Source of the DNA: Macrostomum lignano
Taxonomy: Eukaryota
Assembly: GCA_002269645.1 (NCBI GenBank)
Contig: NIVC01003963.1
Span: 1 to 64,000 of the forward strand
Length of the DNA stretch: 64,000 nt
Reading direction: 5' to 3'
The notes beneath the pieces were generated by a model. That model searched no databases. It saw only the letters and a list, made by a program, of their open reading frames with translations, and had not been told where the DNA came from. The translations under genes were made by a program, and so were the position numbers. This document shows, one piece after another, positions 1 to 64,000 of this stretch. How positions within the stretch are numbered: position 1 is the first letter of the stretch; every line of letters begins with the position of its first letter.

Positions 1-1790
1 ACTCCTGGATCTCCAGCAGCTCCGGTATCGACAGAAGCTCCTGGATCCCCAGCAGCTTCGGTATCGACAGAAGCTCTGGATCCCCAGCAGCTTCGTATCG
101 ACAGAAACTCCTGATCCCCAGCAGCTCCGGTATCGACAGAAACTCCTGGATCCCAGCAGCTCCGGTATCGACAGAAACTCCTGGATCCCCAGCAGCTTCG
201 GTATCGACAGAAACTCCTGGATCCCCAGCATCTTCGGTATCGACAGAAACTCCTGGATCTCCAGCAGCTCCGGTATCGACAGAAACTCCTGGATCGCCAG
301 AAGCTCCGGTATCGACAGAAACTCCTGGATCCCAGAAGCTCCGGTATCGACAGAAACTCCTGGATCCCCAGCAGCTCCAGTATCGACGAAACTCCTGGAT
401 CCCCAGCAGCTTCGGTATCGACAAAGCTCCTGGAACCCCAGCAGCTCCAGTATCGACAGAAACTCCTGGATCCCCAGCAGCTCCGGTATCGACAGAAACT
501 CCTGGATCCCAGCAGCTTCGGTATCGACAGAAACTCCTGGATCCCCAGCAGCTTCGGTATCGACAGAAACTCCTGGATCCCCAGCATCTTCGTATCGACA
601 GAAACTCTTGGATCCCCAGAAGCTCCAGTATCGACTGAAACTCCTGGATCCCCAGCAGCTTCAGTATCGACAGAAACTCCTGGATCCCCAGCAGCTCCAG
701 TATCGACTGAAACTCCTGGATCCCAGCAGCTTCAGTATCGACAGAAACTCCTGGATCCCAGCAGCTCCAGTATCGACTGAAACTCCTGGATCCCCAGCAG
801 CTCCAGTATCGACTGAAACTCCTGGATCCCCAGCAGCTCCAGTATCGACAGAAACTCTGGATCCCAGCAGCTTCGGTATCGACAGAAACTCCTGGATCGC
901 CAGAAGCTCCGGTATCGACAGAAACTCCTGGATCCCCAGAAGCTCCGGTATCGACAAACTCCTGGATCCCCAGCAGCTGCAGTATCGACCGAAACTCCTG
1001 GATCCCAGAAGCTCCGGTATCGACTGAAACTCCTAGATCCCCAGCAGCTTCGGTATCGACAGAAACTCCTGGATCCCCAGCAGCTCCAGTATCGACAGAA
1101 ACTCCTGGATCCCCAGCAGCTCCGGTATCGACAGAAACTCCTGGATCCCCAGCAGCTCCAGTATCGACCGAAACTCCTGGATCCCCAGAAGCTCCGGTAT
1201 CGACAGAAACTCCTGGATCCCAGCAGCTCCAGTATCGACAGAAACTCCTGGATCCCCAGCAGCTCCAGTATCAACTGAAACTCCTGGATCCCCAGCAGCT
1301 TCAGTATCGACAGAAACTCCTGGATCCCCAGCAGCTCCAGTATCGACTGAAACTCCTGGATCCCCAGCAGCTTCGGTATCGACAGAAGCTCCTGGATCCC
1401 CAGCAGCTCCAGTATCGACAGAAACTCCTGGATCCCCAGCAGCTCCAGTATCGACTGAAACTCCTGGATCCCCAGCAGCTCCAGTATCGACTGAAACTCC
1501 TGGATCCCCAGCAGCTTCGGTATCGACAGAAACTCCTGGATCCCCAGCAGCTTCGGTATCGACAGAAACTCCTGGATCCCCAGCAGCTCCGGTATCGACA
1601 GAAACTCCTGGATCTCCAGCAGCTCCGGTATCGACTGAAACTCCTGGATCCCCAGAAGCTCCGGTATCGACAGAAACTCCTGGATCCCCAGAAGCTCCGG
1701 TATCGACAGAAACTCCTGGATCCCCAGCAGCTCCGGTATCGACAGAAACTCCTAGATCTCCAGCAGCTCCGGTATCGACTGAAATTCCAA
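1..1790 (+). repeat. Coding 36-bp tandem repeat (STETPGSPAAPV), about 50 units, many with 1-nt deletions
   Basis: Unit tcgacagaaactcctggatccccagcagctccggta read directly; several units are 34-35 bp. Confidence 0.95.
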
Positions 1791-4700
1791 CTTCTCCTCC
1801 ATCGAGCGGACCTGCCCCGTCCGAGCCTTCAACTTCATCTACATCACCAGCGGCATTGACGACAGTTGCGCCAACAACAGCTGCAACAACGTGTTTAGTT
1901 GGCTATTGCAAAAATGACGGTGTTTGTTCGATCGTCAACAATGAGCGTACCTGCCAATGCCCTGTTAATAGGGGAGGAGATCGTTGTGAAGAACGTATGT
2001 GCTTTTTCTAGCCTCTTGATACAATTTTCTGTGTTGCATTGCTGAAAAAAACATTTTTTCTTCTATTATAGCGGCAAAGATTGTTCGACCAAAGGTCGTC
2101 GTGCAGAAAGACTACGATGAGGACATGAGAGACAACAACAGCCCTGCCGCGCAGAATTTCTGGATTGCATTCGTACAGTTTGTAAGTTAAACGCTTATTT
2201 TAACTAATAAAACTAAGAATACGAGCGTATAAAGTATAAAGTTGTTTTTGTTTCTTTTTTATCATTTTTAAATGCTCACTTACAGATGTTGGCAGTATTT
2301 CGTCGCTCAAGCAACCCAGCATTTGCCAACGCGAGGCACACGCTGATACTGATCAGCCTTGGACCAGGATCTGTTATCACTGAGTTCGACGACAAAATTA
2401 GCGGGCCACAGGTAGACACAATCGAAACAGAGGCAATTTCTTCTGATATCGAGTCTGGCATTTCGAATCTGGCATCATCGAACGAATCATTCTCCAACTT
2501 TACCGTAAGCAATGTATCCTCGGCAGGTAAGTGGATCTCAGTATGAAAATTTGTGAAGTTTTCTATATTCGAACCTACTAAAATAGGATCACTCGATATT
2601 TCTGCATAACATTGCCTGTTTTAGTGCCCAGCCTGTGCTCCAACACCAGCTGTTCCATTTATGCCTCTTGCGACAACAGCTCTACAAACGTTTCAACCCT
2701 CTGCACCTGCAACTTCGGTTATAGAAGCGACTCCAACAATTCATATCCTGGTTACCTCTGCACCCAGGAGTGCAGTTCTACCAGCTGCTCCACCGATGAG
2801 ACATGCATGGAAAACATTGGTGCCAATTTCACATGTAACACAATAACCACAGTGGGCCCGACAGTCGCTCCTGGCACGACTGCAGAGCTCAGCTCTACAG
2901 AAGCTCCAAGAGCAACAGAAATTTCATCAGCATCAACAGCCGATATTGGCTCGACAGAAACTCCTGGATCCTCAGCAGCTCCGGTATCGACAGAAACTCC
3001 TGGATCTCCAGCAGCTCCGGTATCGACAGAAGCTCCTGGATCCCCAGCAGCTTCGGTATCGACAGAAGCTCCTGGATCCCCAGCAGCTCCAGTATCGACT
3101 GAAACTCCTGGATCCCCAGCAGCTTCGGTATCGACAGAAACTCCTGGATCCCCAGCAGCTCCGGTATCGACAGAAACTCCTGGATCCCCAGCAGCTCCAG
3201 TATCGACAGAAACTCCTGGATCCCCAACAGCTCCAGTATCGACAGAAACTCCTGGATCCCCAGCAGCTTCAGTATCGACAGAAACTCCTGGATCCCCAGC
3301 AGCTCCGGTATCGACAGAAACTCCTGGATCCCCAGCAGCTCCAGTATCGACAGAAACTCCTGGATCCCCAGCAGCTCCGGTATCGACAGAAACTCCTGGA
3401 TCTCCAGCAGCTCCGGTATCGACAGAAGCTTCTGGATCCCCAGCAGCTCCAGTATCGACAGAGACTCCTGAATCCACTGCAGCTCCTGGCTCAACCGCCG
3501 CTCCTGAATCCACTGCAGCTCCTGGCTCAACTGCCGCTCCTGGATCCACTGCAGCTCCTGGCTCAACCGCCGCTCCTGAATCCACTGCAGCTCCTGGATC
3601 CACTGCAGCTCCTGGCTCAACCACCGCTCCTGAATCCACTGCTGCTCCTGGCTCAACCGCAGCTCCTGGATCCACTGCAGCTCCTGACTCAACCGCAGCT
3701 CCTGGATCCACTGCAGCTCCTGGATCCACTGCAGCTCCTGGCTCAACCGCCGCTCCTGGATCCACTGCAGCTCCTGACTCAACCGCAGCTCCTGGATCCA
3801 CTGCAGCTCCTGGCTCAACCGCCGCTCCTGGATCCACTGCCGCTCCTGGATCCACTGCAGCTCCTGGCTCAACCGCAGCTCCTGGATCCACTGCCGCTCC
3901 TGGATCCACTGCAGCTCCTGGCTCAACCGCAGCTCCTGGATCCACTGCAGCTCCTGGCTCAACCGCCGCTCCTGGATCCACTGCAGCTCCTGGCTCAACC
4001 GCAGCTCCTGGATCCACTGCAGCTCCTGGATCCACCACTGCTCCTGGATCCACTGCTGCTCCTGGCTCAACGGCAGCTCCTGGCTCAACGGCAGCTCCTG
4101 GATCCACTGCAGCTCCTGGCTCAACGGCAGCTCCTGGATCCACTGCCGCTTCTGGATCCACCGCTGCTCCTGGATCCACTGCCGCTCCTGGATCCACTGC
4201 AGCTCCTGGCTCAACCGCAGCTCCTGGATCCACTGCAGCTCCTGGCTCAACCGCCGCTCCTGGATCCACTGCAGCTCCTGGCTCAACCGCAGCTCCTGGA
4301 TCCACTGCAGCTCCTGGATCCACCACTGCTCCTGGATCCACTGCAGCTCCTGGCTCAACGGCAGCTCCTGGATCCACTGCCGCTCCTGGATCCACCGCTG
4401 CTCCTGGATCCACCGCTGCTCCTGGATCCACTGTCGCTCCTGGATCCACTGCCGCTCCTGGATCCACTACAGCTCCTGACTCAACAGCACATCTTGGATC
4501 CACTGCAGCTCCTGACTCAACAGCAGATCTTGGATCCACGACTTCTCCTGTATGTAACCCTTCTAACTGCAGGTTTGGCGGAACTTGCGTCGGCGTCTCC
4601 AGAGCTTGCAGTTGCAGACCAAATCGTGGAGGACAGTTCTGTGAGAAAAGTAAGCTTACTGACGTGTTCGAACAAAGAATTGAATATTTTTCGGGAAGTT

Positions 4701-6799
4701 TAGGAGTTTAAAAGCTTCTGTAAGCTTTTCAGTAAACATTAAAATACTTGTTCTAAACTGAGTTCGCAACACTTTTTGCATTCTAGAAAAAACGCGCGTT
4801 CGTTGCCGAAACCGGATGCCAAAACTTGTCTTCAAGACTGATTACCTGGACTTTTCACTACCGATAACAGTAGCTCTTTGGCAAGATGTGAAGGCATTCG
4901 TAAGTGCAATTTCTTTCCACAGTTTTTTATTTAGCTTGCTGGTTGAACTTTCGACAAGATAAACTTTGTTGTTTCAGATCATTGGCAGCTTCAGACGGTC
5001 GACTAATGCCAACTTCAAAAATGCTGAGTTCAATTTGGTATTTATTGCGTTCAAATCGGGCTCAGTTTTAGTAGATTACGATTTGGAATTCAGCGTTCCT
5101 GACAGTGCGCCGATCATGTCAGTGGACGAGATAAAGGCAGCCATGGACTCCGGCCTCAGTGCCACCAGCAGCTCCACTTCGAACTACACAATGGATGCAA
5201 ACACAACTGCTACAGGTAAAAGAGCTCCACGTTGCAGCTTTTCGTGACATTTGGGCCCGCACAGATTTGTATTCACGAAAGGCAGTGACATGGAGCATGG
5301 AGTTAGACAGATTTTCACGCCTTTACGCCCGTTTGAGTACGTATCTGTTTGCGTAACGTGCATCTATGCGTGTGTACGCGCGTATATGTGCTCAGGTTTT
5401 AGTAGAAAGTGCAAGTCTAATTCAAGGACTACTTAAGAAGACTGCTTAATAAACGATAACTTAAATCGTTCTTGATCGAATTTCCCACCTTTCTGCTCGT
5501 GTTTCGACTGTCACAAACAGTTACGTCAGCGCCGAAATCACAGCAAAAAGCACATAAACACACTTCCTTGAAATTTCAGCGTACGATTACTGTGCGACAT
5601 CACCGTGCTCGAAGTACGCCACCTGTACTAACTTCGCAAGCAACAGCACCTTCGACTGTAGCTGCTGGAATGGTTTCCTAGACGAGGACACCAGTGTTAA
5701 GGGCACTAAATGTACCGAGCAGTGCAACAGCTCGCAAATTTACTGCTCAGGCAATGGAGTCTGTCGAACGAACGCTTACAATAGAGTCGGCTGCCAGTGC
5801 TTCAGCGGCTACACCGGGGACACGTGCTCAACTGTGTCCCTCACTGATCCAGTGCTGGCCATCGTGATTGCTGTGCCAATTTTATTCGTCATAATTGTGG
5901 TTGTGATTGCCGTGGTTGTGTACATCTACAGGAAGCAGGGCCGGTTCAAGCAGGCCATGATCGATTCGCGCAGTTTCGCGGATGGCGCAGGCTACGGAGA
6001 GGACGGCGGGGCGGATCGGTTCCAACCGATGCCTCCCAGCTCCGCCGGGTCGTTGAAGAATTCGGTAAAGTTTTTTTTACTAGCTGCACTTGCTCAATCC
6101 GCGTACACGTACCCCAAGCACTTCACAAATCCATCAAGGTAGACACACCCAAGCACATCTTTAGCTTACCCAGGTACACACTTGATCACCCCATACATCC
6201 CTTCTAGTATACAATACGTGAACAGCTCATAAATGAAACAAAGTAGGTCACACACTCATTAACAATAAATTAATCCTGGTAGGTCACACATTCATGCCAT
6301 AAATTAACCCAGGTAGGTCACACATTCATATAAACCATAAATTAATCCAGGTAGGTCAGACACTCATTAACCATAAACTAATCCAGGTAGGTCACACACT
6401 CATTAACTATTTTGAATCCAGGTACACACCAAGCAAATCATTAACTCATCCAGGTACATATTCCTCGAGCGAGGCTGGCTGGTCCAGAATTCGGAAACAT
6501 GTACCAACAGGAGCGGCAAGAAAGCGGCGCCAGCATTGACGGATCCATGAACTTCGACCAGCAGCCAACTCCCAGCTTCAGCTATCCGTACAAGCGTTAC
6601 TCAGATTCAACATTCCGCAGTGGGGGAGCGGTGAGTCACCACTATCGACCTAATTTTCTTGCTATTATTTCGATTGCACTTTTATTTACAAGGCATGGTA
6701 ATATGCATCTACTTGCTATTCCAAGAACTTACTATTCCTTTGAAAATTGAATTCCAGGGACCTTCCAGGGCTGAGGAGGATGGCAGGCAATATTTCTAA
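1..6799 (+). CDS. Transmembrane mucin-like protein 1, 5'-partial (PTS-EGF-SEA-EGF-PTS-EGF-SEA-EGF-EGF-TM-tail). Exons <1..1994, 2072..2181, 2286..2526, 2625..4649, 4787..4899, 4978..5215, 5580..6064, 6454..6630, 6758..6799
   Basis: Manual splicing: all introns GT..AG with compatible phases. STETPGSPAAPV and GSTAAP repeats; EGF motifs (CLVGYCKNDGVC..CQC..GGDRC; CNPSNCRFGGTC..CSC..GGQFC); SEA cleavage-type motifs GPGSVI and FKSGSVLV; TM VLAIVIAVPILFVIIVVVIAVVVYIY followed by RKQ; ends GRQYF*. First exon carries apparent 1-nt indels. Confidence 0.85.
2955..4545 (+). repeat. Coding PTS repeats: 36-bp STETPGSPAAPV (~2955-3465), then 18-bp GSTAAP (~3466-4545)
   Basis: In frame within ORF 2612..4711. 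Confidence 0.95.
6195..6460 (+). repeat. Degenerate ~37-bp intronic tandem repeat (ccaggtaggtcacacactcattaaccataaattaat)
   Basis: Several copies seen at the 3' end of intron 6065-6453. Confidence 0.75.
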
Positions 6800-9063
6800 T
6801 AATGATTAATTGTTAAAGACGCTTATAATTTCGACGCTTTGCTACCGATGCTATTTAAGCTGAGCTGTATTGATTTTATTGTATGTACGAGCGTAAGCTT
6901 TATACTGACGTATGTGTTATGGCATCTTCTCCGGTATAGAATAGTGTTCGATAATGTTACGCCGTAAATAGCTTGCTAAATGCTTTTTAAGAATATAAGA
7001 ACATCTAGAAGGTTTTTTTTATCCAGTCGGACTTTTTTGCCGTCACATTTGAAAAAAAAGAAAAAAAGCAGATTTTGTTATTATTTAATTTAAGATTGTC
7101 GGTTTAGTTCAAACCAAGCTTAAACTTTTCTACCGGCAAGCAGCTAAAAATTTGTTTTATTTTAAAAGCAGAATCGACGATATTGTTTTAAAAGCACCGT
7201 TAACTACTCGTAATAATTCGCGTGTGACCTGTTGAATAAGTATTTTTCGTTTATGCGAACGTAAGAGCGTATAAATTTCAATCTAGATATTGGACGTTCC
7301 CTCGTTCGTTTTAACTATTGCTTCTGCTGACTATTTTTATAATATTTTTTGCTCAGAATGTCTGTGATTTAAAATTACGTTTTTTGTAACTTCCTGCCTC
7401 AAATTTTGTCGAGTATTTTGAAAACCGGAACATTTTTGATACTTTTTTGGCCAAAAAATATAACGAGGCGTTTCTGAGTGATATCGACCAGACTGAATGC
7501 CTAGTGCTCGCTTCTGTTCCTCACAAATTCTCAAGTTCAAGACCGACGTCGGGATAAAATTCTCGATGCACTTCATTTTCGCCCTCTTTCCCACCCTCCC
7601 CCACTTTCCTGTCCATTAATCCTGATTATTTTTCGTGTGTCACGGGGTTAGATGGCTTAGATGGGTTAGATGGTCTTTTCTCGGCCCGTCGAAACCCACC
7701 CCACTTTCCTATCCCCACACTAACCCCAATTAATCGCGTGTGTGGCGGGGCTAGAGGGCCGTCTTTATCGGCCCGTCGACACCCACCTACCTCACTTTGT
7801 TATACCGCTATTTATTGATCGTTATTCCAATGGCATGACGTTGGACCAAATACATACATTACAGTCTAAATTTATACAGTTTATATTGATTGTAATATTT
7901 TCGGTAACAAACAAGGTGGGGTAGCAAAAACTTTACTATATCGCACCGTCATAACTGATAAATTTCTCGGAACAAAATATACAATGCATGCTACTTTTTG
8001 GAATCGTGTTATGTGTACAAAGTAGTATTCTTAGGACATTGCACTAAAATGAATACGATAATTGGGCAACTGTTGGGTTATAAGTTATAAAAAGCTATTC
8101 ATACATTATCACAGCGCGTAGTTTTTGAAAAGACAGCGCAGCGCTCGCATCACCCACCCATCTAGCAAGTGACCCACCCACTTTGAAGAAACAATAGTGG
8201 AATTTTTTAACTCAGCCCTGTCAGAATTTTTTAAATAGAGCTACTCCATATTTTTCTGAAACGGCGCAGATAAACAAAAGTTAATCATCTTATCTGCACG
8301 CATAAGCTTCATGATTGCGTAAGGAATATCTGCATAGGCTGTTTTGTACTCAACTCCAAAGAATTCATTTAGATAGACGTAAATAGCCTTCTATAGTGAA
8401 TAATGATCGTTTATAAAGCTCAACTAAAAGCAACAGAAAGGACAGAAAAGATTAATGAGACGACGTCTTAGCAGGTGAATGCGGGGCTAAATCTCTCGCG
8501 CATTCCTGAGACTTCAAAATAAAATTGCATGACGAGGCCGCGGGCTTGTGGTGCCAACAAGTTGCATGCGCCAAGATAACATAGTTAGCGGGCGCACCCA
8601 GAAAGATGAAAAAATATGCTCGCGACATTTAGCCGAACTTATGGGAAGCTAAAATCACCCGTATTTCGGTCGAGAAGCAGGAATGATGGAGTCAAGCAGT
8701 CTTGCCCACTTTGCTGAATTTCGACTCCCTGAGCACGCGCCGCACGAGTACATTTACACCTTATGTGAGCTTCTGTCACTTGCTCACTTATCCAGAATCA
8801 ATAGAATCGTGTCGAATGACATAAACATATTATAAGTGTTCTGTGAGCCCGAGACCGACCATTCACATTCAACGCTTAGTGTATCTTTTGAACTCTGTTA
8901 TTTTGCAACAGAGTCATACTAGCTGTTTAGATTATAGTCGTACGCTAGCACACAACCCAGTCTCACCCGGGCCTCACAGTTGTTTGCTAATTGTTGTTAT
9001 TCGGTCAGCAAGTCTCGTAGGCGAATGCGCGATAGCGGTAGACGCACTGTCGGACTGCTCAAC

Positions 9064-9071
9064 TATAAATA
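9064..9071 (+). promoter_or_regulatory. Candidate TATA box (TATAAATA) of mucin-like gene 2
   Basis: Canonical motif 97 bp upstream of the signal-peptide ATG at 9161. Confidence 0.45.
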
Positions 9072-9160
9072 GGGTGAATATTGCTCAGAAGATAAATGGT
9101 TTTTTGTAAGCTTTTGAGACAACGCTTCAAGAAAGTTAGCTGCTGTTGGTGTCAAGAAAA

Positions 9161-12100
9161 ATGTTGGTGCCCAAGTTTGCGCTGCTACTAGCGCTGCTGC
9201 TTTCGTTGCGTCCGTTTGGTGGTAAGGTTTTCATGACTTGGCTACAGACTTCCAATCTCTGAATAAAATATCTCATTTTAAATCATTATTTGCAGCCTCA
9301 GCGTCAACAACAGCAAGATCTGATGAACCAGCAGCTAACACAGCGTCACCAGGTAAAAATGGCCGAATTTTCATAATTCATAACTCGTGCAAGCCGACTA
9401 ATTGAATGGATAAACTGAATAAATATACATGCCAAATTTCCAGAAACCTCCCAGCTAGTTTCTACACTTCCACCCATCGAGCCAGCAACCGAGGCTATTG
9501 TAAACGGATCTGGCACTCCCGCACTCGAGACTAGCACTCCAGCATCCGAGACTGGCACTCCAGCACCCGAGACTGGCACTCCAGCACCCGAGACTGGCAC
9601 TCCAGCACCCGAGACTGGCACTCCAGCACCCGAGACTGGCACTCCATCACCCGAGACTGCCACCGATCTTACAGCAGAGACACAAGAACCGACTATGCCA
9701 GCTACAGCAATGACAAATGACGCAGGATCAACTCACGAAGGCAGTACACCGATGCCTGAGGCTACTGGTTCAACACCTGAAGCACCCACACCGATGCCTG
9801 AGGCTACTGGATCAACACCTGAAGCGCCCACACCGATGCCTGAGGCTACTGGTTCAACACCTGAAGCACCCACACCGATGCCTCAGGCCACTGGATCAAA
9901 ACCTGAAGCGCCCACACCGATGCCTCAGGCCACTGGATCAACACCTGAAGCGCCCACACCGATGCATGAGGCTACTGGTTCAACACCTGAAGCGCCCACA
10001 CCGATGCATGAAGCTACTGGTTCAACACCTGAAGCGCCCACACCGATGCCTGAAGCTACTGGTTCAACACCTGAAGCGCCCACACCGATGTCTGAAGCTA
10101 CTGGTTCAACACCTGAAGCACCCACACCGATGTCTGAAGCTACTGGTTCAACACCTGAAGCACCCACACCGATGCCTGAGGCTACTGGTTCAACACCTGA
10201 AGCACCCACACCGGTGACTGAGGCTACTAGTTCAACACCTGAAGCACCCACACCGATGCATGAGGCTACTGGATCAACACCTGAAGCACCCACACCGATG
10301 CCTCAGGCTACTGGATCAACACCTGAAGCGCCCACACCGATGCCTGAGGCTACTGGATCAACACCTGAAGCGCCCACACCGATGCATGAGGCTACTGGTT
10401 CAACACCTGAAGCGCCCACACCGATGCATGAAGCTACTGGTTCAACACCTGAAGCGCCCACACCGATGCCTGAGGCTACTGGTTCAACACCTGAAGCACC
10501 CACACCGGTGACTGAGGCTACTGGTTCAACACCTGAAGCACCCACACCGATGCCTCAGGCTACTGGATCAACACCTGAAGCGCCCACACCGATGCCTGAG
10601 GCTACTGGATCAACACCTGAAGCACCCACACCGATGCCTGAGGCTACTGGTTCAACACCTGAAGCGCCCACACCGATGCCTGAAGCTACTGGTTCAACAC
10701 CTGAAGCGCCCACACCGATGTCTGAAGCTACTGGTTCAACACCTGAAGCACCCACACCGATGTCTGAAGCTACTGGTTCAACACCTGAAGCACCCACACC
10801 GATGCCTGAGGCTACTGGTTCAACACCTGAAGCACCCACACCGGTGACTGAGGCTACTAGTTCAACACCTGAAGCACCCACACCGATGCATGAGGCTACT
10901 GGATCAACACCTGAAGCACCCACACCGATGCCTGAGGCTACTGGATCAACACCTGAAGCACCCACACCGATGCCTGAGGCTACTGGATCAACACCTGAAG
11001 CGCCCACACCGATGCCTGAGGCTACTGGTTCAACACCTGAAGCGCCCACACCGGTGCCTGAAACCACAGGATCAACTCAAGTCAGCCCACCGGTGACTGA
11101 GGCAACCGGTTCAACACCTGAAGCACCCACACCGATGCCTGAGGCTACTGGTTCAACACCTGAAGCGCCCTCACCGGTGCCTGAAGCCACAGGATCAACT
11201 GAAGAAGTCAGCACACCGGTGCCTGAAGCTACTGCCTCGACGCCTGTCGTGTCTTACTGGGAAGTGCTTTGCCGAAATTTGATGCCAGGCGAGCCGTACA
11301 AGCCGGAATATGGCGACTTGGCATCGGGAGACGCTCAAGCTTTGAGCGATGATGTGAAAGCGTTTGTAAGTTAATGACACCTGTGCTTAAACACCTTACT
11401 GTGTGCGGTTATTACAGACACATTTTCACAACCTACACAGCTTCTGTCTATAAGTTTACAAGCTTCAAATTAGGGAAAAGAGTTATGGAATCACTTCACA
11501 ATTCCTAATTTCACAACTCCTAAATTTTACAATCCCTAAACTTTAATTCCTCAAGAGGCTCAATCTACAAAATTCACAATTCCAGAACTTCACAATCCAC
11601 AAACTTCTCAATCCCAAAGTTCACAATCCCTAAACTTCACAATCCCCAAGCTTCACAATCCCCAAGCTTCACAATCCCCAAGCGTCACAATCCCCAAGCT
11701 TCACAATCCCCATGCCTAACAATCCCAAGCCTCACAATCCCAAGCTTCACAATCCCCAAACTTCACAATCCCAAGCTTCACAATCCCCATGCCTAACAAT
11801 CACAAGCCTCACAATCCCCCGAGCGTCACAATCCCCAAGCTTCACAATCCCCAAGCTTCACAATCCCCAAGCTTCACAATCCCCAAGCTTCACAATCCCC
11901 AAGCTTCACAATCCCCAAACTTCACAATCCCGATGCCTAACAATCCCAAGCTTCACAATCCCCAAGCTTCACAATACCCAAGCCTCACAATCCCCAAGCT
12001 TCACAATCCCCAAGCTTCACTATACCCAAGCTTCACAATACCCAAGCTTCACAATCCCCAAGCTTCACAATCCCCAAACTTCACAATCCCGATGCCTAAC

Positions 12101-15100
12101 AATCCCAAGCTTCACAATCCCCAAGCTTCACAATCCCCAAGCTTCACAATACCCAAGCTTCACAATACCCAAGCTTCACAATCCCCAAGCTTCACAATCC
12201 CCAAACTTCACAATCCCGATGCCTAACAATCCCAAGCTTCACAATCCCCAAGCTTCACAATACCCAAGCCTCACAATCCCCAAGCTTCACAATCCCCAAG
12301 CTTCACAATACCCAAGCTTCACAATACCCAAGCTTCACAATACCCAAGCCTCACAATCCCCAAGCTTCACAATCCCCAAGCCTCACAATCCCCAAGCTTC
12401 ACAATACCCAAGCTTCACAATACCCAAGCCTCACAATCCCCAAGCTTCACAATCCCCAAGCTTCACTATACCCAAGCTTCACAATACCCAAGCTTCACAA
12501 TCCCCAAGCTTCACAATCCCCAAACTTCACAATCCCGATGCCTAACAATCCCAAGCTTCACAATCCCCAAGCTTCACAATCCCCAAGCTTCACAATACCC
12601 AAGCTTCACAATCCCCAAGCTTCACAATCCCCAAGCTTCACAATCCCCAAACTTCACAATCCCGATGCCTAACAATCCCAAGCTTCACAATCCCCAAGCT
12701 TCACAATACCCAAGCCTCACAATCCCCAAGCTTCACAATCCCCAAGCTTCACAATCCCCAAGCTTCACAATACCCAAGCTTCACAATACCCAAGCCTCAC
12801 AATCCCCAAGCTTCACAATCCCCAAGCCTCACAATCCCCAAGCTTCACAATCCCCAAGCTTCACAATACCCAAGCCTCACAATCCCCAAACTTCACGTTT
12901 AACAGACTCCACAATCCCCGTTACATTACTTTAATGATGAGTTTATCATCAATATTAAACCCGCACCTGAAGTACATACATGTATCACCGGTTTGAAGAA
13001 ATGGCATGGACATCAAAAATGAAAATTTGCATTTCAGCTCCAAGAAGCGTTCATCATTTCTGGCAACAACGATTTGAAAAACTCAGAAATTGACATCGTT
13101 GGCTTCGGCAACTCCGGCGGCTCTGTGCAAGTTAACTACGTGCTGAAGATGCCCAGGAGCCCTACTCAAACTTCTCTTGAGTTCCTCAAGTTCTACATTG
13201 ACTTTGGAATTCGCATCTATCAATCATCTGGCAGTAGAAAGATAACAGTACAGGCCGATACAAAAGTGCAAGGTAATTTTCACAGGCCAATGCATTGCAG
13301 AATAGACAATGGACAGTGTATAAATTAATATGCAAACATTTTCAGACTACTCCGGGCTCTTTACACTGCCGCCCATCCAGTCAGCAACCGAGACTGGCAC
13401 TCCAGTACCCGAGACTGGTACTACGTCAACTGAGACTGGCACTCCTGCACCGGAGACTGGCACTCCAGTATCCGAGACTGGCACTCCAGTATCCGAGACT
13501 GGCACTCCAGTACCCGAGACTGGCACTCCAGTACCCGAGACTGGCACTCCAGTACCCGAGACTGGTACTACGTCAACTGAGACTGGCACTCCTGCACCGG
13601 AGACTGGCACTCCAGTATCCGAGACTGGCACTCCAGTACCCGAGACTGGCACTCCAGTACCCGAGACTGGCACTCCAGTACCCGAGACTGGCACTCCAGT
13701 ACCCGAGACTGGCACTTCAGAACCTGAAACTGGCTCTCCGACTTCTGAGACTGGCACTCCGGCATCCCAGACTGCCACCGATCTTACAGCAGAGACACAA
13801 GAACCGACTATGCCAGCTACAGCAATGACAAAGGTCGCAGGATCAACTCATGAAAGCAGTACACAGATGCCTGAGGCTACTGGATCAACACCTGAAGCGC
13901 CCACACCGATGCATGAGGCTACTGGTTCAACACCTGAAGCGCCCACACCGATGCATGAAGCTACTGGTTCAACACCTGAAGCGCCCACACCGATGCCTCA
14001 GGCCACTGGTTCAACACCTGAAGCGCCCACACCGATGTCTGAAGCTACTGGTTCAACACCTGAAGCACCCACACCGATGCATGAGGCTACTGGTTCAACA
14101 CCTGAAGCGCCCACACCGATGCATGAAGCTACTGGTTCAACACCTGAAGCGCCCACACCGATGCCTCAGGCCACTGGTTCAACACCTGAAGCGCCCACAC
14201 CGATGTCTGAAGCTACTGGTTCAACACCTGAAGCACCCACACCGATGCCTGAGGCTACTGGTTCAACACCTGAAGCACCCACACCGGTGACTGAGGCTAC
14301 TAGTTCAACACCTGAAGCGACCTCACCGATGCCTCAGGCTACTGGTTCAACACCTGAAGCGACCTCACCGATGCCTCAGGCTACTGAATCAATGCCTGAA
14401 GCGAGCACAATAAAGCCTGAAGTTACTTTATCGACGCGTGAAGCGACTGGATTGTCGCCGGACCCAACTGCAACGCCGTCAGTGCCTGAGGCTTCACCAA
14501 CGTCTCAAAAATCAAGAACATTAAGTGCTTCGATGACATCAGAGGCAGCGACATCAACTTCAATGATTAGTCAAAGAATGACGGAGTCAACAACAACAGC
14601 ACTCCAACCTGCCACGTCTACTACCAAGTCTGCTTCGGTGCCGACCACAACCGTAACGACTTCTGCTACAACTGCGCCGGCGTTTTGCCTGCCTTCCAGT
14701 TGCAGATTTGGCGGTCGCTGCGTCAACGGCTTTTGCAGATGCAGACCGTTCCGAGGGGGATGGCGCTGCGAAAAGAGTAAGCTCTAAGAATATATATACT
14801 GTGTATAGATATTTCTATTCGAAAACCTAACGAAGCTGATATGATACGAACTAACTTTAAATAGTAAACGCCCTAACCAAAAATAACACTTTGCCGTCGA
14901 TGGGCGAGACAAGTTAATGTTCAGAGTAGTCCTTGACAATGTACAGCCAAGCCTTCGTATACACAAACGGCTCCCTATACTGGGATGGTAAAGCTTTGCA
15001 TACCTTTGAGATTTAAACTGGCAGCGATAGTCTATGGTCAGCCATGTAGCAGCGATAGTCTAAGGCCAGCCCTGTGGCAGCAATAGTCTAAGGCCAGCCC

Positions 15101-17667
15101 TGTGGCAGCAATAGTCTAAGGTCAGCCCTGTGGCAGCAATAGTCTAAGGCCAGCCATGTGGCAGCGATAGTCTATGGCCAGCCCTGTAGCAGCGATAGTC
15201 TAAGGCCAGCCCTGTGGCAGCAATAGTCTAAGGCCAGCCCTGTGGCAGCAATAGTCTAAGGTCAGCCCTGTGGCAGCAATAGTCTAAGGCCAGCCATGTG
15301 GCAGCGATAGTCTATGGCCAGCCCTGTAGCAGCGATAGTCTAAGGCCAGCCCTGTGGCAGCAATAGTCTAAGGCCAGCCCTGTGGCAGCAATAGTCTAAG
15401 GCCAGCCCTGTGGCAGCAATAGTCTAAGGTCAGCCCTGTGGCAGCAATAGTCTAAGGCCAGCCATGTGGCAGCGATAGTCTATGGCCAGCCCTGTAGCAG
15501 CGATAGTCTAAGGCCAGCCCTGTGGCAGCAATAGTCTAAGGCCAGCCCTGTGGCAGCAATAGTCTAAGGTCAGCCCTGTGGCAGCAATAGTCTAAGGCCA
15601 GCCATGTGGCAGCGATAGTCTATGGCCAGCCCTGTAGCAGCGATAGTCTAAGGCCAGCCCTGTGGCAGCAATAGTCTAAGGCCAGCCCTGTGGCAGCGAT
15701 AGTCTATGGTCAGCCCTGCTGACCACGTCGGCGAGAACAGATTTCAATCTGTTTCCAGGCTTCATCAAAAGACGTAATCATGCATGTTTAGCTGATAATG
15801 GGCAGATGCTGTCTATGGTTTTTATCTGTGTGTATAGCTTTTAGCCGGTGCTTGAATCGAATGTAAAAAGAATTAACTGACGGTTTCTGTTGGTTACGGA
15901 ATGAGGGCTTAAGAGTGGCGAACAGGATTTCACCGAACCTTTTAATCATGACCAAAAAACCACCGCCGCATTCGCAGGGCGAACCAAGGTGAACTGTCGG
16001 AACCGAATGCCCAGAGAGATTTTTCGCGACATCTATCGCGACCTGCTGGCTGAAATCACCCTCCTTTTTTGGAGGATTGTTATGGAGTTTGTAAGTATTT
16101 TGTTCACGATTCGTGGGCTGGAACTTGGCTGGAGAATATTTCCAATAAGATACGTACTCGTACAATGATTGCCTGCCCTCCGCGCCTTTCATCAGCTGCT
16201 AAGCAGTTTCCGCATGTCGGCCAGCGCGTCATTCAGAGAGGCGGACTTCAATCTGCAGTTAAGAGGCTTCGACGAAGGCTCGGTTGTGGTTCGGTACACC
16301 CTGCAGTTTGACATGCCGGATTCTGGCCAGCCTCCGATGACGCTGGACGCGATTAAGTCAGCCATCGATTCGGGCATTGCAGCCTACAGCAGTACGAATA
16401 GCAGCAACCTCACTATGGAGGCCAATACCACAGTTACGGGTAAGCGTTCTATGATTCAGGCCTTAAATTGATAAGGCCACATCATACTCGTAATTTGGAG
16501 TTCGAGCACGGAGACCATGTTGATGAAGACACTTGCTGCTGTTGAAGACAATGAGAAAATCAGGGCTGCTGTAACACCATCTTAGGCTGCGTGTGATTTC
16601 TCTCACGAGTCCGCGATATGGACACACCATCTGCTTTCCTTATCACCTTGACAGGGTCATCAGCTGCAACTTTCTGCATTACTCTCACAAATCTATCAGA
16701 CTCCGTCACTTTGAAAACCCGCAGCTTACAACTACTGCGCCGACAGCACCACTCCAGCAGCCTGTTCTCAGTTTGCCAACTGCACCCTGGAGCCGAGCAT
16801 CAGCAGCTACAGCTGCTCCTGCTTCACCGGCTTCCGTGATGACGATAGCAGCGCGCCGGGCACAACCTGCACCGAGATGTGCACCAGCTCCACAGCCTAC
16901 TGTTCGGGCAATGGAATCTGTCGAACAAACAGGGACGCTCGCGTCAGCTGCGAGTGCTTCAGCGGCTACAGCGGAGACTCGTGCCAGACGACCGGGCTAA
17001 GTCCAACGTTACTAGCGATCGCTATTGTTGTGCCAATTCTGTTTGTTATTATCGTTGTGCTGATCGCGCTGATCGTGTGGATGCATCGTAGGCAGACTCG
17101 ATTCAAGAAAGCGATGCACCAACTGCAGACTGGGGGCGCAGGTGGCGGAGAGGACAGAGAAGACGGAGGAGGTCAAGGTCAAGAAGAGGATAACTGGTTG
17201 AGAAGTCCATTCGTTCAGCTGCCATGGGTGAGTGCGCGTGAAGTCTGCCAACTGACCTGGGCGATCGATATGGAGATGGCACTCTTTTCTTGAGACGTCC
17301 CATTTAAAGCTGCTACAAGCGTAATCTTTTTGAATCAAGCCTGCGAAACTCTGTAGCTTAGACTTGTAGGAAACGATCTGAACCATAGGTCTTGTTTAAA
17401 ATTCTTCAAAGTTTCGAAGTTGTTGTACAGAGACGCCGGGGTCCTTAGTGATGAACATTATTCTGCAGGTCACGTAAAGTAAGGACTTAAAGTAAGTCCA
17501 TCCAATCTCTTAACCAATAAATAAACTCATCTTTCTCCAAGGACAAAATGCCGAGAGCCAACCTATCAACGGAGCATCCGAAAGCGCGTCGTTTAGCCGA
17601 AGAAGACTCAGCCGCCGAGTCCGGCGGTGTAGAAGGCCAAGCCTACAGTCCTAGCCAGCTGTTCTGA
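9161..17667 (+). CDS. Transmembrane mucin-like protein 2, ~1563 aa (SP-PTS-SEA-PTS-EGF-SEA-EGF-EGF-TM-tail). Exons 9161..9221, 9296..9352, 9444..11365, 13038..13272, 13346..14776, 15978..16090, 16196..16439, 16725..17227, 17542..17667
   Basis: Signal peptide MLVPKFALLLALLLSLRPFG; GT..AG introns with consistent phases (exon sum 4692 nt); ETGTPAP and MPEATGSTPEAPTP repeats; SEA motifs GFGNSGGSVQV and GFDEGSVVV; EGF CLPSSCRFGGRC..CRC..GGWRC; TM LLAIAIVVPILFVIIVVLIALIVWM. Exon-by-exon similarity to gene 1. Last exon less certain (AAG acceptor). Confidence 0.87.
9520..11230 (+). repeat. Coding PTS repeats: 21-bp ETGTPAP, then 42-bp MPEATGSTPEAPTP
   Basis: Seen in DNA and in ORF 9695..11374. Confidence 0.95.
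11500..12920. repeat. Intronic minisatellite, 16-bp unit CCCCAAGCTTCACAAT
   Basis: Long degenerate array in intron 11366-13037. Confidence 0.95.
13388..14400 (+). repeat. Second coding PTS block: 21-bp ETGTPVP and 42-bp MPEATGSTPEAPTP
   Basis: In ORF 13330..14787. Confidence 0.95.
15020..15718. repeat. Intronic minisatellite, 28-bp unit GGCAGCAATAGTCTAAGGCCAGCCCTGT, with ~140-bp higher-order period
   Basis: Unit spacing of 28 bp measured; variant units recur every 5-6 copies. Confidence 0.93.
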
Positions 17668-18474
17668 CCTGCAGCTATAGACAAGCACCCCGACTGAGTC
17701 ATGGACAAAGCAAACAGTGAATATTATATTGATCATGTGTGCTCAACTAAAACTCCACCTAGCGCTATGCTACACACTTTCTGAAATATTTTTTCTCTGT
17801 TAAGTAATACCTTATCCCGCAAGTCTACCATAAATAAGTGAAATTGTCAAAACAGATGTCAATCAATCAATCAATTATAATTAAATTTGAGTTGAATCAA
17901 TCTATTCAACTTTTTCGAACAAAGAAACACCTTTAGACAGGATTATAAGTATCAGCACACAGCGAGGCTAATGTAGCACAGTATATTAACTGCATATATA
18001 GATATTTATATACGCTAGGGTGCCTATAGAGAAGAAATGAAACAGCACACAATAGGAAAGCCTTGCTATAAATTACATTAATAATTATCATTATAGCTAC
18101 GAGTATTTATTAAAAAGATGGCGGTTAACAATTTGGAGTTATTGAACTATCTCTCTCTCTCTCTTTTTCTATCTTCATCTGTGAGCGACAGAAACAGGGG
18201 ACAAAGTGTGAAACATCTGTACAAATTTAAATTAATTAATTATGGTTTTTTACAGCAGAGTTAGATAATAAGCAGCTAATGTAGCACTCGATTAGTCCAT
18301 ATGCTTACTAGGCATATATTAATTATAATAATAACTGATTATTGCATTTACAAAAGCAACTAGGCTGAATTCGCCAACTCGATTCGGGGTTCTGCTGCTG
18401 ATATTTACGTTGGGATAGCTAATTTATTGAGCGATTCATCATTCGTTCCATTGTTTTGCGAATGATTTTTGGGT

Positions 18475-18945
18475 GGCTGTCAGGGTTTGTCCGAGTTTTA
18501 TATGGGGTGGCTATCCGGGTTTGCCCGGGTTTTATGAAGTGGTTGTCCGGGTTTTATATGGGGTGGCTGTCCGGGTTTTATATGGGGTGGCTGTTTGGGT
18601 TTGTCCAAGTTTTATGAGGTGGCTGTCCGGGTTTTTAATGGGGTGGCCGTCCGGATTTTATATGGGGTAGCTGTCTAGGTTTGTCCAAGTTTTATGAGGT
18701 GGCCGTCGGGGTTTTATATGGGTTGGCTGTCCGGGTTTGTCCGGGTTTTATGAGGTGGCTGTTCGGGTTGGTCCGGTTTTATGAGGTGGCTGTCCGGGTT
18801 TTAACGGGTTTTATATGAGTTGACTGTCCAGGTTTGTCCAGGTTTATATGGGGTAGGTGTCCGGTTTTATCCGAGTTTAATACGGAGTGGGTGTCCGGAT
18901 TTGTCCGAGTTTAGTACGAGGCGACTGTCCGGGTTTGTCCGGATT
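18475..18945. repeat. Degenerate GT-rich minisatellite (gggtggctgtccgggtttgtccgagttttatat-like)
   Basis: Visible imperfect tandem copies. Confidence 0.75.
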
Positions 18946-19611
18946 TTAAAATTGTTTTATAATGTTTTACAATACAATGTCATTAAAACTAAAGGCAAGC
19001 AAAATGGTACAGGAAACAAAGACCAGAGCACACTTTAATCAATAGCAGAAGAAATCAATACAGCCGATAAATTACAAAAAGAGGGGATCGTGTTGATTCT
19101 GTACAAGGCGAGACAAACAATCTAAGGCCAAAATATTGGGGGGATGCAATTAGCTAATTATATAGATAGAGAGAAATCTCTTGTTCGTTCAGGATTAAAC
19201 GGGTTCGCCATGTATCATTTAATCAAGCATTGCTTAATGAAACTGATGAGTAACTGCCAGAGGACACAAGCAAATAATTAACAAGATAGAACAGCCGAGC
19301 TAAACTCGTGGAAGAAGGCAGATTAAGTTTGTTTTAAAAAAACTGAAACTACTAAATGAGGCAAATATGCAATTTAATAGAAAACATGCTCAACCGATAT
19401 GTATCGAAAAAGTACTTTGATTCCTAGCAGCCTCCATGCACTATTTACTCGGCTATTGTTTCTTCATCATCGCTCAATACAACAAATAAAAACCTTGTGC
19501 CGCGCTATACTACTTACAATGAAGCATATGAATAGGATATTGTACTAACTACTGCTATGAGTAGTGCAACTGAGTACTGCTATCAGTAGTGCAATAGACA
19601 GCCAACTATTG

Positions 19612-22600
19612 CTATTTGGGATAGCCAAGCTGGTGCTGATGAGGAAACATGAACTGCGAGCCTGTAGGAGGTGGCGGTGGCCTCTGGTGAGCCGCTGTGA
19701 GAGAGCGTTGAAGCTCAGCTAAAGCCTGCTGATGCTGTTGCTGCTGCTGGTGCTGATGCTGGGCGTACATGAACTGTTGCTGATGCTGGTGGCCGGGGAT
19801 GAAGCTGGCGCCGCTGGTTGACGGAAACAGACCGGCCGCGGCGGCGGCCGCCAGCACAGCCGGCGACACGGCGGAAGGTGGCGGCGGCGGGCGAGGTGGG
19901 TGCGGCGGCGGCTGCTGCTGAGGTGTACCGAGTCGTTGACGCTTAGTTGCCGAAGCTGATCGACTACTTGGATGCTGCTGATGATGATTGGGGAAGCTGG
20001 ACGAATTTGCTGAGCAGCTGGAGGCTGGTGAGTACAGGCCCGATGCCGGCTGCAGCGGCGGCGGCGGCGGCATTGACATGGCCGCAGCAGCCAGCGGATG
20101 AGGCGGCCAAACAGGCAGAGCAGCCGCTGAAGCCAAGGAATTCGTGGAATTCGTAGCCGAAGCTGACGACAGAGGCGGTGCCGGCAGGCCCCAGGAGACG
20201 AATGGATTTCTGCCAGCTGCTTGAGCAGCGGCTAACTGTTGCTGCTGTTGCTGCTGCTGCTGTTGACGCTGATGCAGAGCAGAAGAAGCCGCTGCAAGTT
20301 GAGCATCGGCAGAGAAGACAGACAGATGAGGCATTACTACCGAATCTACACGATTGCTGGCACTATTGTTGCTGCTAGCTGACTGCCTGCGGTGTTGCTG
20401 CTGCTGCTTCTGGTTCTGCTTTCGCTGTGTTGGCGGCTGCTGCTGCAGCGGAGGCGGCGGCTGCTGTTGCTGTGGCCTCTGCTTCCAGTTCTTAATGAAA
20501 TGCGCAATACGAACGTGCAAAGCGTTCCAACGACCGCGCTGGGGCGGCTGCTGTTGCTTGGGATGCTGCTGCTTAGACAGAGGCGGAGGCGGCGCCGAAT
20601 CGCCTCCGGCGGGCAGCCGACGCATGGACGATACGACGGCAGGGTGCATCAGCGAAGATGACGACGGCGGCGGCATCGGCGGAGGTTGCTGTAGCAGCAT
20701 CGCCGCCTGCGGCTGAGGAGGAGCTGAAGGAAATGCATAGGCGGTAGCAGCGGACATCGGTCTGGACGGCGGCTGTTTCGGCTTTAAAAACGACGCAATG
20801 AACGGATTGCTGTCGGGATCGCTGAACATTCTGTCCCGATTTGCTGGTGTAGCTGACGAAAGCGGCGGCAGAATCGGCGGCAACTGAGGCCTGGAGGATG
20901 AGGCGGCTGAATTAGATAAAATCCTTTGAGAAGCTGACGGCTGCTGATGAGGATGAGGAGGCTGCGGATGATGAGGCGGAGGCTGATGAGGTAAAGACGG
21001 CGGCTGCAGGTGCGAGTTCTGTGCCATGCCATTAGCAACGCCAGCTGACAGAAGCGGAGGTGGCGGCATAAATAGCGGGGGCGGCGGGGGCGGCTGCTGC
21101 GGCTGCCTGCGCTCCGTGGGACTGAAGCCGGGACTCAGCAACCGATGCTGATGCTGACTGGCTGATCCAGTCACAGCAGCAGCAGCAGTAGCAACAGAAT
21201 CTGCTTCAGCAATGCCAACGGACACTCTTAGCGGACCGTGCGGCGAAATCTGCGGCGGCGGCAACTGCGGCTGACAGGCAGCGGTGGCCGCCTGGTGCAT
21301 CAGCTGCAGGTGGGTCTTGGGCTTGTAGGCTGACTTGTTAGGCGACACAGGCAGACCCTGCTGCTGCTGCAGGGCTGGCGCTGGCAGACTGGGAGACTGG
21401 CCGCCAGGTGCCGAGGTGACAGGCGAGTCGCCAGGAGCTGCAGTCCCCGCCGGTGGCTCCTCAACAGCTCGCACCGTGTCACCGCTGGCGTTGGCTACGG
21501 AGCTGCGAGACGCGGGCTCGCCGTTGGCACCGACGCTGTCGTCATTGTTGTTGGTTGATGCAGCGGCCGTTGCTGCTTCTGCCGATGTTCCAGCGGAATT
21601 TGCGGACCGTTTCCTTGACAACCCGGACTGGCTCTGCTGCTGTTTGCGTTTCTTCTGCTTTTGCTCAAACTCACTCTCGGTGTCGGCTGCTGCTGCTGCT
21701 GCTGTTGCTGCAGCTTCTTTTCGTTTGGCCTCCTCCTCGTAGGCCTGTGAGTAATTGGGGCGGGGGGCAACGTTGCGCAAGTGCTTGGTATTTAATAGGC
21801 TTAGCAATTTGTTGCCTTAACAGGTAGGACTGGCTTTTAGGTAGTATGGCAGAATTTCGTTAAGCTTGGGATTTTATAGGCGAAAACTTGATTAACCCTT
21901 GAATTCTATAAGCGCAAACTTCATTAAGCTTAGAATTCTATAAGCGCAAACTTCATTAAGCTTAGAATTCTATAAGCGCAAACTTCATTAAGCTTAGAAT
22001 TCTATAAGCGCAAACTTCATTAAGCTTAGAATTCTATAAGCGCAAACTTCATTAAGCTTAGAATTCTATAAGCGCAAACTTCATTAAGCTTAGAATTCTA
22101 TAAGCGCAAACTTCATTAAGCTTAGAATTCTATAAGCGCAAACTTCATTAAGCTTAGAATTCTATAAGCAAAAACTTCATCATTAAGCTTAAAAATCTTT
22201 AAGCGCAAACTTTATTAAGCTCGTAAAACATTAATAAGCTTAATTTTTTTAAGTTTAATCTTTATTAAGCTCGAGAATTTGTAAGCTAAAACTTTAGTCA
22301 TCTTACAAGCTAATTTCATAAATAGAAGCCTGATAAACAGTTTTTTAGGTGAATAGTTTGTTTACACGGTTGGACTCGGGTAATTTATATGAAATGGAAA
22401 ATAGATCCTGTCGCGAGTAAATCTGTAACCAACCGCCTCACTGCAGCAAAATATAGAACATCTATAGATGGTCGAGAAAAAGTCTAGTTTATAGAATTCT
22501 AGGGATAATCGGTGACGAAAAATGTGCGTGAGACTCTCCTGACGGTTATTTTGCCATGGGAACAGGTGGGCAGAAATTATTAAGCCTCTGTTTTGAAAAA

Positions 22601-25600
22601 AGAAAATAACTAGAAACGCTTTAAGATCACCTGGGACAGTCTTTCCTTTTTTTCTGCTTCTTTTTCCAAAGAAAGCAGTCCAATTTCCGTGCCGAAAATG
22701 CACCTGAGATGCGCTTACTAACACATAATAGCGGCTGCGCATGACAGCAGAGGTTTAAAACGAGGTTTTACCGCCTTGCGAAAACAAATATTATTAGGCC
22801 TTATTCTGTTATCTTCATATCCTATGTACATGTCTAGGGGGGGGGTTGCTGAGATGTCAATCAAGTCTTGGGGGAATTGCTGAGATGGCAAGGCTTGGGG
22901 GAATTGCTGAGATGGCAAGACTTGGGGGGAATTGCTGAGATGGCAAGGCTTGGGGAATTGCTGAGATGGCAAGTCTTGGGGGAATTGCTGAGATGACAAG
23001 GCTTGGGGGAATTGCTGAGATGACAAGTCTTGGGGGAATTGCTGAGATGACAAGGCTTGGGGGAATTGCTGAGATGACAAGGCTTGGGGGAATTGCTGAG
23101 ATTGCAAGGCTACAAATGCTTTTGTGTTTGCCATAGAGAATTGCAGATTTTGTTAGGACAATTATTTTCCACTATGCTAGCAAATTTAGAAGTTGGCCCA
23201 TGGACATTCTTTAGCTAAACTAACTTCTAGAATAGACTAGAAATATTAGCAATAGATCTCAAGAATTAAAAGTTTTTTAAAGGAAATGCTATATGCAACC
23301 TGGTATACTTTAAGTGACATTGTCATACATCTAACAAGAGGCAAGATTCTATAACTTAGGAGGTACTCTACCAACTTTCCTAAACAGGCACATAAGCATA
23401 CAGATAGCAATGTAGTCATATATATAGGCACACACTTATATATGATTATACAATAGCCCTACTTAAATTGTTAGGCATGTTATGTACACTTGGCATACAG
23501 CTATAGCTTTGCATATAGAGAACACCAAGATAGCAGGTAGAACCAAAGTTCCAAGTCCCAATCAATGTATATAGATATAGCATACAAAAATGATTAAGTT
23601 TAATTTTGGTAGTGTTCTGCCATAAGGAGGGTCCATGTACCGTAGCCATTGCCATAAGCAAAACTACGGCTTATTCCAATTCTCCATATTCCGTAGCTGT
23701 AGGGACCCCCGAAATTACCATATTCCTGTAGTTCCCATAGCCGTAGCAATAGTTTTAACAAAAAGTCAAAAAAAATATTTTGAATCAAGATAATAACCTA
23801 GTGCTTTTAAACAACTGCAAATTAAATTAGAAAATAAAAGAAACACTTAATTGCCCTTGTAAGATTATATTTCATCTTTTTTCAGAGCAACAATACTTAA
23901 TATTACTGAAAGTACTAACGCTAAACGTTTTTATATTAATAAAAATTAGAGTTTGCTAGTGTTTTATTGTACTTTTTTAGGTATATTTTATAAGTTTCTA
24001 GGTTGATAATATAGTTTACTAAAAGTATTTTTGTTCTACTCTACTTTTTTCTAATATTTTTTTCCAATTCTTAACATTAATAACTATGGCTATGGGAATC
24101 TACGGAATATGACAGCAACTACAATATTTCCATAGTTGTAGCCATAAGAGCAGCTAGCCCATAGTCCGGATCATGGCCTGTACACCAAATTAATTTGGTA
24201 TACAGTCACCCCTTGCTAACCCTATTGGCATACATTGGCGTACAACCAAAAAATTGGGCCCTACCTATTGGCATGAGTGGCGTACACACTGTTGCTATTG
24301 CAACTTGCAATGTAATGTACATAAACATAGGTATTTTTTAGGAATTTGCACAATAATTTAAAAAAATGGAATTTATGTTAGAAATACATTCACTTTAACA
24401 AAATATATTCCCATCTATTGTTCTATTGAATAATTTTAATATTCTAATAATTGAATCATCAAATAGTTTTGAAGTAGGAAATTTGTACTTATAAAAGTGG
24501 CATACAGTTAGGGAAGGCAAAAAAATTTTTGCGTACATTGGTATACAAACTGTGGATCCATCAAGTTTTTGTTTGGCATACACCCTACCATGATCCAGAC
24601 TATGGCAGCTAGCTACTGTAAGTGTATCGTAGCTGCCATAGGCACCTATTTTATTGTATTTGCCATAGGATCCCATAGCCATAGCTACAGCTATAGCGGA
24701 ACACTAAATTTTGGCATAGTCTTCATATACATAGCTAAAATAGCTAAATTAAAATTTTGACTGAAAAGAATTAACTTCATCTTGGCCTTTCCAAAAAAAT
24801 TTAAAACTAAATTTAAAAAATTGTGTCTAACATTTCAAAGAAGTTGAAAGTAAAATGAAATTAATAATAGTTGCAATAAACAATTTTTTTATGGTTTAAA
24901 AAAATTGATAAGTTTGTACTAATAATGTTTTGACATTAAATTTTACAAGAATCTAATATCAGTTGTAATTTATTATTTTTGTTTCAATGTATTTTTGTGT
25001 GCAAAAAGTCTATTGTTATACATTGGCATACATGAGCTAGGCCTAGGCCAGGATGGAATTCTTGCACAAAAGTTGTTACGCATTTATGCGCGCTTGTGCG
25101 CTGAAAAGAAGCCTACTTGCGTGCTCTTAAAGAAGGTGTATGCGCACTCCATTATTGTATGCACTTGCATAAGAAGCTGTTTGCTGAAGAATCACAGACA
25201 GGATTTGACTTTTACATGCATTAAACATGGTTATGTGCCATGTGGTGTATGCGGGCTCAAGTTCTCTTACTTTTCATAGTCTGGAAGATTGTTTTTACGC
25301 CGGAAAATTTCAAAACAAAAGTAAAACAAAGAATAATAGTTTTTAGCAAAAACAGTTTTTTTGAAGTTTAGTAAAACTTTTATAATTTTTAAGAATATTT
25401 TCTCTAAAAAATATAGTGTTCAAGCTACTTTACACTTAAGTACAACTTTTTAATTTACATTGGCATAGAATTGAAAAACTAGAAATTTCATTTTTTCGTT
25501 GCATGGGGCCATGATCTGCATTATGACTTATTTTTACAGTTGGCGTGCGCGCTTGCGCGCTGCTCCAAAAACGTGCGTGCCTGTTTTCCTACCCCCGAGC

Positions 25601-26346
25601 AAGAATTCTATCCTGGGGCCTAGGGAAACAAATTTTATTTGGTATATGCCAATACACAATCTTGACCCTGATTTATATTTAACTAGCTATAGTATAACAT
25701 TAGACTTGTATGCTATTCATTGGTAAAAATGTACTTTATAAAAAAGGATTAAGGAGTTACATAATTAATATATAGCCTTAAACTGAATATCTTAAGTCTT
25801 ATTAAGTTATTTAAAATTTTAATGTGACAAAAATCAAATGACAAATATTAATTCAAAAGTAAAAAAGCTTTTAACTTAAGTTACCTTTAGGTGTTCTACA
25901 GACTTAAAGCTGATAATTGCAAAGCCATCAATGATGTCTTCCTTGAAATCAATAAGGAAAGTTGGGAGCATTGACTTTGGAGTGGAATGATCTTTTGTAT
26001 CTGTAGCTTCAGCTTCACCAACCACAGGGCTATACTTTGATGGACTTTGCTTGGTACTTGAGGTCTTTTTTGTTGTGTCAACGCCATCACCAGCTGAAGT
26101 TAGGGGCTCACAAGTTGATGGTGATTGATCTGAAGCATAGTTTATTGGATTGTTGGGAAGCTTCTGTAAATATTCAAAACATTTCTGAGAAGAATTGTAT
26201 GGTGGAATTTGCTTATTTAAAATATCTTCCGTTGACAAAGGCTTTACATCGCGTAAATCTTTATAGCATTTAGAGCTACCTGACTTGTGACTATCATCAA
26301 CACCATTGCTCGTCTGACCAGAATTTAAAGCATGCTTGCTATCCAT
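19612..26346 (-). CDS. AUTS2: AUTS2/FBRSL1/Tay-bridge family protein, ~864 aa. Exons complement(25885..26346) and complement(19612..21744); further 5' exons possible
   Basis: FKEDIIDGFAIISFKSVEHLK matches the AUTS2 N-terminal EEDIIDGFAMTSF motif and RGRWNALHVRIAHFI matches the KPGKWCAMHVHIAWQI motif (family motifs recalled). Phase-0 donor aag|gtaact at 25885 and phase-0 acceptor ctcacag|gcc at 21744. Remainder is P/Q/A/S/H low complexity. Confidence 0.8.
21896..22190. repeat. Near-perfect 32-bp minisatellite AAGCTTAGAATTCTATAAGCGCAAACTTCATT
   Basis: About 8-9 head-to-tail copies, no spacers. Confidence 0.95.
22845..23105. repeat. 27-bp minisatellite TTGGGGGAATTGCTGAGATGACAAGGC
   Basis: About 9 copies. 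Confidence 0.9.
23630..24720. repeat. Decayed inverted/dispersed repeat element (ccgtagcc/ccatagcc-rich)
   Basis: 24159-24176 and 24588-24605 are 17/18 inverted copies; similar blocks at ~23630-23760, ~24080-24150 and ~24660-24700. Confidence 0.45.
25020..25655. mobile_element. Possible old MITE (imperfect terminal inverted repeats)
   Basis: cctaggccaggatggaattcttgc (25042-25065) versus gcaagaattctatcctggggcctagg (25599-25624); outer ttggcata/tatgccaa. No TSD found. Confidence 0.35.
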
Positions 26347-26869
26347 ACTGCAATTTTTGCAGGAAGGATACAAAGCCTCCACTAACACAAACTAATGTAA
26401 TACTATGCAAAAATATGCATAGTTAAGTACCTACTAACTACCAGGAAGGCGTCAAGCTTTACTATGAAATATTTACTATTAACTACAGAAGTCAAACTAT
26501 TTAAGTGAACAAAGAAATTACAGCAAAACGTTTTCTACGAAAAAAATCTATTTTGCTAAAAGGTAATTTAAAAAAAATGACAAATACTTTAACAAAGTAC
26601 TAAGTAAAATGTCTTGTTTTGGGTACTATACAAAAATTAAGGAATGTCTGTATTAAAAAATTAATTTTTAAAGTATTTCTATCATAGTGCAATTGAATAC
26701 TAGAACTTATAAACTTTAGGTTTCTAACGTCCAAGTCTGGCTCAGAACCTGAATTTTTTGGTATTCATATGCAAGTCTGCCTGGTCGTATACAGACAACT
26801 AACTTACTTGTATACAATATGCACGTACATCTATAGCTCCCTGCAATATTTTTGGTGCCAGAGGGTCTT

Positions 26870-27410
26870 GTTTTTTGTTGTTAAACGGGGAGCCAGACTA
26901 TATGCCTAGCGCGGATATCAGCCCAAAAAAGCTCTCTCGGACCGCTTAAGCAATTCCCAATATTTTTTAGAGCTGGGTAGTGAAAAAGCCTTGAGGCTCA
27001 CAGCGCTATTGGAGGGTTAATCCCAGCAGAGCTCCTGATTAGGAGACTATAGTCCTTGGTAGATAGGCTGCCCAGACTCGCTCCAATCTAAAGCCTTTTC
27101 CGTAGAATTTGGGGTTTCCCCACTCAGCTCGGACCGCTTTCTAAACTACAATATTTTTGCGCGCACTCCCGGGTTTTGTCTGCTGGGGGTGGTGGGTGGA
27201 CTCGGTCCTAGCACCGTCCCTGATTCCACTTTGGGTTGGCGGTGTCATCTGAGTAGTCCATAGGTTAGAGCTAGTAGTCCTGGTCCCAATCGTGGCCTCT
27301 CGGGCTATGCTCCTGCTGGCAATATGGCCCACAGATAAATCCAGCGGCAAAGCCCTACTTGGGCTGATCCGCGGGGGCCCCTGGCTTCCCACCCTCGTTT
27401 AACAACAAAA
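26870..27410 (+). mobile_element. SL-head family copy B (3' portion) with imperfect inverted end
   Basis: ~27030-27410 aligns by eye with ~43420-43817 (shared ccagactcgctccaa, gggtggactcggtc.tagcaccgtccctgattccactt, gggctgatccgcggg, cgttta.caaca). The left end ttgttgttaaacg is an inverted copy of the right end cgtttaacaacaa. Confidence 0.65.
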
Positions 27411-27560
27411 AGCTATAGGGCTCTGCCGTGGGTTACTTTACTTTACTTGATAGGTAGGGGCTCATAAAATTATTTGCCCTGCGCCTCAGCCCTTTGAAGG
27501 GCTCTTGCGCAACTTTTTTATTTTTGTGGTCCGAGTTTGAGATAACAACAAAAAGCTATA

Positions 27561-28205
27561 GGGCTCTGCCGTGGGTTGGGTCCACCAGGGGATATAGCCC
27601 GGGCCACTAACCTAAAAAAAATTGGAGTCCTCCTTTTTGTAGCACAAAGCTAATTTTGGGCTGCGCACAAAGATTCGCAGACTATTGGGGATTTGGCCGG
27701 GGTGGCCTAAAAGCCAAAAGAGTCAAGGTTGGAGCGCCATCAGGGGTGCAAATTTTTGTACATGTAAGTCTCTTACTGCAAAGTCTAAACTGTCATGAAT
27801 GGCCAGAACACCGTTATCTTTTAGTTGGATCAGGTCCGGCTTCCTAAGGTAACCATCGATCATCATGATCAGTCCCGACCGAAAACCGCCCTGCTTCAGG
27901 CTGGGCTGCTGTAGGCAACCGCGAGATCTATGATTGCATCTCTGTTGCAAGCCGTCGGAATCCCGCACCCCAGGTGAGAGCTGCAGTCGCCAGATACTGC
28001 CGAACACTAATTCCAAGATATCATGCAGGGTCCCCAATTCCGGCGGGTTCCATCATCTTGGGCACTTCCGGGACCACACGCATACGAGCTACGCTCGTAT
28101 GTGTGGCCTTCCAGGCAGCCCGGACAGGAGGCCCCAGGCCGCAGCACAACCCTCCGGGCTGAGTACGCCAGAGGCGACAATCTCATCAGAGATCCTCTTT
28201 ACGGC
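27561..28205 (-). mobile_element. SL-head family copy C, tail-to-tail with copy B
   Basis: Minus-strand start gccgtaaagaggatctctga is 18/20 identical to the head at 42722; shares ctctggcg, gggttgtgc, cgggctatat.cccctggt and cggcagagccc with copy A. Confidence 0.6.
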
Positions 28206-28721
28206 AAAACCACAAATGCATATGTCATTTATATATATATATATATAATATATAAATATCAACGACACTCCTAGTGGCACGTGTTTATAAATATATGCAT
28301 GCATATGTACACCATATATGTGTATACGCTCGTAATTTTACTATGTAAATGAGCACTTATACATACATGTAATGCATGAACTTTATAGTTCACGTAGGCT
28401 ACGCTTTTGGTGCATATATATACAGGTAGTAGATTAAAAATACACGCCTGTACTACTGTAAGATTGCAAAGCTGAAGATTCATATGTAATGTTATTGTAT
28501 CGGTACACAATTGTAGCTGTATTAGCGTAACCACGTGTTCATTTACATATCTTTTTTTGTGGCACAAACTGATGAATTACCACAGACAGTGTATCGCCAG
28601 TATCGGTATTATAATTTGAAATGAACGTAAATAAAAATTAAAGCATTTCCACTATTGTTGGAATCATTAACGCAACCTCTCTCTGGCTAACAGATTTTGG
28701 TGTACAAGGGCGAGCTAGAAA

Positions 28722-29471
28722 ATGAGCCCAGAATCTCATTCTCAGACTGCCGCGATTCCACACCAGATCATAACTGCAGTAGCCAATAGGCCAAGTGGCA
28801 GAGTACTGCTACGCTCCTTCTGCAAGAGCATCGGCTGGTGCGCATGCGACATCACAGCCTCAAATTCTCCACGAGCAATTATTCCACCATACAGAGTCGA
28901 CGCCGAGTCAGTAGATGGTATACTACGCAATCGAAAACGGCGAGAAATTTTTACGCCACAACCACCGGTACAATCTCACGGTACCGGTTTACATAGCCAT
29001 AATCTGAGTACTACTTCATACAGCACACATCAAGACAGTGGACTATCTTCTAGTGTAAGTCTAATCTCCAATATTGAGACTAGCAGCCAATATGATGAAG
29101 CATCGCCAGCAAGCGACATCGCGATCGTCGGTACTTTGACGGGTCGGAATCAAAACGGCGAATTTATAAATGTCACAGGAGTATCAGTTAATTCCATAAG
29201 AGCTGACGATCAGGAAAATGATGGACAATCATACAGCAACAGCCACACCATCATTGCTACTGCTAATTTACAAATGCAGTCGTCTCGAGATCCATTGGAG
29301 CGACAAGTGACTCCAAATACAGCTGAACTGGTGCATCATCAAGTAGGTCCCAATGCACAGAGCAATGGAACTTGGCTGCACATTATACTACTATTTACTA
29401 TCGTCATCGTCATTATTTTTGTCTTCTCTCTTTTATGTGAGGGAGACGAGGAGAGGCGAGAGATGAGATGA
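28722..29471 (+). CDS. Hypothetical protein (249-aa ORF), S/T/N-rich with a C-terminal hydrophobic helix; true 3' end uncertain (possible donor at 29437)
   Basis: ORF track; acceptor ctaacag at 28693 upstream; WLHIILLFTIVIVIIFVFSLL; the last codons run into AG-rich MITE sequence. No family recognised. Confidence 0.4.
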   Translation: MSPESHSQTAAIPHQIITAVANRPSGRVLLRSFCKSIGWCACDITASNSPRAIIPPYRVDAESVDGILRNRKRREIFTPQPPVQSHGTGLHSHNLSTTSYSTHQDSGLSSSVSLISNIETSSQYDEASPASDIAIVGTLTGRNQNGEFINVTGVSVNSIRADDQENDGQSYSNSHTIIATANLQMQSSRDPLERQVTPNTAELVHHQVGPNAQSNGTWLHIILLFTIVIVIIFVFSLLCEGDEERREMR

Positions 29472-29659
29472 GAGAAGAGATAAAAGATAAGATAGAAGAG
29501 AGGAGAGAGTGGGGAGGGAGGAGAAAGAGAAAGGAGAGAGATGAGAGACAAGAGAAGAGAAAGGAGATGAAAGAGAAGAGAGCTGAGAAGAGTCACAAGC
29601 CTTGAGCAGGCCGGATTGATATTGTGAAGTTACAAAGACTCGACTGCTGCATAGAGAGG

Positions 29660-31380
29660 CAAGGACCACTAGAAGTTACCGTTGTATCAGGACGCAACAC
29701 TCGTAAATATTGCAAAATTATTTGAAGGCCCGCTTGTTTACGTGTATTTATCGGTACTTGCCTTCAAAAAAGTATTCTACTTGACTGTTTTAAAGAAGCA
29801 TGCACTATATTTGAGCCTCAGAAGCTCCATAAATAGGTGTATTTATACTTTATTTAGGCTTTAATCTGTTAAATCTAGATATTTTAAGTAATTATGTCAT
29901 TATATGCAACTTTGCAACTCGATCGTTTTAAAATTTCTGAAGTTTTTATGCCCACAGCAGACATACTATATAAATTGGCGAAAGCGTGAGAAAAGGATCA
30001 GATGGGCTTCTAACTAGTTTACTATCAACAAAAAGTAATATTTTTAGCTTATAAGCTTAGCCTTTAGCTGTATGACTAAGTTATAGCCCTATCATACTAA
30101 AACTTTAACTGCTACTAGCCTAGGCCTAACATGATAAAATTCTATTCTGTTACTGTTTTGAAATAGGCCTAGTTCACAATTAAATCTATATAGTTGATTA
30201 CTTACAGTGGTTACAGGACAACATTCTAATACTTATATAGTTTAGATTGGTATAGCATAATGTAATATAGTGGATAGAATCCTTGTTAGTTTTTTGCAAG
30301 AAAGTTTTATATAGAAGTTTATAAATTCCATATTATACAATTTCAATTAGTAATTAATTAATAAAAGTAATTAATTAATTAAATAATTAATTGAGTAATT
30401 AATTAGTAATTAATCAATCAGTAGTCCTTAAATGGCCATTAATTTTTGTTATATTATTAATTATACTGGATTAATTATATTATTTTACTAAGCTGAAGTT
30501 TTATGTTTAAAACTGAAGTCTAGGGTAAAAGAATAATGTTTTCACTATATATTAACATGACAAATAGAAAAAAAACATTTTAGCCTAGGCTAAACTTGAA
30601 GACAAATATAGCTATACATAGTAAGTATTATAGACAATATGTTTTTTGTTTATTTAGCAATATGGCTTGTAGTTTTTATAGCTTTTGTTGTTAATACAAT
30701 AATATTTTGAAGCCTAAGATATTTATTTCCTTACTTATTAAGACAGTTTTGTATAGTAGGATATATACTATTGTTAGACTTATCTTAAAGGTATTGCCCT
30801 AACTATAGGCCTAGCTTTGGCGGGAGGGAGGGAGGAGGAGAGAGGAGGGAAAGAGAAAAATAGGGGAAAGAGAAGCAAGGGGAGAGGGAAGAGATGAGAA
30901 GGAGAAAGAAGAGAGATGAGATAAGAGAGAAAGGAAAAAGTAGAGAAGAGAGTACAGATTAGAGAGCAGAGTAGAGAGAAAAGAGAAGAGAAAAAAGGAG
31001 AAAGGAGAGATGGAGAAATTAAAGGGAAGAGAAAAGAGGAGAAAGGAGAGATGGAGAAAGTAAAGGGAAGAGAAAAGAGATAAGATTGTAGAAATGAGAG
31101 AGATGAAAGAAGAGATGAGATAAAGGAGAGTGGAGAGAAAAGAGAGGGAGAGTAGAGAAGAAGGTAGAGAAGAGAAGAGAAAGGAAAGAGAGGAGTCAAA
31201 AGAGGGGAAAGAAAAGAGTACAGAGGAGAGATAGATATGAGAGAAGAAATGAGACAGGAAAGAGTAGATAGGAGAGAGAATCGAGAAGAGAGGAGAGAGG
31301 ATCGAGAAGAGGGAGGAGTAGAAAGATGATAGGAGAGATGAGAAATGAGAACAGAGACAGGAGAGGGGAGAAGAGGAAAT

Positions 31381-31463
<83 letters not shown>

Positions 31464-32405
31464 CTACCTAACCTAATCTAGTTTTTTATCAGTGCAATAG
31501 AGAGAGAATTAACTAGAAACAAATATTTTGTCGTTCATTGCAAAGCAGATATTTATTGATCTCACATTGGTTTCATTCCAGGTGTGCCAATTCATCCAAT
31601 CTAGATGTTCATCCATCAATGTCTGATGAGCTACCATGGTGAAGTACGGTACTTATGATTCATTATGCTTTGTGATTTCAAGAGATTTTTTGGACAGAAT
31701 GACTCGATTGATATGGAAGTTCAAGTTTAAAATACATACATAGGCTTACTGTTAGTTTTTTGCTTAGTTTTCTTATTTCGCATGCATTTTTATGAAATTA
31801 GAAGTTTTTATATCGAAAGTGAACTTTAATACAAATAAAGTTGGTGATACTGTACAAGTTTTATTTGACTCCTACTGTTCATTTGAACAGCAAAAGAAAG
31901 ATTATGAATGTTGGAGTCCTTGTTGGGCTGGTGTGCCAAGAATTCAAAAATACTACGCCTTTCTTGATTTTGATAATACTGGTTTTTGATAGTGAAGTGT
32001 ATAACGCCTTTGCAGCCTGCTCAACTCTGTACAGATTATCTGCTTTATAAAGCTTCAAAACTGCAGGATATAAAGCATGGTCTGCTACTTTATCGAGACT
32101 AGGAGGCTATGGTTGAAAAAACAAACTTTATATTCATTTTGACTGCAATGAAATATTGCGTATTGCCGTTACTTTACTGTACGCCCGCCGCTCCTACATG
32201 TAGATATAGCGCCAAACTTTGCATCATGTGAAAGAGAACAAAATTTTGAGCAACCTGGCGAAAAAATTATCATTCTAGGTGCAACCAGTCCGGAGTTATG
32301 AGCATTTAAAGTTTAGCTGCAATGCAAACAAGCGGGCCTTCAAATAATTTTGCAATATTTACAAGTGTTGCGTCCTGATACAACGGTAACTTCTAGTGGT
32401 CCTTG
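29660..32405. mobile_element. Non-autonomous DNA transposon (P or hAT superfamily), 2746 bp
   Basis: 80-bp TIRs 29660-29739 and 32326-32405 (79/80 identical, starting CAAGG); 8-bp TSD TAGAGAGG at 29652-29659 and 32406-32413; no intact transposase seen. Confidence 0.85.
30820..31461. repeat. Purine-rich low-complexity tract ending in (GA)n (31383-31461)
   Basis: Direct reading. Confidence 0.9.
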
Positions 32406-33736
32406 TAGAGAGGCTTTGCAGGCCGTATGTTGCCGACCTCTATAAATTTAAGCTGATTTTTATATTGTGTTTTACGCAAGCTACGACTATAATGCTATAG
32501 GGACTGGGATTGCACAAGCAAGGTCACAAGCAGGCTGTTAATTATTATAAAGGACTGAACGCCGAGTCAGCTCACAGCCAGACAGTTTGAAATCCGTCAC
32601 TGACGACGACTCGAGCGAACGACGACGTCCTCAGTGAGACAGGCCTCAACGGTTGAAGCGGATCAGCTGCCTGACTGCGCTGAAGAGCGGTGGTGCAGCC
32701 GTGCTACTGGCTCACAATGGCAACTGCGGCTTGACAAGCTGGTGGCAGCGGCTGAAAGCCGGGAGACTGCTGTTCATTCGCCGGATTTCCTGGCCGGGCA
32801 GTGGTGCTGCTCGAGGTTGGCAGCAACCATATCAGCCGTTGCCATGTGATTTTTTACTTTGTTTTTTTGTTTTTTCACCCTAGCTGCAGTTAGTAACATC
32901 TTTCGGTATTTAAAACTCTTCATATTTTAGCTTTAGGTTGGACTTTTAAGGTAAAATTTGTCAAATTAGCTAGCACTGAGCTAGCACTCTTAAGCTAGCA
33001 CTTATTTGTCAAACAAGACGCGACGACTATACCTTTGCTATTTGCTTGCTTGCATATTTTTCATTAAATCCGTGCTTCAAGGATATGATTTATTTAACTC
33101 TTCTCCATGCTTGAAGAAAAGCTGCATGGAAGCATACCTTGGCGAGTGGACAGGAATTAAACAGGGGCCTGCTAGCCTGGGTCATACCCAAAATCAGCAA
33201 GTGCTCAAGACTTTCAAGGCCTTGAAAGTGAGTAGGAAATTAAGAGAACAAATAGTTACACGGGAGCAGGGGAGACAAAGTTATCTTTCATAGGCTACAC
33301 GGGCGCTCACTTGAGCTAGCGGTCTACAGAAAGCAAATAGGGAGGCAGGACGAGGAGGCAGAGTGCCGGCGCAAGACGAGGAAACGTCGGGCCACCTGTA
33401 GTGACCTCCCACGGTCGTGTGCCGGTGCAGAGTCTCACGCAGCTGGGCGACCTCTGCAGCTACCAATACCGCCACTACGTACCCGGCTATGTAGGGTGCG
33501 TGAGCAACAGAAACGTAAATTGAGCTGCAGAAATGGATTAAAAGAATTGATCTGTGATTATTTCATGAGAAGGTTACACAGAGAAGTAGTGAGTAAGTTG
33601 CAGAACGGACTTTTAGACAGAAATTCGGGTGCTTAAAATGTGAGAAGCATTGTAAATTTATATTTAGACTAGGCCTAAAAAGTGAACATTTAACCATTTT
33701 AAAGTGTAGCGTCTTATAGTTCTCATGCGGATCGAC

Positions 33737-35831
33737 TCAAACTGCCGTTAGCAGCGTGCGCTGCTTTCGATTGACTGACATCACATTAACGGCAGCTGGA
33801 AACTTGCCAACAATCGTTGGATTGTTAGAAATATTCTCAGCCCTGGCATCTCCATCTGCAGTCGCTCTTTGACACCTCCTGAGACATTTCGTCCACCTCA
33901 GACGGCCGGGATTCAACAGTCGAGCCGCGTCGTGACGATAATTGGGCACGCAAAGCAGTAGCAGCAGACAGTTGGTCAGCGGCTGCACGGCCGAGCACAA
34001 CCGACCAATGAACAGGCGCCACTCGTCGTTCGTTGGGCGGTAGAACTAAAAGCATTATTGCAAGGCGAATTCAAAAAGATGCGAAAATCTATGCGAGACA
34101 AATATAATTGTCGAATTTGATAAAGAAAAAAGTACTAGCCATTGGAGTGTAAAACTTGAGCGAAATTTCAGCTATCCGGATCTCTCTAATTCATTTCCTG
34201 CGAGTTCTGTGACTTCTGTGGATGTTAGAACCTTTCAGAAACGTGTCACTTATCACAATACTTAAAGTTGAAGTTACATGTACATCCTGCTACTGCCATC
34301 GCTCCTTGCTTTTGTTAGTCTTCTAATAGATCCATGTATTAAAAAACTCGCGTCAGTGACAAGTAACTTGAACTCTTTGTCAAGCGTCTTTCTCACCTGC
34401 CCCAGATCCCTGGCACCAGATGCCTGCGCAGCCAGGCTGGCAGACAGAAACCTAACGTACATGATGCAGCTGTGCACAGCGCTCGGCGACTGCAGAGCCG
34501 CGTAGGTCAGCGAGCAAGCCAACAGGGACTGGCTGACGCTGCGAAACAGGCGCCTGTCAATGATGTGATAGTCCAGGCTTTTGCTGCAGGTGTACTGTAA
34601 ACAACCATCCGAATTCGTATCGACATTACGTCGGCGTCGACCGAAACGGGAACAACGCCACAAGTGTCGATAACCGGAGCTCGCTGCCCACAAAACGACA
34701 AACAGCGGCGCAAGGTCACCAATAAGTAGGTCGGTGAGTGGCCACAGCCAGGTGGTGAAGAGCTCCGTCACTGGCCAGGTGGCACCCCAGCCACAGTGAT
34801 AAACTCTATCGAATTCACCACTAGAGCTTTCTTTAACTAGCGCCAGCGTCCACAGGTGATGACCATTGATTAACACGAGAATTACGCACATAAGTATGAG
34901 ACTGTTCTTCACCCACTCAGCGCTGTATCGCTCAACACAACGCAGTGGTCGCACAACTAACCGTCTAGCATCAACGGCCATGGCGATTTGTAGCATCGCC
35001 TTGAAATGGTACAGAATTGAGTAAAGCATGTTCATCAATTGGCAAGCCGACTCGTCCATCATCATCAGAGACAAGGTCAGCCTCATGTCGAAGACCGACT
35101 GCAGCCATAAGTCTAACTGGCGGTAGTATAAAATGATCGTGTCAACAGCGCTAAGAACAACCAGGTAGAAGCAAACCGGCAGCTGTCTATCGCAGTAGCC
35201 AATGGCCACCCGGGCATTCAGCAGGTTCAACAATGTGCCAACCAGCACAAGTATGAGGGGTAAAGCGCAATTCGCCTGCAAGATGCTTTCGTCGATGAAG
35301 TCACCAGCGCAGATGTCAGCAGCCTGCAGTTGCTGTTCGGCAACTACTGCCCAAGTCGGCGGTTGTGTAGTGGTGGCATTGCCTACCCCTCGGAGTTGAC
35401 CGCCAGCTGAAATGGGATTAAATATGAAGATTGTTCGTTTGCAGAAATGATCGGGCACTGTAGCAAATCTATAGGCGACAGTCAATCTACACAGACAGTG
35501 ATGATCGGCAAGCAGTCACGCAAGAGACACACGTGTGCGACCTGAGAATCATTGGTTAATGGACCTAACCAAAGTTATAGCTTGTATACAAAAGATTGTG
35601 CAGAAATGGAATTGTTATAAAAGGAAGTCAAATAAGTACAGTAATTTGATACCTGTGTGTACTCGTAGATAAGAAAAATTCGGGGCATTTTCGAAAGAAA
35701 CCTACGGTAGCCTTGTGTAACAATGCCCTTATTTGTACAAACAAAACTATGAGGGCATTACCTGGGTAGTGACGTCTTCTGCTTGCCCTCCTTTCTAATC
35801 TTTCATCTGTCATCCTCGCGCTCTCCATCAT
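33737..35831 (-). CDS. Orphan class A (rhodopsin-like) GPCR, ~462 aa. Exons complement(35762..35831, 34397..35406, 33737..34045)
   Basis: Seven hydrophobic segments after splicing; TM1 GTLLN, TM2 YLVVLSAVD, TM3 Cys (ESACQ) and AMAVDARR at the DRY position, ECL2 Cys (YHCGW). TM7/helix 8 (QPLTNCLLLLLCVPNYR) lies in the last exon, joined in phase 0 via cag|gtgaga and ttttag|ttc. First exon joins in phase 1 but the true start is uncertain. Confidence 0.8.
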
Positions 35832-37329
35832 ATTTTTGGCTAAACCAACTGCACTGCAGGCCTTTGCCGACTGTTTACTGACAGACCCGCGGCTGGATTC
35901 ATATACTATGAATATTAGTAACCTTTTGCCATTTCAGTCGATGACTGCATGCGCTGTGGCACACATTATGTGAGTGTACGGTAATATTCTCGTGGACAAC
36001 TGCAGTAGAAGGATCCTATAATCTCACAATTTGTGCAAATTTCCTGGATTACGAGCTCATTCATCTATGGTGTAAACTCTGGGGCTGATCTTGCTCCTCT
36101 GCAGCAGTTGCAAATGAGGCTATGCGCCGGCCTTGCTACCATAGACAAAAGCTCCGTCACACTGGCAAATGTATCTTGGATTAAATTCAATGCGCGTAGG
36201 CCCAAATGGCTGCAAAATGCTATGGCTACTAGAGTATCTAGATAAGTAGTCTTAGAAAAATATATGAAAATATGAAAGTATAAATATATTATTGAAAACC
36301 CTGTTTAATTTGATTAACTGGCCTAAACTTCCCGTCGGTTTAAAAACCAGATTTCATTGTTATGCTATCAACATCGGGCAATGAGTTTGTGGCCGATGAA
36401 TACTTTGCCGCGTTCATCAAGTTTTTAGAGAATGGTCCGATGGAATAAGAAGACTTAGAGAAGATGAAGAATTGCCATTCTCCACCGAAGAGCCAGCGAT
36501 GTTAGCATAATCTCTTCCTATCTCTTCTCTTCCTAGCAAGACTCGTGTCGGCCCATGGCTCGAGTTTTGTGAACGCTTACATTTCCGGCGCTAATCGACC
36601 TTTTCGTACTTCAAAGTTTCGTAAAACTGCCGATGCGACTCAGGGACTGGGAGAAGGGGCCGAGAGCATTCGGCTAGCTTGGAGTCAAATAATTAGCTGG
36701 AAAAAGTGATAGCTGGCTCCAATCATTTTTACCCATACTTCACACCTAAACAGACATGATTGCTTATTTTGGAATGCGCGAAATTCTAGGTGGTCTCCAG
36801 TGAGATTAACACGATTTGCAACTGTATCAGATAGAGTCCTTCTATCCTCGGTTGTCCATGAGTATAGTTCAGAATATGCAGCTTAATAGTCTCTTGTCGA
36901 AATTCAGAACCAGAACAGAACTTTAGAAAATTTTCCTTTCTCTTTTATAAAAGATAAAAAAACGACTTATGAATTATGAGACTCAGCCCAAACAAACAAA
37001 ACAAAATACTCGTACAAGTATGCAGTTTTAAAATTGTATTAGCAAAGTAGAAAATAAAATAATTGTCTTTAAATAGAAACATACATTACCTCAAGACAAC
37101 TTTACGGGTACATGTAATAACGACATTTTACGACTTCGGTGAAAATCTATCCAGTGGGTTTTCATACAGCTAATTTGAATTTGCCAACGAAATGCATGTT
37201 TATAGCTGCAGCTTGAAGGCGAGCAGTCCCAAGCAATTTGGTTTTAAAGTTTATTGTCTCTCTTGCACTTTTTTGGCTAATTAATTCACGAAATTATTTC
37301 TCTGCTGCGGCAGCCAAGAGCTTGTTGCG

Positions 37330-38510
37330 GGTCGACCTGCACCTACAAGTACATGCTCGCTGCATCCGGCTGTTCTGCACGTACTCATTCACAGCTGCTC
37401 ATCCAGAGGAGGCACGAGTGTTCTTGACCTCCTAGCTGGGCAGCTGGAGGAAGTGCCAAACCGGGACACACTGGTGGTGCTTGGAGACCTAGTTCTTTTG
37501 TCACCGGACGCGAGAACGCCAACACGGTCACGCTGAAGTTACCTGCTAAACTGGCTAGATCTAGTGTCCACTAACACCCAGTTCCACAAGCCTTCCTCCT
37601 GCCTGGTCACTTAATTTGCGCTCTGCAAGAGGAGGCGGCAGGATGCACGTGGGCGGAACGCGGAGGGAACGCCACTCGATCGCTTACTGCGTTACTAACT
37701 GCGACACAGGGGGGGGGGCGTAGCCCAGCGGTCTAGCGCAGGCTCTGGTGTGCCAGCGACCCAGGCTCGATTCCAAGTGCAGTCACATTAATTTGGGGCT
37801 GAATTGGAATCTCGGCTTGGCTCTGCTCGTGCAATTAACGGCCTTGAGAGCCAACCCCCCAAGGTGCAGTGAAGTGTACATGCCTAACGATAAAATAAAG
37901 TTAGGGCCGCTGTACACTCCTGTGTGAGTGTGTGCCTGCGTACGTATCCGCGCGCTTGTATGCCTGCTCAGGGGAGTCGGCGGAATGGGCAGAAATGCCT
38001 CTCGCCGGTTGTGTGCCTATGTGGCTTAAAGTGCGCCAGGGTGCACACAACCCCCCTGTCTCTAATAAAAAAACTGCGACACCATGGCATCGCGCTTGGC
38101 GATCAGCGCGAGGCGTTGGGATACACAGACATCAGCGCTGCCGTGAGAGCGGTTTATGAACAGACGGTCCCACTGATGCGATCTGCACAACGACCCTGCC
38201 TATCTGGTAGAGCGACCCCACCCTCGGGCGGACGCGTCTACCTTTGTGAATTGTGCGACTTCCTCTCGTCAGCATCGTGAACGCGCTAGAGCCGCCTATG
38301 CTCATCAACTTCTCGCTCCCGCCAGACACGCCGCTACAAGCCAAGGAGGACTTCTGCAGCAACTTAGTTACCAAGAAGTTCCCAAGACTTCCCAAGTAGT
38401 AGCAAGCGTGTTGAACTGCGTGCTTACTGGCACTCCCGCATCCACTGAGTGGAACACAGGGCACATTGTGACTATCCCGAAGAAGTCCGGGACAAAGCGG
38501 AAAGACAAGG
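37330..38510 (+). mobile_element. Degenerate RTE-like non-LTR retrotransposon fragment (APE endonuclease and N-terminal RT remnants), interrupted by a SINE
   Basis: ctggtggtgcttggagacct = LVVLGDL; EWNTGHIVTIPKK resembles the pre-RT W..S.I..IPKK motif; frameshifted. Confidence 0.5.
37708..38071 (+). mobile_element. tRNA-derived SINE, copy 1
   Basis: A box TAGCCCAGCGG and B box GGCTCGATTCC; A-rich tail ctaataaaaaa; 11-bp TSD AACTGCGACAC (37697-37707 / 38072-38082). Confidence 0.85.
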
Positions 38511-38697
38511 AAATCTCACCCATGAGGGCCAACCCCAAGGCACAAGAAGTGTACATGACAGGATCAGGATCAGGATCAGGATCAGTTGTGATCGAAAAAC
38601 AATGTGGTTGAAGGCGTTGCGCCAGGTTGCTTATACAGCCCTCCTGTGCATATTTATTATTTGGACGATTTTTACAGACATTTCCGTCCCAGTAGTG

Positions 38698-38910
38698 CAG
38701 GGGTCGACAAACTGCGGCCCTCGGGTCATTAGAAACTTCACAATATTAATCCGGCCAGCTCAAGGATTGTGTCTCTTCTCAGCTTCCTTCTCTATAATCT
38801 CCTCTCCCTTCTCTTTCTCTTTCTCTCTTCTTTCTCCCTTTCTCCGGCCCGCAGTCATGCGCTGGGTTCTCTATCTGGCCATTGAGGTAAAAAAAGTTAG
38901 CCGACCCTTT
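38698..38910. mobile_element. Charlie/hAT-like MITE, short copy with CT-rich interior
   Basis: Ends caggggtcgacaaac ... gttagccgaccctt; internal aaacttcacaatattaatccggcc is the reverse complement of the block at 57650-57673. TSD not clear. Confidence 0.6.
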
Positions 38911-39042
38911 CCAGACTACGGTTGAAAGTTAAAAGCTCCGATCTACAACCCCAGTGTCACATTCCTTGTATTTAGCGCGGTCAGTGCGATGTACTCTTAC
39001 TATTCCCTTACTAATTCCCTTACTAATGCCAAATTGACTCAC

Positions 39043-39315
39043 CGACTGCCAGCTCTTCGTCCTCCAACTGCAGTCCCCGAGTCCACATTACGCAATAGTA
39101 GTCAGTAAGCCTCTCCGGGCAGAACATGCCGTCACTCTTGTAAAAACATCCGGAATTGATAGCGGCAAACTTGCTAGTGCTGTTGCGCAATCGCCTGTCC
39201 AGCTCGTCTGGTGACTCCGGCGCGTGTCCGGACTTGCTGGCCCGGAACCGGATGCGACCTCCGCCGCCGCCTCCGCGACCCATCCTGATACTTGACTCTG
39301 GATGGACAATTCACT
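39043..39315 (-). other. Putative unassigned exon (possibly an upstream exon of the GPCR gene)
   Basis: Acceptor ttttag| at 39316 and donor |gtgagt at 39042; GC-rich; ATG at 39283 opens MGRGGGG..EELAV with phase-1 exit. Confidence 0.3.
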
Positions 39316-39734
39316 CTAAAACTAAAAACAATCCTTGAACAAAGTCTCTATCCAATGCAATAAACCAGCTGGGTTAAGCTACAGCATATATGTGTATATA
39401 TAGACTTGCACGCACCGTGTGCGGGCTTTAGCTATATCCAGTTTATCGTCCCAACTCTTCCCTCCACCCCGTTTCCCATTCGATCAGCATCCCCTCTCCT
39501 TCCTCCTCTGTCTCTCAGCCCCTGTAGAGGCAGCGAATACCGAGGCTCTTCCCTGTTGGAAACGAAGGGTTTGCTATAGCAATATTTTATTCACCCAGAA
39601 CCCCCGGAAAATGTGTGCGCTGCAGCTGGACAAAAAACACTATGATTTAAAAAATCCAACTGCATGAAGTTACAGAAAGCTGGGAAAAAATGTTGTTTTC
39701 ATTGCAAAAGTTTTCGCTCCACATCTGCTTGTCT

Positions 39735-40095
39735 TTTATTAGAGGCAGGGGGGGGGCTGTGTGCACCCTGGCGCACTTTAAGCGACATAGGCACACAACC
39801 GGCGAGAGGCATTACTTCCCATTCCGCCGACTCCCCTGAGCAGGCATACAAGCGCGCGGATACGTACGCAGGCACACACTCACACAGGAGTGTACAGCGG
39901 CCCTAACTTTATATTATCGTTAGGCATGTACACTTCACTGCGCCTTGGGGGTTGGCTCTCAAGGCCGTTAATTGCACGAGCAGAGCCAAGCCGAGATTCC
40001 AATTCAGCCCCAAATTAATGTGACTGCACTTGGAATCGAGCCTGGGTCGCTGGCACACCAGAGCCTGCGCTAGACCGCTGGGCTACGGCCCCCCT
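39735..40095 (-). mobile_element. tRNA-derived SINE, copy 2 (inverted relative to copy 1)
   Basis: Near-identical reverse complement of 37708-38071; 13-bp TSD CATCTGCTTGTCT (39722-39734 / 40096-40108). Confidence 0.88.
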
Positions 40096-40669
40096 CATCT
40101 GCTTGTCTGTAAATTTAGAAAAGTACACATGAATCGCTTCTTACTGAATTGCGGAACACAATCAATGTCTCTTTCCTGATGTTGCTTTGAATGCGCTCAT
40201 TTCTGCCGTCTTAACGAAAGAACTGTACGTCCTTTACTGACATTTACAAGTGGTTTCTACTCGAAACAGAAATCGTCTGGATTACAATTTTTTCTTTATT
40301 TGCTCAGTGCATTTCTGTCAATCAGATGTTGACCGAATCATTATCGATATAGCTAATATACGCTCGCAGATATCTCTCTTTTAATGGTTAAGTTAGCTGA
40401 TTACAAGAAGTACGTTCATTATGTCGATTTTTAAAAGGCCACTAGAGTTTATCTATGTTTGAAGGAATATCGCTTGAATATACAGTAGGGTTCCTGTGAC
40501 CCATTTTAACTAATTTATAATAGCGATTTTCGGTGTTGGTTGCACCAAAAAAGGTCACATTATATATGACGTATTTACATGATATTTACATGCACGTTAT
40601 GACACACATGCCACCCAATCAAAACTTTTAAAAGCCCAAACAACTGCTGAAGTAGAAGGATGTAGGCTA

Positions 40670-41320
40670 TGCTGGATTTTCTTAGACTTGACTTATGCTT
40701 GGATTTTCTTAGAAATGGGCTGGTAAGGAACTTATGCTTGGATTTTCTTAGAAATGGGCTGGTAAGGAACTTATGCTTGGATTTTTTTAGAAATGGGCTG
40801 GTAAGGAACTTATGCTTGGATTTTCTTAGAAATGGGCTGGTCAGGAATTTATGTTTGTATTTTCTTAGAAATGGGCAGGTAAGGAACTTATGTTTGGATT
40901 TTCTTAGAAATGGGCTGGTAAGGAACTTATGTTTGGATTTTCTTAGAAATGGGCTGGTAAGGAATTTATGTTTGGATTTTCTTAGAAATGGGCAGGTAAG
41001 GAACTTAAGCTTGGATTTTCTTAGAAATGGGCTGGTAAGGAATTTATGTCTGGATTTTCTTAGAAATGGGCAGGTAAGGAACTTATGCTTGGATTTTCTT
41101 AGAAATGGGCTGGTAAGGAACTTATGTTTGTATTTTCTTAGAAATGGGCAGGTAAGGAACTTATGTTTGGATTTTCTTAGAAATGGGCTGGTAAGGAACT
41201 TATGTTTGGATTTTCTTAGAAATGGGCAGGTAAGGAACTTATGTTTGGATTTTCTTAGAAATGGGCAGGTAAGGAACTTATGTTTGATTTTTTTAGAAAT
41301 GGGTAGGTAAGGAACTTGTG
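40670..41320. repeat. 39-bp minisatellite TTGGATTTTCTTAGAAATGGGC(A/T)GGTAAGGAACTTATG(C/T), ~16 copies
   Basis: Direct reading; 13-aa periodicity in the ORF track. Confidence 0.95.
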
Positions 41321-42717
41321 TTTGTCGTATTACCGGCATTCAACTTATTTCTAAGAAAATTCAGTGTTTCGTCGTTCTAATGAATTTGGACATCTAGATC
41401 CTCTGCTCTGCTTTTACTGTAAGATGTTTATATCGATGCAGTTTATTTTGGCAACACTATACAATTCTGCGGAAAAAATTCCTCGCTTGAATAACCAGAG
41501 ATTATTTATGGGTCAGACTCTATCATAGTGCCGCGATAAATTTTGCAACCATGCGGATAAACCATAATAAACAAAACGCCCATTAGTTGTATGTCCCAAT
41601 TCAGCGTCAACAGCAGCATCTCATGCTCGGGTTGTCTTCTTCTCCTTCAATCTGTGGTTGGATGACAGCTATTATTTATAGTGTATGCGAATTTTAATAG
41701 CTTCAAGGTCAATCAATTGACGACCTTATTGATTGAAATCGTTCTCCAGCGCTCACAAAAGCTTCATGTAAACTTGAAACAGTCGAATTCAACAGCCCGA
41801 AAAAAAACAAAAATCGAAGTTCCGTCATGTGTGCCGTGAAGCAGCTGGCATCTGATATACTTCCGTTGTTGCTGCTACATGCATGAAGTTGCTGCTGAAT
41901 GGTGAGAAACCCTAACAGTTCTGGACACTGCAAGTCAGCCTCTACCCAGCCAGTCAGATACATCCACGGTAGCTATGCAGCACAGCACTCCGATTCTGGT
42001 ATTGATCTCAGCGCGGGATCTTTCTCGATCCCAATTCTCTCAATCCCAATTGCCCTTCCCTATTCCTTGGCAAATTGATTTCCTATTTGCCTGTAGCCAA
42101 GAAGCATCAAGTGGATAGGGTTTCTTAGTTTTTTAATCGAATTATAATTACTTTGCTATATACTGTGTTCCATCGCCTGCTCACCGAGCTAACCCATGCA
42201 AGATGAAAAGCCTTGAGTATACTCCTACATATAGTTCGTATGTACACACACTGTGCACACACCACCAAGGCTGGAATGCTCAAATTGACGAAAAAATAAG
42301 CCACAAAAACACAAAGAAGTTTTATTGCTCACTTCTTTCCGCAAAGAAACGAACTGTAAAAAGCAGAACACACTTTGACCTGGAGAAGCTGAAAGACGAG
42401 AACATCAGGGACAAATTCCAGAGTGAACTTGCATCGAGATTTGCACCTCTGCTACAACTCGCAAAAGACCAACATTCACGAATAATAGGATATGACAGCG
42501 GAAGCAGCAAGGAAAGTTCTGGGGAAGCACTGAAGAATCCAGAAAGCCGTGGATCATCAAAGAGGTCCTAGCGACGTAAGCTACGAAGCAAAAGACATGA
42601 GGGAGAGAAACAGCTGTAAACGAGTACAGAAAAGAAAACAAAGAAGTGCGAAGGCAATTGAGAAAAGGGAAAGAAGAATGGGTAGAGGAACATTAAGCTA
42701 GGCTGGTGGAAAGCAAC

Positions 42718-43817
42718 AACCGCCGTAAAGACGGTCTCTGACTGTTTTTACCCTGGCTGCCTCTCTGGCGGCATTTCTCGGGTTGTGCGCAATCCAATAA
42801 GAGTCCTCACCGGAGGTGATGTACTCATCTAAAAATAACCCTATTTTTTCTTTCCAATTAATTTTTCGGCCCTCGGCCTTGGTTTAGGGGGTGTACCTGG
42901 AGTGAGTGCATACTCTGGACTGCAGTGTGGCTAGAACGCGACTTGAGCCCCCCGGTTGCACCCGCCCTGCAGGAAAGAAAATGACCATTCACAAAGGTGT
43001 ACGGTAGAGCCCAGTTAGCATGCCAGCCCTGAGGCTGAGCCCCGAGTTTAGGGTTCAGGTGCTCCTCCCTTTGTTTTTTATCCCCTTTGTGTTTTATCAT
43101 ATCTTTGTGCTTTTATTAATGTAAGGCCTTTGAATGCCGTTCCAAAATTCTGGAGTTATGAGCTCTGCCCGATCCCTGCCCGGTCCATCTTGCTCTGTCC
43201 TTGGTCCATCTGCTGGCTCCTCTGGTTGTCTCCCTGCCCTTGTGTCTTGGCTCTCATCCTGACAGTGGATTGAAGGGAGTTCTGGGGCTGATGTTCGTCC
43301 CGAATCGGGGATACCGGCTGAGTCCGGGTCCTCTTGCTCCTTTTGCCCCTTCCCGACCTCTTGGCCTGGCCTCCAATAGGTAGGTGATACCCTTGGGCTT
43401 GCAGCCCTGTAGGTAGTCGTAGGTCCTGCCTGACAGGAGACTCGCCCTCGGAAACAAGCCTTCCAGACTCGCTCCAAAATTAAGCCATTTCCGAGACTTC
43501 GGGTTTCCCCGCTCTCGGACCGCTTTCAGTAGTATCCCAAGTTTTTTTCCAATTCTTTTTTTGCGCACTCCCGGGACTTGTCTGCTGGGTGATGGCTTGG
43601 GTGGACTCGGTCTTAGCACCGTCCCTGATTCCACTTTTGGGTTGGCGGTGTCTTAGTCCATAGGTTTGGGTTGGCAGATTCCCCTGGCCTCGACGTCAGG
43701 GTCCAATCTCGGGGTATCTCGGGCTATATGCCCCTGGTAGTGCCCCTCAGCGGCAGAGCCCCTCCCAGGGCTGATCCGCGGGTAGCTCCCGGCTTCCCAC
43801 CCCCGTTTAGCAACAAC
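42718..43817 (+). mobile_element. SL-head family copy A: 1100-bp non-coding insertion with spliced-leader-like 5' end and CAA-type tail
   Basis: 8-bp TSD AAAGCAAC (42710-42717 / 43818-43825) whose removal restores the host RTE frame; homologous to copies B and C. Confidence 0.75.
42722..42892 (+). ncRNA. Candidate SL/snRNA-like structured RNA head
   Basis: 5' hairpin GCCGT-AAAG-ACGGT, three further hairpins, Sm-like AATTTTTCGG (42860-42869) followed by a weak stem-loop. First 23 nt match the Macrostomum SL as recalled (22/23). No AUG|GU donor. Confidence 0.4.
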
Positions 43818-45524
43818 AAAGCAACTCGAGAGAAGCTTATAAAACAATCAAGAACTTGACGGAAAGACGCAAAAAAAACATATGAATGCACGTCGAGATG
43901 AAGGCAGCTAGGTTTCAGAAAAGGACCGGAGCACTATATAGAGCAAATTACCAACTAGCGACTATATGCCAGAAATCACCAAAAGATCATCTGTCACGAT
44001 TTCATAGACTTCAAAAAGGCCTTTGAAAGCGCTGTCAAATAAAAAATCGGAGAAGACATCACAAGAGTAATTAAGCGACTGTCTGAAGAAGTATTTAGCG
44101 CGTAGAACTACATGTATGTCTGAAAAACGGTTAATGAATGACAGACACCATAGAGGAACTGCATTGAGGTCAGAATCAGCTGCGGAGGCATGAAATCAAC
44201 AACTCGAGGTTTGCAGATGACATTGATTTGATTGGCAAAGATCGAGGAAGAATGGCAGAACTGACAGCAAATCTGGACAGAATTTCAAGACAGTTTGGCA
44301 TGGAAGTCAGCAAAGAAAAGAGCAAGCTGACAATGGGACAGGGAATGATGAGGAAAATTAAGTCAGGCTATAGGGATTGTGATTGATGAAGAAGTTTAAA
44401 TATCTAGGGGCAACCATCATTGAGAATGGGACACCTCGGAGGAAAAGATCAGAATCGGAATTGAGCTCGATTTTGGTGGCTCAAAGGAGGTCGGTTTGAA
44501 AATCGCCTCAAGATCACAAAGGCGGTCACCTGGACGACACTGCGAGAGCTGGACTATGGAGAAGACAAGTATGGAGACACAAGATCAAGCGTTTGCTATG
44601 AAACGTTACAGAATGCTAAATGGTTTCATGGAAAGAGAGAAAGACAAAGGCCTAGCTGGATTTGGAGAAAAGACGGATATTGGGAAGGAACCAGAATCTG
44701 TGATCAAGCGGAGAATAAAGCTCAAATAGCTCGTATTACGGGTAGCTCGTATCAGACAAGGAATCCGAAGAGGAAGACCGAAAAGGCAGTTGGGAAGATG
44801 ACCTGAAGGAATGGACCAGTTGGACAAGAGGAGTCTAAGAAAAAGCAGCGAACAGGCAGTGTTGGTGGCGGAATATTACGAGTAGGCTGGTGCATGAATG
44901 TGGTGCATCCACGGTCATAACGGCTAACTGCTAAGAACTTTTAGCCTCGATCTGGCCCTACATGTTCATGTACATGTATGCATGCGAGCCGTTATAGGTG
45001 TCGTCACAAAATACACGTGTACACAGTATAATGCACATGATTTAGGGGGTAAATGGGGGCGGTAACTTACGCAGAGAATTAATATGCGATAACAAGCTGT
45101 ACATGTACATGTATAGACTGTATAGTAGCTAAGGTTATTGTGTCTCAGACTTTAAGTTGTAAACGACTAAGAGTGTACATTTTTCTGAAGTTACTGGGAA
45201 AAACGTTTCTTACATAAAATTTTAGGTGGATATATATACAATGTTGCAATTGTACTCCGCGTGCGTTGATCGAGACACGAATCAAACAACGAATCACTTT
45301 ACTTTTAATTAGCTTTTACATTATACCCACGTATTACGTAAGTGAAAATGCAAATGCAAATACAAATGAAAAATTTGCGATTTGCCAATGACCATCCATC
45401 GACGTCGGAAAATCATTTCTTCATGCAAGAAATGCTGCTGAAAGAGTCCGGCAAAATTTTCATTGTTACGAACTGGACAGATTTTTAACAGTAATACGTT
45501 GCTCGTGCTCATACATGTACGTAA

Positions 45525-46314
45525 ACAGCAACAACAACAACAGAATACGCAGTTAGCGTCACAGGGCGCGCTTCAAAGCCAGGTCGCGAATGAACGCCAC
45601 GCCGCCAGCCGAATCCGGGGCGCCGGCGTCAGCCAGTAGGCAGTCGACGAAACGCCGAGTGCGGGCCTGCCCCCGTCGGTAGGGTTCCTGCAGCGTTAGC
45701 AGCAGCACCTCCTGCACCGGCTCTGGGCAGTACGACTCGGCGCGGATGATGTGGCCTGCCAGCTGGAGTCGCCGACGGCGCAACAGGTCGCTTTGGACGG
45801 ACCAGGCCGGCGCGGTGATACAATAAAGCCGCGTTGGTGACTCGCTCGTAGCCGATCTTAAAGGCAGCGCGCAGCAGGCCAGCGTGCGCCGCGTCAACTT
45901 GCTGCTCGAGCGACTCCGTCAGCGTCCATGTATCGGCGTTGTACAGCAGGACGGTCTCGATCACCGCCTGGAACAAATGCCGCCCTCTGGCGGTCAGAAG
46001 GCCTCGGACTGCAGGACTGCCCTCACAGAACGAAAGGCAGCCCAGGCAAGCCCGCGGCGACGCCGCAGATCCTCACGGACGCCGGGAACCAGACCGCCGA
46101 GGTTAGACGAACTGCACTGACAACGCGGCCGGAAGCTCTGTCGCCTGTCTTATCAGCGCCTCGGCATAAAATTGCAGCCTCGATGTCGTCCGTCACGCAG
46201 AGCATGACGGTTTTCTGTGTGTTGACAACCAGGCCGCCACTCGCCGCAACAGCAACTAGCTTGTCCAGTTGTCGCTGGGCGCCCTCGACAGTTAGGACAG
46301 CAGATGTGTAGATG
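45525..46314 (-). mobile_element. 5'-truncated RTE-like LINE insertion
   Basis: GLVVNTQKT, ETVLLYNADTWTL and RRRRLQLAGHIIR..RRGQARTRRF motifs; (GTT)n tail; 13-bp TSD TACATGTACGTAA (45512-45524 / 46315-46327). Confidence 0.85.
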
Positions 46315-47266
46315 TACATGTACGTAAGCTTAAGCTCGACCGATCTGTGGCTAGACCTATGGGCCACTGGAAAATACTGTAAAAATAAGTTAAATTTTAG
46401 GCTAATTTGAAGGAGTGTATAGCAGGAGTGCTAAATATAGCTGCCAGCAGGTTCTCGATCTTTTAAAAGTGCATGGCGTTTGACTATATTGCAGCATATA
46501 ACGCATTAAAAATCAGTGAAATCCCTTAAACTGTAGACAATATGCTAGAATACAGCATTGTAAACATACAACACTCGGGGTAATACTTCTATGAATAATT
46601 TTTCGGGGATCAAGCTGTTGTTCAACCAAAGGACTAACGTAAAAGCCTCCTTGATAAATAAACCCAAAAAAAGAAAACTCTTATAAATATTTTTTAACTC
46701 TAAGCTTTTTAAAAATACTTAAGCGACACATACCAGCGAAAACCTAGTTGAAAAAGGCAGGAAGTAGCTAGTTTTGTTTTAGTTTCTAAAGTTCTTTGCA
46801 ACATTTTAAACCAATAAGTTAAATATCGCGGAATATTATATAATTACGAGAAATGAAAATTCCCCGTCATTAATATATATTAATTGTAAAATTTTTGACT
46901 AAGATTGAAAGAAATTCTGGACTGATAACTGTGTCTTGTCTGCACTGTGAATAAAATGAGGCTCGCTAATTGAAACTGCTCTTTTGCTATATTCTGGCGA
47001 GTTAATTTTGGTGTTACCAAAAGGCAAAAAGTCTAAAGTCAAAATCCCAAGCCATTAAACGTACAGTCCCGAATATTCCTTGTTGCAGTTATTACTTTTC
47101 TAGCTTTAATAAACTTGCTTTCGATAGCTCTGAAGCTTTATTCTATTTTTAGTACCCGCTGGCCGCTGGTGTATTTTTATAAGCCTATCATCCCTTAGAC
47201 TTAGAAATATCCTCTCAAAAGCAAAATCTTAAAAGTGAGCTTCGTTCAGTATTATCAAGTAAAATT

Positions 47267-50200
47267 ATGGCCACAGCTGGTGACTCACTTAAATGGCAAG
47301 ATCTTTTGGAGAAAGAGTTTGACAAAGCATTTGTTGATTTGGATGTATTACTTGGTGATGTAGATCCTGATCAATCAGATATAACTGAAGATGGACGGCA
47401 GCATTTAACAGCACTTAGTGGATCATTTGCTCAGTTGGCTCAGAAAGCACAGACTATATTTCATTATAATGCTAAGCTGGAGGTAAGTTTGGTAATTTAA
47501 GATCTTTTTATAATCTACAAATGCTATTATGATACTAGGCCTACTTAGCCTTATTGGAAATCTTTTAGTTTGCTATATTAAATTATTCTTGTTTTTCACA
47601 CAGAGATGGTCAGAACAAGTGGAATATGACTAGATGAATAGGGCCTAGCAGGCACATTATAAGTGTTAGGTTATTAGATAAGTGCTAGATTAGTTAATAT
47701 GCCTAATAATAAACCACCTAGTATAAGAAAAAAGTTTCTAAAAACCTTTCTTGGAAACAAGTGGCACCATAAATATTCACTGAGGTGGCTTTCAAAAATT
47801 ATACCTGAAGTGCAATGCAGGGCTCTGAACTTAGCCTTGATGTAGGCCCAAGACCTTTCAATGATATCAATGTAGATTGTTAAATCATTTTAGGGTTATT
47901 CAGGTTATTAGGACCTATTGATTTCTAGTTAAGTCAGCAAATTGGCTGAAAAGTTTGAAAGAAACTAAAAAAAATTCAATGCAATTCAATAATATAATAT
48001 TGTATTATTAATCAAATGTTGCTTAGCACATTAAAAGCCATGGCATTGGGAGCTAATAAAAGCCATAAGAAAGAGATTGAAGTTCTGCATAAGGTAAGGA
48101 AGCCTAGCAAGTGATGGAGGAAATGCTAAAGTGGAAGGCACATAAGCTGTCAATGGCTAGCTTGGAGGTTGCTATGACCCCTGTGAGCAAGCTGCCAAAA
48201 ATCCCAAAAGAATTGACAATTTTCTAGAGTGTTGTTTAGGGTTAGGACTAAACTAGCTTGTGTTTCTACTTTGTGACTCTGTTTTTTTATGAAAATACAA
48301 GACAGCCAAAACAAGAGACAGCCAAAAACTTTTTTCAATTAAAATTTGATGGAAAGGAAAATTGGCATTTGCTCTTCTTTGTGCTTTTGTCATTTTATAG
48401 CACATAGAAAGCAAAATATTCAACTAGTGGCTTTTTTATCTAGTTGAGCATACAATATACCTGCATATAAACTTCTAGAAACTGAGGTGCAAAAATTTTC
48501 AGCAGGCACCAAAAGTTGCGCTATGTGTTGCTCCAAGCACTGATTATAATAAACAAATAGTTCAAAAATTAATAGCCAAAGACAAAAGGAAAAAGAAAAA
48601 AACATTTTGCAAAAAGACTGAACCTAAGTTGCATAGCTAATATAATTTAAACATTCTATATATAACCACTATAATCAATAGACTTCTATAACTTTTGTAA
48701 GCCAAATGAGGTTCACAATAAAGCTCATTGTTATTTTATTTTTTTTGTAAACAATTTATTATTTAAATGCTTGCTAGGCTAGATCTAAGTCCCTAGGAAT
48801 TAATAGCTTATATTGGATATTAGTATAAACAAATAAAGCTAACTCTTGTGATATATACATAGTATCATTTGAATAAAATATTTCCCAAGTGGCTTTATTC
48901 CTTACTGGTACTTGTACTATATAATTTGTAAAATAGTAGATTTTATTAAGGTTTTTAAGGTTAGAATCATAGAACTACTTAGTATCTTAGGTCTAAATTC
49001 AAGGAAATACCAACAATTCTACCCAATTGTTTATACTAGACTTTTAAGCCTCTTTGATACATAAAGGTTGCAGAATTTTGGAGACTCCATGTTTATAAAG
49101 ACTACCTAAATTAGACATTTATAGAAAAATCCCAAGAATCCTAATAAACCAATAAATTCATTGATACTCTGAATAAAAATATGAATTTTATAAAATATGA
49201 AGCTTAACTTTTATCCAGCTTGGAACAACAAAGTGCCAATTTGGTATCTAGGGTCTAAATTTAGGATGCCAAAATTATTTTTTATGTGTCTTGACACATG
49301 CGATAGCACAAAAAATGCATAGTGATTGTGCATTGCTAGCAGCATTGAGGTCTCAGAGCTGCATACAAATGCCATCCAGTTTCGATATTTTTTATGGGTA
49401 AACAGTAGGAGTAAAATTCTTTTTAATGCCTCGCCAGCTAATTAGTTCAACCTTATCATTCACTCATTTCCCTAGGCCCAATTAGTAGCCCTAAAAGCAG
49501 ACCTAAGCGAGGCCACCTCAGCTAAGCAGGCACTTGAGCAGGAGTGCCAGAGTCTGCTTCTGCAGCTCCACTCTGCCCAGTTAGCTCAAGCGGCCACCAC
49601 TGCCGGCTCGTCCGCTCTCCACCCGGATGCCACAGCTGGGGCTCATAAATCTGGCGAAGAGATCCGCAAACAGCTGGCCACCGACTCGGAGAGAAGGCGT
49701 CAACAGGCTCAATCTGTGCACCTGGTGGCAGCCGAGCGGGATCTCCTAACCAAAGAGAATGCCGATCTCCGCCATTACTGTCTGGCACTACAGAGCGAAG
49801 TCTATGGAGCCCGACTGGCTGCCAAGTACTTGGACAAAGAGCTGGCTGGCAGGATTCAACAGATACAATTGCTCGGCCGCAAAATGGAAGGCCCGGAGCA
49901 CGACAAACTGTGGGCCCAGCTTGAGGCTGAAATTCATCTGCACAGGCACAAAACCGTGATCAGGGCTTGTCGGGGTCGGAGTCTTGGCAAGCTCACTAGG
50001 CCTAGCGGTGAGTGAACACCATGTTTTAGAATTTTGATGGTATAGATCCCTAATCCTTTGGTTTCAGGTGTGAATCACGGTTCCTCAGGTGTGAATCACG
50101 ATACCTTAGGTGTGAATCCCGATTTCTCAAGTGTGAATCCCGATTCCTGAAGTGTGAATCCCGATTCCTCAGGTGTGAATCCCAATTTCACAAAAGTGAA

Positions 50201-53200
50201 TCCCGATTCCTCAAGTGTGAATCTCGATTCCTCAGGTGTGAATCACGATACCTTAGGTGTGAATCCCGATTTCTTAAGTGTGAATCTCGATTCCTTAAGT
50301 GTGAATCCCTATTTCTTAAGTATGAATCCCGATTCCTCAGGTGTGAATCCCGATTCCTCAGGTGTGAATCCCGATTCCTCAGCTGTGAATCTCGATTCCT
50401 GAAGTGTGAATCCCGATTCCTGAAGTGTGAATCCCGATTCCTGAAGTGTGAATCCCGATTCCTGAAGTGTGAATCTCGATTCCTCAAGTGTGAATCCCGA
50501 TTCCTAAAGTGTGAATCAGGATTCCTGAGGTGTGAATCCCGATTCCTCATCGGTGATACCCGATTCCTGAAATGTGAATCAGGATTCCTGAGGTGTGAAT
50601 CTCGATTCCTTAGGTGTGAATCCCGATTCCTCATCGGTGATACCCGATTCCTAAAGTGTGAATCAGGATTCCTTAGGTGTGAATCCCGATTCTTCAGGGG
50701 TGATACCTGATTCCTCAACTGTAAATCCCAGCCATTAAAATCAATTTTCTAACCTTCGTGCATACTGTTAAAAATCCATTTGTTTATCCTTAATAAAACT
50801 CATTACTTTCAATCCAGTCTCCGGTTTATTATATCTCCAGGACATAAAAATGAAAATTGTCCGCCCTGGAGAGTCAGTATTTAAAAAATACCTGCTTGAG
50901 TGAACAGGCACGTTTCTGTTTTGCGCAGGTGTACTTCTGCCATCTTGTTGCTCCGTGTATAATTATTAAATCGAGCAGGTGGCTTCATTCGTCAATAAGA
51001 AGGAAAAAGCATTCGTGAAAAAACGCCATAGTCTTTATTGTCCAGCTTTTTGAGTAATTATATTCCTAATTGCTGTTCAAGGAGGCTCTGGGAGTTTTGA
51101 GTTGACAAAATATTTCTGTCGGTTCATACTGAACACGCAAACGTGCTAAACACGACAGAATTGCTTCTGGTTAAGTTTAAAATGCAAACTGCTTTACTGG
51201 TGCTAATAAGGCTAGTTTTATTTTAGTTGTTTCATGCTGTAAATGCCGCTCTGAAGAGGCCCTCCACTGCAGGACCATAAGAGGGGGCAGGGGCCCTCCA
51301 CTGCAGGACCATGAGAGGGGCAGCGGCCCTCCACTGCAGGACCATAAGCGGGGCAGCGGCCCTCCACTGCAGGACCATAAGAGGGGCAGCGGCCCTCACT
51401 GCAGGACCATAAGAGGGGCAGCGGCCCTCCACTGCAGGACCATAAGAGGGGCAGCGGCCCTCCACTGCAGGACCATAAGAGGGGGCAGCGGCCCTCTACT
51501 GCAGGACCATGAGAGGGGCAGCGGCCCTCCACTGCAGGACCATGAGAGGGGCAGCGGCCCTCTACTGCAGGACCATGAGAGGGGCAGCGGCCCTCCACTG
51601 CAGGACCATGAGAGGGGCAGCGGCCCTCCACTGCAGGACCATAAGAGGGGCAGCGGCCCTCACTGCAGGACCATAAGAGGGGCAGCGGCCCTCCACTGCA
51701 GGACCATAAGAGGGGCAGCGGCCCTCCACTGCAGGACCATAAGAGGGGCAGCGGCCCTCCACTGCAGGACCATGAGAGGGGCAGCGGCCCTCCACTGCAG
51801 GACCATGAGAGGGGCAGCGGCCCTCCACTGCAGGACCATAAGAGGGGCAGCGGCCCTCACTGCAGGACCATAAGAGGGGCAGCGGCCCTCCACTGCAGGA
51901 CCATGAGAGGGGCAGCGGCCCTCCACTGCAGGACCATAAGAGGGGGCAGCGGCCCTCCACTGCAGGACCATAAGAGGGGCAGCGGCCCTCCACTGCAGGA
52001 CCATAAGAGGGGGCAGCGGCCCTCCACTGCAGGACCATAAGAGGGGCAGCGGCCCTCCACTGCAGGACCATAAGAGGGGCAGCGGCCCTCCACTGCAGCG
52101 TCTTTTATTCCATCCCCGAGGCCTCTCACCCTCCGTTGCTCCCACAGGCCACGACTTCAACGCTCTCCGCCGTCAGCAAGGCGTCGGCGAGCTCCGACAC
52201 GTTGTAATCCGACGCGGCCCCACAGAAGGCCTGGGCATGTCGGTCACTGGCGGCAAAGAGCACGGAGTCCCTGTGCTTATCTCTGAGATACATCCGGGCC
52301 TTCCGGCCGCCCGAACCCAACGACTGTACGTTGGCGACGCCATCGTTGCCGTCAATGGCGTGTCGCTGCGCGACGTTCGCCACGCCGACGCTGTGAGGCT
52401 GCTTAGCCAGCAGGCTGGGCCGGAGGTCGCTCTGGACGTGGTCTTCGTTACGCCGGACGATGATAGCGACGAGGAGGCTGGGGAAGAGGGCAGCTTCACG
52501 GATCCAAGCACTGGCTATAGGTGAGGCTGCGGTCTATGTGCCTGTCCTTTTCATTCGTTTTTCTCTCACACTATAGTTTTTTAAGGGTTTTTCTACTCCT
52601 TTAGTGTGTTCACCTCAGGCAAGATATTGTAACTCTTGATATCTCCGATTGTCACTCCTCAGATCTCCTATTGTCACTCTTGAGATCTCTAATTGTCACT
52701 TCTCAGATCTCCGATTGTCACTCCCCAGATCTCTGATTGTCACTCTTAAGATCTCCGACTGTCACTTCTGAGATCTCCATTTGTCACTCCTGAGATGTCT
52801 ACTTGTCACTCCTGAGATATCCGTTTGTCACTCCTGAGATCTCTAATTGTCACTCCTGAGATATCCGTTTGTCACTCTTGAGATCTCTAATTGTCACTCC
52901 TGATATATCCGTTTGTCACTCCTGAGATATTCGTTTGTCACTCTTGAGATATCTAATTGTCACTCCTGAGATATTCGTTTTTCACTCTTGAGATCTCTAA
53001 TTGTCACTTCTCAGATCTCTGATTGTCACTCCTGAGATCTCCGATTGTCACCCTCGAGATCTCCGATTTTTACTCCTCAGATCTCTGATTGTCACTCTTA
53101 AGATCTCCGGTTGTCACTCCTGAGATGTCCGTTTGTCACTCTTGAGATCTCTAATTGTCACTCCTCAGATCTCCAATCGTCACTCCTGAAATCTCTGATT

Positions 53201-56200
53201 GTCACCCTTGAGATCTCCGATTGACACTCCTCAGATCTTCGTTTTGTCACTCTTAAGTCACTCCTGAGATCCTTAATTGTCACTCTTGAGACCTCCGATT
53301 GTCACCCCCGAGATCCCTGATTGTCACTCTTGAGATCTCTAATTGTCACTCCTGAGATCTCTAAGTGGCACTCTTAAGACACGATATTGTCACTCCTCGT
53401 ATCCCACTCTCCAGGTGTCACTCCTCAGATCCATTTTTCACTCCCTAGATAGCTTTTGTCACCCTTGAGACCTCCGACGTTGTCACTCCTCAGATCGCTC
53501 ATTGTCACACCGGCCAGCTACCACTGGCTGAATTGAAACGGCAAATCTCCAAACCCTTCAGATTTCGTCTTTACGACGAGAGAAAGTCGGCGCCACGGGA
53601 GCAACAGCAGCCGGGAGGAGCTGCCAGCAGTTCAGTAGTCACTCGCTTTACCAACAGTAACGGCAACAACGTCTCTAGCGGCGCCGCCAACTCAGCTGAG
53701 TCGCCCGACAGCGGCCGGCCGGCTGCTCACAAAGCTCGGTAATTTAAAAAAAATCTTTTCCTAGTACCAAATATTACTGTGAGTAGTGAAAAGTCTGAAT
53801 TTTTATGTAGCTTTAACTCAGTACCAAATACTACTATGAGTAGTGAAAAGTCTGAATTTTTTATGTAGCTTTAACTCAGTACCGAATACTACTATGAGTA
53901 GTGAAAAGTCTGAATTCTTTTATGTAGCTTTAACTCAGTACCGAATGCTACTATAAGTAGTGATGAGTCTGAATTTTTTATAGCTTTGACTCGGTACCGA
54001 ATACTACTATAAGTAGTGATGAGTCTGAATTTTTTATAGCTTTGACTCGGTACCGAATACTACTATAAGTAGTGAAAAGTCATGTTTTACATAGCTTTCA
54101 CTCAGTACCGAGTATTACTATAAGTAGTGAAAAGTCTGATTTTTATATAGCTTTGACTCAGTACCGACTGCTACTATAAGTAGTGAAAAGTCTGAATTTT
54201 TTATATAGCTTTCACTCAGTACCGAATACTACTATAAGTAGTGAAAAGTCTGATTTTTTATGTAGCTTTAACTCAGTACCGAATAGTACTATAAGTAGTA
54301 AAAAGTCTGATTTTTTATGTAGCTTTCACTCAGTACCGAATACTACTATAAGTAGTGAAAAGTCTGAATTTTTATGTAGCTTTCACTCAGTACCGAATCC
54401 TACTATAAGTAGTGATGAGTCTGAATTTTTTTATAGCTTTAACTCAGTACCGAATACTACTGTAAGTAGTGATGAGTCTGAATTTTTTATAGCTTTAACT
54501 CAGTACCGAATCCTACTATAAGTAGTGATGAGTCTGAATTTTTTATAGCTTTAACTCAGTACCGAATACTACTGTAAGTAGTGATGAGTCTGAATTTTTT
54601 ATAGCTTTAACTCAGTACCGAATACTACTATAAGTAGTGATGAGTCTGAATTTTTTATAGCTTTGACTCAGTACCGAATACTGCTATAAGTAGTAAAAAG
54701 TCTGATTTTTTATGTAGCTTTCACTCAGTACCGAATACTACTATGAGTAGTGAAAAGTCTGATTTTTTATGTAGCTTTAACTCAGTACCGAATACTGCTA
54801 TAAGTAGTAAAAAGTCTGATTTTTTATGTAGCTTTCACTCAGTACCGAATACTACTATGAGTAGTGAAAAGTCTGATTTTTATATACGTTTGACTCAGTA
54901 CCGACTGCTACTATAATGAGTAGTAGTAATGAGTCTGCATTTTTCAACAGAAGCATCTATATACCAAAAATTCAATCCTATTCATCTAACACATTCGACT
55001 ATTGTTTGAAAAGAGGAAAAATGTTTGTTTATTAGCTTGTAAAGTCTTGCATAAGATACGCATAGGAACTAAGCAATCAGAGTGCTTAGTTTGGATATAT
55101 GCATCTAATACAACAATCTTATTTTATTACTGTAGATGTTAAGAATCTAGCCCAAGTCTTGTCAGTAGTATCGTTGAAATATGAAATGTAAGAAATTAGT
55201 AAAGTTTTTTCTATACAAATTTGTCTACTATGAGTAGCTTGATAGCATCTGATTGGTTTAGGGTTTGACAATTTAAATTTCAATCATGAATATATTTAAT
55301 TGCCTATGTTTTCAATTAATCCATTTAGCGGTTGGTTTAGAACTGCTGCGCAATAATCTAACCAATAAAAAAGTTGAGTTCTGACCAAGCAGGCAAGTGG
55401 TGCTTTTGGGACGTGTTTTGGCAAGTTTTATTCCCTTGGTTGGCAGTGCAAATGATTCTGTTTTTATCTTTATTTACGAATTATGAACGGGATTGTGGAA
55501 ATGTTTTGGTATTAATTGAATTCTTGGCATGGTTCATCTGTTTTATATGTATTATAATTTCCTATAAGATTAGCTATTTCAGTGACAGCTTTTATTTTTG
55601 CACACATTGGACATGTTTTGCTTATCAGTTTGGTGGTTAAATCTGTTTTTATTGTTGAAGCGAAAACGAGACCCACAGAATAGAGTGACACACAATGGAG
55701 AGAATGACCCACAGAATGGAGAGTGACCCACGGAATGGAGAGAGACTCACAGAGTGAATGACCCACAATGAAAAAAGTGACCCAAGGAATTAAGAGAGAC
55801 CCACAGAATGGAGAGTGACCCACAGAATGGAGTGTGACCCACAGAGTGGAGAGTGACCCACAGATTGAAGAGAGACCCACAGAGTGGAGAGTGACCCACA
55901 GAGTGGAGAGTGACCCACAGAATGGAGAGTGACCCACAGAATGGAGAGTGACCCACAGAATGAGGAGCATGACCTACATGATGGAGAGTGACCCACAGAA
56001 TGGAGAGAGACCAACAGAATGAAGAGCGTGACCTACAGAAAAGAGAGTGACCCACAGAATGGAGTGAGTGACCCACCGAATGATGAGAGTGACCCACAAG
56101 AAATTAATGCACTACGTTATTATCATTAGCCTCAAAGCTGTCAGTCACTTCTATCCATAAATCGCAGGAGCGTCAACAGCGGCTGCGACAGTGGACAAGA

Positions 56201-56273
56201 TCAACAGAGCGACACAGTGGCACCAGAAAGCTCCTCAGTGACCCAGTTAAACAGTGGACAGTCTGTTTCTTAA
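47267..56273 (+). CDS. GOPC: Golgi-associated PDZ and coiled-coil motif protein (PIST/CAL), ~467 aa. Exons 47267..47482, 49476..50007, 52148..52520, 53562..53738, 56168..56273
   Basis: [61 protein letters not shown] and [27 protein letters not shown] closely match GOPC; all introns GT..AG in phase. Last exon less certain (alternative stop at 53742). Confidence 0.93.
50068..50720. repeat. 21-bp minisatellite GTGTGAATCCCGATTCCTCAG in GOPC intron 2
   Basis: Direct reading. Confidence 0.92.
51255..52098. repeat. 33-bp minisatellite GAGGGGCAGCGGCCCTCCACTGCAGGACCATAA in GOPC intron 2
   Basis: About 25 copies. Confidence 0.95.
52635..53510. repeat. 22-bp minisatellite TTGTCACTCCTGAGATCTC(T/C)(A/G)A in GOPC intron 3
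   Basis: Direct reading. Confidence 0.92.
53760..54925. repeat. ~57-58-bp minisatellite (gtaccgaatactactataagtagtgaaaagtctgaatttt...) in GOPC intron 4
   Basis: About 20 copies. Confidence 0.93.
55670..56098. repeat. 20-bp minisatellite GAGAGTGACCCACAGAATGG
   Basis: Direct reading. Confidence 0.9.
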
Positions 56274-56881
56274 ACTTGTTAGCAACAGTTTTTGTTTTTT
56301 AAGTTGTTAAAACTTTATTTTTGCGTTTTTTCGTTGTCAGTTCAGTCTCTGTCTGTTTGCTCCTGGAAGACTATCGGCACGCATCCAAGGGTTCTTTTGT
56401 TGTTGTTGATCCTCTGTTGCAGTCTCACTAACTCTAAAAGTTCCGTTTTGTAACTTATTAATATATTCTAATTTGTCTACTTAGCAGGGTGATTTTCAGT
56501 AGTCAGATGCGGTTTTGAAAGATAATTTAAACCGAAAAAAATTGCTCTTAAATTTCTGGAACGCCTGAAAAGTGCCATTTTTTAATAGTAACTAATAGTA
56601 CTTTAAACTAATGGATATAAACTGCTTTCATAATAATATAAGGCTCGAGTAGATGATAACTATTTTGAATATGCCTTAATTTGGATATCTTTGAATTCTA
56701 AGAGTTATTATATGCTGCATATAAATACTAATAAGTATGTCGGTAAATTCTTAGTTCTATATTACCAGATGTTTGTTTGTTTATTAATATTTATTGAAAA
56801 ATTACTACTTTATACGTGTACGCACTTTCTGCAAAGCATTCCGGTTTTATAATGTCTCTTTTTGTATAAATACTGTTTGAT

Positions 56882-57730
56882 CAGGGGTCGGGCCAACTTG
56901 CTTACTTCAAGGCCACATCAAATAGGAAAGGAGAGATGAGAGAGACGAGGGAGGAGAGGAGGTGAGAGGATAGATAAGATGAGATATAAAAGGACAGAAA
57001 GAGATGAGAGAGAGACAAAAGAGGTGACAGGATAGATGAAATGAGAGAAGAGATGCAAGTGAGACGAGAGGGGGGGGTGAGACGATAGATGAGATTAGAG
57101 ATGAAAGGAGAGTAGAGACGAGAGAGGAGGTGGGAGGATAGATGGGATTAGAGATGAAAGGAGAGAAGAGATTAGAGAGAGGTGAGAGGATAGATGAGAT
57201 TAGAGATGAAAGGAGAGAAGAGATTAGAGAGAGGTGAGAGGATAGATGAGATTAGAGATGAAAGGAGAGAAGAGATTAGAGAGAGGTGAGAGGATAGATG
57301 AGATTAGAGATAAAAAGAGAGAAGAGACGAGAGAGGAGGTGAGAGTATAGATGAGATTAGAGTTGAAAGGAGAGAAGTTGATGAGAGAGACGAGAGAGGT
57401 GAGAGGATAGATGGGATTGGAGATGAAAGGAGAGACAAGATGAGAGAGAGACCAGAGAGGTGAGAGGATAGATGAGATTAGAGATGAAAGGAGAGTAGAG
57501 ACGAGATAGGAGGTGGGAGTATAGATGAGATTAGAGTTGAAAGGAGAGAAGTTGATGAGAGACGAGAGAGGAGGAAGGGAGAGGTTAGATGAGATTAGAG
57601 ATGAGAAAGAGGATAAGAGAAGAGAGCAGAGGAGAGACAACCCTTAAGCGGGCCGGATTGCTATTGTGAAGTTTCAAAGGACCCGAGGGCCGGATAAAGA
57701 AGCTTTGGGGCCGGAGTTGGCCGACCCCTG
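56882..57730. mobile_element. Charlie/hAT-like MITE, long copy with AG-rich interior
   Basis: TIRs caggggtcgggccaac / gttggccgacccctg; ~700 bp purine-rich interior; flanks do not give a clean TSD. Confidence 0.65.
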
Positions 57731-58134
57731 ATCTGTATGAGATAAGTTTCGCTTGCTAAGTCTGATGGATTAAAGAAACTAAATCTTTTCCCGTTGGTCA
57801 TTTTCTTTTCTTATCTGGCCTGCCTTCTGTCTTTGACAGAGCGCAGTCATCTGTAACTCTATCTGAAGTACAATTATATTAAAGCAACTCTGAAGTTTCC
57901 TCATATTTGGTATTTAAGTACAAGTGTGTAGCTTTATTCATTGGTTGTTTCCGAATCTTACTAACTCCCTTTTATAAGCTGCTTGTATTGTCTCATAAAA
58001 ATTGGTTTTGAGGTCTGGTTTCAATTTTTGTTTAATTTGTTTATTCATGTTGGCAAAGTAAATTTGTTAAGAACACCGAGAAATATTGCCACAATATTTA
58101 TTTATCCAAGTCCGTGCTTGTCTGCACTTGTTTT

Positions 58135-58950
58135 AGTGATTTTGCTGGGCCATTGATTAGCTCTGCCTAAACTACATAGCCTCCAATATCTTCAGTTGCT
58201 GGGCCAGCCTCCCAGAGTGTCTGTTGCTGGGCCAGCCTCCCAGATCCTCAGTTGCTGGGCCATTGACTAGCTCTGCCTAAACAACATAGCCTCCAAGATC
58301 TTTAGTTGTTGGGCCATTGATTAGCTCTGCCTAAACAACATAGCCTCCAAGATCTTTAGTTGTTGGGCCATTGATTAGCTCTGCCTAAACAACATAGCCT
58401 CCAAGATCTTCAGTTGCTGGGCCACCAGCCTCCCAGATCCTCAGTTGCTGGGCCACCAGCCTCCCAGATTCTCAGTTGCTGGGCCAGCCTCCCAGATCCT
58501 CAGTTGCTGGGCCACCAGCCTCCCAGATTCTCAGTTGCTGGGCCACCAGCCTCCCAGATCCTCAGTTGCTGGGCCACCAGCCTCCCAGATTCTCAGTTGC
58601 TGGGCCAGCCTCCCAGATCCTCAGTTGCTGGGCCACCAGCCTCCCAGATCCTCAGTTGCTGGGCCAGCCTCCCAGATTCTCAGTTGCTGGGCCAGCCTCC
58701 CAGATCCTCAGTTGCTGGGCCAGCCTCCCAGATCCTCAGTTGCTGGGCCAGCCTCCCAGATCCTCAGTTGCTGGGCCACCAGCCTCTCAGATCCCCAGTT
58801 GCTGGGTCAACAGCCTCCCAGATTCTCAGTTGCTGGGCCACCAGCCTCTCCAGCCTCTCCAGCCTCACCACCCAGTTGCTGGGTCAACAGCCTCCCAGAT
58901 TCTCAGTTGCTGGGCCAGTCTCCCAGATCCTCAGTTGCTTAGCCAACCTC
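58135..58950. repeat. 28/31-bp minisatellite TTGCTGGGCC(ACC)AGCCTCCCAGATCCTCAG upstream of HSF, with longer variant units at the left end
   Basis: Direct reading. Confidence 0.92.
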
Positions 58951-59030
58951 CCAGATCCCCAGTCGCTGCAGCTCTAGAACACGCACCGAATCCCGATCAA
59001 AATTGCAGCCAGTCACTCTCCAGCGCTAGC

Positions 59031-61291
59031 ATGCCAGCAGTGGTGGGATCCGAGCAGCTGCCTGAGTCCCAGCCAGGCCAACAGCCCGCCGCAGGTGCCT
59101 CTCCAAATCTTCGGCGCGGACTGCCCGGCGGCCTGCCCGGCTTCCTGGTGAAGCTATGGACTCTGGTCAACGATCCCACTATCGATTCGATAATCAGCTG
59201 GGACTCAACCGGCGATTGCATCCTCATCTCGGATGGCAACGCTCTCGCGGCCGAGGTTCTGCCATTGTACTTTAAGCACAACAACTTGGCCAGCTTCACG
59301 CGCCAGTTGAACATGTACGGCTTTCACAAGCTGGCATCCGCCGATAGCAGCGGTCAGATGCACTTTCAGCATCCGTACTTTCGGCAGGGACAGCCGGAGC
59401 TGTTGCCAAGCGTCAACCGTCAGATGCTTGGAGGCGGCGGCCGGTACAGCCTGGCTCTGACTACTAGGCATGGCGGTACTGCGGCAACTACAGGCGACGC
59501 TATGGATCCGCAGCAGCAGCCATCGGTGTCAGGGGGCACCGCACCGTGTGAGGGCACCTCTGACGGAGTCGACCCGGTGTCGCTTAACGGTCGCGACGCT
59601 GTGCAGGCCGCGCTGACCGAGATGCGCACGCGGCAGTCGGCTACTGACCAACAGTTGAGGCGGCTGTGCGATGAGAATCATAAACTGTGGCTGGAATTGG
59701 ATAACCTGCGGGTGCAGCACCAGCAGCAGCAGGTGAGGCTGGGTGTCTAACACAGAACAGGCTGTCTAACACACAGAACAGGCTGTCTAACACACATAAC
59801 AGACTGTCTAACACCCAGAACAGGCTGTCTTAACACACAGAACAGGCCATGTCTGACACACAGAACAGGCTGTCTAACACACATCCGGCTGTCTAACACA
59901 CAGAACAGGCTGTCTAACACACAGAACAGGCCATGTCTGACACACAGAACAGGCTGTCTAACACACATCCGGCTGTCTAACACACAGAACAGGCCATGTC
60001 TGACACACAGAAAAGGCTGTCTAACACACAGAACAGGCTGTCTAACACACAGAACAGGCTGTCTAACACACATCCGGCTGTCTAACACACAGAACAGGCC
60101 ATGTCTGACACACAGAAAAGGCTGTCTAACACACAGAACAGGCTGTCTAACACACAGAACAGGCTGTCTAACACACAGAACAGGCCATGTCTGACACACA
60201 GAACAGGCTGTCTAACACATATCCAGCTGTCTAACACACAGAACAGGCTGTCTAACACACAGAACAGGCTGTCTAACACACAGAACAGGCCATGTCTGAC
60301 ACACAGAACAGGCTGTCTAACACATATCCAGCTGTCTAACACACAGAACAGGCTGTCTAACACACAGAACAGGCCATGTCTAACACACAGAACAGGCCAT
60401 GTCTAACACACAGAACAGGCCATGTCTAACACACAGAACAGTCCGTCTAACACTTAGAACAGGCTGTCTAGCAACTGAAAATAGATAAAATTTTTGTACA
60501 AACTGATGACAGACTATTATATAAAGTTAACCTGTCCATGAAACCCACCATCACTGCAGGTGGCTGTCACCTGGCTCCTGGACTTCATCAAAGCCGCCAT
60601 GGTGAATCGAAGCGCCAATCAAGGCGTCAGCGGCGGCGGCATCCGGGGGCCTCGAATAAGCGAGCCCGACCTGCAGTCTGCTGCTGACAGCTCCGCCGCT
60701 GCCGCCGCCGCCGCCTCCTCGATGGGGCCGCTGGGCGCTGCCACCTCTAGCGGCTCTGTACCGTCCGACACTTCCGGTTTCAACCGGAAGCGGCCATATC
60801 CGTTCCCCTACCCGCAGCAGCAGCAGCAGCTGATGGCTATCGAGATGCCGCCTGCGGCGCCAGCCATCGAGGCTCCCCGTCAGCGTCGGGCCATCACGCA
60901 GCTGCCGCCAACGCCGACTACCCCGCAGCCGCCGCCGCCGCTGACGCCGACAGCCGTGTCGACCTCCGCCGAGTCTCCCAGCATCGCCGACTTCTGCCCG
61001 GAGGCATTCAGCGCAGATATCAATTCCCGACAAGCCGACTTGGACGGCATTGTGAATGCTTTGGAGACGGACGAATCGTTGGACTTCGATGTTGACAGGC
61101 TGTTGGCTGAGCTGGTGCAGTCGCCGCCGACTCCACAGCAGCAGCAGCCGCAGCAACCGCCGGCTTCTGTGCCAGCGGCGGTGACCGGTTTAACCAAACA
61201 GCAACCGCCTGGTTCAAATAACTCTGAAGACGCTGAGCCGCCACTACTGGACAGCTGTTTGATTGAGGATCCGGGACAATTGTTTAAATAA
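59031..61291 (+). CDS. HSF: Heat shock transcription factor, ~477 aa. Exons 59031..59732, 60560..61291
   Basis: HSF DNA-binding domain PGFLVKLWTLV..YFKHNNLASFTRQLNMYGFHK..FQHPYFRQG; HR-A/B coiled coil continued across a phase-0 intron (QQQQ|VAVTWLLDFI); HR-C-like LDGIVNALE..FDVDRLLAEL. Start ATG inferred. Confidence 0.92.
59744..60470. repeat. 21-bp-based minisatellite CTAACACACAGAACAGGCTGT filling the HSF intron
   Basis: Direct reading; two or three interleaved variants. Confidence 0.93.
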
Positions 61292-61489
61292 ATTTTGTAT
61301 ATGAACTATTGTGTTTATTATTATATGTATTATTATATTATCGTCATATTTTAATTAGCCCGTATTTTGCATACATGCAAATATATATGCAGTAAACTAT
61401 TTTGTGCATCATTTTATATTTAGCTACTACTTGTTTGTGTATATAATAGTAGTATATAGTCGATTTAACGACATACAATTTTAAACCGA

Positions 61490-61625
61490 TTAACATCCGA
61501 GAGGGTCATCTGACCCCACCGATTAACATCAGAGGGGTCATCTGATCCCACCGATTAACATCCGAGGGGGCCATCTGACCCCACCGATTAACATCAGAGG
61601 GGGTCATCTGACCCCACCGATCTAC
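61490..61625. repeat. 33-bp repeat CCGATTAACATCCGAGAGGGTCATCTGACCCCA, ~4 copies
   Basis: Direct reading. Confidence 0.8.
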
Positions 61626-62029
61626 ATTTTTAATGGAAAAAAGTAAATTTAGGACTATATACAAAATATGAAGCTACTTTAAGTAGCTAATTAAACGACT
61701 ACATGGTAGATTAATAAAATTGTCTATAGATTTATCCGTTATTTTTTGTCGGTTAATGTAAATCTAAAATCTAAAATTTGTTTTGAGTATTGGGCATCGT
61801 TGTATTTTTTTCATCATTTTTTTTATCTGAACATTGCTTCGGTTACCAACGCAAGATGATTTCAAACATTTGCAGACAGCAAACTGCCCCTTCATATCCA
61901 CACTCAGACCACACTCGACATCGCATATATTTCAGCATTTCTTGTAGCTCCCGTGTCGGCACTAAGTTTTAAACGCCTTAAATTTCCAACCTTCAGATGT
62001 TTTGAGCTGGCATTAATGTTTTGCGAGAA

Positions 62030-62820
62030 TCGCCCTTCGGAGTCTACCCAGATAATCGCCTTTTGAATCTACCCAGAAGATCGTCTTTAGAGTCTACCCA
62101 GATAATCTCCTTTGGAGTCTACCCAGATAATCGCCTTTTGAATCTACCCAGAAGATCGTCTTTAGAGTCTACCCAGATAATCTCCTTTGGAGTCTACCCA
62201 GATAATCTCCTTTGGAGTCTACCCAGATAATCTCCTTTGGAGTCTACCCAGATAATCTCCTTTGGAGTCTACCCAGATAATCTCATGTGGAATCTACCCA
62301 GATAATCTCCTGTGGAATCTACCCAGAAAATCTGTGGAATCTACCCAGATAATCTCCTTTGGAATCTACCCAGATAATCTCCTGTGAAGTCTACCCAGAT
62401 AATCTCCTGTGGAATCTACCCAGATAATCTCCTGTGGAATCTACCCAGAAAATCTGTGGAATCTACCCAGATAATCGCCTTTGGAATCTACCCAGAAAAT
62501 CTCCTGTGGAATCTACCCAGATAATCTCCTTTGGAGTCTACCCAGATAATCTCCTTTGGAGTCTACCCAGATAATCGCCTTTGGAATCTACCCAGAAAAT
62601 CGCCTTTGGAATCTACCCAGAAAATCTCCTGTGGAATCTACGCAGAAAATCTCCTGTGGAATCTACCCAGAAAATCTCCTGTGGAATCTACGCAGAAAAT
62701 CTCCTGTGGAATCTACCCAGAAAATCTCCTGTGGAATCTACCCAGAAAATCTGTGGAATCTACCCAGAAAATCGTCTTTGGAATCTACCCAGATAATCTC
62801 CTTTGGAATTTATCCAGAAA
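62030..62820. repeat. 25-bp minisatellite TCTACCCAGATAATCTCCTTTGGAG
   Basis: About 30 copies. Confidence 0.93.
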
Positions 62821-63519
62821 ATCTAAAGTTCAGAACCCAAAATTCCTTACTTCAAGAGAGCCCCGGTTTTGCACTCATAAATAGATTAGATTACTGTATG
62901 GTCAGATGGCTTCAGAGCAAAGTAACTTCACTCGTAAAGGCCCGCTTTGCGTTGCACTTGACTCACTATTTTCACCTTGTCAGGCAGTGATTGGATGTAA
63001 CTTCATAATTGTATGCTTATCTAGTTATTGTCTGCTTTCTCTAGCATGGCAGCAAAGAATGCGCTGTTTCTGCTTGTTGCTGTTTCTGAGAACAGAAGTT
63101 GCTTTTGTTGCGTCTGTCAGCACACGTGTTTAAATTTGCATCTTTAAACTGTATTTTCCCTGTTTGCGTACAATACTCGTATGCTTGTCTGTTGCTTCTG
63201 CTGTGGAAAATATGTATATTTTGTCTGAACTGTAACTAATACATTTTAATAGAAGACACTTGCTTGTTTTCATAACGTAAAATGTTGTTATATTTTTGTT
63301 GATAACTTCAGCCGTAAACATTTTTTATTTAAAATTGGATTTATCTTCTCTTGGGGTCATCGTTTGGAAGGTCTTAAAGGTCGTCGGATCAGTGGATATT
63401 CCAAAAATCATCGTTTTAACTGCCCCGAAGGTCACAGCTTTGAATCTCCTGAAGATCACTGCTTTGAGGGTAGCGAAAGTCACGTGTTGAATGTACCCAC
63501 AATCATTGCGTTGAAGGTT

Positions 63520-63990
63520 TTGAAGATCATAGTGTTGTAGGTCCCGCAGACAATCTTGTTGAAGGTCGCGAAGACGACCGAGTTAAATGTCCTGAAGATC
63601 ATTGTGTTAAATGTCCCGAAGATCATTGTATTGAATGTCCGAAGATCATTGTGTTAAATGTTGCGAATATCATGTGTTGAATGTCCCGAAGATCATTGTG
63701 TTGAATGTCCGAAGATCATCGAGTTGAATGTCCCGAAGATCATCGAGTTGGATGTCCGAAGATCATCGAGTTGAATGTCCTGAAGATCATCGAGTTGAAT
63801 GTCCCGAAGATCATTGTGTTAAATGGTTCGAATATCATGTGTTGAATGTCCCGAAGATCATCGAGTTGAATGTCACGATGATCATCGCATTGAATGTCCC
63901 AAAAATAATGATGTTGAATTTTGCAAAGATCTTCGGGTTGAATGTACCGAAGTTCACGCGTTAAATATCTCGAAGATAATCGATCGTCTT
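63520..63990. repeat. Degenerate 24-bp minisatellite ATGTCCCGAAGATCATCGAGTTGA
   Basis: Direct reading. Confidence 0.8.
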
Positions 63991-64000
63991 GACTGTCGTG

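Follow-up and report, generated by a model that had tools for sequence, protein, structure and literature searches.

Element A, an insertion of 1100 bp, occupies positions 42718-43817 of the window (the whole 64,000-nt stretch of Macrostomum lignano DNA that was analysed) and is flanked on both sides by a perfect 8-bp duplication, AAAGCAAC. Deletion of 42718-43817 together with one copy of AAAGCAAC recreates the empty site, in which ...ARLVESN is joined to SREAYKTIKNLT... in a single frame. Stop codons aside, the restored host frame runs from KPWIIKEVL (42544) to FADDIDLIG (44210-44236) and further, and it gives a weak match to RVT_1 in Pfam (E 1.6e-4). The restored single frame and the RVT_1 match thus identify the insertion as real and its host as a decayed non-LTR (LINE) reverse-transcriptase relic (Table 1). 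The original prediction had described a 1100-bp insertion with a target-site duplication that splits an RTE relic. The insertion, the 8-bp duplication and the restored frame are all observed; the label RTE is not confirmed for the host relic, which shows no similarity to an RTE-like ORF. The 3′ end of the relic is an ACATGT-like repeat. An alternative 9-bp duplication, AGCAACAAC, was rejected because it breaks the host reading frame. At the left junction four extra bases, AACC, are probably 5′-junction filler. The tail of A (AGCAAC) shows microhomology to the target AAAGCAAC, which would fit target-primed reverse transcription.

A is non-coding. Translated in six frames and compared with Pfam, it contains no family at E<=1 and no remnant of a reverse transcriptase or endonuclease; against Rfam there is no match even at E<=10, ribozymes included, and no similarity to tRNA, 7SL or 5S. 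Two pseudo-ORFs, at 43254-43634(-) and 43097-43477(-), have no relatives in protein library searches. With the duplication, the restored frame and the lack of any Pfam, Rfam or tRNA match, the proposal that A is a non-coding mobile insertion is upheld.

Table 1. Positions in the window of element A, its host and the related elements B, C and E
Feature	Position	Strand	Remarks
Host of A, decayed non-LTR reverse-transcriptase relic	42544..44877	+	frame continuous across empty site; FADD at 44210-44236
Left target-site duplication AAAGCAAC	42710..42717	+	identical to 43818-43825
AACC between duplication and head	42718..42721	+	four extra bases, missing from C and SL gene
SL-derived head of A, GCCGTAAAGACGGTCTCTGACTG	42722..42744	+	SL bases 1-23 with T19G
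5′-terminal hairpin of A, 12 bp	42725..42751	+	head bases 4-15 pair with 19-30; UCU loop
Family-specific non-coding body of A	42752..43378	+	hairpins 42756-72, 42780-95, 42807-19; AATTTTTCGG + stem-loop 42860-78
3′ block common to A and copy B	43379..43816	+	~70-73% identity (method-dependent)
Conserved 3′ hairpin, GCGG..AGCCC-loop-GGGCU..CCGC	43750..43779	+	in A, B, E; C loop ~65 nt longer
3′ end and microsatellite-like CAA-type tail of A, GTTTAGCAACAAC	43805..43817	+	CCCCGTTTARCAACAA end also in B and C
Right target-site duplication AAAGCAAC	43818..43825	+	identical to 42710-42717
Element C, 3′ end, ...GGGCTGATATCCGCG...CCCCGTTTAACAACAAAAA	26872..26989	-	ends ~26872
Copy B, 417 bp, headless 5′-truncated relative of A	26990..27406	+	inside element C
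Element C, small piece	27414-27434	-	between inserts B and E
Element E, 108-bp 3′ fragment of related retroposon	27435..27542	-	(AAAGT)n tail; interrupts C
Element C, 5′ part	27578..28205	-	head GCCGTAAAGAGGATCTCTGA at 28205-28186

The spliced-leader head

The published spliced leader (SL) of M. lignano is CCGTAAAGACGGTCTCTTACTGCGAAGACTCAATTTATTGCATG (PMC5173321). The M. cliftonense SL is that of M. lignano with a leading G, and the M. hystrix SL is identical over the 43 nt assembled (PMC10468722, supplement). A metagenome scan with the 17-mer returned 46 chance bacterial matches and one genuine SL RNA gene, located on contig L044 next to a Na/K-ATPase beta gene. This gene reads G-CCGTAAAG...TTGCATG|GTAAGACACCGG... 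and carries an Sm-like AUUUUUAG between two hairpins; its fold is canonical. Within the window there is neither a complete SL nor an SL gene.

At the 5′ terminus set by the duplication A reads AACC-GCCGTAAAGACGGTCTCTGACTG, and the head starts at SL base 1 (G). The same G also opens the M. cliftonense SL and the L044 gene. Alignment with the authentic SL RNA gene, a check that had been proposed together with the claim that A begins with the SL start over only about 23 nt, bears that claim out: 22 of 23 bases are identical over SL bases 1-23, against the literature SLs and the L044 gene, the sole change being T19G, and the 17-mer is exact. At 38.2 bits the SL match of the head exceeds every one of 30 block-shuffled windows, whose maximum was 28.2. 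Past SL base 23, A has no likeness to the SL exon, the donor or the remaining SL RNA (610 of 1000 shuffles are as good), and the sequences that follow the head in A and in the second headed element, C, score at chance level against SL RNA bases 24-105. An AUG|GU donor is not present after the head. We agree with the earlier view that A did not arise by plain retrocopying of a trans-spliced mRNA, given the missing AUG|GU and the fact that nothing downstream resembles SL bases 24-45. An SL RNA gene or pseudogene was also rejected (no donor, chance-level similarity after the head, no Rfam match), as was a reading of bases 1-165 of A as one diverged SL-like snRNA, where similarity is again at chance level. 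Our assignment is that the extreme 5′ end of A derives from the 5′ end of SL RNA and is not a chance resemblance.

The head forms part of a terminal hairpin. Bases 19-30 of A (GACTGTTTTTAC) are almost perfectly complementary, in inverted orientation, to head bases 4-15, and the resulting hairpin, GUAAAGACGGUC-UCU-GACUGUUUUUAC, has a predicted energy of -13.2 kcal/mol (z -5.46, 0/200 shuffles). G19, the one departure of the head from the SL, closes the terminal stem. The head of C is also located within a terminal hairpin (z -2.2, compared to -5.5 for A), and in both elements the hairpin is built together with downstream non-SL bases. A snap-back origin for the SL-like half of the hairpin was rejected; it would render the 18-nt SL identity coincidental. 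The 12-bp terminal hairpin of A is absent from the description in the original prediction.

A had been called structured, which holds modestly for the 5′ 179 nt, where stability is above that of shuffles (z -2.35), and not for the 3′ 258 nt, where the structure is not unusual (z -0.33). The three small hairpins listed for the body all appear in the minimum-energy fold. The stem-loop following AATTTTTCGG appears there too, but the Sm-like site described with it does not stand up: AAUUUUUCGG departs from the canonical Sm site and shows no significant resemblance to the Sm region of SL RNA.

Related elements and the search for a partner LINE

The evidence for a family comes from four elements (A, B, C and E) in one window, only two of which, A and C, are headed copies; nhmmer located no further copies of the elements within the window. 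Copy B is flanked by a 7-bp duplication, AAAAAGC (26983-26989 and 27407-27413), and matches only bases 662/671-1099 of A (identity in Table 1). Once the inserts B and E are removed, C measures 767 bp, and GC content drops sharply from 0.64 to 0.27 at its head boundary (~28200-28205). A direct repeat of 35 bp, identical in both copies (27400-27434 and 27543-27577), flanks E. E has only the hairpin in common with A, B and C, its tail being (AAAGT)n instead of the CCCCGTTTARCAACAA end.

A and C were compared by local alignments with shuffle controls, which identified three common parts: the 20-nt head (18/20), a 38-nt 3′ block, CGGGCTATAT.CCCCTGGT..GGCAGA, and the terminal CCCCGTTTARCAACAA. For each of these, 0/300 shuffles were as good. 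Beyond the head and the 3′ module, both in the stretch after the head and in the bodies, similarity between A and C is at chance level. The body of A resembles neither C nor SL RNA, nor any other part of the window, and the bodies of A and C match no LINE or gene among the sequences searched. B and C had both been thought to keep the head and the 3′ blocks. The 3′ module is indeed found in both, while the head is found in C (18/20) and not in B. Compensatory changes had further been described in two head stems of C; since similarity after the head is at chance level, these are indistinguishable from chance, and homology of the post-head hairpins of A and C was rejected for the same reason. A stretch of C on the + strand (27768-27797) that resembles SL bases 13-44 was also discarded, its 12-mer core being at chance (13/30 shuffles).

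C is old and decayed, and its head differs from the SL at 3 of 20 positions. We estimate that ~0.004 20-mers within three mismatches of the SL head are expected in the window. At the point where three Macrostomum species have TCTCT-TA in the SL, A and C have TCTCT-GA, a coincidence to which we assign a chance of ~0.05. We regard the shared G19 as weak evidence for inheritance; a variant SL gene, or the hairpin, could also be its source.

At the other end of the elements, the 3′ hairpin of A, B, C and E has variable loops and one compensatory pair, with the remaining stem pairs invariant. It is followed by a short end and then by a microsatellite-like tail; the CAA tail previously noted on A is present (Table 1). 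No LINE carrying the 3′ module of A was found in the window or in the contigs fetched. The two LINE relics in the window were rejected as partners because their tails and 3′ UTRs differ. In a second RTE-like fragment, at ~45530-46367 (-), the 3′ UTR is very short and the tail is (TTG)n; relatives of this fragment in metagenome and Logan contigs end similarly. M. lignano UniRef entries, with 52-77% identity, are the only named relatives of a LINE fragment of the window. Contigs obtained with an RTE-like bait (L049, L050, L054 and L055) have (TTG)n or (TTCC)n tails and show no similarity to A, B, C or E. Viral and genome scans gave chance matches only, and an exact look-up of the window ORFs returned no entry on record.

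Class of element and origin of the head

LINE-mobilised retroposons typically show duplications, 5′ truncation, tails of simple repeats and a conserved 3′ module of the recognition type. Of the generic features of a LINE-dependent retroposon, A shows the target-site duplication with its empty site, 5′-truncated relatives (B and E) and the non-coding sequence. A hAT or Helitron was rejected, as there are no terminal inverted repeats and the 5′-truncated copies point to retroposition. We favour the reading of A as a non-coding, non-autonomous, LINE-dependent retroposon with an inherited SL-derived 5′ hairpin module, and judge it about equally probable that this is right or wrong. What we take as secure in it is that A is non-autonomous and a retroposon, and that its extreme 5′ end comes from the start of SL RNA. 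Inheritance of the head is suggested by C, which represents a second family: its body is unrelated, yet it carries the head with the G19 departure. It is also suggested by the finding that the only two elements of the window with untruncated 5′ ends, A and C, both carry the head, and that both heads are embedded in a terminal hairpin.

Under the reading of an inherited head, A would be a full-length copy inserted by target-primed reverse transcription, and the conserved 3′ hairpin with the CAA-type tail would be the part recognised by the reverse transcriptase of the partner LINE. The 5′ module would correspond to SL RNA bases 1 to ~18-23, folded as a terminal hairpin and passed on from copy to copy. 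RNA polymerase II would transcribe the source copies, starting at SL +1. Two routes to this are conceivable. In one, the master copy is located in an SL RNA gene interrupted around base 20, or is descended from one, and the head amounts to a 5′ transduction; in the other, initiation is positioned with the help of the SL start. In Ascaris the SL start reportedly contributes to initiation at the SL RNA gene. The transcript, which would combine an SL-like 5′ hairpin with a 3′ end of LINE type, would finally be copied in trans. An inherited module would place GCCGTAAAGA..TCTCTGA at the start of full-length copies with a fixed junction, and transcripts initiated at the head would read SL 1-18 followed by GACTGTTTTT. 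Of this scheme, the insertion, its lack of coding sequence, the SL origin of the head and the common 3′ module are observed; the choice of polymerase, the promoter used, a possible cap and the LINE that acts as partner are what we infer. The idea that the head serves as promoter and cap mimic is possible.

The main rival explanation holds that the head has no role and that each headed copy is a one-off chimera. Such a chimera could arise if the retroposon RNA had been trans-spliced, or if the LINE reverse transcriptase had switched template onto the abundant SL RNA, as in U6-L1 chimeras, with part of the SL lost afterwards. In Hydra, about 30% of Iso-Seq reads from transposable elements carry an SL (PMC12220107), and a survey of parasitic flatworms lists 597 discarded 'SL loci' that lie in LINE/LTR repeats with a partial leader only (PMC12582326). 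The head of A starts exactly at SL base 1, as expected if reverse transcription reached the 5′ end, and the extra AACC at the junction is typical of untidy 5′ joins. However, after trans-splicing one would expect the 3′ half of the SL (...TTGCATG) to adjoin the body, and it is this half that is missing. A and C, whose bodies are unrelated, moreover leave the SL at one and the same point and have G19-A20 in common (n=2), although a common junction is not expected of independent events, and each head forms a hairpin together with the non-SL bases after it. On balance we consider an incidental SL tag conceivable, though rather unlikely.

It had also been suggested that A is a non-autonomous derivative of a retrotransposon that targets SL genes (NeSL, SLACS, CZAR or CRE) and is co-transcribed with the SL gene. 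The loss of SL similarity around base 20-23 is indeed abrupt, as a fixed insertion site in the SL exon would make it. Several traits, however, fit ordinary non-specific integration of LINE type: there are 5′-truncated relatives, A and B have duplications of 7-8 bp, and the 3′ end carries the hairpin and a tail of microsatellite type. A is located in a LINE relic and C in AT-rich DNA, with no SL gene in the window; the target of A, AAAGCAAC, is unlike the SL, and the Pfam comparison of A revealed no remnant of a reverse transcriptase or endonuclease. We judge such a derivation very unlikely.

Still less probable is a classical pol III SINE with a head that happens to derive from the SL, although SINE was the other label originally proposed and would suit the duplications, the 3′ module of LINE type and the layout of head, body and tail. 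SL RNAs are products of RNA polymerase II in the organisms studied. The sense strand of A contains ten T4-T7 runs, the first of them (5 T) at element base 28, and a full-length pol III transcript is therefore implausible. There is no tRNA, 5S or 7SL similarity to provide a head of the usual kind, and at 1100 bp (A) and 767 bp (C) both elements exceed the ~100-600 bp of classical SINEs. Chance resemblance of the 5′ end to the SL, for which one could cite the shortness of the match (23 nt) and the lack of SL RNA similarity in the remaining element, is scarcely credible given an exact 17-mer within a 22/23 match that scores above all 30 shuffled windows, that starts at SL base 1 on a duplication-defined terminus and that recurs at the 5′ boundary of C against the small number expected in the window.

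Comparison with known systems

A and C resemble SINEU (U1/U2 heads) and SINE3 (5S) in their head-body-tail layout and in a head that begins with the first base of an abundant small RNA. As in these and in modular SINE superfamilies, bodies vary by family, the 3′ module is of LINE type, and there are duplications and 5′-truncated copies. The differences are that A and C carry ~20 nt and not a whole or near-whole small RNA, that they are 0.8-1.1 kb long, and that pol III transcription is implausible. We know of no SINE head this short. U6-L1 and other snRNA-LINE chimeras likewise consist of a small RNA from base 1 and an unrelated LINE-type 3′ part within one duplication. U6-L1 chimeras are single events, with a full or variably truncated small RNA, whereas A and C share a short head, a junction and a hairpin.

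SLACS, CZAR and CRE of trypanosomatids and NeSL-1 of nematodes are, like A and C, retroelements linked to the 5′ part of the SL exon, and co-transcription from the SL start is a proposed route of expression common to both sides of this comparison. Those are autonomous elements that live within SL genes and encode both a reverse transcriptase and a restriction-like endonuclease. Neither A nor C has coding sequence, and neither is located in an SL gene. The nearest functional analogy is Pr77, a short 5′-terminal signature found across otherwise different autonomous and non-autonomous retroposons. In the trypanosomatid elements L1Tc/ingi, NARTc and SIDER, Pr77 acts as an internal pol II promoter with reported binding of SNAP50 and TBP (PMC8190864). 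Pr77 is 77 nt long, contains a ribozyme and has been tested for function; the head of A has no sequence relation to it and matches no Rfam ribozyme, and a comparable role of the head is hypothetical.

Partial SLs in retroelements or retrogenes, as in A and C, are also found in parasitic flatworms and in the SL relics of dinoflagellate retrogenes. That partial leaders accompany repeats in flatworms was already noted in a 2025 survey, which interpreted the loci in LINE/LTR repeats as integrated trans-spliced transcripts (PMC12582326). A and C keep the 5′ half of the SL and have no AUG end, which simple trans-splicing does not predict. Our literature search found no description of an SL-headed non-autonomous retroposon.

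A wider reading is that the first ~20 bases of the SL are a portable 5′ module, combining a start or promoter with a hairpin and perhaps a cap context, which different retroposon families have adopted. We put this forward tentatively, as possible more than probable. Its converse would be that SL RNA genes and headed retroposons share ancestry.

For annotation, the finding advises caution, as SL-like starts within repeats are not SL genes. A and C may also offer a second explanation for the hundreds of 'partial leader' repeat loci that SL-gene surveys in flatworms discard as integrated trans-spliced transcripts. If the portable-module reading is true, these elements would be the first SL-RNA-headed, pol II-type SINE-like superfamily. 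If the head proves to be family-wide, SL RNA would join the short list of cellular RNAs whose 5′ ends became retroposon heads, the recruited RNA in this case being a pol II small RNA represented by only ~20 nt, and the SL start itself may hold an autonomous signal for initiation, stability or capping.

Coding features, repeats and an RTE-like fragment

The features located in the window, together with a spliced leader (SL) RNA gene from a metagenome contig (L044), are collected in the table.

Features of the window and of contig L044
Feature	Position	Strand	Details
Tandem array	window 1-4700		18/36-nt period, 118 register copies
Threonine/proline-rich, mucin-like repeat ORFs	window 9695-14787	+	559 and 485 aa; PEATGSTPEAPTPM units
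Inverted-repeat pair	window 29660-29739 and 32326-32405		80 nt, 99%
Unit between inverted repeats	window 37705-40101		~2.4 kb; repeats roughly 350 bp, 97% complementary
39-nt tandem repeat	window 40575-41339		open on both strands; minus-strand units KSKHKFLTSPFLR
RTE-like LINE fragment	window ~45530-46367	-	5′-truncated (RT C-terminus)
ORF with HSF-type DNA-binding domain	window 58476-59750	+	Pfam E 1e-29
Macrostomum-type SL RNA gene	L044 601-722		SL matches the published sequence at 100% identity

The HSF-type domain is preceded by a proline/serine-rich repeat, and the ORF is probably a host heat-shock-factor exon. The mucin-like ORFs, the second of which ends in a cysteine-rich tail, had no Pfam match and lie in a region of strongly negative GC skew. 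Long open frames are produced on both strands by the 18/36-nt array. The ~2.4-kb unit may be a DNA transposon of the foldback or terminal-inverted-repeat type. The RTE-like fragment has a 3′ UTR of roughly 20 nt and a (TTG)n tail; its named relatives are exclusively M. lignano UniRef entries. Contigs related to it also come from metagenomes and from one Logan run, and their tails are (TTG)n or (TTCC)n.

SL-like sequences outside the retroposon heads

The genuine SL RNA gene sits on a 3-kb JGI metagenome contig (Ga0302322_100095745), ~1 kb upstream of a Na/K-ATPase beta-chain gene (1774-2922). The first eight SL bases recur at −15 to −8 of the SL RNA gene (GCCGTAAA). We also note that GTCTCTTACTGCAAAGTCTAAACTGTCATG (window 27768-27797, plus strand), antisense within the minus-strand headed retroposon C, resembles SL bases 13-44; a 12-mer match as exact as the one at its core also arises by chance, in 13 of 30 shuffled windows.

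Nested retroposons

Related retroposons are nested three layers deep at window 26872-28205. Element C is interrupted by B, a 5′-truncated plus-strand retroposon with a 7-bp duplication, and was interrupted again, after B, by the 108-bp fragment E. The duplication around E is perfect and, at 35 bp, unusually long. It spans the B/C junction and, together with the nesting, thereby establishes the relative order of insertion.
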